A stretch of 64,000 nt of DNA from Candidatus Enterousia sp. (GCA_045133095.1 JBGUTP010000016.1:76758-140757), one strand, 5' to 3'; shown: positions 1-64,000, numbered from the stretch's first letter. Notes: generated by a model not told the origin, from the letters alone. Numbers and translations: made by a program.

Positions 1-2
1 CT

Positions 3-524
3 GATAAAAAAGTAAATGAAGTCACACCCGGACTGTTTCGTGTGGCGCCAAGCGCAGACAAAATGTTGGCGTTAGGGATTGACGGATTAAAAGAACATAT
101 CAAAGTTATTTCTTTTTTTAACAATAAAGCAAAAAATATAATCGCGCTGGCCGCTATGCTGGTGGCGGAAAATATTACAGATACTTTCCCAGATAAATAT
201 CACAATCGTGACGAATTGATGAAATTGCCCGGCATTGGGCAAAAGACAGCAAATGTTGTTTGTAATGTTTTATGGGGCGCACCAAATATTGGTGTGGATA
301 CGCACGTTTTCCGCAACGCACACAGATATGGTTGGGTTGACGACACAGACAATACGCCCGAAAAGGTAGAAGCAAAATTAATACAAATTATCCCAAAAAA
401 ATATCATCCAATCGTAAATCATGTAATGGTTTTACATGGAAGATATGTATGCAAGGCATTGCGACCAGAATGTGACAAATGCCCAGTTGCAAAATGGTGC
501 AATGCAAAGGATAAAAAAATTTAA
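3..524 (+). CDS. nth: Endonuclease III (Nth), 5'-truncated by window edge
   Basis: The open frame runs from the window start. It has the HhH motif LPGIGQKTANVV, VDTHVFR, and the C-terminal 4Fe-4S cluster CX6CX2CX5C (CKALRPECDKCPVAKWC). It aligns closely to E. coli Nth. Confidence 0.8.
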   Translation, partial: DKKVNEVTPGLFRVAPSADKMLALGIDGLKEHIKVISFFNNKAKNIIALAAMLVAENITDTFPDKYHNRDELMKLPGIGQKTANVVCNVLWGAPNIGVDTHVFRNAHRYGWVDDTDNTPEKVEAKLIQIIPKKYHPIVNHVMVLHGRYVCKALRPECDKCPVAKWCNAKDKKI

Positions 525-556
525 AAAAACACCGGTAAATCCCGGTGTTTTTTTTT
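522..556. terminator. Bidirectional rho-independent terminator between nth and the MFP gene
   Basis: Hairpin caccggtaaatcccggtg is followed by T9 and preceded by an A-run. Confidence 0.6.
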
Positions 557-566
557 AACAATTTTA

Positions 567-1793
567 CTACATTCTTGGACCACGCATTGGGTTGGGTCTT
601 TTAGATGTTGACGTTGATGTCATGCCGATTTTTCCAACAACTATTTTATCGCCCATTTGAATTTCATTGGATATAACCTCGGTTTCGGTGGCGGTTGTTA
701 AGCCCTTGGAATATGGAATCATTATTACTTCGTCATCACGCAATATCGCCAGATGAGATACAGGGGTGGCACCATTGATTTGTTCCGGCGTTAAAAAGCG
801 GTCAAAACTGCGTACCAAAAATGCCGAATTTGCCGCACGCCATACATTATCTTTTTCCGATATGATAATCGTCACAAACGCAGTCATACCAGGCATTAAA
901 CGTAACTGAGAATTATCAACATCTATCACAACCGTATAAACAACCACGTTGGATGTTGTTGTGGGTGATAAACGAATCTGACGTACAATGCCATTAAAGG
1001 TTTCAGTCGGATAAGCATCAACCGTAAATGTAACAGGTTGGTCTTCTTTTATCATGCCAATGTCAGCCTCGGATACGGCGGTTTCAATTTGCATTTTTGT
1101 TAAATCTTCGGCAATTTCAAATAAATCAGGTGTTTGGAAAGATGCCGCAACAGTTTGACCAACGTCCACCTTGCGCGAGATAACAGTCCCATCAACAGGG
1201 GATGTAATTGTGGCATATCCCAAATTTGTGACCGCACGGTCATACGTTGACTGGGCGCGTTTTACAGACTGTTCCGCCTGTTCATACTGAGTTTGAGATT
1301 GTTCCATTTCCGCACGGGCAATAAAGCCTTCGTCATACAACATTTTATTGCGTTCATATTCATTTTTTGCAAAGTTGCGTTGAGATATCGCACTGTCCAA
1401 TGAAGCCTTGGATTCATCAACCGTTGCCTGAAGAACCGATGGTTCGATTGTTAATAATACGTCGCCTTTTTTTACCTTGGTATTAAAATCAACATACAAA
1501 TTGTCAATCGTTCCAGAAACCTGAGAGCCAACATTTACCGTGTTTACAGGCTGAATTTCACCGGTGGCGGTTACAACCTGACGCAGGTCACCACGCGTGA
1601 TATCAAGAGTGATATACTGATTATCCTTTGGGACAGAACCAGCAAAAATAAACTTAATTGCAACCAATGCAGACACAACAAGCAATATCCACCACTTTTT
1701 GCGCCACACAAAACGCCAGATACGCCGCATATAGGATGGGCGTGGTTGATTTGTTGTTGGACTGGACTGCTTAGTCTTCGTTGTTTTGAGCAT
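567..1793 (-). CDS. Periplasmic adaptor (membrane fusion protein, HlyD/MacA family)
   Basis: It has an N-terminal TM segment, a long coiled-coil hairpin and beta-barrel/lipoyl-like segments typical of MFPs. The start was chosen at MLKTTK because GGAGG sits 9 nt upstream. That start overlaps the tolC-like stop by 23 nt. The longer track ORF runs into the upstream gene. Confidence 0.65.
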   Translation of the reverse strand: MLKTTKTKQSSPTTNQPRPSYMRRIWRFVWRKKWWILLVVSALVAIKFIFAGSVPKDNQYITLDITRGDLRQVVTATGEIQPVNTVNVGSQVSGTIDNLYVDFNTKVKKGDVLLTIEPSVLQATVDESKASLDSAISQRNFAKNEYERNKMLYDEGFIARAEMEQSQTQYEQAEQSVKRAQSTYDRAVTNLGYATITSPVDGTVISRKVDVGQTVAASFQTPDLFEIAEDLTKMQIETAVSEADIGMIKEDQPVTFTVDAYPTETFNGIVRQIRLSPTTTSNVVVYTVVIDVDNSQLRLMPGMTAFVTIIISEKDNVWRAANSAFLVRSFDRFLTPEQINGATPVSHLAILRDDEVIMIPYSKGLTTATETEVISNEIQMGDKIVVGKIGMTSTSTSKRPNPMRGPRM

Positions 1794-3111
1794 GTGTTGA
1801 TTCCTCCATTTCCGAGCGTATTTCACCAACCGCCAGCGCAACCGCAGCGCGCTTGGTAAATAAATCATATTTTGCGGCGTTATTTTGTTTTTCTGCATCA
1901 ACCAGTTCTGATTGCGCTGTCTGCCAATCCAGCATAGTTGCACGTCCTGCACGGTACATACCGGCGGTTACACGTTCTGATTCCGTTGCAGATTTTAATA
2001 GGACGTCTGTTTGCGTTAAAACCTTTTGCGCAGTCTTGTAATTTTGATACGCGGTATAAACATCAAGTGTGGCATTGTCCGCGGCAGTACGTTCGTTTTC
2101 CTGGGCGCGGGTATAGTTAGCCTGGGCAGAACGGACATTATATAAATTCGCAAAACCTGCAAACAATGGCATAGATGCACGGATGCCTATGCTGCCGCTG
2201 ATGTTATCTGTACCTGCACCGTATGTTTCAGTTGGTGTGTCATTCCAGGACACAGACCCAGATGCAGAAATTGATGGCAGATTGCTGAGAAATACGCTGT
2301 TGCGACGATGCCATGCCGCATCTTTTTGCGCAGTAGCACGCAATAAGTCCGGTCGGGTCTTTTCCGCCTGGGCAAATAATTCATCAAGTGTCTTGGTTTC
2401 TTGGGGGGTGCCAATTTCAGATGGCATATCCGCAATTTCTATCTGTTTATCCGCAGGAAACGAAAGTTTATTTAACAAGTTACCTTTGACAATTTCACGA
2501 TTGTTCTTGGCACGCTCAAGTTCAAGTTCACGACTTGCCAACGTTGTGTCCGCCTTTAACACATCGGCACGCGCAACAGAACCAGCCTTGAATTTCTTGT
2601 TCGCGGTATCACGGGCAGTTTGCGCAACGGTAAGTAGCATTTGCGCAGACTTTACGTCCGCGTCTGCGTTTAACAAAGCATAGTAAGAACCTATGATGCC
2701 ATAAATATAATTTTGAACCGTTTCATCATAATCAAAACCCGCCGCACGCCATGTGGCCGATAACTGATTTAAGTCTGATAAACGCTTGCCAAAATCAAAT
2801 ATTAAGTAAGACGCAGATAGTGATGCACCGTACGACCAATCACCCCAGTTTTCATTCCTGTAGGGCAGAGAGGCATTAGCAGATGCATTTACAGATGGTA
2901 AATAATTAGAATAGCCAGCATTCTTGGCAAAACGCGCAGATTCATAAGACATATATGATGCCGCCGTCTGAGGATTACGACACAAGCCTAGTTCTATGAC
3001 CTGGGGCAGGGTAAGTGGTCCAGACGGAACCGTGGTCCGCGTCATGCAATCAGTTGTCGCAAAGGCGGAAATTGGCGCCATACAAAACAGAATTAATGAT
3101 TTAAATCTCAT
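1771..3111 (-). CDS. Outer membrane efflux protein (TolC/OEP family)
   Basis: Signal peptide MRFKSLILFCMAPISAFA is followed by two repeated helical/beta halves typical of OEP proteins. It is translationally coupled to the downstream MFP gene. Confidence 0.65.
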   Translation of the reverse strand: MRFKSLILFCMAPISAFATTDCMTRTTVPSGPLTLPQVIELGLCRNPQTAASYMSYESARFAKNAGYSNYLPSVNASANASLPYRNENWGDWSYGASLSASYLIFDFGKRLSDLNQLSATWRAAGFDYDETVQNYIYGIIGSYYALLNADADVKSAQMLLTVAQTARDTANKKFKAGSVARADVLKADTTLASRELELERAKNNREIVKGNLLNKLSFPADKQIEIADMPSEIGTPQETKTLDELFAQAEKTRPDLLRATAQKDAAWHRRNSVFLSNLPSISASGSVSWNDTPTETYGAGTDNISGSIGIRASMPLFAGFANLYNVRSAQANYTRAQENERTAADNATLDVYTAYQNYKTAQKVLTQTDVLLKSATESERVTAGMYRAGRATMLDWQTAQSELVDAEKQNNAAKYDLFTKRAAVALAVGEIRSEMEESTHAQNNED

Positions 3112-3205
3112 AAAAATCCCCCCGAAAATAAAATTCTTTATTATCATACTATTTTTCTGTTGAATTACAAATTATTTTTGCTTAATATTGGAACACAAAA
3201 GTTTA

Positions 3206-3279
3206 GGCCTGGTGGCAGAGTGGTTATGCAGAGGACTGCAAATCCTTGGATGCCGGTTCGATTCCGACCCAGGCCTCCA
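3206..3279 (+). tRNA. tRNA-Cys (GCA)
   Basis: Cloverleaf with acceptor GGCCTGG/CCAGGCC, anticodon loop CTGCAAA, T-arm GGTTCGATTCC and a CCA end. Confidence 0.9.
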
Positions 3280-3283
3280 CCTT

Positions 3284-3312
3284 AAAAAATCGCCCGTTTT
3301 GGGCGTTTTTTG
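3284..3312 (+). terminator. Rho-independent terminator after tRNA-Cys
   Basis: Hairpin cgcccgttttgggcg followed by T6. Confidence 0.6.
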
Positions 3313-3361
3313 TTTGTTTTGACACTTGTATAAAGTACTTTTTTTGTGTACCATTCGTTTC

Positions 3362-4441
3362 ATGATTAAATCAATTAGTTTAACCGATTTCAGGAATCAT
3401 AACCTGTGCCGTGTCACAACGTACGGGCGACAGAATATTATTATCACAGGACCAAATGGCGCAGGAAAAACAGCCATCTTAGAAGCAGTTTCTATGCTGT
3501 CGGGTGATAAAGGGATGCGGGGCGCAGGTATGACAGATATTGCACGCTTTGGTGGCAATGGTGGTTTTTGCGTGTTCGCAGAACTGGCAGATGAAACGCA
3601 GGTGGCGGTACAGTATGTCGGTGGCGATGCAAACAGACGCGCAAAAATTGATGGCGATAGCGCAACACTGACAGACCTGGCAAAATATCTGAGAATGATA
3701 TGGATAAGCCCACGTGAAGATAGACTTTTTGTCGAAGGCGCCGCAGAAAGAAGAACTTTCTTTGACAGGCTGGTCACCGCGTTCGATACAACACACGCAG
3801 GCAGGACCGCAAAACTTAGCAAATTGTTAAGCGAAAGGGCGTTCGCATTGAAAACAGGTGCGGATATTCATTGGCTGAACGCACTGGATGAACAAATCGC
3901 AGGAACCGCAGTAACTATTGCAGCCGCACGAATTCAATACGCCGGCGAAATTAACTATTTTCTGAAAAGATGCGCAGTGTCGGTGTCGGGAAAATTAGAG
4001 CAAATGATTATAGATGGCGCAAAACCAGGTGACGCAGAAAGAAGTTATTTGGAATATTTAAAAGATAACAGGGTATTGGTCGGTGATAAAATGGTCATTG
4101 ATGGACCACATAAATCCGATTGGGGGGTCTTTAATAATGAATTAAAGTTGCCGGCATATCTGACCAGTACAGGACAACAAAAAACAACACTTGTCGATGT
4201 AGTGCTGGCACATGCCAAACTTATTCATACCAAGACAGGACATAAACCGATTATCCTGCTGGACGAGGCGGCAGCACACCTGGATAAAAACGCCAGGGAA
4301 GATATGTTCCGCGAATTAGGTGTTGCACAGGCACAGGTTTGGGCAACAGGATTAGACCCAGAAATATTTAAAGATGTTCCAAACGCTGTATTTGTTGCTT
4401 GCCAGGATGGTCAAATAAGTAATATACTATGCGGGGAGTAA
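3362..4441 (+). CDS. recF: DNA replication and repair protein RecF
   Basis: Walker A motif ITGPNGAGKT and the SMC-like signature/Walker B region (ILLDEAAAHLD). The start was set at MIKSISLTDFRNH, a typical RecF N-terminus. Confidence 0.85.
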   Translation: MIKSISLTDFRNHNLCRVTTYGRQNIIITGPNGAGKTAILEAVSMLSGDKGMRGAGMTDIARFGGNGGFCVFAELADETQVAVQYVGGDANRRAKIDGDSATLTDLAKYLRMIWISPREDRLFVEGAAERRTFFDRLVTAFDTTHAGRTAKLSKLLSERAFALKTGADIHWLNALDEQIAGTAVTIAAARIQYAGEINYFLKRCAVSVSGKLEQMIIDGAKPGDAERSYLEYLKDNRVLVGDKMVIDGPHKSDWGVFNNELKLPAYLTSTGQQKTTLVDVVLAHAKLIHTKTGHKPIILLDEAAAHLDKNAREDMFRELGVAQAQVWATGLDPEIFKDVPNAVFVACQDGQISNILCGE

Positions 4442-4447
4442 TTTATT

Positions 4448-4915
4448 ATGGCACGTATCGATTATCAAACTTTATTAGATAACGCATTGAAATCAATCGT
4501 CAAAGATGCATTGGTTCATGCACAGTTTAACGGACTGGGGGATGGAACACATTTCTTTATCACGTTCAGAACACGTGATAATGGGGTGGTTTTGCCAGAT
4601 TTCCTGCGTATAAGATATCCGGATATAATGACAATAGTACTGCAACATTCTTATAATAATCTGCATGTGTCCGATAAAGAGTTTGGGGTACAGTTGACAT
4701 TTGATGGACGACCTTTTTTTATACGTGTGCCGTTTGCTGCGCTGGTGGAATTTAAAGACCCATCTGTTGATTTTCTTTTATCTTTTCAACAAAAAACGCA
4801 ACAGGGCAATGCCGATAACGATATGGAATTGCCATTAGAAGAAAAACCAGGTTCCGTGCCAGACCCAGGACGGGTTGTATCTTTGGATGAATTTAGAAAA
4901 AAAAGAAATTTATAA
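4448..4915 (+). CDS. sspB: ClpXP adaptor SspB (alphaproteobacterial SspB-alpha type)
   Basis: Motifs HFFITFxT, TIVLQHxxxxLxV, FxVxLxF and PFxAxxxFxDPSVxF match Caulobacter-type SspB. Confidence 0.55.
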   Translation: MARIDYQTLLDNALKSIVKDALVHAQFNGLGDGTHFFITFRTRDNGVVLPDFLRIRYPDIMTIVLQHSYNNLHVSDKEFGVQLTFDGRPFFIRVPFAALVEFKDPSVDFLLSFQQKTQQGNADNDMELPLEEKPGSVPDPGRVVSLDEFRKKRNL

Positions 4916-4926
4916 TTTTTTTCAAT

Positions 4927-4960
4927 AAAAAAAAACACCGGCGTTTGCCGGTGTTTTTAT
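4927..4960. terminator. Bidirectional terminator between sspB and pheT
   Basis: Hairpin caccggcgtttgccggtg flanked by an A-run and a T-run. Confidence 0.6.
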
Positions 4961-4963
4961 GAT

Positions 4964-7270
4964 TTATTTATCACGGATTTTTGCATTACATTTTTTTTCA
5001 ACACTGTCTATCACAGTATTTTGTATTTTTAACAAATCCGCATCTGACATGTTGTCGTTTGGTTGAATCGTTATTGTAAAAGCAATTGATTTTTTGTCAT
5101 CGCCCATGTCAAAAGAATCAAAAACAACAACGTCTGTGATACGACTGTCCGCACTGCGCGCAATTGATGTTATCTTGTCCGCAGGGGTATCTGTATCCGT
5201 TATAAACGCAAAGTCGCGGGTAATCGGTTGAAAATCAGATAATACCGGCTGCTTGCCACCACGGCGCGCAGGGATGTTGGTAATATCCTCAACCAGCGCA
5301 ATCACTGTATTTGTTTTTATGCGTAACTTCTTGGCAACAGATGGATGTAACTGTCCAAATTCTGCAATTTTCTTTTTACCCTGATACAGCGCGCCATAGC
5401 GATATGGATGCGCCCACAAAGGTGCATTTTCAGTTGATATGGTAAAACGCTGACCCGAGAAAAGTGATATAAGGTCTGCTTTGACATCGTAAATATCAAC
5501 GTCACGATTGCGACCAGTCCAATGACGCGGTGCATTGGCGCCAGTGCGAACAAGGCAAAGTGATGTATGCTGCTGACCCGGAAGGTCCCCATCAAACACA
5601 ACACCTAATTCAAATAAAGATAAGTCTGGATAGCCGCGCTTTTCATTATTCGATACCGCCAACAATAACCCAAACAACAAACCATTGCGCAATGTGTCAT
5701 AGTCCGATGTTATAGGGTTAGATATAACAATATTAGGACGGTCCGATAATAACTGTTCCGTGGTTTTATTACCAAAACCAAAAGAACGACATTCATTCAA
5801 TCCGCGTGAAGCCAACAGATTTTTGATATCTGTTTCATTATTTGTATGTGGGCGGGCAGTACCCGTTGTATGATAGGTCGCCTGGGTCAGTAATTTATCA
5901 TAACCATATATACGGATTAAGTCCGCAACTATGGTTTCTGGGATTTTAACATCAACACGTGACGCAAGTGGTGTTACACGCCATGGGTTAGATGAATAAT
6001 CAACCGTATAACCCAATGCAACCAAGATATCACGCTGAATATCCTGGGCAAGTGAAATACCTGTCTTGGTTGTGAAATAATCAGGATTATAGGATATTGT
6101 TTGTGGCATCGGCAGTGATGTTTGCGCCGAATACGCACCAACAATGGTGCCACCGCATACGTCAATAATATTGCGCGCCGCATACACCGCCGCACGACCA
6201 GTCATAGTTGGGTCTATGCCACGTTCATAACGATAAGACGCATCAGTGGAAATGCCTAAACGCTTGGATGTGCGACGTACAGATACAGAATCAAAATACG
6301 CAGATTCCAAGATAATGTTTTTGGTATCCGATGTCGTAGAACCACGCGCACCACCAATTACACCCGCCAATGCCAATATACCCGCATCGTCCGCAATAAC
6401 TAAATCATCCGTGGTCAAAGTATGTTCAGTACCAAACAAATCGGTAAACTTTTCGTCTTGAACCGCGTTGCGGACCGTTATATCACCAGATATTTCATCC
6501 GCATCAAAACAATGCATAGGTTGCCCCATATCATAACAAACATAGTTCGTCATATCCACAGGTGCATTCTTTGGCTTGATGCCAATTGCCGCCAAACGCG
6601 CAGCGATTTTTGGGTCACTGGGGGCAACGGTAATGCCATGAATTTCTGTTAATTTATAGGCACCACATTTGTCCGATAAAATATTCACACGACGCGTACC
6701 AAATGATTCATAAAATTCTTCGTCAGATGAACAAACATATTCACCAATGCCAGATGCAGATAAATCACGCGCAATACCACGCACAGATAAATAATCCGGT
6801 CTGTTTGGGGTAATGCCTGCTTCGAATACAGTGTATGCCGGCAAAACCGCAGTGCCAGGTACCATATCAGGTGATAATTCCAGAATGCCACTGTGGTCAT
6901 TATTTATGCCCAGTTCACGACCAGAACACATCATACCGTCAGACAACACGCCACGTAATTTGCCAGACTGAATTTCATGCCCATCAATTACACAGCCAGG
7001 CACAGCCAATGCAGATACCAGACCCACACGGGCATTTGGCGCACCGCATACAACCTGGCGCAGAGTGCCAGAACCATCATCAACCTTTAATACATGCAGA
7101 TGGTCGCTGTTTTCATGTGCATGACATTCAATAATCTTGGCGGCAATCGGAACAACCGGTGTGACGACGTCTTCTACTTCCAATCCTGTACGCGTCAAGG
7201 TATCTGCAATTTTTGATGCAGATGCGTCTGTTTTCAGATATTCTTGTAACCAATCAAGTGTCCATTTCAT
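4964..7270 (-). CDS. pheT: Phenylalanine--tRNA ligase beta subunit
   Basis: The N-terminus MKWTLDWLQEYL is typical of PheT. It is 768 aa and lies downstream of pheS. Confidence 0.9.
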   Translation of the reverse strand: MKWTLDWLQEYLKTDASASKIADTLTRTGLEVEDVVTPVVPIAAKIIECHAHENSDHLHVLKVDDGSGTLRQVVCGAPNARVGLVSALAVPGCVIDGHEIQSGKLRGVLSDGMMCSGRELGINNDHSGILELSPDMVPGTAVLPAYTVFEAGITPNRPDYLSVRGIARDLSASGIGEYVCSSDEEFYESFGTRRVNILSDKCGAYKLTEIHGITVAPSDPKIAARLAAIGIKPKNAPVDMTNYVCYDMGQPMHCFDADEISGDITVRNAVQDEKFTDLFGTEHTLTTDDLVIADDAGILALAGVIGGARGSTTSDTKNIILESAYFDSVSVRRTSKRLGISTDASYRYERGIDPTMTGRAAVYAARNIIDVCGGTIVGAYSAQTSLPMPQTISYNPDYFTTKTGISLAQDIQRDILVALGYTVDYSSNPWRVTPLASRVDVKIPETIVADLIRIYGYDKLLTQATYHTTGTARPHTNNETDIKNLLASRGLNECRSFGFGNKTTEQLLSDRPNIVISNPITSDYDTLRNGLLFGLLLAVSNNEKRGYPDLSLFELGVVFDGDLPGQQHTSLCLVRTGANAPRHWTGRNRDVDIYDVKADLISLFSGQRFTISTENAPLWAHPYRYGALYQGKKKIAEFGQLHPSVAKKLRIKTNTVIALVEDITNIPARRGGKQPVLSDFQPITRDFAFITDTDTPADKITSIARSADSRITDVVVFDSFDMGDDKKSIAFTITIQPNDNMSDADLLKIQNTVIDSVEKKCNAKIRDK

Positions 7271-7285
7271 TTCTAAATTCCCTTG

Positions 7286-8233
7286 TTAAAAACCAGCACT
7301 GCGCAACCAGCGCACATCGTTGTTATACAAATCACGCAAGTCAGGCAGATTATATTTCAACATCGCCAATCTGTCCCAACCAAAACCAAAGGCAAATCCC
7401 TGATATTCGTCTGGGTTAATGCCGCAATTGCGCAATACATTAGGATGAACCATTCCCGCACCCATAATTTCCAGCCATTTATCATTCTTCCATTTTAAGT
7501 CAATTTCTATGCTGGGGTCTGTAAATGGAAAATAAGATGGGCGAATGCGCAATTCTATGTTATCCATTTCAAAATAACGTGATAAAAATGCACGCACATC
7601 TGCAATCAAATCAGACATTGTTATGTTCTTGTTAATGTATAAACCTTCTATTTGACCAAACATTGGACCATGGGTTGCATCCCATTCTTTGCGGTATGTT
7701 GAGCCAACACCAAACATTTTAATTGGCACACCATCTTGTTCCATCGCACGAATTTGAATCGCAGAAGTTTGAGTGCGCAATACATTGCCATTAGGTAAAA
7801 AGAATGTATCCTGCATATCGCGGGCAGGGTGATACGCCGGTGTATTTAACGCGGTAAAGTTATGCCAATCGTCTTCGACCTGGGGACCGGTGTACATGGT
7901 GTAACCAAAAGATTCTAAAATCTTGGATATTTGAGATAACGATTGCGTCAATGGATGCAATGTCCCACGATTTTCAGGCAATGGATTTAATGACACGTCT
8001 AACTTTTGTTTTTGCAGCGACGCCATTAAAACAGCATTTTCTATTTCACTTTGACGTGTTTTGAACAATTCACGCAACTGTGCATTTTCCATGTTTAACG
8101 CCGCGCGCGCATCATTGTCCAAATTTTTCATTTCTTTTAATCGCGCGGTCATAGTCCCATTTTTACCAAAGGTTGCCGCATACAACGATTGTAATTCTTC
8201 GAGAGTGTTTATACTCTTTATCTGTTCATACAT
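7286..8233 (-). CDS. pheS: Phenylalanine--tRNA ligase alpha subunit
   Basis: Class II aaRS motifs (FRPSYFPFTDPS, GAGMVHPNVL) are present. The ATG at MYEQ has GGGGA 9 nt upstream. The track start looks like an upstream TTG. Confidence 0.9.
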   Translation of the reverse strand: MYEQIKSINTLEELQSLYAATFGKNGTMTARLKEMKNLDNDARAALNMENAQLRELFKTRQSEIENAVLMASLQKQKLDVSLNPLPENRGTLHPLTQSLSQISKILESFGYTMYTGPQVEDDWHNFTALNTPAYHPARDMQDTFFLPNGNVLRTQTSAIQIRAMEQDGVPIKMFGVGSTYRKEWDATHGPMFGQIEGLYINKNITMSDLIADVRAFLSRYFEMDNIELRIRPSYFPFTDPSIEIDLKWKNDKWLEIMGAGMVHPNVLRNCGINPDEYQGFAFGFGWDRLAMLKYNLPDLRDLYNNDVRWLRSAGF

Positions 8234-8318
8234 AATTTTATTCCCCAAGATATTAAAAAATAAAAGCCGTCATACGACGGCTTTATTATTACAAAAGATA
8301 TACCCCGCCGACAAGGTA

Positions 8319-8687
8319 TTATTTGCCTTCGGCGTTGATAAATCGTTTCGCAGTGTCAACCAACTTTACGAAGTTAGCATCGCCCGCATAAGCCATTTCA
8401 GCCAAAACCTTGCGGTCCAGGGCAACGCCTGCTTTCTTTAAGCCATTCATAAACTGGCTGTAAGTCATACCATTTGCGCGTACTGCGGCATTGATACGAA
8501 CAATCCACAAACCACGAAATTCGCGCTTTTTAACACGACGATCGCGATATGCATACTGTCCTGCTTTTTCCGTTTTTTCACGGGCAGCACGATATGTTGA
8601 ATGATGACGGCCCAAGTAGCCCTTGGCACGCGCCAAAATCTTGTTATGTTTTTGTTTTACGGTTGTTCCGCGTTTTACTCTTGCCAT
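8319..8687 (-). CDS. rplT: 50S ribosomal protein L20
   Basis: [18 protein letters not shown]... is the canonical bL20 sequence. Confidence 0.95.
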
Positions 8688-8705
8688 GACTGATTACCCC
8701 CTTGC

Positions 8706-8909
8706 TTATTTCAAACCATATGGGGCCAGGATTTTAGCCTGTCCAACCATGTTTTCGTTCAAATACTGTGGCTTTGCACCCGCTTTGTTTGCACGAGCGG
8801 ACTTTTTGCGCAACAGTTTCTTGTGAGAGTTGCGTGCAACACGGATTTTACCGGTCGCAGTCATAGACGCACGCTTTTTTAAGTACGACTTTGTCTTTAA
8901 TTTTGGCAT
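8706..8909 (-). CDS. rpmI: 50S ribosomal protein L35
   Basis: MPKLKTKSYLKKR... is the canonical bL35 sequence. No infC is adjacent. Confidence 0.9.
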   Translation of the reverse strand: MPKLKTKSYLKKRASMTATGKIRVARNSHKKLLRKKSARANKAGAKPQYLNENMVGQAKILAPYGLK

Positions 8910-9050
8910 TTTATATCCTCTTGTTCTTAGATAGTTTTAAGGTCTGATGGCAATGCCTTGCCAGTTTGACCGATTGTTATTTTGGCATATTAAAAAGAAA
9001 AATCAAGTTTTTATTGAATATCTGTCTTTTAAAGGCTAAAGTATTGCCCG

Positions 9051-9875
9051 ATGAAACAAACAAAAATGTCCGAAAAGATTTATCCTTTTATTAAGGCTGC
9101 TGCTGCCGCGGCGGTGTTGCCTGTGCTGTTCATATATATCATGATTGCAAAGCCTGATTATAAAATTATGAACGCGCTGGGGCATGTCGTGGTGCCGGTG
9201 GCACAGTTTGTCGGCGATGTCGTTACATGGCCTGTGCGCGCCATTGCAGGTGTCGTCGATAATGTCGCACAGGTTTCGGTGCTGAGGGCGGAAAACGAAG
9301 AACTTAGGGTCAGATTAGACCAGGCACTGATAAACCAACGAAAGTGTCAGATGGCAATCGCAGAAAACCAAAAATTAAATAAAGAACTGGATTTAATACA
9401 GCAACAGCCACGTGATGCCATTATCGCAGATGTTGTGCATGACAACAGTGTTATGGGACATAATACGTATCTGATTAACCGGGGAATTAAAGACGGTATC
9501 GAAAGCGGTATGGCAGTCACAACAACAGATATGATGTTGGCAGGGATTGTAATCGATGCAGCACAAAACTTTTCACGTGTTCGCGCATTGACTGATGCAG
9601 ATACTAATATCGCCGTGCGCGTTGTCGGGTCAGAAGTTTATGGATTCTTGACCGGGAATGGGTCCATGCATCCCATGATGGGATTCTTTAGCGACCCAGA
9701 ATTTCAACCATCAAAAGGGATTAATCTGGTAACAAGTAATATTTCTGGGGTGCTGCCAGGGGAAATTAATGTTGGTGAAATGATTGACGAAACAGATGTC
9801 AAAGTCGTTACACCAAAGCAACTGTCACGGGTAATGGTACTGAAATTCGATACGCCATATAACGAATATAAATGA
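9051..9875 (+). CDS. mreC: Rod shape-determining protein MreC
   Basis: An N-terminal TM segment, a coiled-coil (RAENEELRVRL) and C-terminal beta domains. It precedes mreD, mrdA and rodA. Confidence 0.75.
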   Translation: MKQTKMSEKIYPFIKAAAAAAVLPVLFIYIMIAKPDYKIMNALGHVVVPVAQFVGDVVTWPVRAIAGVVDNVAQVSVLRAENEELRVRLDQALINQRKCQMAIAENQKLNKELDLIQQQPRDAIIADVVHDNSVMGHNTYLINRGIKDGIESGMAVTTTDMMLAGIVIDAAQNFSRVRALTDADTNIAVRVVGSEVYGFLTGNGSMHPMMGFFSDPEFQPSKGINLVTSNISGVLPGEINVGEMIDETDVKVVTPKQLSRVMVLKFDTPYNEYK

Positions 9876-10324
9876 AAAGCAATATTGTAAAATTTTTACA
9901 GGCAAGTTTTCCTTTCTTGGTCACAATTGCGTTGTGGCGACTGTCGGGTCCATGGTGGAATCCAGCAGGTATATTGGCGATTATTCCGGTGTTTTTTTGC
10001 ACCTTTATCAGACCCGTTAATTGGTTTGCACCTTTTGGTTTTTTGATGTGCATGCTGATAGATTACAAATTTGAAACTGTTTGTTTTTGGATGGCGTGGT
10101 TTTGTATGTTCTATGCGATTAACAGTTTTCAAACCTTTATTGATATTTCCAGAATGGATAAAGATGCAATTGTGGCGTTTATTTTGTTCTTTGGCGTGGG
10201 GCTGTTAATTCAACTGTTTGCAGACTTTACTTTTTTAAACCTGGCCAAAGGATTATGGGTGTTTATATGGACATGCGCATGGTATTTGCCGATAAATATG
10301 GTTATAAAAAAGGTGCATAAATGA
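9872..10324 (+). CDS. mreD: Rod shape-determining protein MreD (polytopic membrane protein)
   Basis: A 150-aa multi-TM protein. It is translationally coupled between mreC and mrdA. Confidence 0.5.
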   Translation: MKSNIVKFLQASFPFLVTIALWRLSGPWWNPAGILAIIPVFFCTFIRPVNWFAPFGFLMCMLIDYKFETVCFWMAWFCMFYAINSFQTFIDISRMDKDAIVAFILFFGVGLLIQLFADFTFLNLAKGLWVFIWTCAWYLPINMVIKKVHK

Positions 10325-12096
10325 TAGATACAGAAGTTTCACGCACCTTTGACAGACGAAGCGCACTGTTCCTTAGTGCGGGGGCAGTGTTGACGTCTGT
10401 GCTGGTGATGCGTATGCTGCACATGCAATTGTTTAGTTATCAGGATTATAAGAAAAAAAGCGAAAACAATTCGTTCCGTATTCAAATCGATATGCCAGAA
10501 AGAGGTAAAATTTTGGCACGTGGGGGAACACCTATTTCACGAGATATGCCTATATACAGAATTTATATCATCCCAGAAGAAGCAATTGATATAGAAGACT
10601 TGTTAAAAATTGTTGAACATGATTTAAATTTAAAACCAAAGAAAATCCAACGCATACGCGCAAAAATAAAAAAACAAATGCGCTTTCAACCTGTACTGGT
10701 CAGCGAAAATTCAGATTGGAAACTGTTGGCAAAATTACAGGCAAAAAATCTGCCGGGGTTACATGTGGAAAGCGGATACGCGCGTGTTTATGAACTGGGG
10801 CAGGCAGGGGCGCAAATTTTTGGTTATGTCGGTGACCCGGCAAAACCTGTTCCAGGGGCGCCGTTTTTAACAACTGGAATCACGGGGTTGGAAAAGAAAT
10901 ACGATGACGTGATGAAAGGGAAAGCCGGACAGACCGTATTGGTTACTAATGCCGTGGGACGTGTCACAGGCGAAGATAAAACACAATTTATAGCACCTGT
11001 TGTGGGAAATGATGTAAAGACAACTATACACGATGGGGCGCAAAGGGTTTTATTTGATGCACTGACCGCGCACAGGTCCGGGTGTGGGGTTGCATTGGAT
11101 ATTAATACAGGGGATATTCTGGCGATGGTGTCCGCACCCAGTTTTGACCCTAATATCTTTGCACAAGATGATGGTGAAGAATATATTGATACACTGCGAG
11201 ATGATGTGGCAAAGCCTTTTATGAACAAGGCTGTTGAAGGTTTATATCCACCAGGGTCCACGTTCAAAATCGTTGTGGCGTTGGCGGCACTTGAGGCAGG
11301 CGCAATTACAGAAAAAGAAAAAATATTTTGTCCGGGATACTGGGATTATGGCGACAGAAGATATCACTGTTGGGAAGACAAAGGGCATGGATGGGTCGAT
11401 TTAGCAAAAGCATTAAAGCATTCGTGCGACATTTATTTCTATCAGGTGGCATTGCGCATTGGAATTGATGCTATTAAAGAAATGGCGGTCAGACTTGGGT
11501 TCACACAAAAATTCATGGAAGATGTTATCCCGCGGGAAATGAGCGGGGTTATCCCTGATAGGCACTGGAAAGAAAAACACGTCGGCGCAAGGTGGGTGCA
11601 TGGTGACACTGTTATATCTGGAATTGGTCAGGGATTTATTTTGGCAAATTGTTTGCAATTGGCAATTATGACCGCACGTGCAACATCCAATAAAGTTGTG
11701 GTGCCACGGTTGATTGCAAGTGATGAAAAACCAAAGTTTAAAAAAATGGGGCTGCAGCAGAAAAATATCAAAGCCGTATTAAATGGATTGGAACAAGTGC
11801 TTAAACCTGGTGGTACCGCCAGTGGCAGCGCAATAAACGTAGATGGCGCAAAAATGGGTGGAAAAACCGGAACTTCACAGGTGCGAAGCATTTCAAAAGC
11901 AGAACGTGCAAGCGGTGTTCTGACCAATGAACAATTAAAGTGGCACATGCGAAACCATGGGTTGTTTGTTGGGTATGCGCCACTGGATGCGCCAAAATAC
12001 GCCGTATGCGTCGTTACAGAACACGCCGGAAGCAGTGGTCCCGCCGCACGTACAGCCGCAAAAGTTATGCGCGAATTGTTAAAGGAGAATAAATAA
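10321..12096 (+). CDS. mrdA: Peptidoglycan D,D-transpeptidase PBP2
   Basis: N-terminal TM segment, SXXK motif (GSTFK) and KTGT. Synteny with rodA supports it. Confidence 0.85.
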   Translation: MIDTEVSRTFDRRSALFLSAGAVLTSVLVMRMLHMQLFSYQDYKKKSENNSFRIQIDMPERGKILARGGTPISRDMPIYRIYIIPEEAIDIEDLLKIVEHDLNLKPKKIQRIRAKIKKQMRFQPVLVSENSDWKLLAKLQAKNLPGLHVESGYARVYELGQAGAQIFGYVGDPAKPVPGAPFLTTGITGLEKKYDDVMKGKAGQTVLVTNAVGRVTGEDKTQFIAPVVGNDVKTTIHDGAQRVLFDALTAHRSGCGVALDINTGDILAMVSAPSFDPNIFAQDDGEEYIDTLRDDVAKPFMNKAVEGLYPPGSTFKIVVALAALEAGAITEKEKIFCPGYWDYGDRRYHCWEDKGHGWVDLAKALKHSCDIYFYQVALRIGIDAIKEMAVRLGFTQKFMEDVIPREMSGVIPDRHWKEKHVGARWVHGDTVISGIGQGFILANCLQLAIMTARATSNKVVVPRLIASDEKPKFKKMGLQQKNIKAVLNGLEQVLKPGGTASGSAINVDGAKMGGKTGTSQVRSISKAERASGVLTNEQLKWHMRNHGLFVGYAPLDAPKYAVCVVTEHAGSSGPAARTAAKVMRELLKENK

Positions 12097-12098
12097 CT

Positions 12099-13244
12099 AT
12101 GTCCAAACAAATTCGTGTTTCTAATGCTAATATGATGAACTTCTCGGAAAAACTTAGTCGTTTTTCATGGGGAATGTTTGTGCCTATGTGCATGGTTCTG
12201 GCAATTTCTATTTTGGTTTTATATTCTGCGGGTGGGGGAAATTGGCGACCGTTTGCATTGTCACAATTAATGAAAATTATGCTGGGGTTCGGGGTTTTCT
12301 TCTTTGCAGCGTTTACTAATATAAAAACATGGATTAAGTCCGCATATCTGATTTATGCAATTGCACTGATTATGATTGTGCTGGTGACTTTTGTTGGTCA
12401 TACCGGGATGGGGGCGCAAAGATGGCTGAACCTGGGGGTGATACATATTCAACCATCGGAATTAATTAAGATTGCGCTGGTGCTGGCGTTGGCGCGGTAT
12501 TTCGCATGGTTTAATTCCGTTGAACTGGGAAAATTTAAAAACTATCTGGTGCCGGGGTTGATGTTGTTGGTTCCGTTCGGTCTGATTGTGGCACAGCCTG
12601 ATTTAGGAACCGCGTTATCGTTGGGGATGATTACCGTTGGGGTGTTTTATATTGTCGGCGCAAATAAAAAATGGTTTATTATCGCGGCAATATTAGGACT
12701 GATGGCAGCACCCGTGGTTTGGTACGGCGGGTTGCACGATTATCAGCGTGGCAGAATTATTACTTTTATCAATCCTGACAGCGATGTTCAAGGCGCGGGA
12801 TATCAAATAAATCAGGCTAAGATTGCGTTCGGCAGTGGGGGAATGCTGGGCAAGGGGTATATGAAAGGGTCACAGTCACAACAATCTTTCCTGCCGGAAA
12901 AACAAACGGACTTTATATTTACGATGCTGGGGGAAGAATTTGGTTTTATGGGCGCGTTCGGGCTGTTGATGATTTATACTTGGATTGTCGTGGTGTTGTT
13001 CTGGTGCGCTAAAATGTGCAGAAACAGATTTGGGCAACTTATATGCTTTGGTTTTATGTTGAACTTTTTTGTTTATTACTTTATAAATATCTCGATGGTT
13101 TTGGGATTACTGCCGACGGTGGGGGTACCGTTGCCCCTGATGTCGTTCGGTGGCAGCAGTTTGCTGTCACTGATGTTCGGGTTCGGTTTATGCCAAAATG
13201 CGTATATTCACAAAGACCAACAATTATCTGCAAAGGGGAGTTAA
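12099..13244 (+). CDS. rodA: Peptidoglycan glycosyltransferase RodA (SEDS family)
   Basis: A 10-TM FtsW/RodA/SpoVE-type sequence lying downstream of mrdA. Confidence 0.85.
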   Translation: MSKQIRVSNANMMNFSEKLSRFSWGMFVPMCMVLAISILVLYSAGGGNWRPFALSQLMKIMLGFGVFFFAAFTNIKTWIKSAYLIYAIALIMIVLVTFVGHTGMGAQRWLNLGVIHIQPSELIKIALVLALARYFAWFNSVELGKFKNYLVPGLMLLVPFGLIVAQPDLGTALSLGMITVGVFYIVGANKKWFIIAAILGLMAAPVVWYGGLHDYQRGRIITFINPDSDVQGAGYQINQAKIAFGSGGMLGKGYMKGSQSQQSFLPEKQTDFIFTMLGEEFGFMGAFGLLMIYTWIVVVLFWCAKMCRNRFGQLICFGFMLNFFVYYFINISMVLGLLPTVGVPLPLMSFGGSSLLSLMFGFGLCQNAYIHKDQQLSAKGS

Positions 13245-13248
13245 GGAT

Positions 13249-15486
13249 ATGAATTTACTGATTGTGGAGTCTCCGTCAAAAGCAAAAACTATTGAAAAAT
13301 ACCTGGGGGCAGGGTGGCGCGTTATTGCGTCTGTTGGTCATGTGCGTGACTTGGTGCCGGAAAATGGCAGCGTAGATACAGAAAATAATTTCAAAATGAA
13401 ATGGCAAATTATGCCAGGTAAAGAAAAACAAATTAAACTGATTACAGATGAACTGAAAAAAGCAGATGCTGTTTATTTGGCAAGCGACCCGGACCGCGAA
13501 GGAGAGGCTATTGCGTGGCACTTGCTGGATATATTAAAGGCAAAAAGATTACTGAAAGATAAAAAAGTTTATCGTGTGGCGTTTCATGAAATTACCAAGA
13601 AAGCAGTGCAAGCCGCTATTGAAAGCCCACGTGAAATTGATAAAAATTTAGTCGATGCGTATCTGGTAAGACGCGCGTTGGATTATCTGATTGGATTTGG
13701 AATTTCACCATTGCTGTGGCGCAGAAACTTGGGGAAGTCCGCAGGACGTGTGCAATCGGTGGCGGTGAAATTAGTAGTTGACCGCGAAAAAGAAATTGAA
13801 GGATTTAAACCTGTTGAATATTGGAGTTTGGAATCAGTCTGTACGGCAGATTCTGTGGCATTCAAGGCAATGCTTAATAAATTCAACGGACAAAAAATCG
13901 AAAAAATGACCATACAAAATAAAGATATGGTTGACGATATTTTAAATCAAGTTGGAACACCAGAAATTAACGCAAGTGTTGTTAATATCGAAAAGAAAAA
14001 AACACAAAGAAAACCAGCAGCACCTTTTACAACTTCGACCCTGCAACAGGAAGCGTCGCGTAAATTATACTTTTCATCTAAACGTACTATGAGTGCGGCA
14101 CAACATCTGTATGAACAGGGGTTAATAACATATATGCGAACAGACGCAACAAACCTGAATGCGGATGCAGTTAATGAAATTCGTGGTTTTATCGGACGTG
14201 AATATGGGGAAGGTTTCCTGCCCGGGGTGCCAAATGTTTATGCAACAAAATCTAAAAACGCACAGGAAGCACACGAAGCAATTCGACCAACACATTTCGA
14301 TGCAATGGCTAAAAATCTTAGCGGTGATGAAGCAAAGTTATATGATTTAATTTGGAAACGCACAATTGCATGTCAGATGAAAAATGCAGAATTTGATTCT
14401 GTTGCCGCCGATATTGAAACCGACAATAAGGTCGCGGTATTTCATGCCGTCGGGTCTGTGCGGACCTTTGATGGATTTATGAAGGTCTATACAGAAGATA
14501 AAGATGACGAAGAAGAAAAGAAAGAATCTAAGTTGCCTGTGATGAATGTCGGGGATAAAATTATTATCAGTGAACTGGTCCCGGAACAACATTTCACACA
14601 GCCACCCGCAAGATATACAGAAGCGTCACTGGTTAAAAAATTAGAAGAGTTGGGAATTGGACGTCCATCAACATACGCAACTATTATGTCAACTATTGTT
14701 GACCGCGAATATGTCGAACAAGATAAACAAAGACGTTTTCATCCGACATCTGGTGGGTGGATTATTGCATCTTATCTGAATAAGTATTTTACTGATTTAG
14801 TCGATGTCAATTTTACCGCAAAAACAGAAGATACTTTGGACGATGTTTCAAATGGTAAACAAGATAAAATTACGGCACTGGAAAATTTCTGGCGACCAAC
14901 AGATGCAATGATTGATGGCGCACGTGGAATTAAAACGTCTGAAATCATTGATGAAATTAATGATTTTATGCATAAACACTTGTTCGCAGATGATAATGAT
15001 AAATGCCCAGAATGTGGGGCAAAACTGGGGATTAAGTTATCTAAGTTTGGTGCATTTATTGGTTGTGAAAAATATCCGACGTGCAAATATACTAAACAAT
15101 TATCAAAAAACGAAAAAGCCGCAGATGCCACACAATCCGCCGTACAGAACGTTAAATCTGATGCGGTTGAATTAGGTGATGGTATCGAATTTCGTGTTGG
15201 TAAATTTGGTCCATACGTCACAGATGGTGCAAAAAATGTCGCCGCAAAACAATATAATGCGGAAACCATTACGTTGGAAATAGCGCGCGAATTGTTGGCA
15301 AATGCAGGTAAAAAAGCAGAACCAATAAAAATCGGTGAAAATCCATCAACAAAAAAAATGATTTTCTTTTATCCAACCGGGCGTTATGGGGCGTATATTT
15401 CGTCTAATCGGGTTAATGTGTCCGTGAAAGAACAACCAGATTTAGAAACCGCAATAAAACTTATTAACAACAAGACTAAGAAATAA
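13249..15486 (+). CDS. topA: DNA topoisomerase I
   Basis: Toprim N-terminus MNLLIVESPSKAKTIEKYLG and a C-terminal C4 zinc ribbon (CPECG...CEKYPTC). The start has AAGGGGAG upstream. Confidence 0.9.
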   Translation: MNLLIVESPSKAKTIEKYLGAGWRVIASVGHVRDLVPENGSVDTENNFKMKWQIMPGKEKQIKLITDELKKADAVYLASDPDREGEAIAWHLLDILKAKRLLKDKKVYRVAFHEITKKAVQAAIESPREIDKNLVDAYLVRRALDYLIGFGISPLLWRRNLGKSAGRVQSVAVKLVVDREKEIEGFKPVEYWSLESVCTADSVAFKAMLNKFNGQKIEKMTIQNKDMVDDILNQVGTPEINASVVNIEKKKTQRKPAAPFTTSTLQQEASRKLYFSSKRTMSAAQHLYEQGLITYMRTDATNLNADAVNEIRGFIGREYGEGFLPGVPNVYATKSKNAQEAHEAIRPTHFDAMAKNLSGDEAKLYDLIWKRTIACQMKNAEFDSVAADIETDNKVAVFHAVGSVRTFDGFMKVYTEDKDDEEEKKESKLPVMNVGDKIIISELVPEQHFTQPPARYTEASLVKKLEELGIGRPSTYATIMSTIVDREYVEQDKQRRFHPTSGGWIIASYLNKYFTDLVDVNFTAKTEDTLDDVSNGKQDKITALENFWRPTDAMIDGARGIKTSEIIDEINDFMHKHLFADDNDKCPECGAKLGIKLSKFGAFIGCEKYPTCKYTKQLSKNEKAADATQSAVQNVKSDAVELGDGIEFRVGKFGPYVTDGAKNVAAKQYNAETITLEIARELLANAGKKAEPIKIGENPSTKKMIFFYPTGRYGAYISSNRVNVSVKEQPDLETAIKLINNKTKK

Positions 15487-15488
15487 TA

Positions 15489-17108
15489 ATGGCACAAGGT
15501 AAATACGATTATAAAAATTTTACCGATGAATTGCGTGAACGACTTTCAATCGTTGATGTCGTAGGACGGCGTGTGCCATTAACTAAAAAAGGCGACAGGT
15601 ATTGGGGATGCTGTCCGTTTCATAATGAAAAAACCCCAAGTTTTACCGTACACGAAGAAAAAGGCTTTTTTAAATGCTTTGGTTGTGGTGAAGGTGGCGA
15701 TATTATTTCTTTCACCATGAAAGTAAATAATATGGAATTTAGGGCGGCTATTGAAGAACTGGCAAGTATGGCAGGGATGAAAATGCCTGATTATAAACCA
15801 CGTGACCCAAAGATTGTTAAACGTGAAGAGGCGTTGTTTGATATCTGCGATAAAGCGGCGCAAACATTTTCAGAAAGACTGTTTTCACCAGATGGGGCGC
15901 AGGCTTTGGAATATATCAGAGGGCGCGGATTTAGCGATGAAATTATAAAAAAATATCGTATCGGGTATGCGCCAAAAAATAATATCATTGCAAATAAATA
16001 TGCTAATTCGCCTTATTTGATTGATGCGGGTCTTTGTCGGCGCGGAGATTATGGATTGTACGATTTCTTTCGCGATAAATTGATGTTTCCACTGTTTAAC
16101 GCCAAAGGAAATATTGTTGCTTTTTCGGGGCGGTCGATGGATGGGTCGGAACCTAAGTATAAAAATACAACAGATACAGATATTTTTCACAAGCGCAAGA
16201 CTGTGTTCGGGTTGAACTTTGCACGTGATGCAATTCATCGCGCAAACAGAAGCATTGTCGTAGAAGGACAGATTGACGCAATTAAAATGCAAACAAATGG
16301 GTTCGGGGAAACTGTTGCACCTTTGGGTACCGCATTAACCGAAGACCATATAAATTTACTGTGTAAACTTAACAGAAATATCATATTTTGTTTTGATGGT
16401 GATGGCGCAGGACAAAAAGCCGCAAGACGTGCATGCGGTATTATGATACCATTCCTGCGCGATACGTCTGATGTTCGTTTTGCGTTCGTTACAGGGGGCA
16501 AGGACCCTGATGAAATTCTGCAGAAATCCGGCGTAGAGGCCATGAAAAAAATTATCGATGACGCAACACCACTGGTGGATTTTTTGTGGAACATTACTAA
16601 TACTGATTTCCTGGTTTCAACACCGGGTGGACGTGTGCAAGCGGAAAAATTCTTGAAAGGGGAATTGGAAAAAATTTCCGATGCAGATTTAAAATCAGAA
16701 ATGCAAAAAGAATATGAATCACGAAAATTTAGTTCTTGGCGCAGATGGAAAAAGCAAGATAATATCGCAAAAATTAAGTTGCCTGATATTGATACGATTA
16801 CTAAAAATACACTGGTGTATATTGTGAATTCTTTCCCGGAATTGGCGGAAAGATATTTGGAATTTTTGGGAACACTGGGGGTGGATTTTGATGGCGAGAC
16901 AAAAGACTTTAATATGACTGTCGCAGCCGCAGAAAAATTTATAGTGTCTTTGAAATTGCAAAGATATTTAGATAAATTAAGTGAACAAAAAAAACAATTA
17001 ACTATTCGTGGAATGGCGGGTGATGAAACAGTACGCAGTGAAATTGTGCGTATTGATGCGGAACTTGAAAAATATCGCGAAAAATTAGAACTGTTAATGT
17101 CTTTTTAG
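15489..17108 (+). CDS. dnaG: DNA primase
   Basis: CHC2 zinc finger (CCPFHNEKTPSF), a Toprim domain (EGQIDAI) and the FDGDxAG motif. Confidence 0.9.
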   Translation: MAQGKYDYKNFTDELRERLSIVDVVGRRVPLTKKGDRYWGCCPFHNEKTPSFTVHEEKGFFKCFGCGEGGDIISFTMKVNNMEFRAAIEELASMAGMKMPDYKPRDPKIVKREEALFDICDKAAQTFSERLFSPDGAQALEYIRGRGFSDEIIKKYRIGYAPKNNIIANKYANSPYLIDAGLCRRGDYGLYDFFRDKLMFPLFNAKGNIVAFSGRSMDGSEPKYKNTTDTDIFHKRKTVFGLNFARDAIHRANRSIVVEGQIDAIKMQTNGFGETVAPLGTALTEDHINLLCKLNRNIIFCFDGDGAGQKAARRACGIMIPFLRDTSDVRFAFVTGGKDPDEILQKSGVEAMKKIIDDATPLVDFLWNITNTDFLVSTPGGRVQAEKFLKGELEKISDADLKSEMQKEYESRKFSSWRRWKKQDNIAKIKLPDIDTITKNTLVYIVNSFPELAERYLEFLGTLGVDFDGETKDFNMTVAAAEKFIVSLKLQRYLDKLSEQKKQLTIRGMAGDETVRSEIVRIDAELEKYREKLELLMSF

Positions 17109-17128
17109 TGGATAGTGGTGGCATGATA

Positions 17129-17177
17129 AAATTACCGGCTTTTTTGATAAAAATATTCAAAAAAGCCGGTAATTTTT
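17129..17177. terminator. Long bidirectional hairpin terminator between dnaG and ychF
   Basis: Near-perfect inverted repeat aaattaccggctttttt...aaaaaagccggtaatttt. Confidence 0.6.
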
Positions 17178-17190
17178 AACAAATTGATTT

Positions 17191-18270
17191 TTAATTATTA
17201 AACAAGAAATGGCAAATGTCGCCGGGTTGCATTATATAATCGCGACCAACAAGACGCATTTTGCCGGCTTCTTTGACCGCGACTTCACCGCCAAGTGATA
17301 TAAAATCGTCCGGACTGATTACTTCGGCACGAATAAAACCTTTTTCAAAATCAGTGTGGATTTTGCCCGCCGCCTGGGGTGCGGTCATGCCAGCCTTTAT
17401 GGTCCATGCGTGTGCTTCCTTGGGTCCAATGGTATAATATGTTTGCAAGCCCAATGTTTTATAGCCGGTCTTAATCACCTGGTCCAAGCCAGATTCGGTT
17501 AACCCCAGGTCGTCCAAAAACATCTTGCGTTCGTCGGGGTCAACAATCTGTGATATTTCCATTTCTATCTTGGATGAAATCACCAGAACATCATTTGTGG
17601 CACCAAACTTTTCACGAACCATGTCCGAATATTTATTGCCGGTGGCAGCAGATGCTTCTTCGACATTGCAAACGTATATCACAGGCTTGGTCGTTAATAA
17701 ATTAAAAGGCGCGGCATCAACATCGCCCAGGCGCGCAGGTATCGATTTTTCCAAATTCGCCTTGATAGTATTTGCGTCCGCTAATAATTTAATAGCATCC
17801 TTGTCCAGACCACGTGCCTTTTTTTCAAGATTTTTTATCTGTTTTTCTATGCTTTCCAGGTCCGCCAACATTAATTCTGTTTCAATTGTTTCAATGTCCG
17901 CCAATGGGTCTATACGCCCGTTTACATGGACTATGTCATCATTTTCAAAACATCTGACAACATGAATTATGGCATCAGTTGATAATATATTGCCCAAGAA
18001 TTTATTCCCCAGACCTTCGCCCGCAGATGCACCCTTAACCAGACCTGCGATATCAACAATTTCCAGTTGTGTTGGTAATATCTTCTGAGAGCCAGCAACA
18101 CGCGCCAAAGCATGCAATGTTGCGTCCGGTACAACAACACGACCGGTGTTTGGTTCGATTGTACAGAACGGATAATTTTGCGCGTCCGCCGCCGCACTTT
18201 GCGTTAATGCATTAAATAATGTAGATTTACCAACGTTTGGCAGACCCACAATTCCACAATTGAATCCCAT
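17191..18270 (-). CDS. ychF: Ribosome-binding ATPase YchF
   Basis: MGFNCGIVGLPNVGKSTLFNALT, a C-terminal TGS domain, and the YchF-typical motif. Confidence 0.9.
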   Translation of the reverse strand: MGFNCGIVGLPNVGKSTLFNALTQSAAADAQNYPFCTIEPNTGRVVVPDATLHALARVAGSQKILPTQLEIVDIAGLVKGASAGEGLGNKFLGNILSTDAIIHVVRCFENDDIVHVNGRIDPLADIETIETELMLADLESIEKQIKNLEKKARGLDKDAIKLLADANTIKANLEKSIPARLGDVDAAPFNLLTTKPVIYVCNVEEASAATGNKYSDMVREKFGATNDVLVISSKIEMEISQIVDPDERKMFLDDLGLTESGLDQVIKTGYKTLGLQTYYTIGPKEAHAWTIKAGMTAPQAAGKIHTDFEKGFIRAEVISPDDFISLGGEVAVKEAGKMRLVGRDYIMQPGDICHFLFNN

Positions 18271-18297
18271 AATAAAATCCTTTATAATGGGTTTAAT

Positions 18298-18966
18298 ATG
18301 TCATACATGTGGAACGAATTCAACATAAAAACTTTTCCCGCGGAAACTGTTGTTTACCGCGATGGCGTGTACTGCCCAGAATTATCAACACTGCCCGATG
18401 CGCCGATTAATAAAAATTATGATTTGCCGGTGCATGTTATTTTCGTTGGTGAAATTGATGGGGAAAATAATTTAAATATCGCGGTCGGGGCGGAAAATCA
18501 AAAAGTAATTTTAAGCGTTAATTTAAAAATTAAAAAGCCGGCTTTTTTGAACATTTTTATTAAAAACGCCGGGAAAAATTCTTGTATTAACGGTACCGTG
18601 TTAATGGATAATTATTCTGAATTAACGTATAAATGCGTGGCACATCATTTATATGAAAATACCGGTATTTTGATAAAAGATAAGTTAATTGGACGGCAAA
18701 ATTCATATTCTAAATTATCAGGTACTGCGATTATTGATAAAGATTGTGAAAGATGTGATTCTGATGTCGGTTTTGTGGCAATGGTGGAAGATGGGGCAAA
18801 AATAGAATTTATGCCCGAACAACGAATTTCCGCAGTGCCTTTCGGTGCAGAACACAGCGCAAGTATTTTTAAACCAACCAAAGCACAGATATTTTATCTG
18901 CGTGGGGCAGGGCTGTCAGGCGCAGAGGTTGACACAGTTTTAAAAGAAGCGTTTTTAAGTGAGTAG
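18298..18966 (+). CDS. Short SufD/SufB-family protein (C-terminal half only)
   Basis: The C-terminal motif ...EHSASIF...IFYLRGAGLSGAEVDTVLKEAFL matches the SufB/SufD signature FYLxSRGxxxxEAxxLLxxAF. The protein is only 222 aa. No sufB, sufC or sufS is adjacent. Confidence 0.5.
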   Translation: MSYMWNEFNIKTFPAETVVYRDGVYCPELSTLPDAPINKNYDLPVHVIFVGEIDGENNLNIAVGAENQKVILSVNLKIKKPAFLNIFIKNAGKNSCINGTVLMDNYSELTYKCVAHHLYENTGILIKDKLIGRQNSYSKLSGTAIIDKDCERCDSDVGFVAMVEDGAKIEFMPEQRISAVPFGAEHSASIFKPTKAQIFYLRGAGLSGAEVDTVLKEAFLSE

Positions 18967-18999
18967 TGGTCAAAAGAGAATGCAGAATACCGTGCCATA

Positions 19000-19034
19000 A
19001 AAAAACCGCCAATCGGCGGAGTTTTTATTTTTTC
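19000..19034. terminator. Bidirectional terminator
   Basis: Hairpin ccgccaatcggcgg flanked by an A-run and T-runs. It overlaps the 3' end of rpmJ. Confidence 0.5.
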
Positions 19035-19159
19035 TTAAAGCCCTGTTTCGCTTTGAACTTTGGATTATCAGGGTCAATTAAGATAACTTGCTTTCCACGA
19101 CGGATTTGTTTTACATTACCGCGTTTCTTCCAAGCCTTTAATGAACTTAAAAATTTCAT
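19025..19159 (-). CDS. rpmJ: 50S ribosomal protein L36, Cys-less type B (44 aa)
   Basis: Hand translation gives MKFLSSLKAWKKRGNVKQIRRGKQVILIDPDNPKFKAKQGFKKK. This is very similar to E. coli YkgO/RpmJ2 ([46 protein letters not shown]). It is below the 60-aa cutoff of the ORF track. Confidence 0.8.
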   Translation of the reverse strand: MKFLSSLKAWKKRGNVKQIRRGKQVILIDPDNPKFKAKQGFKKK

Positions 19160-19227
19160 GTCGTTATCCTTTTTACAATGGCGATTATAAACATATTTTT
19201 TGAAAAATCAAATAATAATATTATTTA

Positions 19228-19465
19228 TTGTTGTTGTTGTTGGGGCTGTTTATATTGTTGAAAACTGTTTTTAGTTTTTTATCAACAAGTTTTTAACAAA
19301 AAAATCCAGGTTTTCTGCGGAATCTTATAAAGATGTTGAAAAAATACAAATGAAATTAACATGTTGATAACTTAGCGATTTTCAACAGTTTTAACAATTT
19401 TAGGGGGTGGGCTTTTTGTGCTTGTTGAAAATTGTTGAAATTGGTATAATTATCAACAAGGACGA
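19228..19465. promoter_or_regulatory. Iteron/DnaA-box-like motif array plus (TTG)5 microsatellite, overlapping the virB3 promoter
   Basis: At least nine copies of TTGTTGAAAA / TTATCAACA(AG) lie in both orientations (19255, 19279, 19335, 19363, 19379, 19423, 19433, 19450). TTATCAACA is one mismatch from the DnaA box TTATCCACA. A TATAAT sits at 19445-19450. Confidence 0.5.
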
Positions 19466-19471
19466 GAGACT

Positions 19472-19768
19472 ATGAAACAGCAAGTATTAAAAGCATTGGC
19501 AAACCCTTCGCACATTTTTTATGTGCCTTATTCGTTAGCCATACTTAATTTTGCCGTGCAGTTTATTATTTTTATGGTCTTGTTTGTTGTGTCGCTGGTT
19601 GCAACAAAGGGAAGTAAGCCATTATCACCGCTGGTTTTCTTGCTGTCGGTTATTGTGGTGCATTCGATAATTGCAATCTTTTCAAAGCGTGACCCACAAT
19701 TGGGGCAGATTGTGACCGCTAAGTTACAATTGTTTAAAAAGAAAATACCAGGAAAATTAGCAGCATGA
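19472..19768 (+). CDS. Type IV secretion protein VirB3/TrbD-like
   Basis: A 98-aa protein with two TM segments. Its stop overlaps the virB4 start, as in trbD-trbE/virB3-virB4 operons. Confidence 0.55.
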   Translation: MKQQVLKALANPSHIFYVPYSLAILNFAVQFIIFMVLFVVSLVATKGSKPLSPLVFLLSVIVVHSIIAIFSKRDPQLGQIVTAKLQLFKKKIPGKLAA

Positions 19769-29022: not shown

Positions 29023-30288
29023 TTGTTGGCCAATCAATTTATAAATGTTAATCGTAAAAAATACGCGACAGGTCTGTTTTGGCAGCCTGTGGCGGCGGGG
29101 TTCGTTGCGCGAAATTATGCCAGAAATTTAGCAAAAAATGTCGATAGAAAACTGAATCTTTATGTGGAATATCGGGCGATGGTTGGTTTGGGGGCGCGTA
29201 AAGGTGGACAGCGTTCCGGTATGCACAGCGCAGCCGCAGAAGTAATGGAAAGTTTTTCAGAATATACTTCGTTCTTGGCAGTGTTCGAAAATGGAAAAAA
29301 GTTCTATTTAGTTGCGGCGCGTAATGGAATTATTCTGGAAGATAAAGTTTTTGATTCCGAAAGTCAGGCGCGTGATGAATATGTAAAATTGTCTGAAATT
29401 CCTGATTGGGGGGCGTTCTTTGCACCTGGGGCGTGGGGAATGCCGCGTGCCGCAGAAAGAAATCTGGCAGATGTTATAACAGGACGTTCAAAGGCGGTTC
29501 TGCGTTCAATCAGTTATTTAAGAAATGGAATTGTGTCGCTGGTTCTGGTGGGATTGTTTGTGTTGGGATTTGTGTTTTTGTTTCGTGATTCTTTGGTTCA
29601 GATGATGACACCAAGACCTAAGAAGCAAGATTTAAACCCGGAATTGGTCGCGGAATATAAAAGACAAATTGAAGAAAAAAATAAGGAACTGGATAAGCAA
29701 TTCCAAATCGAAAAGGAGTTGCCGCCAGAGCCTATTGTTATGCCATACGAATTGTTGCCAGATGTTCAGGCAAGGGCAAAGTTGTGCTATCAGGCGATTG
29801 GTTTCTTGATGCAGCCTGTGGTTGGTTGGAATCAGGTTTGGGCGGAATGTGGTGAAACACATGCGGTCGCAGAATTTAGGCGTACGTTCGGTACGTTGGG
29901 GGAATTTTATAATGTCGCAGCCGGATTAATGCCAGGTGCGTTTGTGCAGGAAATAAATGATGATACGTTAAGAGTTAGTGCCGCGCTGCCTGAATTAGAA
30001 GTAATGTCCAGCCAGGACGAAAGAGATGTGGAAACAGTAATTCGTGATGTTACAACGGCTTTTCAAGGCGTTGATACAAATGTTGAAACGAATGTCGTGG
30101 TTGATACTTTGACTAATGGTGTCGATGTGGCAGATGTTAATGTGGTCGAAGTAGGGGTGGAATCAAAACTGGTGCCAATGCAGTTTATGAAAGTCTTTGA
30201 AGAATTTGGCGGTGTTTATTTGATGCGGGCTGCATGGGATGTGGCGTCGCGGACCTGGAACTATGAGGTGATAATCTATGCAAAATAA
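29023..30288 (+). CDS. Bitopic inner-membrane protein (cytoplasmic domain-TM-periplasmic domain), putative assembly-platform subunit (PilO(R64)/GspL-like role)
   Basis: A 421-aa protein. It has a cytoplasmic domain of about 170 aa, one TM segment (IVSLVLVGLFVLGFVFLF) and a periplasmic domain of about 225 aa with a coiled-coil. It is the first gene of the operon and apparently uses a TTG start. Confidence 0.4.
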   Translation: MLANQFINVNRKKYATGLFWQPVAAGFVARNYARNLAKNVDRKLNLYVEYRAMVGLGARKGGQRSGMHSAAAEVMESFSEYTSFLAVFENGKKFYLVAARNGIILEDKVFDSESQARDEYVKLSEIPDWGAFFAPGAWGMPRAAERNLADVITGRSKAVLRSISYLRNGIVSLVLVGLFVLGFVFLFRDSLVQMMTPRPKKQDLNPELVAEYKRQIEEKNKELDKQFQIEKELPPEPIVMPYELLPDVQARAKLCYQAIGFLMQPVVGWNQVWAECGETHAVAEFRRTFGTLGEFYNVAAGLMPGAFVQEINDDTLRVSAALPELEVMSSQDERDVETVIRDVTTAFQGVDTNVETNVVVDTLTNGVDVADVNVVEVGVESKLVPMQFMKVFEEFGGVYLMRAAWDVASRTWNYEVIIYAK

Positions 30289-30943
30289 AAAAATGTTGTT
30301 GGGGCTGTTGTGTTGTGGGGCAATGTTTATGTTTAATGCACACGCAGCAGAAGAATTAGAAGTCGAAATTGATATGGAACAGGTGTCGGCAGATGCAGTC
30401 GCAGATTATCAAGTCGAAGGGTCTTTGTTTCAGCAAATTACAGATTTAGAACAGGAAAAAGTTCTGATGCAGTTGGAAAAAGAACGCGCGCAGTTGGACC
30501 TGGAATTGGATAGATTGGCGGCAGAAAAAATTAAACTGCATATGGAAATTGATACGCTGTCTGGACGTGCAGAACAGCAACAGCAGGAAATCGAAACACA
30601 AAAGGCTAAGTTAGAGGCGGAAGCTGCAAGAATCGAACGTGAAAAAGAATCTTGGTTGGCGGATTTAGAAGCAAAAGAAAAAAATAAAGCAAGCGATAAA
30701 AAAGTCGTAGAAGCAAAACCAGAAGTGGATATCACAACTAGATATAGACTGGTTAATGTAATTGGTGCAGGAAATCAATTGCAGGCAACAATCGAGGATT
30801 TAAGCAGCGGACAAAGTAAAAGAATAAGCGTGGGAAGAACATTGGATGGTTTGACCGTGAAATCTATATCTTTGTATGATGGGGTGGTGTTCGAAGCAAA
30901 AGATGGAAGTGTTCAAAATTTGAATGTAAGTAATGGAAAATAA
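30278..30943 (+). CDS. PilP/GspC-HR-like periplasmic coiled-coil protein
   Basis: Signal peptide, a long coiled-coil and a C-terminal beta domain. The C-terminal motif is YRLVNVIGAGNQLQATIEDLSSGQSKRISVGRTLDGLTVKSISLYDGVVFE, matching the PilP pattern YxLxGxxxxGxxxxAxIxxxxGQxxxVxxGxxLxxxxVxxIxxxxV. Confidence 0.5.
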   Translation: MQNKKMLLGLLCCGAMFMFNAHAAEELEVEIDMEQVSADAVADYQVEGSLFQQITDLEQEKVLMQLEKERAQLDLELDRLAAEKIKLHMEIDTLSGRAEQQQQEIETQKAKLEAEAARIEREKESWLADLEAKEKNKASDKKVVEAKPEVDITTRYRLVNVIGAGNQLQATIEDLSSGQSKRISVGRTLDGLTVKSISLYDGVVFEAKDGSVQNLNVSNGK

Positions 30944-30951
30944 TATAAAAA

Positions 30952-32586
30952 ATGGCCAAGGAAAAAGAAGTCTTTGAAAATGTTGTAACAACAGATAAAC
31001 CGTCTGTTCCGGCGGGGTTGGAAAACGCAGAGTCAAAAGATATTATCGATTATTTGTTCGCTAATGGAAACAGGTTGCAGACCGCAACAGGGGCGCCATT
31101 GGAACTGCCGCATGATACGCAGGGGTTGGTTGCATATTTTACCGGTGGTGAAGTTATTATTTCCAGAACACACAGATATGATGGACGTGTGTTGGCGTTC
31201 TTGGATTTGTTGAAAAGACGTGGACGTGTTGTAAGACAGCCTTTTTATTCTGATTTAGGATTGATTTCAAATATCTATAAAACATACGAGATGAGATTAG
31301 GGGGTGGGGCGCGTTCTCGTGTGGATTTTGATAATCAAATGCAAAAGGACTTTGTCGATATTATCGCAAAGGCAGCAGCGCAAAAAGTATCTGATGTACA
31401 CGTAGAGGTCGCAGACCAGACAACTATATATTTTCGTATCGATGGCAGTATGCAGCCGGTGTTGGAATATAATTCACAGTGGGGTGAATCTTTCCTGCGT
31501 GCGGCGTTCGCATCGTCGGATATTTCTAATGCTAACTATGCGGTAAACGAATATCAATCAGCACAGAAAGACGGACGAACACCACTGCGTGGAACCAAGG
31601 ATTTATATTTGCCGTCGGGGGTGCTGGGGGTGCGTATGCAATTCAACCCGATTGCGTTTGGTACACGCTATGCGGTGATGCGATTGCTGTATGATAATCC
31701 GTCCGAAGGAATAAAAATCGAACAAGAGTTCGGACCGTATGAACAAAAAATGCTGGCAAGAATGCGGTCGTTCCCAACAGGATTGGTTATTGTCGCAGGT
31801 CCAACAAGTTCAGGTAAATCAACGACGTTAGTGCGCAATATGTCCTTGATGCTGAAAGAGCGCAATTATGAAATTAATATGATTACTGTGGAAAACCCAG
31901 TAGAACAAAAAATATTTGGCGCACGACAGATGCCAGTTGTTAATACGACTAATGAAGAACAGCGTGAAGAAAAATATGTAGAAGCATTGGCAGCAGCGTT
32001 AAGAAGTGACCCTGATACGTTGATGGTCGGAGAAATTCGTACACTTGCCGCAGCACAGTTGACCGTGCGTGGGGCGTTGTCTGGGCATAATGTGTGGACG
32101 ACGTTGCATGCTAATTCTGCAATGGCGGCGTTGACAAGATTGCTGGATTTGGGAATCGAACCGTTCAAATTAAAAGAAGAAACACTGATGCGTGGGTTGG
32201 TGTCAATGCGACTGTTTAAAAAAGTTTGCCCACATTGCCGTGAACCGTTGATGAATCATCCAGAACGTGGGGCATATCGTCGCGTGATGGATGCATATGG
32301 TGAATTAGGATTAAGACAGGTTTATCAACGTGGCGCAGGATGCAGTCATTGCAAAGGTTCAGGACATATGGGGCGTATCAAAGCAGGCGAGATTATTATT
32401 ACTAATAGTGAATTTTTGAGATTGGCTTTGTCCGGGAATACAGATGCGGCGGTGCGGTACTGGATGGAAGAAATGGATGGACGCACGTTAAAAGAAGCCG
32501 CGGCGGCGTTGATGCTGAAAGGAGTGGTGGATATTGACGAACTGGAAAGATGGGTCGGGTATGTTGATGAACCGGGGGCGTACTGA
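30952..32586 (+). CDS. GspE/PilB/TcpT-family secretion ATPase with tetracysteine zinc finger
   Basis: Walker A VAGPTSSGKSTT, Asp box, Walker B LMVGEIR, His box GHNVWTTLHANSA and a CPHC...CSHC motif. The N-terminal roughly 150 aa is atypical. Confidence 0.85.
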   Translation: MAKEKEVFENVVTTDKPSVPAGLENAESKDIIDYLFANGNRLQTATGAPLELPHDTQGLVAYFTGGEVIISRTHRYDGRVLAFLDLLKRRGRVVRQPFYSDLGLISNIYKTYEMRLGGGARSRVDFDNQMQKDFVDIIAKAAAQKVSDVHVEVADQTTIYFRIDGSMQPVLEYNSQWGESFLRAAFASSDISNANYAVNEYQSAQKDGRTPLRGTKDLYLPSGVLGVRMQFNPIAFGTRYAVMRLLYDNPSEGIKIEQEFGPYEQKMLARMRSFPTGLVIVAGPTSSGKSTTLVRNMSLMLKERNYEINMITVENPVEQKIFGARQMPVVNTTNEEQREEKYVEALAAALRSDPDTLMVGEIRTLAAAQLTVRGALSGHNVWTTLHANSAMAALTRLLDLGIEPFKLKEETLMRGLVSMRLFKKVCPHCREPLMNHPERGAYRRVMDAYGELGLRQVYQRGAGCSHCKGSGHMGRIKAGEIIITNSEFLRLALSGNTDAAVRYWMEEMDGRTLKEAAAALMLKGVVDIDELERWVGYVDEPGAY

Positions 32587-32588
32587 AG

Positions 32589-33659
32589 ATGAATAAATTG
32601 GAATTGTGGTATGCTAAATTAGTCTTTCGGTTAAATACTGAAAAACGTATGGCGATTTGCAGAAAATTGGCTTCGTTGTTGCGGAATGATTTTACGCTGA
32701 TTAATGCGTTGGAACGTTTAGAGATGATTGAATCAAAAAACGGTACAAAGCCAAATGAACCATACGCAATTGCTATGCGTGAATGGCAAAAAAGCCTGGA
32801 ACGAGGTATGAGTTTTTCAGATGCAACGCGTGGTTGGGTGCCACCAGAAGAAACACTGTTGGTGACATCAGGTAATTTGTCTAGTTTGGTTGTTGCACTT
32901 GAAAACGTCGGACGCGTCGTAGATGGAACACAGCGTATCAGACGTGCAATGACAACCGCAGTGGCGTATCCTTTGTTCTTGTTAGCGTTGACGTTCGGAA
33001 TCATTATTATGGTTGGGGTTTATCTGGTGCCGCCATTGGCAGAAGTTGCAGGGTCGCAAATTGTATGGCAGGGAACAGCCCGGTCTTTGATATGGGTGTC
33101 TGATATTTCAATAAAATACTGGTATTGGTTCTTGGTGGTTTTTGCAGGTGTCGTTGGGATTATATGGTTGTCTTTGCCAAGATGGTCCGGGCAGCTGAGG
33201 GCAAAATTTGATAAGTTGCCACCGTGGAGCGTTTATAAAATTCAGGTGTCAGTTGGGTGGCTGATGTCGTTGGCGGCAATGGTGAAAACAGGGGTTACAA
33301 TCCCAGATGCTATGCGTATGTTGGCAGATAATGCCAATCGATATCTAAGAAATATATTGGAATCTGCACTGAGGTTTATTGCTAATGGTGATAACTTGGG
33401 GGTGGCGTTGACACACACAAAGCGTAATTTCCCCGATGATGATATTATTGGCGATATTACTATTTACGCAGATATGAATGAATTTGATGATAATTTAAAC
33501 CAGGTCGCAAATGATTATCTTGAAGAGTCTGTACGTAAAATGGAAAAAATTTCTGATACTTTGAACAGTTTGGGGATTTTGCTGGTGTCCGCGATAATTG
33601 CGTGGGTGGTGCTGGGGACGTTCCAGATGCAAGACCAGATTACAAGTGCGCTGTCGTAG
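32589..33659 (+). CDS. GspF/PilC/TcpE-like inner-membrane platform protein
   Basis: A 356-aa protein with two cytoplasmic helical repeats and three TM segments. It carries the AYPLFLLALTFGIIIMVGVYLVPPL (AYPxxxL...P) signature of GspF-family proteins. Confidence 0.7.
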   Translation: MNKLELWYAKLVFRLNTEKRMAICRKLASLLRNDFTLINALERLEMIESKNGTKPNEPYAIAMREWQKSLERGMSFSDATRGWVPPEETLLVTSGNLSSLVVALENVGRVVDGTQRIRRAMTTAVAYPLFLLALTFGIIIMVGVYLVPPLAEVAGSQIVWQGTARSLIWVSDISIKYWYWFLVVFAGVVGIIWLSLPRWSGQLRAKFDKLPPWSVYKIQVSVGWLMSLAAMVKTGVTIPDAMRMLADNANRYLRNILESALRFIANGDNLGVALTHTKRNFPDDDIIGDITIYADMNEFDDNLNQVANDYLEESVRKMEKISDTLNSLGILLVSAIIAWVVLGTFQMQDQITSALS

Positions 33660-33665
33660 AAAAAC

Positions 33666-33750
33666 AAATCTAATGGCATATTTGCTTGTGGTCGGCGCGT
33701 TTATGTAACGGTCGGTACACTGCACTTGCCGACCAGGGCGCATCTATACC
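33666..33750. repeat. Diverged copy of the REP-like palindromic element
   Basis: The left end aaatctaatggcatat matches the aaatctaatggcgtatcta end of the 61.9-kb copies. The core hairpin ggtcggtacact..ccgacc is degenerate. Confidence 0.35.
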
Positions 33751-33754
33751 ATTA

Positions 33755-33775
33755 TTTTTGTTTTTTTTTTTTTTT
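33755..33775. repeat. Homopolymeric T tract (T5 G T15)
   Basis: Seen directly in the convergent intergenic region. Confidence 0.8.
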
Positions 33776-33800
33776 GTTGCTGGGGTATGTGTTATGCTGC

Positions 33801-34370
33801 TTATACCATAAATGGCAGGTTTTCCAGTGTGCCTTCGGCAACGCGGACGTTGACGTCAATCATCATGAAAACAGAATCCGGTGTGCATTGCGCGTGTTCG
33901 GCAAATAGATTGGAATCCAGCAAGTGACTGGTGTTAACAGATAATTTTGTTATCAGGTGGTCGTCGTCTAGCAATGTGTAAATAGGACCAATGTCACGTG
34001 GAGTGTTAGAGCCTATTTCGTGTTCGTTTTGTGGACAACGCAGACCGTCCATTATCGTTTTTACGCGATTGTCAATGTCAGAACGTGGAACACCAACAAT
34101 TTCAGGATGTAACATTTGAATGTCCAGTTCCGCTATTAATTTCAGGTTCGGTGTGATTATTGGATTCCAATCAATGCCACCAACGTGACGGGTGGTAATA
34201 GGGCTTTTGGTCGGGTTGGGTACCATGTACTGGGTCAGGTTGTTCCATGGACTGTGTTCAATTAATTTCTTTAATTGTGGGTGAAATTGCATCCGTATGT
34301 CGGCAATGTGTTGTGCGCGCTTTTTAGGATTAATCAAAATATCGCCAAAATATAATAATTTAAATTTCAT
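33801..34370 (-). CDS. Hypothetical protein (189 aa), coupled to the upstream HTH gene
   Basis: The start ATG lies 1 nt after the stop of the upstream small ORF, with AAAAAGG as SD. I recognise no family. Confidence 0.35.
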   Translation of the reverse strand: MKFKLLYFGDILINPKKRAQHIADIRMQFHPQLKKLIEHSPWNNLTQYMVPNPTKSPITTRHVGGIDWNPIITPNLKLIAELDIQMLHPEIVGVPRSDIDNRVKTIMDGLRCPQNEHEIGSNTPRDIGPIYTLLDDDHLITKLSVNTSHLLDSNLFAEHAQCTPDSVFMMIDVNVRVAEGTLENLPFMV

Positions 34371-34371
34371 G

Positions 34372-37146
<2,775 letters not shown>

Positions 37147-37264
37147 TAAAAGTGGTGCGGGAAACCGCACCATGAATTTATAAGGGGGCGTATTATTACG
37201 GATAATTTTGTTATAAAAGATGATGGTACGATTAGTCGTGAACAAAATCGGGAAAGGAAAATCA

Positions 37265-37558
37265 ATGATGTCAAATTTGCCAAAATTTATTAAACGTGGA
37301 CCAAGTAAAAAAGAAAAATTAATCGATAGAAAGCATGCGTTGCAAAAGCAACTTTCTGATTTCGGTAATAATGTTGGTGAAAGTCAAATCTGGCATATTC
37401 GGGCAGAAATTGAAGCGATAGATAAAAAACTGAAAGAGTTGGATACAGAACAATTTAACAACGGCAGTGATAAGTTAAAAGCCATGATGGACCATCAAAA
37501 TAAGGAAATGACAATCGAACAAATGATGCAATTAATGAAACAAAAACAGGCGGTGTAG
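37265..37558 (+). CDS. Small K-rich coiled-coil protein, unknown
   Basis: Starts at MMSNLPKF with GGAAAGGAAAA as SD. It is the first of three tightly linked ORFs. Confidence 0.3.
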   Translation: MMSNLPKFIKRGPSKKEKLIDRKHALQKQLSDFGNNVGESQIWHIRAEIEAIDKKLKELDTEQFNNGSDKLKAMMDHQNKEMTIEQMMQLMKQKQAV

Positions 37559-37559
37559 A

Positions 37560-37919
37560 ATGATTGAAAGTACAGAACAATGGTTTAGCACATTGGCAGG
37601 ATTGATGGGGCGATTGAGTATGGTTCGACCAGGTGGAAATCCATCGTCATATCAGGTGATGACCCAGATTAAGCAGTTTTTGGTGATAGAAAAAATTGGA
37701 CCAGAAAATCTTAGAAAAGATTTAATCGCGGTGCTGGATGCAAGTATCATGAAAAAAAATGCGAATGAAATCGTAAATCACATGCGCAGTATTATAAAAG
37801 GCTATCAAAATCAGCAATTAAACAAAGGCACAAATGCACTGAAGGAAAAAATGGCAAATATGCAAACCCAGATTTTAACGCCCGAACAGTTGGCGGCAAA
37901 GATGGAGGGGCGCGAATAA
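37560..37919 (+). CDS. Hypothetical protein (119 aa)
   Basis: Tightly coupled to the flanking ORFs. I recognise no family. Confidence 0.3.
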   Translation: MIESTEQWFSTLAGLMGRLSMVRPGGNPSSYQVMTQIKQFLVIEKIGPENLRKDLIAVLDASIMKKNANEIVNHMRSIIKGYQNQQLNKGTNALKEKMANMQTQILTPEQLAAKMEGRE

Positions 37920-38560
37920 TGGATTTCTCGGGTGGGTGGTTTTTTGATTTAGATGCACGGTTGCGGGTGGCAGGATTGGACAGTGATATTCAATCCTTTG
38001 ACGAGATTTTGGAAAACCTGCGAGATAGAAAAATTTATAATCCAGATGAATTTGTGTCGCATTGTGCCTATGTTATTTTGGCAGGTGGATTTTCACAAAA
38101 AACTGCCAAGAAAATTCATGAAAAAATTATGGGTTTTTTACATGTGTCCGGGGCGGATTTTGATGGATTGATTCAGATTTTTAATAATAAAAATAAAATT
38201 AATGCAATTTGTAAAATCTGGGAAAATCGGCATAGTTTGCGCGATGATTATTATAAGTTAGAATCATTGGACGACAGGTTGATGTTTTTGCAAAAACTGC
38301 CGCATGTTGGAAAAATTACCGCAAATCATCTGGCACGAAATCTGGGCGAAGATGTCGTAAAATATGATGTGTGGATTCAGCGATTGGGATGCGTATTTGC
38401 GGGAAAAAATTTGCCAATAGATAATGGTAAATTGTCGCCGGAAATCAAGGCGGCGTGTGATGATATGTTTGCGCATCTGGTAGGGCAGACAGGTTTACCA
38501 CGTGGGTATATTGATGTGGTTCTGTGGCGTAGCCTGCAACAGGGGTTGATAAAGTTATGA
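37919..38560 (+). CDS. tag: HhH DNA glycosylase, 3-methyladenine glycosylase I (Tag)-like
   Basis: Pattern CAYVILAGGFSQKTAKKIHEKIMGF is similar to Tag LFEMICLEGQQAGLSWITVLKKRENYRACF. HhH motif LPHVGKITANHLARNLG is present. It is coupled to ung. Confidence 0.35.
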   Translation: MDFSGGWFFDLDARLRVAGLDSDIQSFDEILENLRDRKIYNPDEFVSHCAYVILAGGFSQKTAKKIHEKIMGFLHVSGADFDGLIQIFNNKNKINAICKIWENRHSLRDDYYKLESLDDRLMFLQKLPHVGKITANHLARNLGEDVVKYDVWIQRLGCVFAGKNLPIDNGKLSPEIKAACDDMFAHLVGQTGLPRGYIDVVLWRSLQQGLIKL

Positions 38561-39219
38561 ATGTGAAAATTGAACAGTCTTGGAAAGATGCATTAAGTGA
38601 TGAGTTTGATAAAGAATATTTTATCAAATTAACGGACTTTGTGCGTGCAGAATATTTGTCGGGGCAGGCAATCTATCCAGCACCACAGAATATCTTTAAT
38701 GCGTTCAACCTGTGTCCACTGGACAAGGTCAAGGTTGTTATCATCGGTCAGGACCCTTATCATGAACCAGGGCAGGCGCATGGTTTGTGTTTCTCGGTTT
38801 TGCCGCCGACACCAGTGCCACCAAGTTTGAAAAATATCTATAAAGAAATTGAAAATGACCTGGGGCGTCGGTCGGTGACAAGTGGCGATTTGACGTATTG
38901 GGCAAATCAAGGGGTGCTGTTGCTGAATTCTACATTGACGGTGCGGGCGCATCAGGCGGCATCGCATGCAAAGCGTGGGTGGGAACAATTTACAGATGCA
39001 GTTGTGCGGGCGGTGGCAAAAAGAGATAATATTGTCTATATGCTGTGGGGCGGTTATGCCCAGAAAAAGGCAGACTTTGTTGATTTGGAAAAAAATCTGG
39101 TGCTGAAATGTGCGCATCCGTCACCACTGTCGGTGATGCGTGGGTTTTATGGATGTCGGCATTTTAGTAAAGCAAATCAATATTTGGTGCATTGTGGTAA
39201 ATCACCAATTGATTGGTAA
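38557..39219 (+). CDS. ung: Uracil-DNA glycosylase (family 1)
   Basis: Motifs VVIIGQDPYH, the water-activating loop and HPSPLS. Confidence 0.9.
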   Translation: MNVKIEQSWKDALSDEFDKEYFIKLTDFVRAEYLSGQAIYPAPQNIFNAFNLCPLDKVKVVIIGQDPYHEPGQAHGLCFSVLPPTPVPPSLKNIYKEIENDLGRRSVTSGDLTYWANQGVLLLNSTLTVRAHQAASHAKRGWEQFTDAVVRAVAKRDNIVYMLWGGYAQKKADFVDLEKNLVLKCAHPSPLSVMRGFYGCRHFSKANQYLVHCGKSPIDW

Positions 39220-39250
39220 ATGAAAATCCCCAATTTGGGGATTTGTTTGT

Positions 39251-39817
39251 CTAGAAACTGTATGTCAGACCTGCGCCGAAAAACGCGTATGAATTATTTT
39301 CAGGTGCGGTGTTGCCGTTGGAATAATGCTGGGCAAATAATTCAAGGTGGGTACATTCAGATAATCTGTAGCCACTGCCCAGTTTGAAACCGAATAGCAA
39401 TTTTGAACCAATGCGTTCGTTCTGTTGCGCTTGGAAACCGACAGATGCGCCCGTATAAAAATACCAACCGTGACCACTTGCCAGGATTACGTCTTCGGAT
39501 ATGGTTATGATGGGTATTGTGTATTTATCCCAATGCCATCCGCGTGATGTGCCAAAACCAAGTGTCTGGGTCACGTTTAATGATTTGCGTGCCGGCAGAC
39601 GGAAAAATTCAGTGGGTTGAGAATACTGGACGTTAAGCATCGTGAATGGTACCCAACGAACAGGCGCAGGGATTAAAAAACCACTGTCCACGCCCCAGCC
39701 AAAATTGACCGCAACTTGATTTTCATAGCCATTAAAAAATGGGTTTGTGTCCGCCCAGGCAGTTGCCGAAACAGATGAAATAATAAAAGCAGTTATGATT
39801 TTTTTCATAGGGTCCAT
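39251..39817 (-). CDS. Small outer-membrane beta-barrel, PagL-like (lipid A deacylase family?)
   Basis: Signal peptide, a terminal Phe (LTYSF) and a conserved H-x-S-N-G motif (QHYSNGN) as in PagL. Confidence 0.3.
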   Translation of the reverse strand: MDPMKKIITAFIISSVSATAWADTNPFFNGYENQVAVNFGWGVDSGFLIPAPVRWVPFTMLNVQYSQPTEFFRLPARKSLNVTQTLGFGTSRGWHWDKYTIPIITISEDVILASGHGWYFYTGASVGFQAQQNERIGSKLLFGFKLGSGYRLSECTHLELFAQHYSNGNTAPENNSYAFFGAGLTYSF

Positions 39818-39905
39818 GATATCATAAAAGAAGAACGTCTGCAATAGAGTTTATTAAAAACAATAATAATTGTAAATATGAATAAAATCACGCATGTTGT
39901 TTTTC

Positions 39906-39933
39906 TTGCATTTGAAAAAAATGCTGTTATAAT
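39906..39933 (+). promoter_or_regulatory. Sigma70-like promoter for tRNA-Met
   Basis: TTGCAT, a 16-nt spacer and TATAAT, 11 nt upstream of the tRNA 5' end. Confidence 0.5.
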
Positions 39934-39944
39934 CTGTGTCGCTT

Positions 39945-40019
39945 GGCAGCGTAGCTCAGTGGTAGAGCAGAGGAATCATAATCCTTTGGTCGGGGGTCCG
40001 AATCCCTCCGCTGCTACCA
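39945..40019 (+). tRNA. tRNA with CAT anticodon (elongator Met or lysidine-Ile2)
   Basis: Cloverleaf with acceptor GGCAGCG/CGCTGCT (G1-U72), D-arm GCTCAGTGGTAGAGC, anticodon loop ATCATAA, T-arm GGGGGTCCGAATCCCTC and a CCA end. Confidence 0.85.
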
Positions 40020-40022
40020 AAG

Positions 40023-40057
40023 ATTCAACCCCGATTTATTCGGGGTTTAATTTTTGG
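40023..40057 (+). terminator. Terminator after tRNA-Met
   Basis: Hairpin aaccccgatttattcggggtt followed by taattttt. Confidence 0.5.
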
Positions 40058-40175
40058 TATAGTTGTGGCAGATAAGGACCCCAGGGTCCGACAAAAAAGC
40101 AGGTTTTGCAAGTGAAACGCGGCGAAACCGTTGCGATTTGGAAAGGGACCCGCACACAAAGTGTGTGGGAATACA

Positions 40176-40229
40176 CAATCGGCTGCGCTGCTACCAGAAT
40201 TCAAACCGCCCGTGTGGCGGTTGTTTTTT
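40176..40229 (+). repeat. Duplicated tRNA-Met 3' end (cgctgctacca) followed by a terminator hairpin
   Basis: An 11-nt exact match to the 3' end of tRNA-Met lies about 170 bp downstream. It is followed by aaccgcccgtgtggcggtt and T8. Confidence 0.4.
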
Positions 40230-40317
40230 TTGTATTATGACCTGGGTCCCGCGGGGATTCACCCACAAAAATCTTTAATTTTTGCGGGGGCCGAAAAAGC
40301 CACGGGATGATAAAGGA

Positions 40318-40346
40318 CATAAAAACACCGCCCGGGTGGGCGGTGG
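40318..40346. repeat. 29-bp direct repeat, left copy (cataaaaacaccgcccgggtgggcggtgg)
   Basis: Matches 41545-41573 at 28 of 29 positions. On the minus strand it works as the terminator of the cassette. Confidence 0.55.
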
Positions 40347-40360
40347 TGGGGTAATTTTGA

Positions 40361-40750
40361 CTATGTTTCAGTTTGCATGCCGTGCAGTTGGCAACAAAAA
40401 TCATGTATTATTTGTTTTGTGGCGGTGTATTGTTTATGTGGGTTTTGTTTAACAGTGCTTTGTTCTTGTATAAATCTATAGAATTCTAGTAATTCTTGAT
40501 ATCCAGTATCGCCAGATTCTAATATGTAACGATGGCGTGGTTCATATATAGTTAATATCATATTTCTGCCAAATCCATTTTCAACTTGTGCATATAATCC
40601 ATCACGGACAAGGGTGTCGAACCCGTCGTAGTACGCGATATCAAATAGTTTTTTTGTGTTCTGATAAACCGAAAAAAATTTTTTGTCTCTTTTTATGGAG
40701 ATTCCAGACTCTTTTAACTTTGTCTTTAATTCTGCAATTATTTCTTTCAT
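40361..40750 (-). CDS. Hypothetical protein (129 aa), possible immunity/partner protein
   Basis: A small acidic/aromatic protein lying immediately downstream of the 207-aa ORF. I recognise no family. Confidence 0.35.
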   Translation of the reverse strand: MKEIIAELKTKLKESGISIKRDKKFFSVYQNTKKLFDIAYYDGFDTLVRDGLYAQVENGFGRNMILTIYEPRHRYILESGDTGYQELLEFYRFIQEQSTVKQNPHKQYTATKQIIHDFCCQLHGMQTET

Positions 40751-40783
40751 TTTTTGCTTCTTTTTTCTGAAGTTTAGAGTTTT

Positions 40784-41407
40784 TTATTTTTGTGGTATTG
40801 CGGTTTGTATTAACAGACCACGATAGCCGTCAAGCAATGCGCCTAATTTTAGGCATGATTCCATTTCCGAACGTGTTAAGGTTGGCGTGCTTGTTCCCAT
40901 ATAAATGTTATTTGGGCGGATTATGCGACCTGTTTTTTTATCACGAACAATCAATTTATGTACGGTTGCAGGTGTGAAATCGCCACCATTTTTGCCAACA
41001 GTATCCGATTGTACAGGTGTTAATTGTGGATTTGATATTAGTTGTCCGCCGATGATTGTGCCACCCTGTGTTGATTTTTTTTGGTTGCGTGTGGTGTCAT
41101 TTAATATTTGTAAATGTTTTGGTGTTTCTGAATACGCATTTAAGTACAGATATGCGACCAATTCATATTTTTTAGACCAGCGCACATCATTGTCTATGGC
41201 TTTCTTGAGGTCTTGTGCCAATTTCTCGTCAGTCTGTTGTTTAGAATGACTTAATACGCCATAGGCGCTTTTAGTTGCAAAATTTAACTCACCACCATAT
41301 TGCGATTGGTTGTTGTCAAAATTGTACACGATAAAACAACCTTGGTCTGGGAACCAGTTGCCTAGCATATCATTTGTTAATGTTTCTTTTTTATATTTTT
41401 TGAACAT
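40784..41407 (-). CDS. Hypothetical protein (207 aa)
   Basis: A good ORF with no recognisable family. It has a Gly-rich central segment (GGTIIGGQLISNP) and a conserved-looking C-terminus. Confidence 0.35.
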   Translation of the reverse strand: MFKKYKKETLTNDMLGNWFPDQGCFIVYNFDNNQSQYGGELNFATKSAYGVLSHSKQQTDEKLAQDLKKAIDNDVRWSKKYELVAYLYLNAYSETPKHLQILNDTTRNQKKSTQGGTIIGGQLISNPQLTPVQSDTVGKNGGDFTPATVHKLIVRDKKTGRIIRPNNIYMGTSTPTLTRSEMESCLKLGALLDGYRGLLIQTAIPQK

Positions 41408-41544
41408 GCGTAATACCCTTCTTTTAGCAAAAAGGATATCACAAATGTTGTATTTGTCAATATCTTTTACAAGATGTGGTGTTTGTGTATTTGGTCTGAT
41501 TAACGCTTATGGGTTGTTTTACATATTTTAGATATAGTCCTGGG

Positions 41545-41573
41545 CATAAAAATACCGCCCGGGTGGGCGGTGG
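41545..41573. repeat. 29-bp direct repeat, right copy (cataaaaataccgcccgggtgggcggtgg)
   Basis: Direct repeat of 40318-40346. Here it is an orphan terminator-like hairpin with no upstream minus-strand gene. Confidence 0.55.
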
Positions 41574-41646
41574 GAAACTTGAACGGTTGACTTTTATTTG
41601 CATATCTTGGATAATAGGGGCAATTAAGTAAAAAAAGGAAAGGATT

Positions 41647-42144
41647 ATGCGGAAGTTCTTAGTTGCGTTGTTGGCGTTGATTCCAATGAATGTTATGGCA
41701 AATCCGGCATGTCCGGTGTGTACTATCGCGGTCGGGGCAGGGCTGGATATCGCACGACGTTTGGGCGTGCCGGACAGTATTGTTGGACTGTGGGCGGGGG
41801 CGTTGTTGACACTGCTGGGGTATTGGATGCTGAAATGGATGGATAAGAAAAACTGGCATTTCCGGGGTCGTGATACGATTGTTATTGTTTTGTCCGTCGC
41901 AATGATTGGGTTTGTGTATCTGGGGACGGTAAAGTATAACCCTGTGTCAATCTGTGGCGCGTTCGTTATGGACCCGGTTTTGTTCGGTACAATCTGTGGG
42001 GCGTTGATTTTTGTCGGAACCGGTAAATTATATCAATGGATGAAAAATAAAAACGGTGGACATGCGCACTTTCCCTTTGAAAAAGTAGTGTTGCCAGTTG
42101 CTGCGTTGGCGTTGGCTAGTTGGGCAATGATGTTGTGTTTCTAG
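41647..42144 (+). CDS. Small polytopic membrane protein, unknown
   Basis: Signal/TM-like N-terminus and 3-4 predicted TM segments. Confidence 0.4.
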   Translation: MRKFLVALLALIPMNVMANPACPVCTIAVGAGLDIARRLGVPDSIVGLWAGALLTLLGYWMLKWMDKKNWHFRGRDTIVIVLSVAMIGFVYLGTVKYNPVSICGAFVMDPVLFGTICGALIFVGTGKLYQWMKNKNGGHAHFPFEKVVLPVAALALASWAMMLCF

Positions 42145-42162
42145 GATAAGGAGAAAAGTAAA

Positions 42163-42711
42163 ATGAAGAAAATTGAATCTGTTCAGGAATTTGTTGAAAA
42201 GTTAGATGCCGCAAAAAAAGTCAATCCAAAAGATTTGTCGTCCGACCAGGATTTGACAATCGGTATTATGAACCTGATTTCAATTGAAGAACATTTGATG
42301 TTTTCGGGCGCAAAAACCGGCAAGACAGAGTTTTATGACCTGATTAACGAAGTGCGCGAAATGCGTAAAAATGCTATGCTGAAAATCATCCCGGCATACG
42401 AAGGTGAAGTGTGGTGTATTTCAAAGCACTTGCTGGCGGCATCTATGCGTGTGTTTGAAGTGGGTACCAAGGCACTGGCCGCGGGGGATAATCAAACCGC
42501 ATACGATTTGTTTGACCAGTCTTATTCTCTTTATTGTATGTTCTGGGGCTTGAACATGGGGATGTTAACAGGTGAAAAAAAAGACCTGAAGCCATCTAAG
42601 AAATCTGCCCCCATCAAAGCCGCCACACCCGCACAAAAGCAGGAAGTTAAAGGTGGTATGGGTAAGTTAAAAAGTTGGGTTAGGAATGCCGTTAACTGTT
42701 GTATCGAGTAA
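42163..42711 (+). CDS. Hypothetical protein (182 aa)
   Basis: SD GGAGAAAAG is present. I recognise no family. The C-terminus is K/P/A-rich. Confidence 0.4.
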   Translation: MKKIESVQEFVEKLDAAKKVNPKDLSSDQDLTIGIMNLISIEEHLMFSGAKTGKTEFYDLINEVREMRKNAMLKIIPAYEGEVWCISKHLLAASMRVFEVGTKALAAGDNQTAYDLFDQSYSLYCMFWGLNMGMLTGEKKDLKPSKKSAPIKAATPAQKQEVKGGMGKLKSWVRNAVNCCIE

Positions 42712-42720
42712 AATAAATTA

Positions 42721-42960
42721 TAATAATTCATATACGAGCGGGGGCGACAACTCATGTAGCGTTAGTACACTACGTTGTCGCCCCCATCTCGTATCTAAAT
42801 CATTCTAATTTATTTTTAACGAGGCTTAATAATTCATCTACGAGTGGGGGCGCAACTCATGCGGCGTTAGTACACTACGTTGTCGCCCCCCATATTCGTA
42901 TCTAAATCATTCTAAAGAGTACACCGCGTTGTCGCCCCCCCATATCGGGTCTAAATCATT
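42721..42960. repeat. Array of 2.5 copies of a roughly 90-bp REP/MITE-like palindromic element
   Basis: Core atacgagCGGGGGCGACAACtcatgtagcgttagtacactacGTTGTCGCCCCCatctcgtat is a perfect 12-bp stem with nested inverted repeats. It is flanked by taataattcat...ctaaatcattctaa. Two full copies and one half copy are present. Confidence 0.8.
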
Positions 42961-42996
42961 TTTAAATATTGTTTGTTTGTGATATAATCTGGTGAT

Positions 42997-44181
42997 ATGG
43001 CACGAGATAAATATATTTCAATTAATAAAAATGTTAGTGGTTTTTCTTTTGCAAACCTGGGGTTGTTTACAGGGTTTGCAGATGGTATTTATAATGCGGT
43101 TTATTCGCTGGTTATATTAGAGATTTTTAAGTCGTCCGCAATTGTTGGTGTTTATGTGGCGATTTATTCGGTGTTCTGCTTTATCGTTGGATTGTTCGCA
43201 AATGAAATACTGCGCCAATTTTCCAAGGTTCGTGTGTTTTTCTTTGTGTTGCTGATGTTGGCGGCGTGTTACGCGATGATGAGTTTTTCAATCTTGCCAC
43301 GTACTTTTATTATTTTGGATTATACAACCGGAATAGCGGCGACTTTGGTTGGGGTTTTGATTCCGTTGTTTATGTCTGATTTTTCAAAAGATGTGGGAAT
43401 GGCACGTCTTAATTCGCGATATCATTTGTGGATAAATGTTGGGGCGTTGTTTGCACCAACTGTGGCGGTATTAATTGCGAATCATTTTGGAAATAGGGCG
43501 GCTTTCTTTGCGTCGGCGGTTATTTATTTCCTGGCGTGGATGTTGTTTAAATACTTTAGAATTGTTCAAGAAGATAAAAGAATTAAACCGGTTAATCCAA
43601 GAAAAACTTTTATCGGACTGTGGAAAAATACCATAGATTTTTTCAAGGTGCCGGGAATGCTGCGGGCATATTTGATAAATTTTGGATACTATTCGTTGCG
43701 GGCGATGCGTGTGTTGTATGTGCCAATTGTTGTAATCGAAAATGGTTTTGATAAAGGTGTTCTGGGGTGGGTTCTGACATTGGGAATTATTCCGTATCTG
43801 TTGCTAAGTGATGCAATGGCACGCGCCGTGCGCAGATATGGAAAAACAATTTGGTTGGTGTTGGGATTTGGTTCGTTCGCATTGTTGTCGGCGGCGGCAA
43901 CTGTTACAACAGGGGTGCCGTTGTTGGCAATCTTTGTAGCGTGGCAGGTTTCTGGGGCGTTGATGGAATCTGTGCATGATTTGTTGTTCTTTGATGGAAC
44001 CAAAAAATCACAGCAAACAAAATACTATGGGGTGTTCAGAACAAGTTCTAATTTACCTAATGTTTTGGCACCGATTTTGGGGGCTGCGATGATTGCAGGG
44101 TTTGGAATGACTGCTGCGGTGTGGGCGGTGACTGCAACCGTTGGTGCGTTAAGTGTTGGCGTTTTGATAACCAAAAAGTGA
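42997..44181 (+). CDS. MFS-type transporter (12 TM)
   Basis: A 394-aa protein with about 12 hydrophobic segments and a mid-protein break typical of MFS transporters. Confidence 0.55.
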   Translation: MARDKYISINKNVSGFSFANLGLFTGFADGIYNAVYSLVILEIFKSSAIVGVYVAIYSVFCFIVGLFANEILRQFSKVRVFFFVLLMLAACYAMMSFSILPRTFIILDYTTGIAATLVGVLIPLFMSDFSKDVGMARLNSRYHLWINVGALFAPTVAVLIANHFGNRAAFFASAVIYFLAWMLFKYFRIVQEDKRIKPVNPRKTFIGLWKNTIDFFKVPGMLRAYLINFGYYSLRAMRVLYVPIVVIENGFDKGVLGWVLTLGIIPYLLLSDAMARAVRRYGKTIWLVLGFGSFALLSAAATVTTGVPLLAIFVAWQVSGALMESVHDLLFFDGTKKSQQTKYYGVFRTSSNLPNVLAPILGAAMIAGFGMTAAVWAVTATVGALSVGVLITKK

Positions 44182-44240
44182 TACTTGCTTTTTAAGGTTT
44201 TTCTGTGTATGCTTTCCTTAAGAAATAAAGGGGAAATTGT

Positions 44241-45320
44241 ATGGCAAAAAAAGAAGCAGCAAAAGATAGTGGGCTGTTTGGAAAAAATCCAGCGTTGGAA
44301 TCTGCGTTGGCACAAATTCAAAAACAGTTTGGTAAAGAAGCCATTATGAAAATGGGTGATGGTTCACAGCAAAATATCGAAGCGATTTCATCGGGTTCGT
44401 TGGGGCTGGATATTGCGTTGGGAATTGGTGGTTATCCAAAGGGACGTATCGTTGAAATCTATGGACCAGAATCTTCGGGTAAGACAACGTTGGCGTTGCA
44501 TGCGGTTGCGGAATCTCAGAAAAAGGGTGGTACGTGTGCGTATATTGATGCAGAAAATGCACTGGACCCAAGTTATGCAAAAAAGTTAGGGGTGGATGTT
44601 GCTAACTTGATTATTTCACAGCCAGATTCCGGTGAACAGGCATTGGAAATCGCAGATACGCTGATTAAATCAGGCGCGGTTGATGTTGTCGTTATTGACA
44701 GTGTGGCGGCATTGGTGCCAAAGGCAGAATTAGAAGGTAATATTGGGGATTCGTTCGTTGGAACAACTGCACGTTTGATGTCGCAGTCGCTGAAAAAATT
44801 GGCGGGTTCGGTTTCACGCAGTAATACATTGCTTATCTTTATCAATCAAATTCGTATGAAGATTGGTGTGATGTTTGGAAACCCAGAAACAACATCAGGG
44901 GGCAATGCGTTAAAGTTCTATGCGTCGGTGCGTCTTGATATCCGTCGTACAGGACAAATTAAGGATAAAGAAAATATCATCGGTAATGAAACACGTGTCA
45001 AGGTTGTGAAAAATAAGGTCGCGCCACCTTTCCGTACAGTTGACTTTAAGATTATGTACGGCGAAGGTATTAGCCGTATCAGTGAAATCTTGGATATGGG
45101 CGTTAAATACGACTTGATTGAAAAGGCAGGCAGTTTCTATTCTTATAACAGTGAAAGAATGGGGCAGGGTGAAGCGAATGCGCGTCAATGGTTGAAGGAC
45201 CATCCAGAGGCGCAGGAAGAACTGCTGAATAAAATCATGGCGCGGGCATCGGGAATCGCCGAAGAAATGACGACCGGTCCGATTGATGATGAAGATGATG
45301 TGGCAGAAATTGTCGAATGA
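44241..45320 (+). CDS. recA: Recombinase RecA
   Basis: [12 protein letters not shown], loops L1/L2 and canonical RecA sequence throughout. Confidence 0.95.
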
Positions 45321-45375
45321 TTTTGTCCCCCAGTTTAGTTTCTGGGGGTAATTTGTTAAAAAAAAGGAAGAAAGT

Positions 45376-46272
45376 ATGAATGTACAACGTATGTGGGCAA
45401 TGACAAAAATAATCGTTCAGGGACATGTGTTAAACTGGTTCTGGCGTGACAGAAAACACAGACGCGAAGTGCGCAGCAAGGTCATAGAACGTGTAATCCC
45501 AAAATACTTTGAAAGATATTTGCCAGCCGCAGCCGCAGTAAAAGAACGCAAGGTCGTTAATAACGATAAAAACGACAAGATTTTTTCACTGTGGTTGCAA
45601 GGTGAAGAAAATGCACCAGAGTTGGTGAAGTCTTGTTTTCGCAGTGTGCGCAGACATTGTAAACAAGAATTGGTTGTTTTGGACGAAAAGACCGTGTTTG
45701 ATTATATTACTCTGCCAGAAGAAATTATGAAAAAGCGCAAAGCGGGTAAGATTTCACATGCGCACTTTGCGGATATTTGTCGGGTGGAATTGTTGTATAA
45801 TCATGGCGGGTATTGGCTGGATTCAACAGGGTTTGTGACCGAAGCCATTCCTGATTGGATTGAAAAAGAAGATTTCTTTGTTTATATGGCAGGGCAAAAG
45901 GTCGGCAGCCCATACAGTTATATGCAAAATTGTTTTATTCGTTCGCGAAAGGGGGCATATCTGCTGGATGCGTGGCGGGCGATGATGTTGGATTACTGGA
46001 TGCATGAAAACGGACCGTTTGATTATTTTATGCATCAATTGTTGTTCAAGACAATGGTTATGAATGATGAACGTGCAAAAAAACACTTTGCAAAAATGCC
46101 ACACGTTGACCAAGACCCGACACATGCACTGTGGTGGGATTGGCATGATAAGCCATACGATGAAAAAAAATTCCGTGAAGTAACAAGTGGGGCTTTCTTT
46201 CAAAAGACAACTTATCATCAGGCGAAAAATCCAAAGCCGGGTTCTGTGGCAGAAGCAATGTTGAAGATGTAA
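45376..46272 (+). CDS. Glycosyltransferase, GT32/Caps_synth-like (OCH1-type DXD sugar transferase)
   Basis: Motifs IFSLWLQGEENAP and HFADICRVELLYNHGGYWLDS are typical of the Gly_transf_sug/capsule synthesis family. Confidence 0.5.
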   Translation: MNVQRMWAMTKIIVQGHVLNWFWRDRKHRREVRSKVIERVIPKYFERYLPAAAAVKERKVVNNDKNDKIFSLWLQGEENAPELVKSCFRSVRRHCKQELVVLDEKTVFDYITLPEEIMKKRKAGKISHAHFADICRVELLYNHGGYWLDSTGFVTEAIPDWIEKEDFFVYMAGQKVGSPYSYMQNCFIRSRKGAYLLDAWRAMMLDYWMHENGPFDYFMHQLLFKTMVMNDERAKKHFAKMPHVDQDPTHALWWDWHDKPYDEKKFREVTSGAFFQKTTYHQAKNPKPGSVAEAMLKM

Positions 46273-46285
46273 AAAAGGATTTTCT

Positions 46286-47059
46286 ATGCCAGTGGTGTCA
46301 GTCATTATTCCTGTGTATAAGGTGGAAAAATATCTGCGACGTTGCCTGGACAGTTTAATCGCCCAGACTTTTGCAGATTGGCAGGCAATTTGTATCGATG
46401 ATGGCAGCCCAGATAGGTCGCCGGCGATACTGGATGAATATGCCGCACGTGATGCAAGAATTAAGGTTATTCACAGGGCAAATGGTGGGGTGTCGTCTGC
46501 GCGAAATCTGGGAATAGAAAATGCAAGTGGAAATTATATTCATTTCTTGGATGCAGATGATTGGATTGACCCAGAATATTATCAGGCAATGGTAACGGTT
46601 GCCACGGATTCAGATGCAGATATGGTAGTGTCTGGGTTCGTCAGTGATAATAAATATACTAAACCTATTGTTTATCGTGATGTTAAATTAAAACGTAAGA
46701 TTGCCGATAAGTTGCGGTTGACATATGCTTTGACTGATTCTTATGTGTGGCGGTATTTGTTTAAAACAGATTTTGTGCGTACAAAAAAATTATTGTTTGA
46801 TACAAATTTAATCGCACAGGAAGATACTTTGTTTGTGTTAAACGCAATTGCAGATGCGAATGCAATTGTGACCGTGCCGTGGGTTAATTATCATTATATG
46901 TTTAATGAAAATTCAGCCTTGAATAATCGTGACGCGGCGCATCATGCAAAGGTTAAAGCGCAATATAAAATAGGTAAACAATATAGACGTGATTTCGCAA
47001 AACAACACGGTGTGATAAGACTGTGGAGATTGCGTAAAATATTAAACTTATTCAGATAA
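46286..47059 (+). CDS. Family 2 glycosyltransferase
   Basis: VSVIIPVYKVEKYLRRCLDSLIAQTF...DDGSPD...DADD is the GT2 N-terminal signature. Confidence 0.75.
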   Translation: MPVVSVIIPVYKVEKYLRRCLDSLIAQTFADWQAICIDDGSPDRSPAILDEYAARDARIKVIHRANGGVSSARNLGIENASGNYIHFLDADDWIDPEYYQAMVTVATDSDADMVVSGFVSDNKYTKPIVYRDVKLKRKIADKLRLTYALTDSYVWRYLFKTDFVRTKKLLFDTNLIAQEDTLFVLNAIADANAIVTVPWVNYHYMFNENSALNNRDAAHHAKVKAQYKIGKQYRRDFAKQHGVIRLWRLRKILNLFR

Positions 47060-47074
47060 ACATAGGGGGATATA

Positions 47075-48103
47075 ATGCCAGCAATTTCTGTAATTATTCC
47101 AATTTATAATGTCGAAAAGTATCTGCGCAGATGTTTGGATAGTGTAAAAAATCAAACATTTACAGACTGGGAGGCGATTTGTGTAAATGACGGCAGCCCT
47201 GATAACTGTGCAGAGATATTGGCAGAATATGCCGCCAAGGACGCTAGATTTAAAATAGTTAATAAGGAAAATGGTGGACTGTCCGATGCGCGAAATGCAG
47301 GTATGAAGGTCGCAACAGGTGAATATATTTTATACCTGGATAGCGATGATTTTATCCATCCGCAAACAATGGAAATTACACATGTGCTGGCGGTGCGTGA
47401 TGGGTCCGATATGGTGGCGTTTACATACGACAGAATTTATCGACCGCAACTGATGATACGGCATTATCTGAAAATGGATACAGATAACGTTGTGCCAAGG
47501 AGGTTGAATAAAAAATATAAACTGTCAAATGTGCCAACGTTGGTAACTGATGATGTTTATGAGTATGCAACAGAAAAAACACATAATCGGTGGAGTAAGA
47601 AAAAAAAGTGGATGATTAAACATTGTCAGGTGTGGAAGCATTTGTATAAACGTGAACTGATTGCAGATATTCCGTTTATCAAAGGGATTTTGTTCGAGGA
47701 CTTTCCATGGTGGAGTCAGGTTATGATGTCTAATCCACGTGTGACAATTACTAATTTGCCTTTGTATTTCTATATACCGAATTTTGGTGGGATTGTATTA
47801 AGTGCCAAGCAATTGCGCATTATGAAAAGTTTGTGCGTAGGTTTAAAAGATGCATATACGCGATATGTTCATGCAGCAACGCCATATCAAATGAAAAAAT
47901 GGTCGGAAAATTTTCAGTGGTATTTTGTCGCCAAGGCGTTTGGAAAGATTAAATATCTTGATGGAAATGATGATGTAGATGCGGCACGAGAATGTTTGCG
48001 CGAACTGGAACATATGGGGGCGTTAGATAAGCCACCGTATAAGTGGGCAAAAAAACTGCGCAGTCAGATTTGTGCTTTTATTAAAACATGTAGGGTTGAA
48101 TAG
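47075..48103 (+). CDS. Family 2 glycosyltransferase (paralog)
   Basis: ISVIIPIYNVEKYLRRCLDSVKNQTF...NDGSPD...DSDD. It is a paralog of the preceding gene. Confidence 0.75.
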   Translation: MPAISVIIPIYNVEKYLRRCLDSVKNQTFTDWEAICVNDGSPDNCAEILAEYAAKDARFKIVNKENGGLSDARNAGMKVATGEYILYLDSDDFIHPQTMEITHVLAVRDGSDMVAFTYDRIYRPQLMIRHYLKMDTDNVVPRRLNKKYKLSNVPTLVTDDVYEYATEKTHNRWSKKKKWMIKHCQVWKHLYKRELIADIPFIKGILFEDFPWWSQVMMSNPRVTITNLPLYFYIPNFGGIVLSAKQLRIMKSLCVGLKDAYTRYVHAATPYQMKKWSENFQWYFVAKAFGKIKYLDGNDDVDAARECLRELEHMGALDKPPYKWAKKLRSQICAFIKTCRVE

Positions 48104-48150
48104 TAGGTACGTGGTTAGTGAATGTGTGCGGCAAATGCCGCACATTTTTA

Positions 48151-49164
48151 TTATTTTTCAAATTGACTTTTGTTCGGAAAACGTTCGCGCATAAATTTTG
48201 CGTTGTTTTCAAGAATTGTATCGTCTGTGTCGCGAGAATCGTTTATGCAAAACGTTGGGGCGCCAAGTAATGCACGACGTGCCGCAACAGTGTCAGAACA
48301 AACAACCGGTGAATTGTGTATCCATGGCGCAAAAATAGTGTTGTAAATTGCGTTTATTATTTTATGACGTGTGAATTTGCGGGCGCGGCTGTGGATGAAT
48401 TTCGCGCGACCCGTGATTAAATCATACAGGTTGAACATCCAACGTTGAACTTCGGTGTTTGTGCGGAATTTGTTATATTTTTGTGCCTCGATTTGTGGCG
48501 CAATATCAGGGTGTGAAATACATTCTGACCATGATGATTTTATGTATGGGTCAATGCCGTGTGATGGGCGATATTTGTAAACCTTTTTGCCGTAAACTCG
48601 GTCGATGAATTCGGCGGACAATATTAATGTTTGGTTGTATTCGTCAACCTGAGTTTTCCATGTTTTTATGTCACGACTGTGGCGGGAATGATTGCTGAAC
48701 CGAATAAGGGCGCGACCACGGGAATCATAAAAGAAACTTGGGGTCAGCGGGCGATTGAAAAATATGTCATCATTCATTAATAAAAAGTGTTCTGATAATC
48801 CAGGGATGTTTGGGATGCACATTTCAATGGCGGTCGCGTTAAATGTTGGCAGGGCGTCCGATGGAAATATCTGTTCGTGTGGAACAATTGTGATTTTTGG
48901 GTGTTTGGTATTCAACCATTTTGGAATCTGACCAAAGCCGGTGATAATGTAAATGTGATTTACCCAAGGGGCAAATTGTTCAACACTGCGCAGAGAATAA
49001 AGTAATTCGCCATTGTCGCGCCAGCGTGCCTCTATGGCGGCATCGTTATAGACAGGTTTTTCACCCTTGACGATTTCCAACCATTTATCTTTCTGGGTGC
49101 GCCACTTTTTGTCGCCACCATCAACCCACAGGTAAACTAAATCTATTTTTTTTGGTGTCGCCAT
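48151..49164 (-). CDS. Stealth-family capsular polysaccharide hexose-1-phosphate transferase
   Basis: Stealth CR1 (IDLVYLWVDGGDKKW) and CR2 (ELLYSLRSVEQFAPWVNHIYIITGFGQIP) motifs. Confidence 0.6.
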   Translation of the reverse strand: MATPKKIDLVYLWVDGGDKKWRTQKDKWLEIVKGEKPVYNDAAIEARWRDNGELLYSLRSVEQFAPWVNHIYIITGFGQIPKWLNTKHPKITIVPHEQIFPSDALPTFNATAIEMCIPNIPGLSEHFLLMNDDIFFNRPLTPSFFYDSRGRALIRFSNHSRHSRDIKTWKTQVDEYNQTLILSAEFIDRVYGKKVYKYRPSHGIDPYIKSSWSECISHPDIAPQIEAQKYNKFRTNTEVQRWMFNLYDLITGRAKFIHSRARKFTRHKIINAIYNTIFAPWIHNSPVVCSDTVAARRALLGAPTFCINDSRDTDDTILENNAKFMRERFPNKSQFEK

Positions 49165-49168
49165 AATT

Positions 49169-50011
49169 TTAAACCCCTGATTTTTGAAAACGGTTTGGAA
49201 TTTTTACAACGCGTTTTATCCCCAGCATGCCGGGTTTATCCCACGCATAGATTGGACGGAAAATACGCTGCATAATGCGGGCTATCCTTAGCCATCGTTC
49301 GTCGCGCGCCCGACGGTTGGTCACATCGTTGATTGTCCCGTTGCCACGACGACGTAAGTGGTTTACCCAGTCGGGACCACGAGATGCCGCCTTGGATACC
49401 AGCATGTCCATGTCAACCGCGCCAAAATGTAATAAATATAAATTAGGGTCAATGTGGAAATTGTGACCGTTTATGCTGTGAAACCCGCTGCCCCAGCGGA
49501 CAGGGCGGTTAATTACAACCGGTTTGGTATAGCGTGTGGATAGTAGGGCGTATGAACGCTGAGTCAGGAATGGTTTAGATGTGTCAAGTGGTTCTTCGTG
49601 TGTTAAGTGCTGGCCCACGTCCAGACCCAGACCAGATAGGGTGGTGTTGATTTCTTTGTTTGATAAATATTCAGATAAAGACGTGTTCAGGTCAGGGTCC
49701 ACAATTAAAAATTCATCACAGTCACAACCAATAACAATGTCATAGTCTTTTAATAAATGCGCCGCAAGGTCGGACATTTTGTTGATTCTGTATTTGTCGC
49801 CCGCAGCACGTGACATGTCAGTGTGGGGTAATTTTGTGATGTGGGCAGTATCCGCGTTTTCAGGGATGTCTTGGTCGGTCCCATCAAGGTATATGTATAA
49901 ATTGTCAGTGCCAATTTCGCGACCATAATATTCAATCCAGCGGGATAGAAAAAATGTGTCGTTTCGTGCCATCGTTATCGCGGCAATACGTTTTAAATTC
50001 TGTGTTTTCAT
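49169..50011 (-). CDS. GT-A fold glycosyltransferase (DxD), family uncertain
   Basis: AAITMARNDTFFLSRWIEYY...IYLDGTDQD...CDCDEFLIVDP. It has a DXD-like acidic motif and GT-A-like layout. Confidence 0.4.
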   Translation of the reverse strand: MKTQNLKRIAAITMARNDTFFLSRWIEYYGREIGTDNLYIYLDGTDQDIPENADTAHITKLPHTDMSRAAGDKYRINKMSDLAAHLLKDYDIVIGCDCDEFLIVDPDLNTSLSEYLSNKEINTTLSGLGLDVGQHLTHEEPLDTSKPFLTQRSYALLSTRYTKPVVINRPVRWGSGFHSINGHNFHIDPNLYLLHFGAVDMDMLVSKAASRGPDWVNHLRRRGNGTINDVTNRRARDERWLRIARIMQRIFRPIYAWDKPGMLGIKRVVKIPNRFQKSGV

Positions 50012-50856
50012 AATTTTCCCGTAAGTATTTTTTTTGTTGTGTGTTTTAATTGCCTGAAAAATATTTTTAATGGGTTTGTGGTTAATAACCAGTTTAGGTA
50101 TTTGTCGCCGTATTGCATCTGGGCAGAAAGTGTAATGGCAATGCGTGTGTCATCGTCAACATGGTTTAGTACATACAGAATCTGTCGCCCAAGTGAACCA
50201 TAGTGACGCGTAAATGCCAGTTTTTTCATAAATGGCATTTCGGCAATATATAATTTTTTTACCTGATTATAAATGCCGCGGTTTTTTACCGTATAGAGGC
50301 ACTTCCATGTCAGATTGTGTGCCAAAATCTTTTTTGATAAGCCGTGTTCATATTGACGGGTTATTTGACCCTTGGATGCAAGTTTTGTAACAGAACGAAT
50401 AAAAGTGTCGTACCAATTCGATAAAAATATACTGGGGCGCAGACCTATGAACCAAGATTGAATATGTGGGTGGTCTGTGTTTGGATTCTTGACCATTCCA
50501 AATCCGTCGGTCCCCATGTTTTCCATGCGTTCCAGATATGGCGCAATGTCGTATAATGGACCATATACAGAATCGTTGACCATATAAACATAGTCATAGT
50601 CAGAAAGATTTAGATTTTCAGTTGCCCATACGTATGCGCGTTTGTAAGAACCAAAATCATATTCGCCATGACGCACGCCATGCGCATAAAGTGTGATTTT
50701 GTTCAGTTTCTGTAATTCGGATTTTGGACAGTCTGAATCCATAAAAACAATAACGTCGCCAGATTGACTGAGTGCGCGAACATAATAAACCAGGGCAGGG
50801 TCAATCGTGCCATTTTTATCATAGCCCGCAAATAAAAATAAACGCTTGGGTTTCAT
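50008..50856 (-). CDS. RgpF/rhamnan-synthesis-F-like polysaccharide biosynthesis protein
   Basis: The N-terminus LFLFAGYDKNGTIDPALVYYVRAL matches the RgpF-family pattern FxxYDxxGxIDxxxxYY. Confidence 0.4.
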   Translation of the reverse strand: MKPKRLFLFAGYDKNGTIDPALVYYVRALSQSGDVIVFMDSDCPKSELQKLNKITLYAHGVRHGEYDFGSYKRAYVWATENLNLSDYDYVYMVNDSVYGPLYDIAPYLERMENMGTDGFGMVKNPNTDHPHIQSWFIGLRPSIFLSNWYDTFIRSVTKLASKGQITRQYEHGLSKKILAHNLTWKCLYTVKNRGIYNQVKKLYIAEMPFMKKLAFTRHYGSLGRQILYVLNHVDDDTRIAITLSAQMQYGDKYLNWLLTTNPLKIFFRQLKHTTKKILTGKL

Positions 50857-50941
50857 ATCTTATAATTTACATGTTTTTTCTTGTTTTTGCAACTAATCAC
50901 TTTATAGCCAAAAAGAACACGCCACAGGTGTGGCGTGCGGA

Positions 50942-52774
50942 TTATTCTTCGATGTGTTTTTTCAGTTTTTTACGTGTGTTGCTGTCCAATTCTTTCTTGC
51001 GCAGACGAATTGTGTCGGGGGTAACTTCGACCAGTTCGTCGTCCAGGATATAGGACAGGGCTTCTTCCAGCGAGATACGACGTGGTGGCGCCAAGAATAA
51101 CTTTTCGTCGGCGGTGACCGAACGCATGTTTGTTAATTCTTTGCCCTTGATTGGGTTGACTTCCAAATCGTTTTCTTTGCTGTGTTCACCTATAATCATA
51201 CCAGAATAAACTTCGGTTTGGGGTTCAATGAACAATGTGCCACGTGGTTGCAGATTAAACAGTGCGTATGTGGCGGCACTGCCTTTTTCCATTGATACCA
51301 AGACCCCTGGGCGGTATTGCTGAATCGCACCACGATAAAGGTCGTATTTATCAAATACACGGTTCATGATACCTGTGCCGCGGGTGTCGGTGCGGAATTC
51401 TGATAGGTAACCAATCAGACCACGTGATGGGGCGGAAAATACAATGCGTGTTTTGCCGGCGCCACTTGCCTTCATTTCGGTAATTGTGGCCTTGCGCTTG
51501 GTCATTTTTTCAATTACGACACCAGAAAATTCGTCATCTACGTCGATTACAACATCTTCGATTGGTTCCAGTTTGTTTCCGTTTTCGTCTGTCTGCATCA
51601 CAACGCGTGGGCGGGATACAGACAGTTCAAATCCTTCGCGGCGCATTGTTTCAATTAAAATCCCCAATTGTAATTCGCCACGACCAGAAACTTCGAATGC
51701 TTCGTTGTTTTCGCTTTGTTCAACACGCAGGGCGATGTTTGTTTCGGCTTCTTTGAACAGGCGTTCGCCAATCATGCGTGATGTTAATTTTTTACCACTT
51801 TTGCCCGCCAAGGGTGATGTGTTTACAAAGAATGTCATGGTCAGGGTTGGTGGGTCAATCGGCATGGCAGGAATTGGTTCGGAAACGCTTGGGTCGCACA
51901 GAGTGTCCGCCACAGTTGCTTTGGAAAAACCTGCCACAACAACAATGTCACCAGCAGATGCAGTGTCGCGTGAAATCTTTTCAACGCCACGGTGTTCGAT
52001 GATTTTTGTAATTTTTGCATTTTCGATAAATTCGCCGTTGCGATTGATTGCCTTGACTGATTGACCAACACGGACAGTGCCTGATTCAATTTTGCCGGTC
52101 AGAATGCGACCAACGTATGGGTCCGCTTCTAGTGTGGTTGCCAACATTGTAAATGGTGCATCTAATTGACAGCGACTGCCATTGCAATCTGGGGCGGGAA
52201 CATGGTCAACAATTAGTTGGAACAATGGGGTTAAATCTTTGCGTTCATCATTTAAATCGCGTACCGCCCAACCATCACGGCCGACCGAATACAAGTATGG
52301 AAAATCAAGTTGAGAATCCGTCGCACCCAATTTATCAAACAAGTCAAATGTTTCAGACAAAACTTCGTCTGGGCGGGCGTCGGAACGGTCGATTTTGTTA
52401 ATGCATACAATCGGACGCAGCCCCAGTTTTAATGCCTTGGATAATACGAATTTAGTTTGGGGCAGGGGACCTTCGGAACTGTCCACCAATAATACAACGC
52501 CGTCAACCATGGACAGGATTCGTTCAACTTCGCCGCCAAAGTCCGCGTGACCCGGTGTGTCAACGATGTTAATTTTGTATTCGCCCCATTGGATAGACGT
52601 TGGTTTTGCGGAAATGGTAATGCCGCGTTCGCGTTCGATGTCGCCGCTGTCCATGACGCGGTCGTCAATTTTTTCGTTTTCGCGGAATGTTCCCGCCTGT
52701 TTCAGCATGTTGTCAACCAGTGTCGTCTTGCCGTGGTCAACGTGTGCGATAATTGCTATGTTGCGAATTTTCAT
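50942..52774 (-). CDS. typA: Translational GTPase TypA/BipA
   Basis: IRNIAIIAHVDHGKTTLVD, DTPGHADF, NKID and an EF-G-like domain series. The start was set at MKIRNIAII. Confidence 0.9.
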   Translation of the reverse strand: MKIRNIAIIAHVDHGKTTLVDNMLKQAGTFRENEKIDDRVMDSGDIERERGITISAKPTSIQWGEYKINIVDTPGHADFGGEVERILSMVDGVVLLVDSSEGPLPQTKFVLSKALKLGLRPIVCINKIDRSDARPDEVLSETFDLFDKLGATDSQLDFPYLYSVGRDGWAVRDLNDERKDLTPLFQLIVDHVPAPDCNGSRCQLDAPFTMLATTLEADPYVGRILTGKIESGTVRVGQSVKAINRNGEFIENAKITKIIEHRGVEKISRDTASAGDIVVVAGFSKATVADTLCDPSVSEPIPAMPIDPPTLTMTFFVNTSPLAGKSGKKLTSRMIGERLFKEAETNIALRVEQSENNEAFEVSGRGELQLGILIETMRREGFELSVSRPRVVMQTDENGNKLEPIEDVVIDVDDEFSGVVIEKMTKRKATITEMKASGAGKTRIVFSAPSRGLIGYLSEFRTDTRGTGIMNRVFDKYDLYRGAIQQYRPGVLVSMEKGSAATYALFNLQPRGTLFIEPQTEVYSGMIIGEHSKENDLEVNPIKGKELTNMRSVTADEKLFLAPPRRISLEEALSYILDDELVEVTPDTIRLRKKELDSNTRKKLKKHIEE

Positions 52775-52920
52775 GTTTTGCCCCACTTTATTTTGTTTAA
52801 TCGGGTACAGGGTATAATTAATTAAATGAATTTTCAACTTTTTTTATATCAAATATTGACGTTTTGTAAAATTTGTCTATATTAGTGGTGTGAGTTTGAT
52901 AGAAATAAAAGGAGTTCGAT

Positions 52921-53484
52921 ATGACAAAGAAGATTACAGAGCATGAAGTGCGTGTGGCAATTGAGAATGGATTTAAAAGTCTGTATGAGTTGGCACGTTT
53001 AAAGGTTAAGGGTAACTGGGATAAGTGTGATTTGTCGCAAAAGTATAATGCGGGGCGTGGACTGGTTCGTATGTGCGATGTCGCAAAGAATCCGAGTGAG
53101 AATTTTTCACGTGCAACAACAGCGGCAGCGTGGAAACAGAGGGTTTCAGATTGGGCAGCAAAAAACGATGTTCCGGCAGAACAGGCGTGGAATGGATACT
53201 ATATTGTTCAGGACCCAGCAAGTGTGGTTATGCAAAAAATTACCCCTGTGTTTCATGTGTTGAAGGATGGTGATATGTACTGTCAGATTGCACGCTTTTT
53301 CAGTTTGGTTCAAAAATGGGAATATGGACATACGTCACAAAAAGCAGCAGACAGATATGCCGCGCAGGGGGTGGCGGATGCTTTGATTATGTGTTCCGCG
53401 GATTTGAAAAAGCAGTTGGATATTAAAAAATGTAATCCGATATTGCGTCCGGTTAAATCATTTCTGTATCAGATTCAAAGATAA
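52921..53484 (+). CDS. Hypothetical protein (187 aa)
   Basis: A clean ORF with an SD. I recognise no family. Confidence 0.35.
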   Translation: MTKKITEHEVRVAIENGFKSLYELARLKVKGNWDKCDLSQKYNAGRGLVRMCDVAKNPSENFSRATTAAAWKQRVSDWAAKNDVPAEQAWNGYYIVQDPASVVMQKITPVFHVLKDGDMYCQIARFFSLVQKWEYGHTSQKAADRYAAQGVADALIMCSADLKKQLDIKKCNPILRPVKSFLYQIQR

Positions 53485-53510
53485 AAAAACGCCCGTTTGG
53501 GCGTTTTTTT
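53484..53510. terminator. Bidirectional terminator between the hypothetical gene and serS
   Basis: Hairpin aacgcccgtttgggcgtt flanked by A7 and T7. Confidence 0.6.
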
Positions 53511-54786
53511 AATGTTTGCCACCGATTTTTGTGCGACCACCCATCAGTGGTTGCAGACACTTTGGAATGTTGACCGAACCGTCTGGGTTTTGGTGGTTTT
53601 CAATTACCGGTACAATCGCACGTGGCAGGGCAATGCCTGTGTTGTTTAATGTCGCACAGAATTGCATGTTGCCATTTTTGTCGCGAAAGCGCGTATTGGT
53701 GCGGCGGGCCTGGAATTGACCAATCGAAGAACAAGAACCCAGTTCACGATAGGTGCCTTCACTTGGGAACCAGGCTTCGACGTCGTGCATTTTTACTTTG
53801 TTAAAGCCCATGTCGCCAGTACATGCCGCAATTACGCGATATGGTAATTCCAAATCTGCCATAACTTCGCACAGATTGTTTAGTAAATGTTCGTGCATTT
53901 CGTCCGACTGTTCTGGGGTGCAGTAAATGTACTGTTCGACTTTGTTAAATTGATGTATACGCACAATTCCGCGGGTGTCACGACCGGCAGCACCGGCTTC
54001 TTTGCGAAAGCATGGTGAAAAACCAGCGTATTTTATAGGTAGGTCTTTTTCATTTAAAACTTCGTCGCTGTGCAGGGAATTTAAGATAATTTCCGCAGTG
54101 CCAGCCAGGCAGCGGTCTGTGTCAGACAACATAAATACGTCGTTTGCCATAACCGCAGGGTCAGACCCCATAAAGTGACCAGCGTTAAATATGGTTTGTG
54201 GCTTGGTTATCGATGGGCAGTTTACGAATGTAAAGCCTTTGCCGATTAATTTTTGCAGAACGTATGTCTGGATGGCCAGTTCAAGTTCGGCGGCTTCGCC
54301 AAATAGGGCATAGGTGCGTGTGCCGCAAATGTTGGCAATTTTTTCAGGTTGCCACCAACCATTCATTTCCAGCAGGTCCCATTGCGCGCGTGGCGTAAAG
54401 TCAAATTCGCGTGGCGTGCCAACACGACGGACTTCGACGTTTTCAGTATCGTCGCGACCAATTGGGGCGTCGTCTGATGGAATTTGTGGAACGCGATGTA
54501 ACAGGTCGTCTAATGTTTTTTCTTTGTCCGCCAGTTCAGCCATATCGGCAGCGATTTCGGCACCGATTTCTTTGCTGCGTGCGATTAAAGGTGCTTTGTC
54601 CGTGGCAGTCGGAATTTCACGCGTTATTTTGTTTTTTTCGGCGGTTTTGCTTTGTGTGATTGTTTTTAATTCACGAACGCGGATGTCCAGTGCCAAGATT
54701 TCATCGGTCTTGTCGGCAATGCCTTTAAGTTGACAGGCGCGCTTTACAACATCTGGATTTTCACGAATAAATTTCATGTCTAGCAT
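53509..54786 (-). CDS. serS: Serine--tRNA ligase
   Basis: An N-terminal coiled-coil arm and class II motifs (FRKEAGAAGRDTRGIVRIHQF). Confidence 0.95.
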   Translation of the reverse strand: MLDMKFIRENPDVVKRACQLKGIADKTDEILALDIRVRELKTITQSKTAEKNKITREIPTATDKAPLIARSKEIGAEIAADMAELADKEKTLDDLLHRVPQIPSDDAPIGRDDTENVEVRRVGTPREFDFTPRAQWDLLEMNGWWQPEKIANICGTRTYALFGEAAELELAIQTYVLQKLIGKGFTFVNCPSITKPQTIFNAGHFMGSDPAVMANDVFMLSDTDRCLAGTAEIILNSLHSDEVLNEKDLPIKYAGFSPCFRKEAGAAGRDTRGIVRIHQFNKVEQYIYCTPEQSDEMHEHLLNNLCEVMADLELPYRVIAACTGDMGFNKVKMHDVEAWFPSEGTYRELGSCSSIGQFQARRTNTRFRDKNGNMQFCATLNNTGIALPRAIVPVIENHQNPDGSVNIPKCLQPLMGGRTKIGGKH

Positions 54787-55040
54787 AATAAAAGTCCTTT
54801 GATATACGATTTTAATATTTTGTTATAACTGATTGTTTTTTTGTAATTAATGTGCGCAATAATCTATTCCCCAAATGGGGATGATGAAAAACTGGAAAAT
54901 GTAATGTTGAATTTCATATCATAAGGATTATAAAACTATTTTGTTTTTTTTGCAACAGTTTCGTTGGTGTTGATTTTTGTTTGCATATTATGATTTTTTT
55001 TGTATCCTGGGGCCAGAACTTATAAGGAAAGGTTAGTATT

Positions 55041-55940
55041 ATGTATGATGTTATTATCTTGGGGTCGGGACCCGCAGGATTAACCGCAGCGTTATATACA
55101 GCGCGCGCAAATAAAAAAACTGTCGTTCTGGGCGGTGATAGATTAGGCGGACAGACCGCAGGAATTGCCGTGTTGGAAAATTATCCAGGATGGGCAGGCA
55201 GTGGTTTAGAGTTAGCGCAGTTTATGAAAAATCAAGCAGAAACATTTGGTGCGACTGTAGAATTTGTAAGTGCAAAAAATATTTCAGGTGATGCGGAAAA
55301 TGGATTCGTGGTTGCGTGTGATAATGGTGCAGAATACAAAGGGCGCGCAATTATTATCGCAACAGGTGCCAGTCCACGTAAATTAGAAATCGAAGGCGCA
55401 CGTGAATTGATGGGGCGCGGTGTTTCGTACTGTGCAACGTGTGATGGATTCTTTTACAGTGGAAAAACAGTTATGGTTATGGGGGGCGGAAACAGTGCGT
55501 TGAATGATGCGTTGTATTTGGCTGACTTGGCAAAAAATGTAAAAATAGTTTATCGCAAGGGGGCGTTTACGCGGGCAGAAGCCGTATTGCGCGAACGTGT
55601 CGCGGCGCGTGATAATATTGAATGCCTGTTCAATACAGACTTGGCAAAAGTCGCCCTGAAGCCTGATTCCGAAGATGGAGAATTAATCGTAACAACCACC
55701 GCCGGTCAGGAAATTGTTGTTGATGGGTTGTTCGTTGCAATTGGACATGAAGCCAATACTGATTTCTTGTCCGAAGATGTTAAACGTGATAATCTGGGGC
55801 GTTTGGCACCGTCTGCAATGCCCACAGGCATCTTTGTTGCAGGTGATGTTCATTCAGAACTGAAAATGCAAATCGCAACAGCCGTAGGAACAGGGTGTAG
55901 CGCAGGCATGGATGCCATAGCGTACCTAAATAAAATCTAA
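55041..55940 (+). CDS. trxB: Thioredoxin reductase
   Basis: GSGPAG FAD motif, the CATCDG redox-active disulfide and GGGNSA NADPH motif. Confidence 0.9.
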   Translation: MYDVIILGSGPAGLTAALYTARANKKTVVLGGDRLGGQTAGIAVLENYPGWAGSGLELAQFMKNQAETFGATVEFVSAKNISGDAENGFVVACDNGAEYKGRAIIIATGASPRKLEIEGARELMGRGVSYCATCDGFFYSGKTVMVMGGGNSALNDALYLADLAKNVKIVYRKGAFTRAEAVLRERVAARDNIECLFNTDLAKVALKPDSEDGELIVTTTAGQEIVVDGLFVAIGHEANTDFLSEDVKRDNLGRLAPSAMPTGIFVAGDVHSELKMQIATAVGTGCSAGMDAIAYLNKI

Positions 55941-55966
55941 TGATGTATCTATGGGCGGGGGGGCGC
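55930..55966. repeat. Truncated (left-half) copy of the REP-like element, overlapping the trxB stop codon
   Basis: aaatctaatgatgtatctatgggcggggggg matches the left end of the 61.9-kb copies (aaatctaatggcgtatctacgggcggggg). Confidence 0.5.
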
Positions 55967-55977
55967 TAAATATTTCC

Positions 55978-56005
55978 TTGCATTTTATTTCATTTGGTAT
56001 ATAAT
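55978..56005 (+). promoter_or_regulatory. Sigma70-like promoter for tRNA-Gly(-Tyr)
   Basis: TTGCAT, a 16-nt spacer and TATAAT, about 20 nt upstream of tRNA-Gly. Confidence 0.45.
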
Positions 56006-56025
56006 CAGTGGGCTTTGAATTTGTT

Positions 56026-56100
56026 GCGGGCATAGTACAAAGGCTAGTATGCAAGCCTTCCAAGCTTGAAATGCGGGTTCGATTCCCGCTGCCCGCACCA
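56026..56100 (+). tRNA. tRNA-Gly (TCC)
   Basis: Acceptor GCGGGCA/TGCCCGC, anticodon loop CTTCCAA, T-arm GCGGGTTCGATTCCCGC and a CCA end. Confidence 0.9.
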
Positions 56101-56214
56101 AAAAATTGTGAAAAATGGAATCTGCTTGATTTTGATTCCGGTCGTGTACGCTTTGTACACTCACCTTTATCAAAATCGTCGCATCTTCTCGTTTTTGACA
56201 ATTTTTAGGAGATT

Positions 56215-56301
56215 GGGCGTGCGCCGGAGTTGGAGAGCCGGGGCAGACTGTAAATCTGTTGGCTTAAGCCTGAGCTGGTTCGAATCCAGCCACTCCCACC
56301 A
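56215..56301 (+). tRNA. tRNA-Tyr (GTA), long variable arm
   Basis: Anticodon stem-loop GCAGA-CTGTAAA-TCTGT, long variable arm GGCTTAAGCC and T-arm GCTGGTTCGAATCCAGC. The discriminator is A with a CCA end. There is one acceptor-stem mismatch at 4:69 by my reading. Confidence 0.8.
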
Positions 56302-56307
56302 CTAATA

Positions 56308-56336
56308 AAAAAGACCGCACTTGGCGGTCTTTTTTA
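56308..56336. terminator. Bidirectional terminator
   Basis: Hairpin gaccgcacttggcggtc flanked by an A-run and a T-run. Confidence 0.6.
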
Positions 56337-56352
56337 TTAGTATGAATTGTGG

Positions 56353-57981
56353 TTATTCGTAAATTTCGTATTCTTCGATGTATGAACGACCAACGCGTTC
56401 AAGTTTGACAGGGGTGTAATTTTCCGCGCGGATGGTGTCACCGTCTTCTTCGGGCATGATTGTGATAAGTTCGCTTTTTTGGACAACCGGTGCGCTGGTT
56501 GTGTTCGCGCCAAGGGTTTTGCTGCGATATTTAAAACGGTAACGGTCGGGAATCGTTATATAGTTGTCTGGGTCAATGCCAGATGTTTGTAATTCCATGG
56601 ATGGGGCAGGGGTTATGTGATTCTGCTGGATATTGTATAGTGGTTCCAGGAAATTGTTCGGGGCGTCCTTGACCAGGCGTGGTGTGCCAGATGCGTCCAG
56701 TTCAACAATACGCAGGGCGCGTTCTGATGCGCCGTTTGGATGAATGCGGAAAAGACCGTCCGTGCCAAGGTAACCGCTGGGGTTCAAAAGATATGCCGCA
56801 GTTGATTTGTTTGAATAAATCATGCCAATTGCAAAGTTGGTCGCGTCATAACCAAATGTCGCAAGACGGTTCGGTAGGGTGCCAGAGATAAGTGAATATG
56901 TGTTAGAAAAGGTTGGGTCTGTATCGGGCATGGTTGCATATTTTGCACCAGACATCGTAAAGTCAGATGCTATGTTGGAACCTTCCCACATTGTGGTGCC
57001 GTATAAACGTGCATCAGATGCGCCCACATTGTAATAGCGCAAAAATGATGTCAGCGCCTGAGTGTCGTCGCCACCGCCCAGGAATAATATGGCGTTGTAT
57101 GGCACAGGACCAAGGGTTTCCGTGCGTGATAATTTGGTTAATTGGTGATTAAGATTTGATTTTTCCAATGATGTTAATTTTTCATTTATAAGAATGTCTG
57201 ATAAAACCTGGCGGGCGCGGGTGTGGGCAGACGTGCGCGCATTGTTCATTGATGCAGATAACGCAGCAGATTTTATAGAATCTGTGTCTTTTTCTTTGTA
57301 GTAAAATATGCCAGATAATGGAATGTTGTAAATTTCTGATGCGCTTTTTGCAGCACCTGCCATTAAGTGACCAGAATCAGTGTCGGGTGCCATGACGATA
57401 AAGTTTTGAACACCGTCAATCTGCATTTCTTGGATTATTGTTTCTATGCCGTTCGTTGGCATAAGTGCCATGGTCATTACACCGTCGCCAAGGACGGTCG
57501 CATCTGATGTAAATGATAATACAGGTATGTCAGATGTTCTGGATTGCTTTACCAGGCGGGTGTCGGCAGAAAATACAGGACCCAGGATAACCTCGGGTTG
57601 TGTTGCAAGAATGGTGGGCATCTGTTCAGATAGATTGTCGTTGGTATCATAGAAAGATACAGATAAATTCTTTGGCGCGTTTTGCAGTATTGCCGCCTCG
57701 ACAGAAGTGCGTATCGTGCGACCAACAGATGCGTTAGTGCCAGACAGCGGTAATAAAACCGCCATGTTATATGTGTCTGATGTCGATAGGTCCGTGCCAT
57801 AGCCGTCGGATTGGGTGCCGTACAGCATTTGAACCGGCGTGCCAGTTGTCATGGCGTCGTATTCCGAAAACCAATCTGTTGCAGAGGTGGATGATTTGTC
57901 GCCACCAGTTGTGCAACCAGATAAAACGCCAAGTGCCAGTAAGTATCTAAAAAATCTGTTCTTAAACATTGAAATATCCAT
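56353..57981 (-). CDS. LppC/LpoA-family lipoprotein (periplasmic-binding-protein-like domain)
   Basis: Lipobox LSGC. The central segment AVLLPLSGTNASVGRTIRTSVEAAIL is typical of LpoA/LppC PBP-type domains. Confidence 0.35.
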   Translation of the reverse strand: MDISMFKNRFFRYLLALGVLSGCTTGGDKSSTSATDWFSEYDAMTTGTPVQMLYGTQSDGYGTDLSTSDTYNMAVLLPLSGTNASVGRTIRTSVEAAILQNAPKNLSVSFYDTNDNLSEQMPTILATQPEVILGPVFSADTRLVKQSRTSDIPVLSFTSDATVLGDGVMTMALMPTNGIETIIQEMQIDGVQNFIVMAPDTDSGHLMAGAAKSASEIYNIPLSGIFYYKEKDTDSIKSAALSASMNNARTSAHTRARQVLSDILINEKLTSLEKSNLNHQLTKLSRTETLGPVPYNAILFLGGGDDTQALTSFLRYYNVGASDARLYGTTMWEGSNIASDFTMSGAKYATMPDTDPTFSNTYSLISGTLPNRLATFGYDATNFAIGMIYSNKSTAAYLLNPSGYLGTDGLFRIHPNGASERALRIVELDASGTPRLVKDAPNNFLEPLYNIQQNHITPAPSMELQTSGIDPDNYITIPDRYRFKYRSKTLGANTTSAPVVQKSELITIMPEEDGDTIRAENYTPVKLERVGRSYIEEYEIYE

Positions 57982-58017
57982 TTTATTCTGTATCATTTTA
58001 CTATAAAAGGATTAAGA

Positions 58018-58818
58018 ATGCAAACCGGGCTTTATGTTGTTGGAACACCTATTGGAAATTTGGCGGATATGTCGCCACGTGCCATCGATATTTTGAAAGG
58101 CGTTGATTTGATTGCCGCAGAAGATACACGTGTCTTTGGTAAGTTGGCGGCACATTTCGATATCAAAACAAAAAGAATTTCATGTCATGAACATAATGAA
58201 CGTGATGTCGTACCAGAAATCATAGAAAAAATTCAGACAGGGTGCGCGGTTGCAACGGTGTCTGATGCCGGGATGCCAGGAATTTCAGACCCGGGATTTA
58301 GGTTGGTGCGTGCCGCACGTGCCGCAGGGGTGCCTGTGTTTGTGGTGCCAGGGCCGGTGGCGGCAATAAGTGCGCTGGTGTTGAGTGGATTCCCAACAGA
58401 TAGATTTACATTCTGTGGTTTTTTTGATGAAAAAAAATTAAGAGATGATAATAAAATAGCGCATACGATTATTTACTATGAAAGTCCAAATCGAATTATG
58501 GCGACAATTGCGGCTTTGGCACGTGTGATGCCGGAAAGAAAAATCGCAATTGTACGTGAAATTACAAAAATTCATGAAGAAACATTAATCGGATATCCTG
58601 CAGAACTGATGAATATAACACCGCCACGTGGGGAAATTGTTATTGTGGTGGCACCAAGGCCGGAAAGAAAAATGTCTGACCAGGAAATTTCTGATATAGT
58701 AAATGATATTGCAGCAACGTCTGTGAAATCTGCCGCCGCAGAATTAGCAGCAAGGACAGGTATTTCAAAAAAAGAAGCGTATAGGCGGATGCTGAATAAG
58801 GGGGAAGCGGATGATTAA
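58018..58818 (+). CDS. rsmI: 16S rRNA (cytidine1402-2'-O)-methyltransferase
   Basis: LYVVGTPIGNLADMSPRA...AAEDTR is the tetrapyrrole-methylase-like RsmI N-terminus. Confidence 0.85.
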   Translation: MQTGLYVVGTPIGNLADMSPRAIDILKGVDLIAAEDTRVFGKLAAHFDIKTKRISCHEHNERDVVPEIIEKIQTGCAVATVSDAGMPGISDPGFRLVRAARAAGVPVFVVPGPVAAISALVLSGFPTDRFTFCGFFDEKKLRDDNKIAHTIIYYESPNRIMATIAALARVMPERKIAIVREITKIHEETLIGYPAELMNITPPRGEIVIVVAPRPERKMSDQEISDIVNDIAATSVKSAAAELAARTGISKKEAYRRMLNKGEADD

Positions 58819-59365
58819 ATTTGTTGGCAGTTTCGAAACTGTTCAAAGTTTGCCAAATTCACAATTTGCAGAGTATGCCTTTATTGGACGCAGTAATGTG
58901 GGAAAGTCGTCGTTGATTAATGCGGTGGTGGGGTCGCCTGTGGCACGGACGTCAAATACCCCGGGGCGTACACAAAGTTTAAATCTGTTCAATGTTGATG
59001 GGCGGGTGATGATTGTTGATTTGCCTGGGTATGGTTACGCCAAAGTGTCAAAAGTTGATGCGATGAGGTGGCTGAAAAGATTGGAAGAATATCTGTTGAC
59101 ACGTCGGCAGTTAAAAAGACTGTTTATATTGATAGATTCCAGAATAGGGGCGCGTGATTCCGATTTGGATTTAATGGATTTTTGTGATGCTAATGCAATT
59201 CCATATCAAATCGTTTATACAAAAAAAGATAAAAAAGTACGTGAAGAAAAACAAGTCGAATTAAAGCATACTGACCATGGCGCAATGTTGCCAGAGGTGC
59301 TGATGACGTCGGCGGAAAAAAAGACAGGATTAGAACCAATAAGGATTACTCTTGGCATCAAATAA
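58811..59365 (+). CDS. engB: Ribosome biogenesis GTPase EngB/YsxC
   Basis: EYAFIGRSNVGKSSLINA, DLPGYGYA and TKKD (NKxD-like) motifs. Confidence 0.85.
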   Translation: MIKFVGSFETVQSLPNSQFAEYAFIGRSNVGKSSLINAVVGSPVARTSNTPGRTQSLNLFNVDGRVMIVDLPGYGYAKVSKVDAMRWLKRLEEYLLTRRQLKRLFILIDSRIGARDSDLDLMDFCDANAIPYQIVYTKKDKKVREEKQVELKHTDHGAMLPEVLMTSAEKKTGLEPIRITLGIK

Positions 59366-61862
59366 AAATATTTTTTGTGCAACAAATCCCGCAAAAATGG
59401 CAGATGCACTGTGGCAGGTTATGGTGCAGTCGGGCGCGAATGTGGCAGATATGCTGATTTTTCTGCCCAGTCGGCGTGCTGTGCGCAGCGTGGAAAAAAT
59501 GATTGTGGAAAAATCAGGGGGGGCTGCGATTTTGCCACGATTGGTTGCATTGGGGGAAGGGGCAGATGAAGAAAAAGATTTAGATTGCAATGATGATGAA
59601 AATGTAATTTCTAATACAGAAAGAATAGTGGTGTTGGCGCGACTGTTGGCGGCGGACGCAAGTGTGGGTGGGTTGTCTGTGGCGTTGGGGGTGGCGCGCG
59701 ATTTGGTGCGTATGCAAGATTATCTTGAAAACGAAGGAATTAATGCAAAAAATATCGATTGGGAAAAAATTGTCGATGAAAAATATGCAGCGCACTTTCA
59801 AAGTAAGGCAAAAATATTAAAGATTTTATCCGATTTTATGCCAATGTATGCAAATGGCAGAATAACTGCCACCGCGGCAAGAAATCGTGATATAAGGGCG
59901 TGGCGTAATCAGTTGAATAACTATGCGCTGGTTATAGTGTGTGCGTCAACTGCCAGTGTGCCGGCAACTGCTGATTTAATGCAGGCGATTGCAGAATTGC
60001 CGCATGGGCGAATTATTTTGTCCGGGAAAATAAGTGGCAGGGTTTCTGATTTTGAACTAAATACCAATCCGTACAATTCAGAATATAAGTTTTTAACCAG
60101 GTTGGAACTGGGGGCGGATGATGTTGTTCCAATAGATGTGGGGGCGTCTGTTATTGATTTTTTGAATTTTTCGTTCGGAAATGATTGTGATATGGCGCAG
60201 ACCGGGGGACGGATTGATAATTGCAAATTGATAGAATGTAAAAGTGAAGCAATAGAAGCAAATGCCGTCGCAGAAATTGCACAAAGGGCGATAGATGAAA
60301 ATAAGTCTGTGTTGGTAATAACGCCTGATGCCGCCGGAAATCAACGTATAGCGGCGGCGTTGGCATTAAGAAAAATTGATGCGGATTTTTCTGGTGGCGT
60401 TTCGGGGGCAATGACAAATACTGGGCGGGCAATATTAAATCTGATTGATGGATGGATTGAAAAATCAAATTCTGAGTTCGATGATATTTATGCCGCACAA
60501 GGTGGTGATTTGTTTAATACGCTTGGTGTGATTGTCGATAAATACGCAGATAGATTTGTGCCGGAATTTGATATTTATGCCCCAGAAAGCCGACAAATAT
60601 GGGTCGCAATTAAGGAAGTGTCAGATGCGCTTAATGCCGCAGGTGTCAGGTTGAATTTAACCGAGGCACGTGTCTTCATAGCGGATGCTGTTGCCGGGGT
60701 TTCTGTGCGTGGGCAGATGAATGACAGTGCCAAGGTCGTTGTGTTGGGAACAATTGAATCGCGTATGCAAACCGCAGATGTTGTAATATTGACAGGATTG
60801 AACGAAGGAATGTTCCCCGCACGCGGCTATGAAAATGCGTGGTTGCCACGTGCATTGGCGGATAAAATAGGATTGCCGTCACCAGACAGAAAGGTGTCTT
60901 TGCAGGCGTTGGACTTTATGAATTTGTCGTGTGGGGCGGATGTCTATTGGTTGCGCAGTTTGGTTTCAGGTGGTGTGCAGACAACCGAATCTCGCTTTTT
61001 ATCACGTGTTGTTGCGCGACGTGGGGTCATTAATCGTGATGTGGCGCGTTCTGTTTTGGGGGCAATAGAAGAACGTGATAACGTACCGTCAAAACCGCTG
61101 CAAAATTTGCCAGCCGTGGCGGGAAATGATTATTCAGATGTCTATGTGACGGAATTGGAATTGCTGATACATAATCCATACGCGTTTTATGTGCGACATA
61201 TTTTGCGATTGAACGTGTTAAAGGATTATTGGGAATTGCCAGATGCGCGTGACTTTGGAACCTTGGTTCATAAAACCATAGAAGAAGCCAAAAGTTGGAA
61301 TGAAAATGAATTAGTGGCAGATATGGACCGGCGGGCGTTGGAAATCTTGGGGCAGGGAAGTGTGATTTTCCATTTCTGGCATAAGAGATTTGTCGAAATT
61401 GCCCCAGTGATAGTAAAAGAATTTTCACAACTGATTGATTCAAGCCCGGAAATAGAAGGGGCGGTTAATATCGCAGGACGAAATGTGCGTGCAAAAGCAG
61501 ACCGGGTTTGGGATGGCGGTGTTTTGGATATCAAAACAGGCGAGGCGCCGTCAAAGTCGCAACTGAAAGATGGCAATATGCCACAATTGCCATTAGAAGC
61601 GTTTATATTACAGCAAGGCGGATTTCCAATTCAGACAACGCAATTGTCGCGTACGCCGGTTATGCGCTTTTTGCAATTGAAAAATAATGACGCGCGCATT
61701 GTAAAATTTGACCAAAATCAGACCCAAGATTATATTCGTGCCGCCGTTGATAAGGTTACCTCCTTGTTCAACATTTATTCCGCAGGTGACGCAGAATATA
61801 AATATCACGAGACAAGCGACCAGAAATATAAACAGTATGATGACCTGGCGCGTGTTAAATAA
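59352..61862 (+). CDS. addB: AddB-like PD-(D/E)XK nuclease (inactivated-helicase N-domain + RecB nuclease C-domain)
   Basis: The C-terminal motifs GRNVRAKADRVW...LDIKTG and FGTLVHKTIEE are typical of the RecB-family nuclease domain. I see no Walker A motif, which is consistent with alphaproteobacterial AddB. Confidence 0.55.
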   Translation: MASNKNIFCATNPAKMADALWQVMVQSGANVADMLIFLPSRRAVRSVEKMIVEKSGGAAILPRLVALGEGADEEKDLDCNDDENVISNTERIVVLARLLAADASVGGLSVALGVARDLVRMQDYLENEGINAKNIDWEKIVDEKYAAHFQSKAKILKILSDFMPMYANGRITATAARNRDIRAWRNQLNNYALVIVCASTASVPATADLMQAIAELPHGRIILSGKISGRVSDFELNTNPYNSEYKFLTRLELGADDVVPIDVGASVIDFLNFSFGNDCDMAQTGGRIDNCKLIECKSEAIEANAVAEIAQRAIDENKSVLVITPDAAGNQRIAAALALRKIDADFSGGVSGAMTNTGRAILNLIDGWIEKSNSEFDDIYAAQGGDLFNTLGVIVDKYADRFVPEFDIYAPESRQIWVAIKEVSDALNAAGVRLNLTEARVFIADAVAGVSVRGQMNDSAKVVVLGTIESRMQTADVVILTGLNEGMFPARGYENAWLPRALADKIGLPSPDRKVSLQALDFMNLSCGADVYWLRSLVSGGVQTTESRFLSRVVARRGVINRDVARSVLGAIEERDNVPSKPLQNLPAVAGNDYSDVYVTELELLIHNPYAFYVRHILRLNVLKDYWELPDARDFGTLVHKTIEEAKSWNENELVADMDRRALEILGQGSVIFHFWHKRFVEIAPVIVKEFSQLIDSSPEIEGAVNIAGRNVRAKADRVWDGGVLDIKTGEAPSKSQLKDGNMPQLPLEAFILQQGGFPIQTTQLSRTPVMRFLQLKNNDARIVKFDQNQTQDYIRAAVDKVTSLFNIYSAGDAEYKYHETSDQKYKQYDDLARVK

Positions 61863-62060
61863 AATCTAATGGCGTATCTACGGGCGGGGGCGACAACTCA
61901 TGTAGCGTTAGTACACTACGTTGTCGCCCCCATCCCGTATTTGCACCATTATCTTTCATTTAATAAAATCTAATGGCGTGTCTGTGGGTGGGTGTGATAA
62001 CTCATGCGGCGTTAGTACACTACGTTGTTGTCCCCATATTCGTATCTGCACCATTATCTT
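61861..62060. repeat. Two tandem copies of the roughly 95-bp REP/MITE-like palindromic element
   Basis: Copy A has a perfect 12-bp stem GGGGGCGACAAC..GTTGTCGCCCCC. Copy B is mutated (GGGTGTGATAAC..GTTGTTGTCCCC). Flanks are aaatctaatggcg...gcaccattatcttt. Copy A starts at the addB-like stop codon. Confidence 0.8.
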
Positions 62061-62084
62061 TTATAATGCACTGCAAAGGTGGGG

Positions 62085-62855
62085 TTATTTTAATTCCAGC
62101 ATTAATCCACAATGGTCGGTGGGTTTGTTGGCAAGGCGTGGTTCGATATCTATTTCACAATTCTTTATCATTTGTGCCGCGGTTTTATTACACAGAAAAT
62201 AATCCAGACGCAGGCCTTGTTTGTTGCCGACGGTGTCACGGCCACGGTATCCGTACCATGTGTAACCAATGTCGTCTGGGTGTAGGGTGCGCCATGCGTC
62301 CACCCAGCCAGCATTCAGCCATTCGTTCATTATCGCGCGCGCCGCCGGGGCAGAGATGGCGATGCCTTCGTAATTTTTTGGTTTCCAGATGTCACGGTCT
62401 TCAATAGCGACGTTAAAATCACCACCTATGATGACAGGTTCTGGGGAATCTAGGTGTTGGGATATATAGTCCGTGAATGCGCGCATCCATTCCAATTTAT
62501 ATGGGAATTTTGGAGATTCAACGGTGTCGCCATTGGGCATGTACGTGTTAATCAGGCGTACGCGACCGTCAACAACACATTCCAAAAAGCGGGCGTTGGG
62601 GTCGGCGTAATTCGGCATGCCAAGGGTGGTGTCTTCAATTGAAAATTTAGAGAAGGTCGCAACGCCATTCCAGGATTTTTGACCAAAAACCTTTACGTTA
62701 TAGCCAAATTCATCAAAAATCATGTGCGGAAAGTTGGCGGTTTCAACCTTTAGTTCTTGGACCATGATTGTGTCGTATTCGCCGCGGCGTAAGATGTCAA
62801 TGAAACTTTCAATATGGGCGCGAATGGAATTTATGTTCAACGTTAAGATTTTCAT
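62085..62855 (-). CDS. xth: Exodeoxyribonuclease III
   Basis: MKILTLNINSIRAH, the catalytic motifs of the EEP family and a C-terminal DHCGL. The start has AAAGGAAAG as SD. Confidence 0.9.
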   Translation of the reverse strand: MKILTLNINSIRAHIESFIDILRRGEYDTIMVQELKVETANFPHMIFDEFGYNVKVFGQKSWNGVATFSKFSIEDTTLGMPNYADPNARFLECVVDGRVRLINTYMPNGDTVESPKFPYKLEWMRAFTDYISQHLDSPEPVIIGGDFNVAIEDRDIWKPKNYEGIAISAPAARAIMNEWLNAGWVDAWRTLHPDDIGYTWYGYRGRDTVGNKQGLRLDYFLCNKTAAQMIKNCEIDIEPRLANKPTDHCGLMLELK

Positions 62856-62925
62856 ATTTGCTTTCCTTTTTTTCATGAGTATAATATCCGTGTCCAATAT
62901 AAAAAACAACAAGGAATTTTATAAC

Positions 62926-63999
62926 ATGAATATGTATCAGTTATTGGAACGTACCGCACAAACATGGCCAGATAATTTGTATCTGGTGCGCGAAAACGTT
63001 TCGTATAAAGATTTTATCAATTTGGTTAAAGCACGTGCGGCATCACTGGATAAAGCAGGTGTTAAAAAGGGTGATGTGGTTGGTGTTTTGTCGCACAATA
63101 TCCCAGAATTTCCAATCACAATGTTTGCAATTTGGTATCTGGGGGGGACGGTGCTGTTGCTGGATACTAATTTAACGCCGTTTGAATATGACAATATGAC
63201 CACAACAACAAACTGTAAATTGGTTTGTGCGGAAAAGTCTTTTGTGTATAAAACAGATAAATTTAAATTCTATGATATTACAAAAAAAGATGGCAAGGTT
63301 AATCCGGATTTAAAGCCAGCGGCGGTTGAATCATTGGATGTGGCGACTATGTCATTTACATCTGGGTCAACAGGGGTGCCAAAGGTTGTGCCGTTGACGC
63401 ACTTTAATTTGATTGAATGCGCAAATTCTTTGGAAGATATGGCAGGATGGATTAGACCAGGTGATTTCTTGTATGGATTTTTGCCAATGTACCATGTGTT
63501 CGGTTTCGCAGTAGAAGTTTTGGCAACGCTTCATTATGGGGCAGGGGTTTTATTACAACCAACAATTAATCCAAAAGAAATTATGGCGGACTTTAAAAAG
63601 TTCCGTCCACAAATTATCCCGGCGGTTCCGCGCTTGTGGGAAGTGTTCCGTAACAAAATTATCGACAATGTCAAAGCACAGAAAAAATGGTGGTTGGTAT
63701 CGTTTGTGCTGAAATATGGCAAGTTGTTGCAGAAAATCGGTCTGGGCGCATTTGTGCGCAAAGTGCAAAAGCCAATTCTGGATGTCTTTGGTGGACGGGC
63801 GCGTTTGTTAATTGCAGGGGGTGCCGCAACCAAGCCAGAAGTAGAAACTTTCTATGAACGTTTGGGACTGACCTTTATTCAGGGGTATGGTTTGACGGAA
63901 ACAGTTGGACCAATCTGTATTTCAAAGCCGACAAAACGTCGTTTCCCATTTGCGTTCGGTGGCCCAACAGTGAACAACGAATGTGAAATTCGTGATAAA
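62926..63999 (+). CDS. Long-chain fatty acid--CoA ligase (AMP-binding), 3'-truncated by window
   Basis: AMP-binding motif SFTSGSTGVPKVV, GYGLTE and an open frame to the window end. AAGGA is present as SD. Confidence 0.75.
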   Translation, partial: MNMYQLLERTAQTWPDNLYLVRENVSYKDFINLVKARAASLDKAGVKKGDVVGVLSHNIPEFPITMFAIWYLGGTVLLLDTNLTPFEYDNMTTTTNCKLVCAEKSFVYKTDKFKFYDITKKDGKVNPDLKPAAVESLDVATMSFTSGSTGVPKVVPLTHFNLIECANSLEDMAGWIRPGDFLYGFLPMYHVFGFAVEVLATLHYGAGVLLQPTINPKEIMADFKKFRPQIIPAVPRLWEVFRNKIIDNVKAQKKWWLVSFVLKYGKLLQKIGLGAFVRKVQKPILDVFGGRARLLIAGGAATKPEVETFYERLGLTFIQGYGLTETVGPICISKPTKRRFPFAFGGPTVNNECEIRDK

Positions 64000-64000
64000 A

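What the first reader, a model, noticed from the sequence alone, without database searches (positions are those of the whole stretch)
45376..50856. Six-gene polysaccharide-modification cluster with a Stealth phosphotransferase between recA and typA
Seen in sequence: the cluster encodes a GT32/OCH1-like enzyme, two paralogous GT2 enzymes (about 60% similar over the N-terminal half), a Stealth CR1/CR2 protein, a GT-A DxD enzyme and an RgpF-like protein. They lie in two convergent transcription units.

Established knowledge: Stealth proteins make sugar-1-phosphate (phosphodiester) linkages in capsules, as in Neisseria serogroup A and X. RgpF-type enzymes build rhamnan-like polymers.

No nucleotide-sugar synthesis, flippase (wzx) or polymerase (wzy) gene is present. 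This suggests decoration of an existing glycan, or a host-mimicking phosphoglycan. It is a likely accessory and variable locus.
Basis: partly seen in the sequence, partly recalled or inferred. Interest (0 to 1): 0.5.

Follow-up and report, generated by a model that had tools for sequence, protein, structure and literature searches.

The report
Conserved glycosyltransferase locus with Stealth phosphotransferase
Between recA and typA, an uncultured Alphaproteobacteria MAG lineage (related contigs come partly from ruminant-gut MAG sets) carries six real sugar-adding enzyme genes, one of them a Stealth sugar-1-phosphate transferase; the set most likely builds a short, variable surface sugar chain and is an ordinary kind of locus.

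Summary
The Stealth protein passes the CR1 and CR2 models. It also keeps the CR3 arginine and the CR4 CIND motif. It matches solved Stealth enzymes (GNPTAB, M. tuberculosis CpsY) at about E 1e-32.

The "accessory locus" reading is only partly right. The recA–typA position and a five-gene core recur in six other distinct syntenic relatives whose recA is 92–99% identical, and GC content matches the genome. Gene content does vary. GT2a is present or absent, a GT61 or a 209-aa gene sits next to typA in some relatives, and one relative has a GT4 gene where Stealth would be. The enzymes diverge far faster (53–92% identity) than the flanking genes, and in a mosaic pattern.

All six proteins are soluble and basic. 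No initiating transferase, flippase, polymerase, exporter or sugar-nucleotide gene was found in the 64-kb window.

The best reading is sequential assembly of a short phospho-oligosaccharide on a lipid-linked acceptor, most like the Acinetobacter LOS outer-core locus. The 337-aa Stealth would add a single hexose(NAc)-1-phosphate. This is a new member of a known kind, of low to moderate interest.

The parts
45327..45348 (+). Terminator-like hairpin after recA, which separates recA from unit A
   Evidence: CCCCCAGTTTAGTTTCTGGGGG followed by a T-containing tail. The sequence was read.
45376..46272 (+). g1: Caps_synth / GT32-like glycosyltransferase (298 aa), first gene of unit A
   Evidence: PF05704 at 220 bits and PF04488 at 25.2 bits (cutoff 23). 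A Shine-Dalgarno-like AAGGAAG precedes the ATG. The GGxWLDxT motif is invariant in six orthologues. No TM segment; pI 9.3.
46286..47059 (+). g2: GT2 glycosyltransferase 'GT2a' (257 aa), a variable gene present only in some relatives
   Evidence: PF00535 at 135 bits. It shares 52% identity with g3 over residues 1-131. Full-length orthologues occur only in L081, L088 and L093.
47075..48103 (+). g3: GT2 glycosyltransferase 'GT2b' (342 aa), a core gene
   Evidence: PF00535 at 130 bits. PDB sequence hits are GT2 enzymes such as chondroitin synthase and GalT1. Orthologues at 71-82% identity are present in every recA-linked relative.
48124..48145 (+). Terminator-like hairpin in the 47-nt convergent gap between g3 and g4
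   Evidence: GTGTGCGGCAAATGCCGCACAT followed by TTTTTATTATT. The sequence was read. The T-tract is convincing only for the + unit.
48151..49164 (-). g4: Stealth-family hexose(NAc)-1-phosphate transferase (337 aa), last gene of unit B
   Evidence: CR1 and CR2 are above their cutoffs. GNPTAB catalytic domain 7s6n at 5e-33 and CpsY 8j2n at 1.6e-32, with R234 aligned to CpsY R419. I7 D8 V10 Y11 W13 V14 D15, R49 D50 N51, D132 D133, F233 R234 and C306 N308 D309 are invariant in 46 homologues. No TM segment; pI 9.4.
49169..50011 (-). g5: Glyco_tranf_2_4-family glycosyltransferase (280 aa), the most conserved gene of the cluster
   Evidence: PF13704 at 47 bits; 2361 homologues, with the top 120 all at least 88% identical. 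D97-x-D99-E100 is invariant. The AF2 model is unusable (pLDDT 49).
50008..50856 (-). g6: short RgpF-family GT-A glycosyltransferase (282 aa), first gene of unit B; its stop overlaps the g5 start by 4 nt
   Evidence: PF05045 at 59 bits, model positions 2-223 of 503. AF2 pLDDT 95. GT-A fold with only distant PDB neighbours (TM 0.39-0.47). N94 D95 S96 is invariant. It is the fastest-diverging gene (53-82% identity).
50917..50938 (-). Terminator-like hairpin directly after the typA stop codon, which separates typA from unit B
   Evidence: GCACGCCACACCTGTGGCGTGT followed by TCTTTTTGG. The sequence was read.
44241..45320 (+). recA, the conserved left flank (context, not part of the pathway)
   Evidence: It is 92-99% identical in syntenic relatives.
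50942..52837 (-). typA/BipA GTPase, the conserved right flank (context). The true start is probably the ATG at MKIRNIAII, about 21 codons inside the listed ORF.
   Evidence: Pfam families for the orthologues are given. It is 89-97% identical in relatives.

Best explanation
This is a chromosomal, vertically inherited surface-glycan assembly locus made only of transferases. It belongs to an uncultured Alphaproteobacteria lineage that makes lipid A.

The six soluble, basic enzymes probably sit on the cytoplasmic face of the inner membrane. There they would extend a lipid-linked acceptor that is started elsewhere, using common UDP-sugars. Five of them are glycosyltransferases: one GT32-like, two GT2, one GT2_4-type and one RgpF-type GT-A enzyme. 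Together they would make up to five glycosidic bonds. The sixth, the 337-aa core-only Stealth enzyme, would transfer one hexose- or HexNAc-1-phosphate from a UDP-sugar onto a sugar hydroxyl. That creates a single phosphodiester bridge or branch.

The acceptor I think most likely is lipid A-core. On that reading this is an LOS/LPS outer-core-type locus. Its product would be flipped by MsbA and exported by Lpt, as with the Acinetobacter baumannii outer-core locus (OCL).

Shown here: gene presence, family membership, intact Stealth motifs, lack of TM segments, conserved synteny, variable content and mosaic divergence.

Inferred: the donor sugars, the acceptor, the order of the steps and the final location of the product.
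For: 1. All six family assignments pass curated Pfam cutoffs.

2. The Stealth hallmarks listed in PMC10668966 are present and invariant in 46 homologues. These are the CR1 IDxVYxW motif, CR2, the CR3 Arg and the CR4 CIND motif.

3. The size and CR layout of g4 are CR1 6-30, CR2 47-150, CR3 around residue 234 and CR4 304-337. They match the single-addition Stealth protein 20D of the H. parainfluenzae strain 20 O-unit (CR1 5-16, CR2 40-139, CR3 223-271, CR4 308-343). That paper likens 20D to WfgC, which is predicted to make alpha-GlcNAc-1-P-6-Glc (PMC3989065).

4. No TM segment was found in any of the six proteins, and pI is 9.1-9.5. Both are typical of peripheral GTs that act on lipid-linked acceptors (established knowledge).

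5. No PGT, wzx, wzy, ABC-exporter or sugar-nucleotide gene is in the cluster or among the scanned ORFs of the 64-kb window. The lipid A genes lpxK and lpxC and a PagL-like gene are present in the window.

6. The locus sits between the same two housekeeping genes in many relatives. It has a conserved core plus variable slots and fast, mosaic divergence.

7. The A. baumannii OCL has the same overall design: a GT-only locus between conserved ilvE and aspS, with conserved and variable regions. It also draws on the same families: GtrOC7 is Stealth CR1/CR2, GtrOC27 and GtrOC33 are Caps_synth plus Gly_transf_sug, and GtrOC3 is GT2 plus GT2_4 (PMC10327509).
Against: No chemistry, expression data or mutant exists for this lineage.

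I could not screen the rest of the genome for waaL, wzx/wzy, wzm/wzt, kpsMT or a PGT. A split O-antigen or capsule pathway is therefore not excluded.

No core heptosyl- or Kdo-transferase gene is next to the cluster.

The OCL analogy rests on architecture and shared Pfam families, not on orthology. I had no GtrOC sequences to compare.

Most related loci were retrieved through Stealth or g5 homology, which biases the sample toward presence of the core. The only close relative retrieved independently (L001, found through recA) lacks Stealth.

The g5 structure prediction failed, so its fold rests on the Pfam hit and the conserved DxD motif alone.
Confidence: 0.5

Rival explanations
1. The six enzymes build the repeat unit of a Und-PP-linked O-antigen or Wzy- or ABC-dependent polysaccharide. 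The initiating phosphoglycosyltransferase, flippase, polymerase, ligase or exporter would be encoded elsewhere in the genome (a split locus). Stealth would insert one phosphodiester per repeat.
For: Short Stealth proteins of the same size and CR layout do exactly this in the H. parainfluenzae strain 20 and E. coli O152 O-units (PMC3989065). Six transferases suit a penta- or hexasaccharide repeat. A more distant Stealth homologue (63% identity) sits in a typical O-antigen/capsule-style cluster with an aminotransferase, acetyltransferases, a GT2 and ACP/KAS III genes (L086).
Against: No PGT, wzx, wzy, wzz, waaL or wzm/wzt gene lies within the 64-kb window or within 8-10 kb of the cluster in any of ten related loci. 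Repeat-unit loci usually keep at least the flippase and polymerase with the GTs (established knowledge).
Confidence: 0.28
2. g4 is a processive capsule polymerase of the Neisseria serogroup A/X type (CsaB/CsxA-like). It would make a poly-hexosamine-1-phosphate capsule that is exported by an ABC transporter encoded elsewhere. This is the Stealth precedent the reader cited.
For: g4 belongs to the same enzyme family. Stealth capsule polymerases and hexose-phosphate polymer capsules are well established in group 2 capsule systems (PMC5974469).
Against: g4 is a 337-aa core that runs only from CR1 to CR4, with no extra N- or C-terminal domains. From memory, not tested here, the capsule polymerases are about 480-550 aa. 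No kpsMT/ctrABCD or kpsCS genes are in the window. Five other transferases are co-conserved with g4, which a homopolymer would not need.
Confidence: 0.07
3. The cluster glycosylates something other than LPS or capsule, for example a pilin, an outer-membrane or S-layer protein, or a periplasmic or cell-wall glycan.
For: Type IV pilus/T2SS-like and VirB4-like genes lie in the same window at 19.7-33.7 kb. The acceptor is unknown. GNPTAB, the eukaryotic Stealth enzyme, acts on glycoprotein glycans (PMC9388126, listed).
Against: There is no oligosaccharyltransferase (PglB/PglL/PilO-type) and no target gene adjacent to the cluster. The pilus genes are more than 11 kb away, and I did not see them linked to the cluster in the relatives examined.
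Confidence: 0.08
4. One reading: a recently acquired accessory island, variable between strains, inserted between recA and typA.
For: Gene content differs between relatives. L001 has a GT4 in place of Stealth and lacks GT2a. GT61 or a 209-aa gene is present in some relatives. In Rhodobacteraceae the recA-typA interval holds no GTs.
Against: The same position and the same five-gene core occur in relatives down to recA 92% and Stealth 63% identity. Cluster GC is 41.2% against 41.9% for the window. No integrase, transposase, tRNA or repeat boundary was seen at the cluster edges. The tRNA genes in the window lie well outside 44-53 kb.
Confidence: 0.05

Closest known systems
Acinetobacter baumannii LOS outer-core locus (OCL; gtrOC genes between ilvE and aspS)
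   Same: The locus consists almost entirely of glycosyltransferase genes and lies between two conserved housekeeping genes. It has a conserved part and variable slots, and no wzx or wzy. It draws on the same Pfam families: Stealth CR1/CR2 (GtrOC7), Caps_synth plus Gly_transf_sug (GtrOC27, GtrOC33) and GT2 plus GT2_4 (GtrOC3) (PMC10327509).
   Different: The phylum, flanking genes, gene order and transcription layout (two convergent units) all differ. No GT25, Mito_fiss_Elm1 or polysaccharide deacetylase genes are present here. Orthology was not tested. Whether this lineage lacks WaaL and an O-antigen is unknown.
Single-addition Stealth phosphotransferases of O-antigen repeat units (H. parainfluenzae strain 20 protein 20D; WfgC of E. 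coli O152 / S. dysenteriae 12)
   Same: Proteins of about 340 aa that consist only of CR1-CR4, with nearly identical CR positions. They are predicted to form one sugar-1-P-sugar phosphodiester per unit (PMC3989065).
   Different: Those genes sit in Wzy-dependent O-antigen loci alongside flippase and polymerase genes, whereas none is near g4.
Mycobacterium tuberculosis CpsY catalytic core (PDB 8j2n) and the GNPTAB catalytic domain (PDB 7s6n/7sj2)
   Same: There is significant sequence homology (E 1.6e-32 and 5e-33). The CR1-CR4 motifs are conserved, including the Arg equivalent to CpsY R419. The expected chemistry is UDP-HexNAc-dependent sugar-1-phosphate transfer.
   Different: CpsY carries an extra 200-residue N-terminal part, and GNPTAB has large spacer, Notch and DMAP domains plus TM anchors. 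g4 has none of these. The acceptors (glucan, or Man on lysosomal enzymes) are unrelated to anything inferable here.
Neisseria meningitidis serogroup A/X Stealth capsule polymerases (CsaB/SacB, CsxA)
   Same: Same enzyme family and the same bond type (hexosamine-1-phosphate phosphodiester).
   Different: Those enzymes are processive polymerases within ABC-transporter capsule loci. g4 is a minimal core in a GT-only locus with five co-conserved transferases and no transporter in the window.
RgpF rhamnosyltransferase of streptococcal and lactococcal rhamnan synthesis
   Same: g6 exceeds the Pfam PF05045 threshold and has a GT-A fold.
   Different: g6 covers only the N-terminal 44% of the RgpF model. 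There are no rmlABCD, rgpA/B or rgpCD genes here, and the host is Gram-negative. PMC9574508 notes that even a bona fide RgpF may transfer Glc rather than Rha in S. thermophilus, so rhamnose cannot be assumed.

Membership tests
Stealth protein family (hexose-1-phosphate transferases) | CR1: N-terminal IDVVYTF-like motif | tested here: met
   PF17101 scores 34.3 bits against a cutoff of 27.2. The sequence is KIDLVYLWVDG. I7 D8 V10 Y11 W13 V14 D15 are invariant in 46 homologues. The motif definition comes from PMC10668966.
Stealth protein family (hexose-1-phosphate transferases) | CR2: a conserved region of about 100 residues | tested here: met
   PF11380 scores 139 bits against a cutoff of 39.4 and covers 104 of 108 model positions. 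It aligns to GNPTAB and CpsY.
Stealth protein family (hexose-1-phosphate transferases) | CR3 with the strictly conserved arginine (CpsY R419) | tested here: met
   There is no Pfam CR3 hit. However, in the phmmer alignment to 8j2n, R234 of g4 falls on chain residue 219, which is R419 if the construct starts at residue 201. F233 and R234 are invariant in 46 homologues. This was met by alignment, not by the HMM.
Stealth protein family (hexose-1-phosphate transferases) | CR4 with the CLND/CIND tetrapeptide | tested here: met
   C306-I-N308-D309 is present, and C, N and D are invariant. The PF17103 HMM scores only 21.2 bits, below its cutoff of 27.4. The motif is met but the HMM is sub-threshold.
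Stealth protein family (hexose-1-phosphate transferases) | Transfers sugar-1-phosphate from a UDP-sugar to form a phosphodiester | not testable with these tools
   This needs an enzyme assay.
GT2 (Glycos_transf_2) - g2 and g3 | PF00535 GT-A domain with a DxD motif | tested here: met
   135 and 130 bits against a cutoff of 23.3. The sequences show LDADD in g2 and LDSDD in g3.
Caps_synth / GT32-like - g1 | PF05704 and the PF04488 sugar-binding region | tested here: met
   220 bits (cutoff 24.5) and 25.2 bits (cutoff 23). The motif reads GGYWLDST, so the second Asp of a canonical DxD is Thr. This is invariant in six orthologues.
Glyco_tranf_2_4 GT-A - g5 | PF13704 domain, DxD motif and GT-A fold | tested here: inconclusive
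   The Pfam hit is met (47 bits against 27.5), and D97-C-D99-E100 is invariant. The fold was not confirmed: the AF2 model reached only pLDDT 49 because the alignment was shallow.
RgpF (rhamnan synthesis protein F) - g6 | Full-length PF05045 match | tested here: not met
   The score is above threshold (59.3 against 25), but only model positions 2-223 of 503 are covered. The whole 282-aa family in this lineage is short.
RgpF (rhamnan synthesis protein F) - g6 | Operates with a dTDP-L-rhamnose supply (rmlABCD) and RgpA/B plus the RgpCD transporter | tested here: not met
   None of these is in the window or in the related loci. The rest of the genome was not examined. The pathway description comes from PMC9574508.
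LOS outer-core locus of the A. baumannii OCL type | A locus made (almost) only of glycosyltransferase genes between conserved housekeeping genes | tested here: met
   Six of six genes are transferases. recA and typA flank the locus in the window and in seven other distinct syntenic relatives, including L001.
LOS outer-core locus of the A. baumannii OCL type | A conserved region plus variable regions that define types | tested here: met
   The core is g1, g3, g4, g5 and g6. The variable elements are GT2a, GT61, a 209-aa gene, and GT4 in place of Stealth.
LOS outer-core locus of the A. baumannii OCL type | The organism lacks WaaL and an O-antigen, and mutations in the locus truncate LOS | not testable with these tools
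   This needs whole genomes plus LOS gels or mass spectrometry.
Group 2 (ABC-transporter) capsule locus | kpsMT/ctrABCD export genes and kpsCS next to the polymerase gene | tested here: not met
   No such domain was found in the window or in the flanks of ten related loci.

The most novel reading that the evidence does not exclude
The conserved trio RgpF-like / GT2_4 / minimal Stealth stays together next to typA even where the recA-side genes are absent (L082, L087). The most novel reading is that the trio is a self-contained module. It would install a HexNAc-1-phosphate-capped epitope on the LOS of these animal-gut Alphaproteobacteria. Such a cap would have the same bond type as the GlcNAc-1-P-Man intermediate that host GNPTAB makes, so it could act as host mimicry or as a ligand for host lectins or uncovering enzymes. 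A variant of this reading is that the three enzymes together polymerise a new teichoic-acid-like oligosaccharide-phosphate polymer.
Probability: 0.08. Interest if true: 0.6.

Novelty: new member of a known kind. Interest (0 to 1): 0.25.

Why it matters
The result gives a concrete, testable handle on the surface chemistry of a common but uncultured group of Alphaproteobacteria, some of whose related contigs come from ruminant-gut MAG sets. There is a single small locus, in a fixed chromosomal position, with a phosphodiester-forming enzyme and a few variable slots. Like the Acinetobacter OCL, it could serve as a typing marker for the lineage. It also predicts that the envelope carries a sugar-1-phosphate-linked residue. 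Mechanistically it adds nothing new to what is known about Stealth enzymes or GT-only glycan loci.

Tried and rejected
1. AF2 model of g5. The only admissible homologues were at least 88% identical (plus one at 72%). The model reached pLDDT 49 and is unusable, so no fold search was run.

2. PDB sequence searches for g1, g5 and g6 found nothing significant.

3. The Foldseek search of the good g6 model found only generic GT-A neighbours (TM 0.39-0.47), so it gives no specificity clue.

4. NCBIfam gave no equivalog for any of the six genes. The GT2 hits (best PRK10073, about 127 bits against a cutoff of 423) are far below threshold.

5. Phase variation was considered. The cluster has no homopolymer longer than 8 nt and no short tandem repeat. 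A8/T8 tracts are common throughout this AT-rich window. Rejected.

6. Recent horizontal acquisition was considered and rejected on GC content and synteny.

7. An ancient glycan hotspot between recA and typA across Alphaproteobacteria was considered. In a Rhodobacteraceae genome the interval holds one 918-aa ORF and no GTs. Rejected.

8. P0002 (574 aa) was checked as a possible Stealth fusion with a partner enzyme. It is a partial plus a complete Stealth copy in tandem, not a fusion with g5.

9. The ORF on the opposite strand at 45823-46305 (160 aa) lies wholly inside g1/g2 and was treated as spurious.

Full report
**What is in the sequence**

| Gene | Coordinates | Length | Pfam result |
|---|---|---|---|
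| g1 | 45376-46272 (+) | 298 aa | Caps_synth PF05704, 220 bits; Gly_transf_sug PF04488, 25.2 bits (cutoff 23) |
| g2 | 46286-47059 (+) | 257 aa | GT2 PF00535, 135 bits |
| g3 | 47075-48103 (+) | 342 aa | GT2 PF00535, 130 bits |
| g4 | 48151-49164 (-) | 337 aa | Stealth_CR2 139 bits (cutoff 39.4); Stealth_CR1 34.3 bits (cutoff 27.2) |
| g5 | 49169-50011 (-) | 280 aa | Glyco_tranf_2_4, 47 bits (cutoff 27.5) |
| g6 | 50008-50856 (-) | 282 aa | RgpF PF05045, 59.3 bits (cutoff 25), model positions 2-223 of 503 only |

NCBIfam offers no equivalog for any of the six. g2 and g3 are paralogues only in their nucleotide-binding halves, with 52% identity and 70% positives over residues 1-131 and nothing beyond.

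The genes form two tightly packed convergent units. Gaps within the units are -4 to 16 nt. recA lies upstream of one unit and typA upstream of the other. Terminator-like hairpins lie after recA (45327-45348), in the 47-nt convergent gap (48124-48145) and directly after the typA stop (50938-50917).

**The Stealth protein**

The Pfam CR3 model did not hit g4, and CR4 scored below its threshold (21.2 bits against 27.4). The family hallmarks described for CpsY are nevertheless all present. Those hallmarks are a CR1 IDVVYTF-like motif, a CR2 of about 100 residues, a strictly conserved CR3 arginine (R419) and a CR4 CLND/CIND tetrapeptide (PMC10668966).
- g4 reads KIDLVYLWVDG at residues 6-16.
- R234 aligns with CpsY R419 in the phmmer alignment to PDB 8j2n.
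- C306-I-N-D309 is present.

In an alignment of 46 homologues at 59-85% identity, the following are invariant: I7 D8 V10 Y11 W13 V14 D15, R49 D50 N51, D132 D133, F233 R234 and C306 N308 D309. The solved relatives are the GNPTAB catalytic domain (7s6n, E 5e-33) and M. tuberculosis CpsY (8j2n, E 1.6e-32). g4 is therefore an intact, minimal Stealth enzyme that runs from CR1 to CR4 with no accessory domains.

**The other enzymes**

None of the six proteins has a hydrophobic segment that could span a membrane (maximum Kyte-Doolittle 19-residue mean below 1.6). All are basic, with pI 9.1-9.5.

An AlphaFold model of g6, built on 46 homologues, is confident (pLDDT 95, pTM 0.92). It has a GT-A fold, but its nearest solved structures are only generic GT-A enzymes: 3cgx, the A. 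fumigatus galactofuranosyltransferase 8yrl, BoGT6a and glycogenin, at TM 0.39-0.47.

g5 has an invariant D97-x-D99-E100 motif. Its model failed (pLDDT 49) because every admissible homologue but one was at least 88% identical. g1 carries an invariant GGxWLDxT motif.

**The organism and the window**

The best recA matches among species-representative genomes are uncultured Alphaproteobacteria MAGs, at 94% identity for L001 and 72% for the next. Several related contigs come from MAG or metagenome sets, some labelled XIEF21. From memory, not checked, that label refers to a ruminant gastrointestinal MAG study.

The 64-kb window is ordinary chromosome. It carries pheST, mreC/PBP2/rodA, topA, dnaG, ychF, gyrB, serS and trxB. 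It also carries the lipid A genes lpxK and lpxC, a PagL-like deacylase, and pilus/secretion ATPase genes. No sugar-nucleotide enzyme, initiating phosphoglycosyltransferase, Wzx, Wzy, WaaL or polysaccharide ABC exporter was found among the ORFs of at least 150 aa that were scanned.

**Is the locus accessory?**

Related loci were fetched in three ways: through recA (L001), through Stealth homologues (L082-L090) and through g5 homologues (L091-L093).

| Locus or loci | Arrangement |
|---|---|
| Window, L081, L088, L093 | All six genes between MFS-recA and typA |
| L084/85, L089, L090 | No GT2a; an extra GT61 gene next to typA |
| L091/92 | No GT2a; a 209-aa gene of unknown function next to typA |
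| L001 | Has g1, g3, g5 and g6; a 380-aa GT4 (Glycos_transf_1) gene replaces Stealth |
| L082/83, L087 | typA-RgpF-GT2_4-Stealth kept, but different genes follow and recA is not adjacent |

In a Rhodobacteraceae genome where recA and typA are also near each other, the interval holds a single 918-aa ORF and no transferases.

Across the syntenic relatives, recA is 92-99% and typA 89-97% identical to the window. The cluster proteins are much more diverged:

| Gene | Identity to the window |
|---|---|
| g1 | 64-92% |
| g3 | 71-82% |
| g4 | 63-82% |
| g5 | 72-90% |
| g6 | 53-82% |

The rankings also disagree between genes. L091 is 90% identical for g5 but 64% for g1, and L088 is 88% for g1 but 63% for g6. 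Cluster GC is 41.2%, against 41.9% for the window, where 5.5-kb windows have a standard deviation of 1.8%.

The locus is therefore old in this lineage and fixed in position. It is fast-evolving, apparently mosaic, and has a few gene-content slots. It is neither a recently acquired island nor a universally identical core operon.

There is one caveat. Loci fetched through Stealth or g5 homology are biased toward carrying the core. The one close relative found independently (L001, through recA) lacks Stealth.

**How it most likely works**

The facts established here are:
- six cytoplasmic, basic, non-membrane transferases;
- no initiation, flipping, polymerisation, ligation, export or precursor genes nearby;
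- a lipid A-producing Gram-negative host;
- a fixed position between housekeeping genes;
- a conserved part plus variable slots.

This is the design of a lipooligosaccharide outer-core locus. In Acinetobacter baumannii the OCL lies between the conserved ilvE and aspS genes and consists predominantly of glycosyltransferase genes. It has common and variable regions. It uses the same families seen here: GtrOC7 carries Stealth CR1/CR2, GtrOC27 and GtrOC33 carry Caps_synth plus Gly_transf_sug, and GtrOC3 carries GT2 plus Glyco_tranf_2_4 (PMC10327509).

The size and CR layout of g4 match the single-addition Stealth protein 20D of the H. parainfluenzae strain 20 O-unit (CR1 5-16, CR2 40-139, CR3 223-271, CR4 308-343). 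That paper likens 20D to WfgC of E. coli O152, which is predicted to form alpha-GlcNAc-1-P-6-Glc (PMC3989065).

I therefore infer that five glycosidic bonds and one phosphodiester are added stepwise to a lipid-linked acceptor, most likely lipid A-core, from common UDP-sugars. The product would then be flipped and exported by general machinery. The donors, the acceptor, the order of steps and the destination are all inferred, not shown.

g5 is the most conserved enzyme: the top 120 of its 2361 homologues are at least 88% identical. g6 is the least conserved. This would fit g5 making an inner, invariant linkage and g6 a more exposed one, but that is speculation.

**Rivals**

- **Split O-antigen or capsule repeat-unit pathway.** This remains quite possible, at about 0.28, because I could not examine whole genomes. 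Short Stealth enzymes are known from such units, and a 63%-identical Stealth sits in an O-antigen-style cluster in another MAG (L086).
- **Neisseria-type Stealth capsule polymerase.** This is unlikely. g4 is a minimal core, five other transferases are co-conserved with it, and no kps/ctr genes are nearby.
- **Protein or other glycan targets.** These cannot be excluded, but nothing points to them.
- **Rhamnan synthesis, from the RgpF label.** This is not supported. Only the N-terminal 44% of the model is matched and there are no rml or rgp genes. Even bona fide RgpF homologues may transfer glucose (PMC9574508).

**Novelty and verdict**

Public annotation already names these proteins 'Stealth CR1 domain-containing protein', 'rhamnan synthesis F family protein' and 'glycosyltransferase family 2 protein' in Alphaproteobacteria MAGs. 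The kind of locus is well known. What is specific to this case is:
- the lineage;
- the fixed recA-typA position;
- the conserved RgpF-like/GT2_4/Stealth trio;
- the pattern of variation.

It is a new member of a known kind. Interest is low to moderate, because it gives a typing marker and a testable prediction of a phosphodiester-linked sugar on the envelope of an uncultured gut lineage.

Noticed in passing
window 1-64000 (composition profile): GC skew (G-C)/(G+C) on the + strand is strongly positive and sustained, about 0.2-0.37 over most of 9-48 kb. Cumulative skew rises almost monotonically across nearly the whole window. The skew drops to 0.04-0.09 at 49-53 kb, where genes are on the - strand. 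The magnitude is unusually large for a bacterial chromosome.
   Followed up: no
window 52921-53484 (+): A 187-aa basic ORF with no Pfam hit lies between typA and serS. It keeps its position in relatives but is only 31-35% identical there, while the flanking typA and serS are 79-97% identical. It is a very fast-evolving small protein next to the glycan locus.
   Followed up: partly
P0002 (ENA contig, 15.9 kb): A relative encodes a 574-aa ORF made of a partial Stealth copy followed by a complete one (59% identical to g4). This suggests a tandem Stealth duplication, or two fused genes.
   Followed up: partly
L086 10001-17094 (GCA_045647355.1): A 63%-identical Stealth gene lies in a quite different cluster. 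That cluster has a DegT-type aminotransferase, two hexapeptide acyltransferases, a GT2, a KAS III, an ACP, a short-chain dehydrogenase and a 4'-phosphopantetheinyl transferase. This suggests an N-acylated amino-sugar phosphoglycan.
   Followed up: no
L001 8771-9913 (+): In the closest species-representative genome, a 380-aa GT4 (Glycos_transf_1) gene on the + strand occupies the place that GT2a and Stealth hold in the window. This is a clean example of gene replacement inside the locus.
   Followed up: yes
L084 7061-8254, L089 5014-6210, L090 5057-6256; L091 6133-6762: The slot between typA and the RgpF-like gene is empty in the window (85 nt). In three relatives it holds a GT61-family gene of about 398 aa, and in another a 209-aa gene with no Pfam hit.
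   Followed up: partly
window 33761-33775: A T15 homopolymer, the longest simple tract in the window, lies in the intergenic region between the T2SSF-like gene (ends 33659) and a 228-aa ORF on the - strand (33801-34487) that has no Pfam hit.
   Followed up: no
window 19765-25228 and 29023-33659: There is a VirB4/TrbE-like ATPase (809 aa) followed by ORFs with no Pfam hit, including one of 572 aa. Separately there is a pilus/T2SS-like set: a weak PilO-like hit, a T2SSE ATPase and a T2SSF platform protein. These sit next to DUF374-lpxK-lpxC.
   Followed up: no
window 39251-39844 (-): A PagL-like lipid A 3-O-deacylase domain (33 bits) is present. It hints that lipid A is remodelled in this organism, which is relevant background for any LOS model.
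   Followed up: no
window 567-1952 and 1771-3147 (-): The listed HlyD-family and outer-membrane efflux (OEP) ORFs overlap by about 180 nt. The true start of the downstream HlyD-family gene (567-1952, GTG) is probably later than listed.
   Followed up: no
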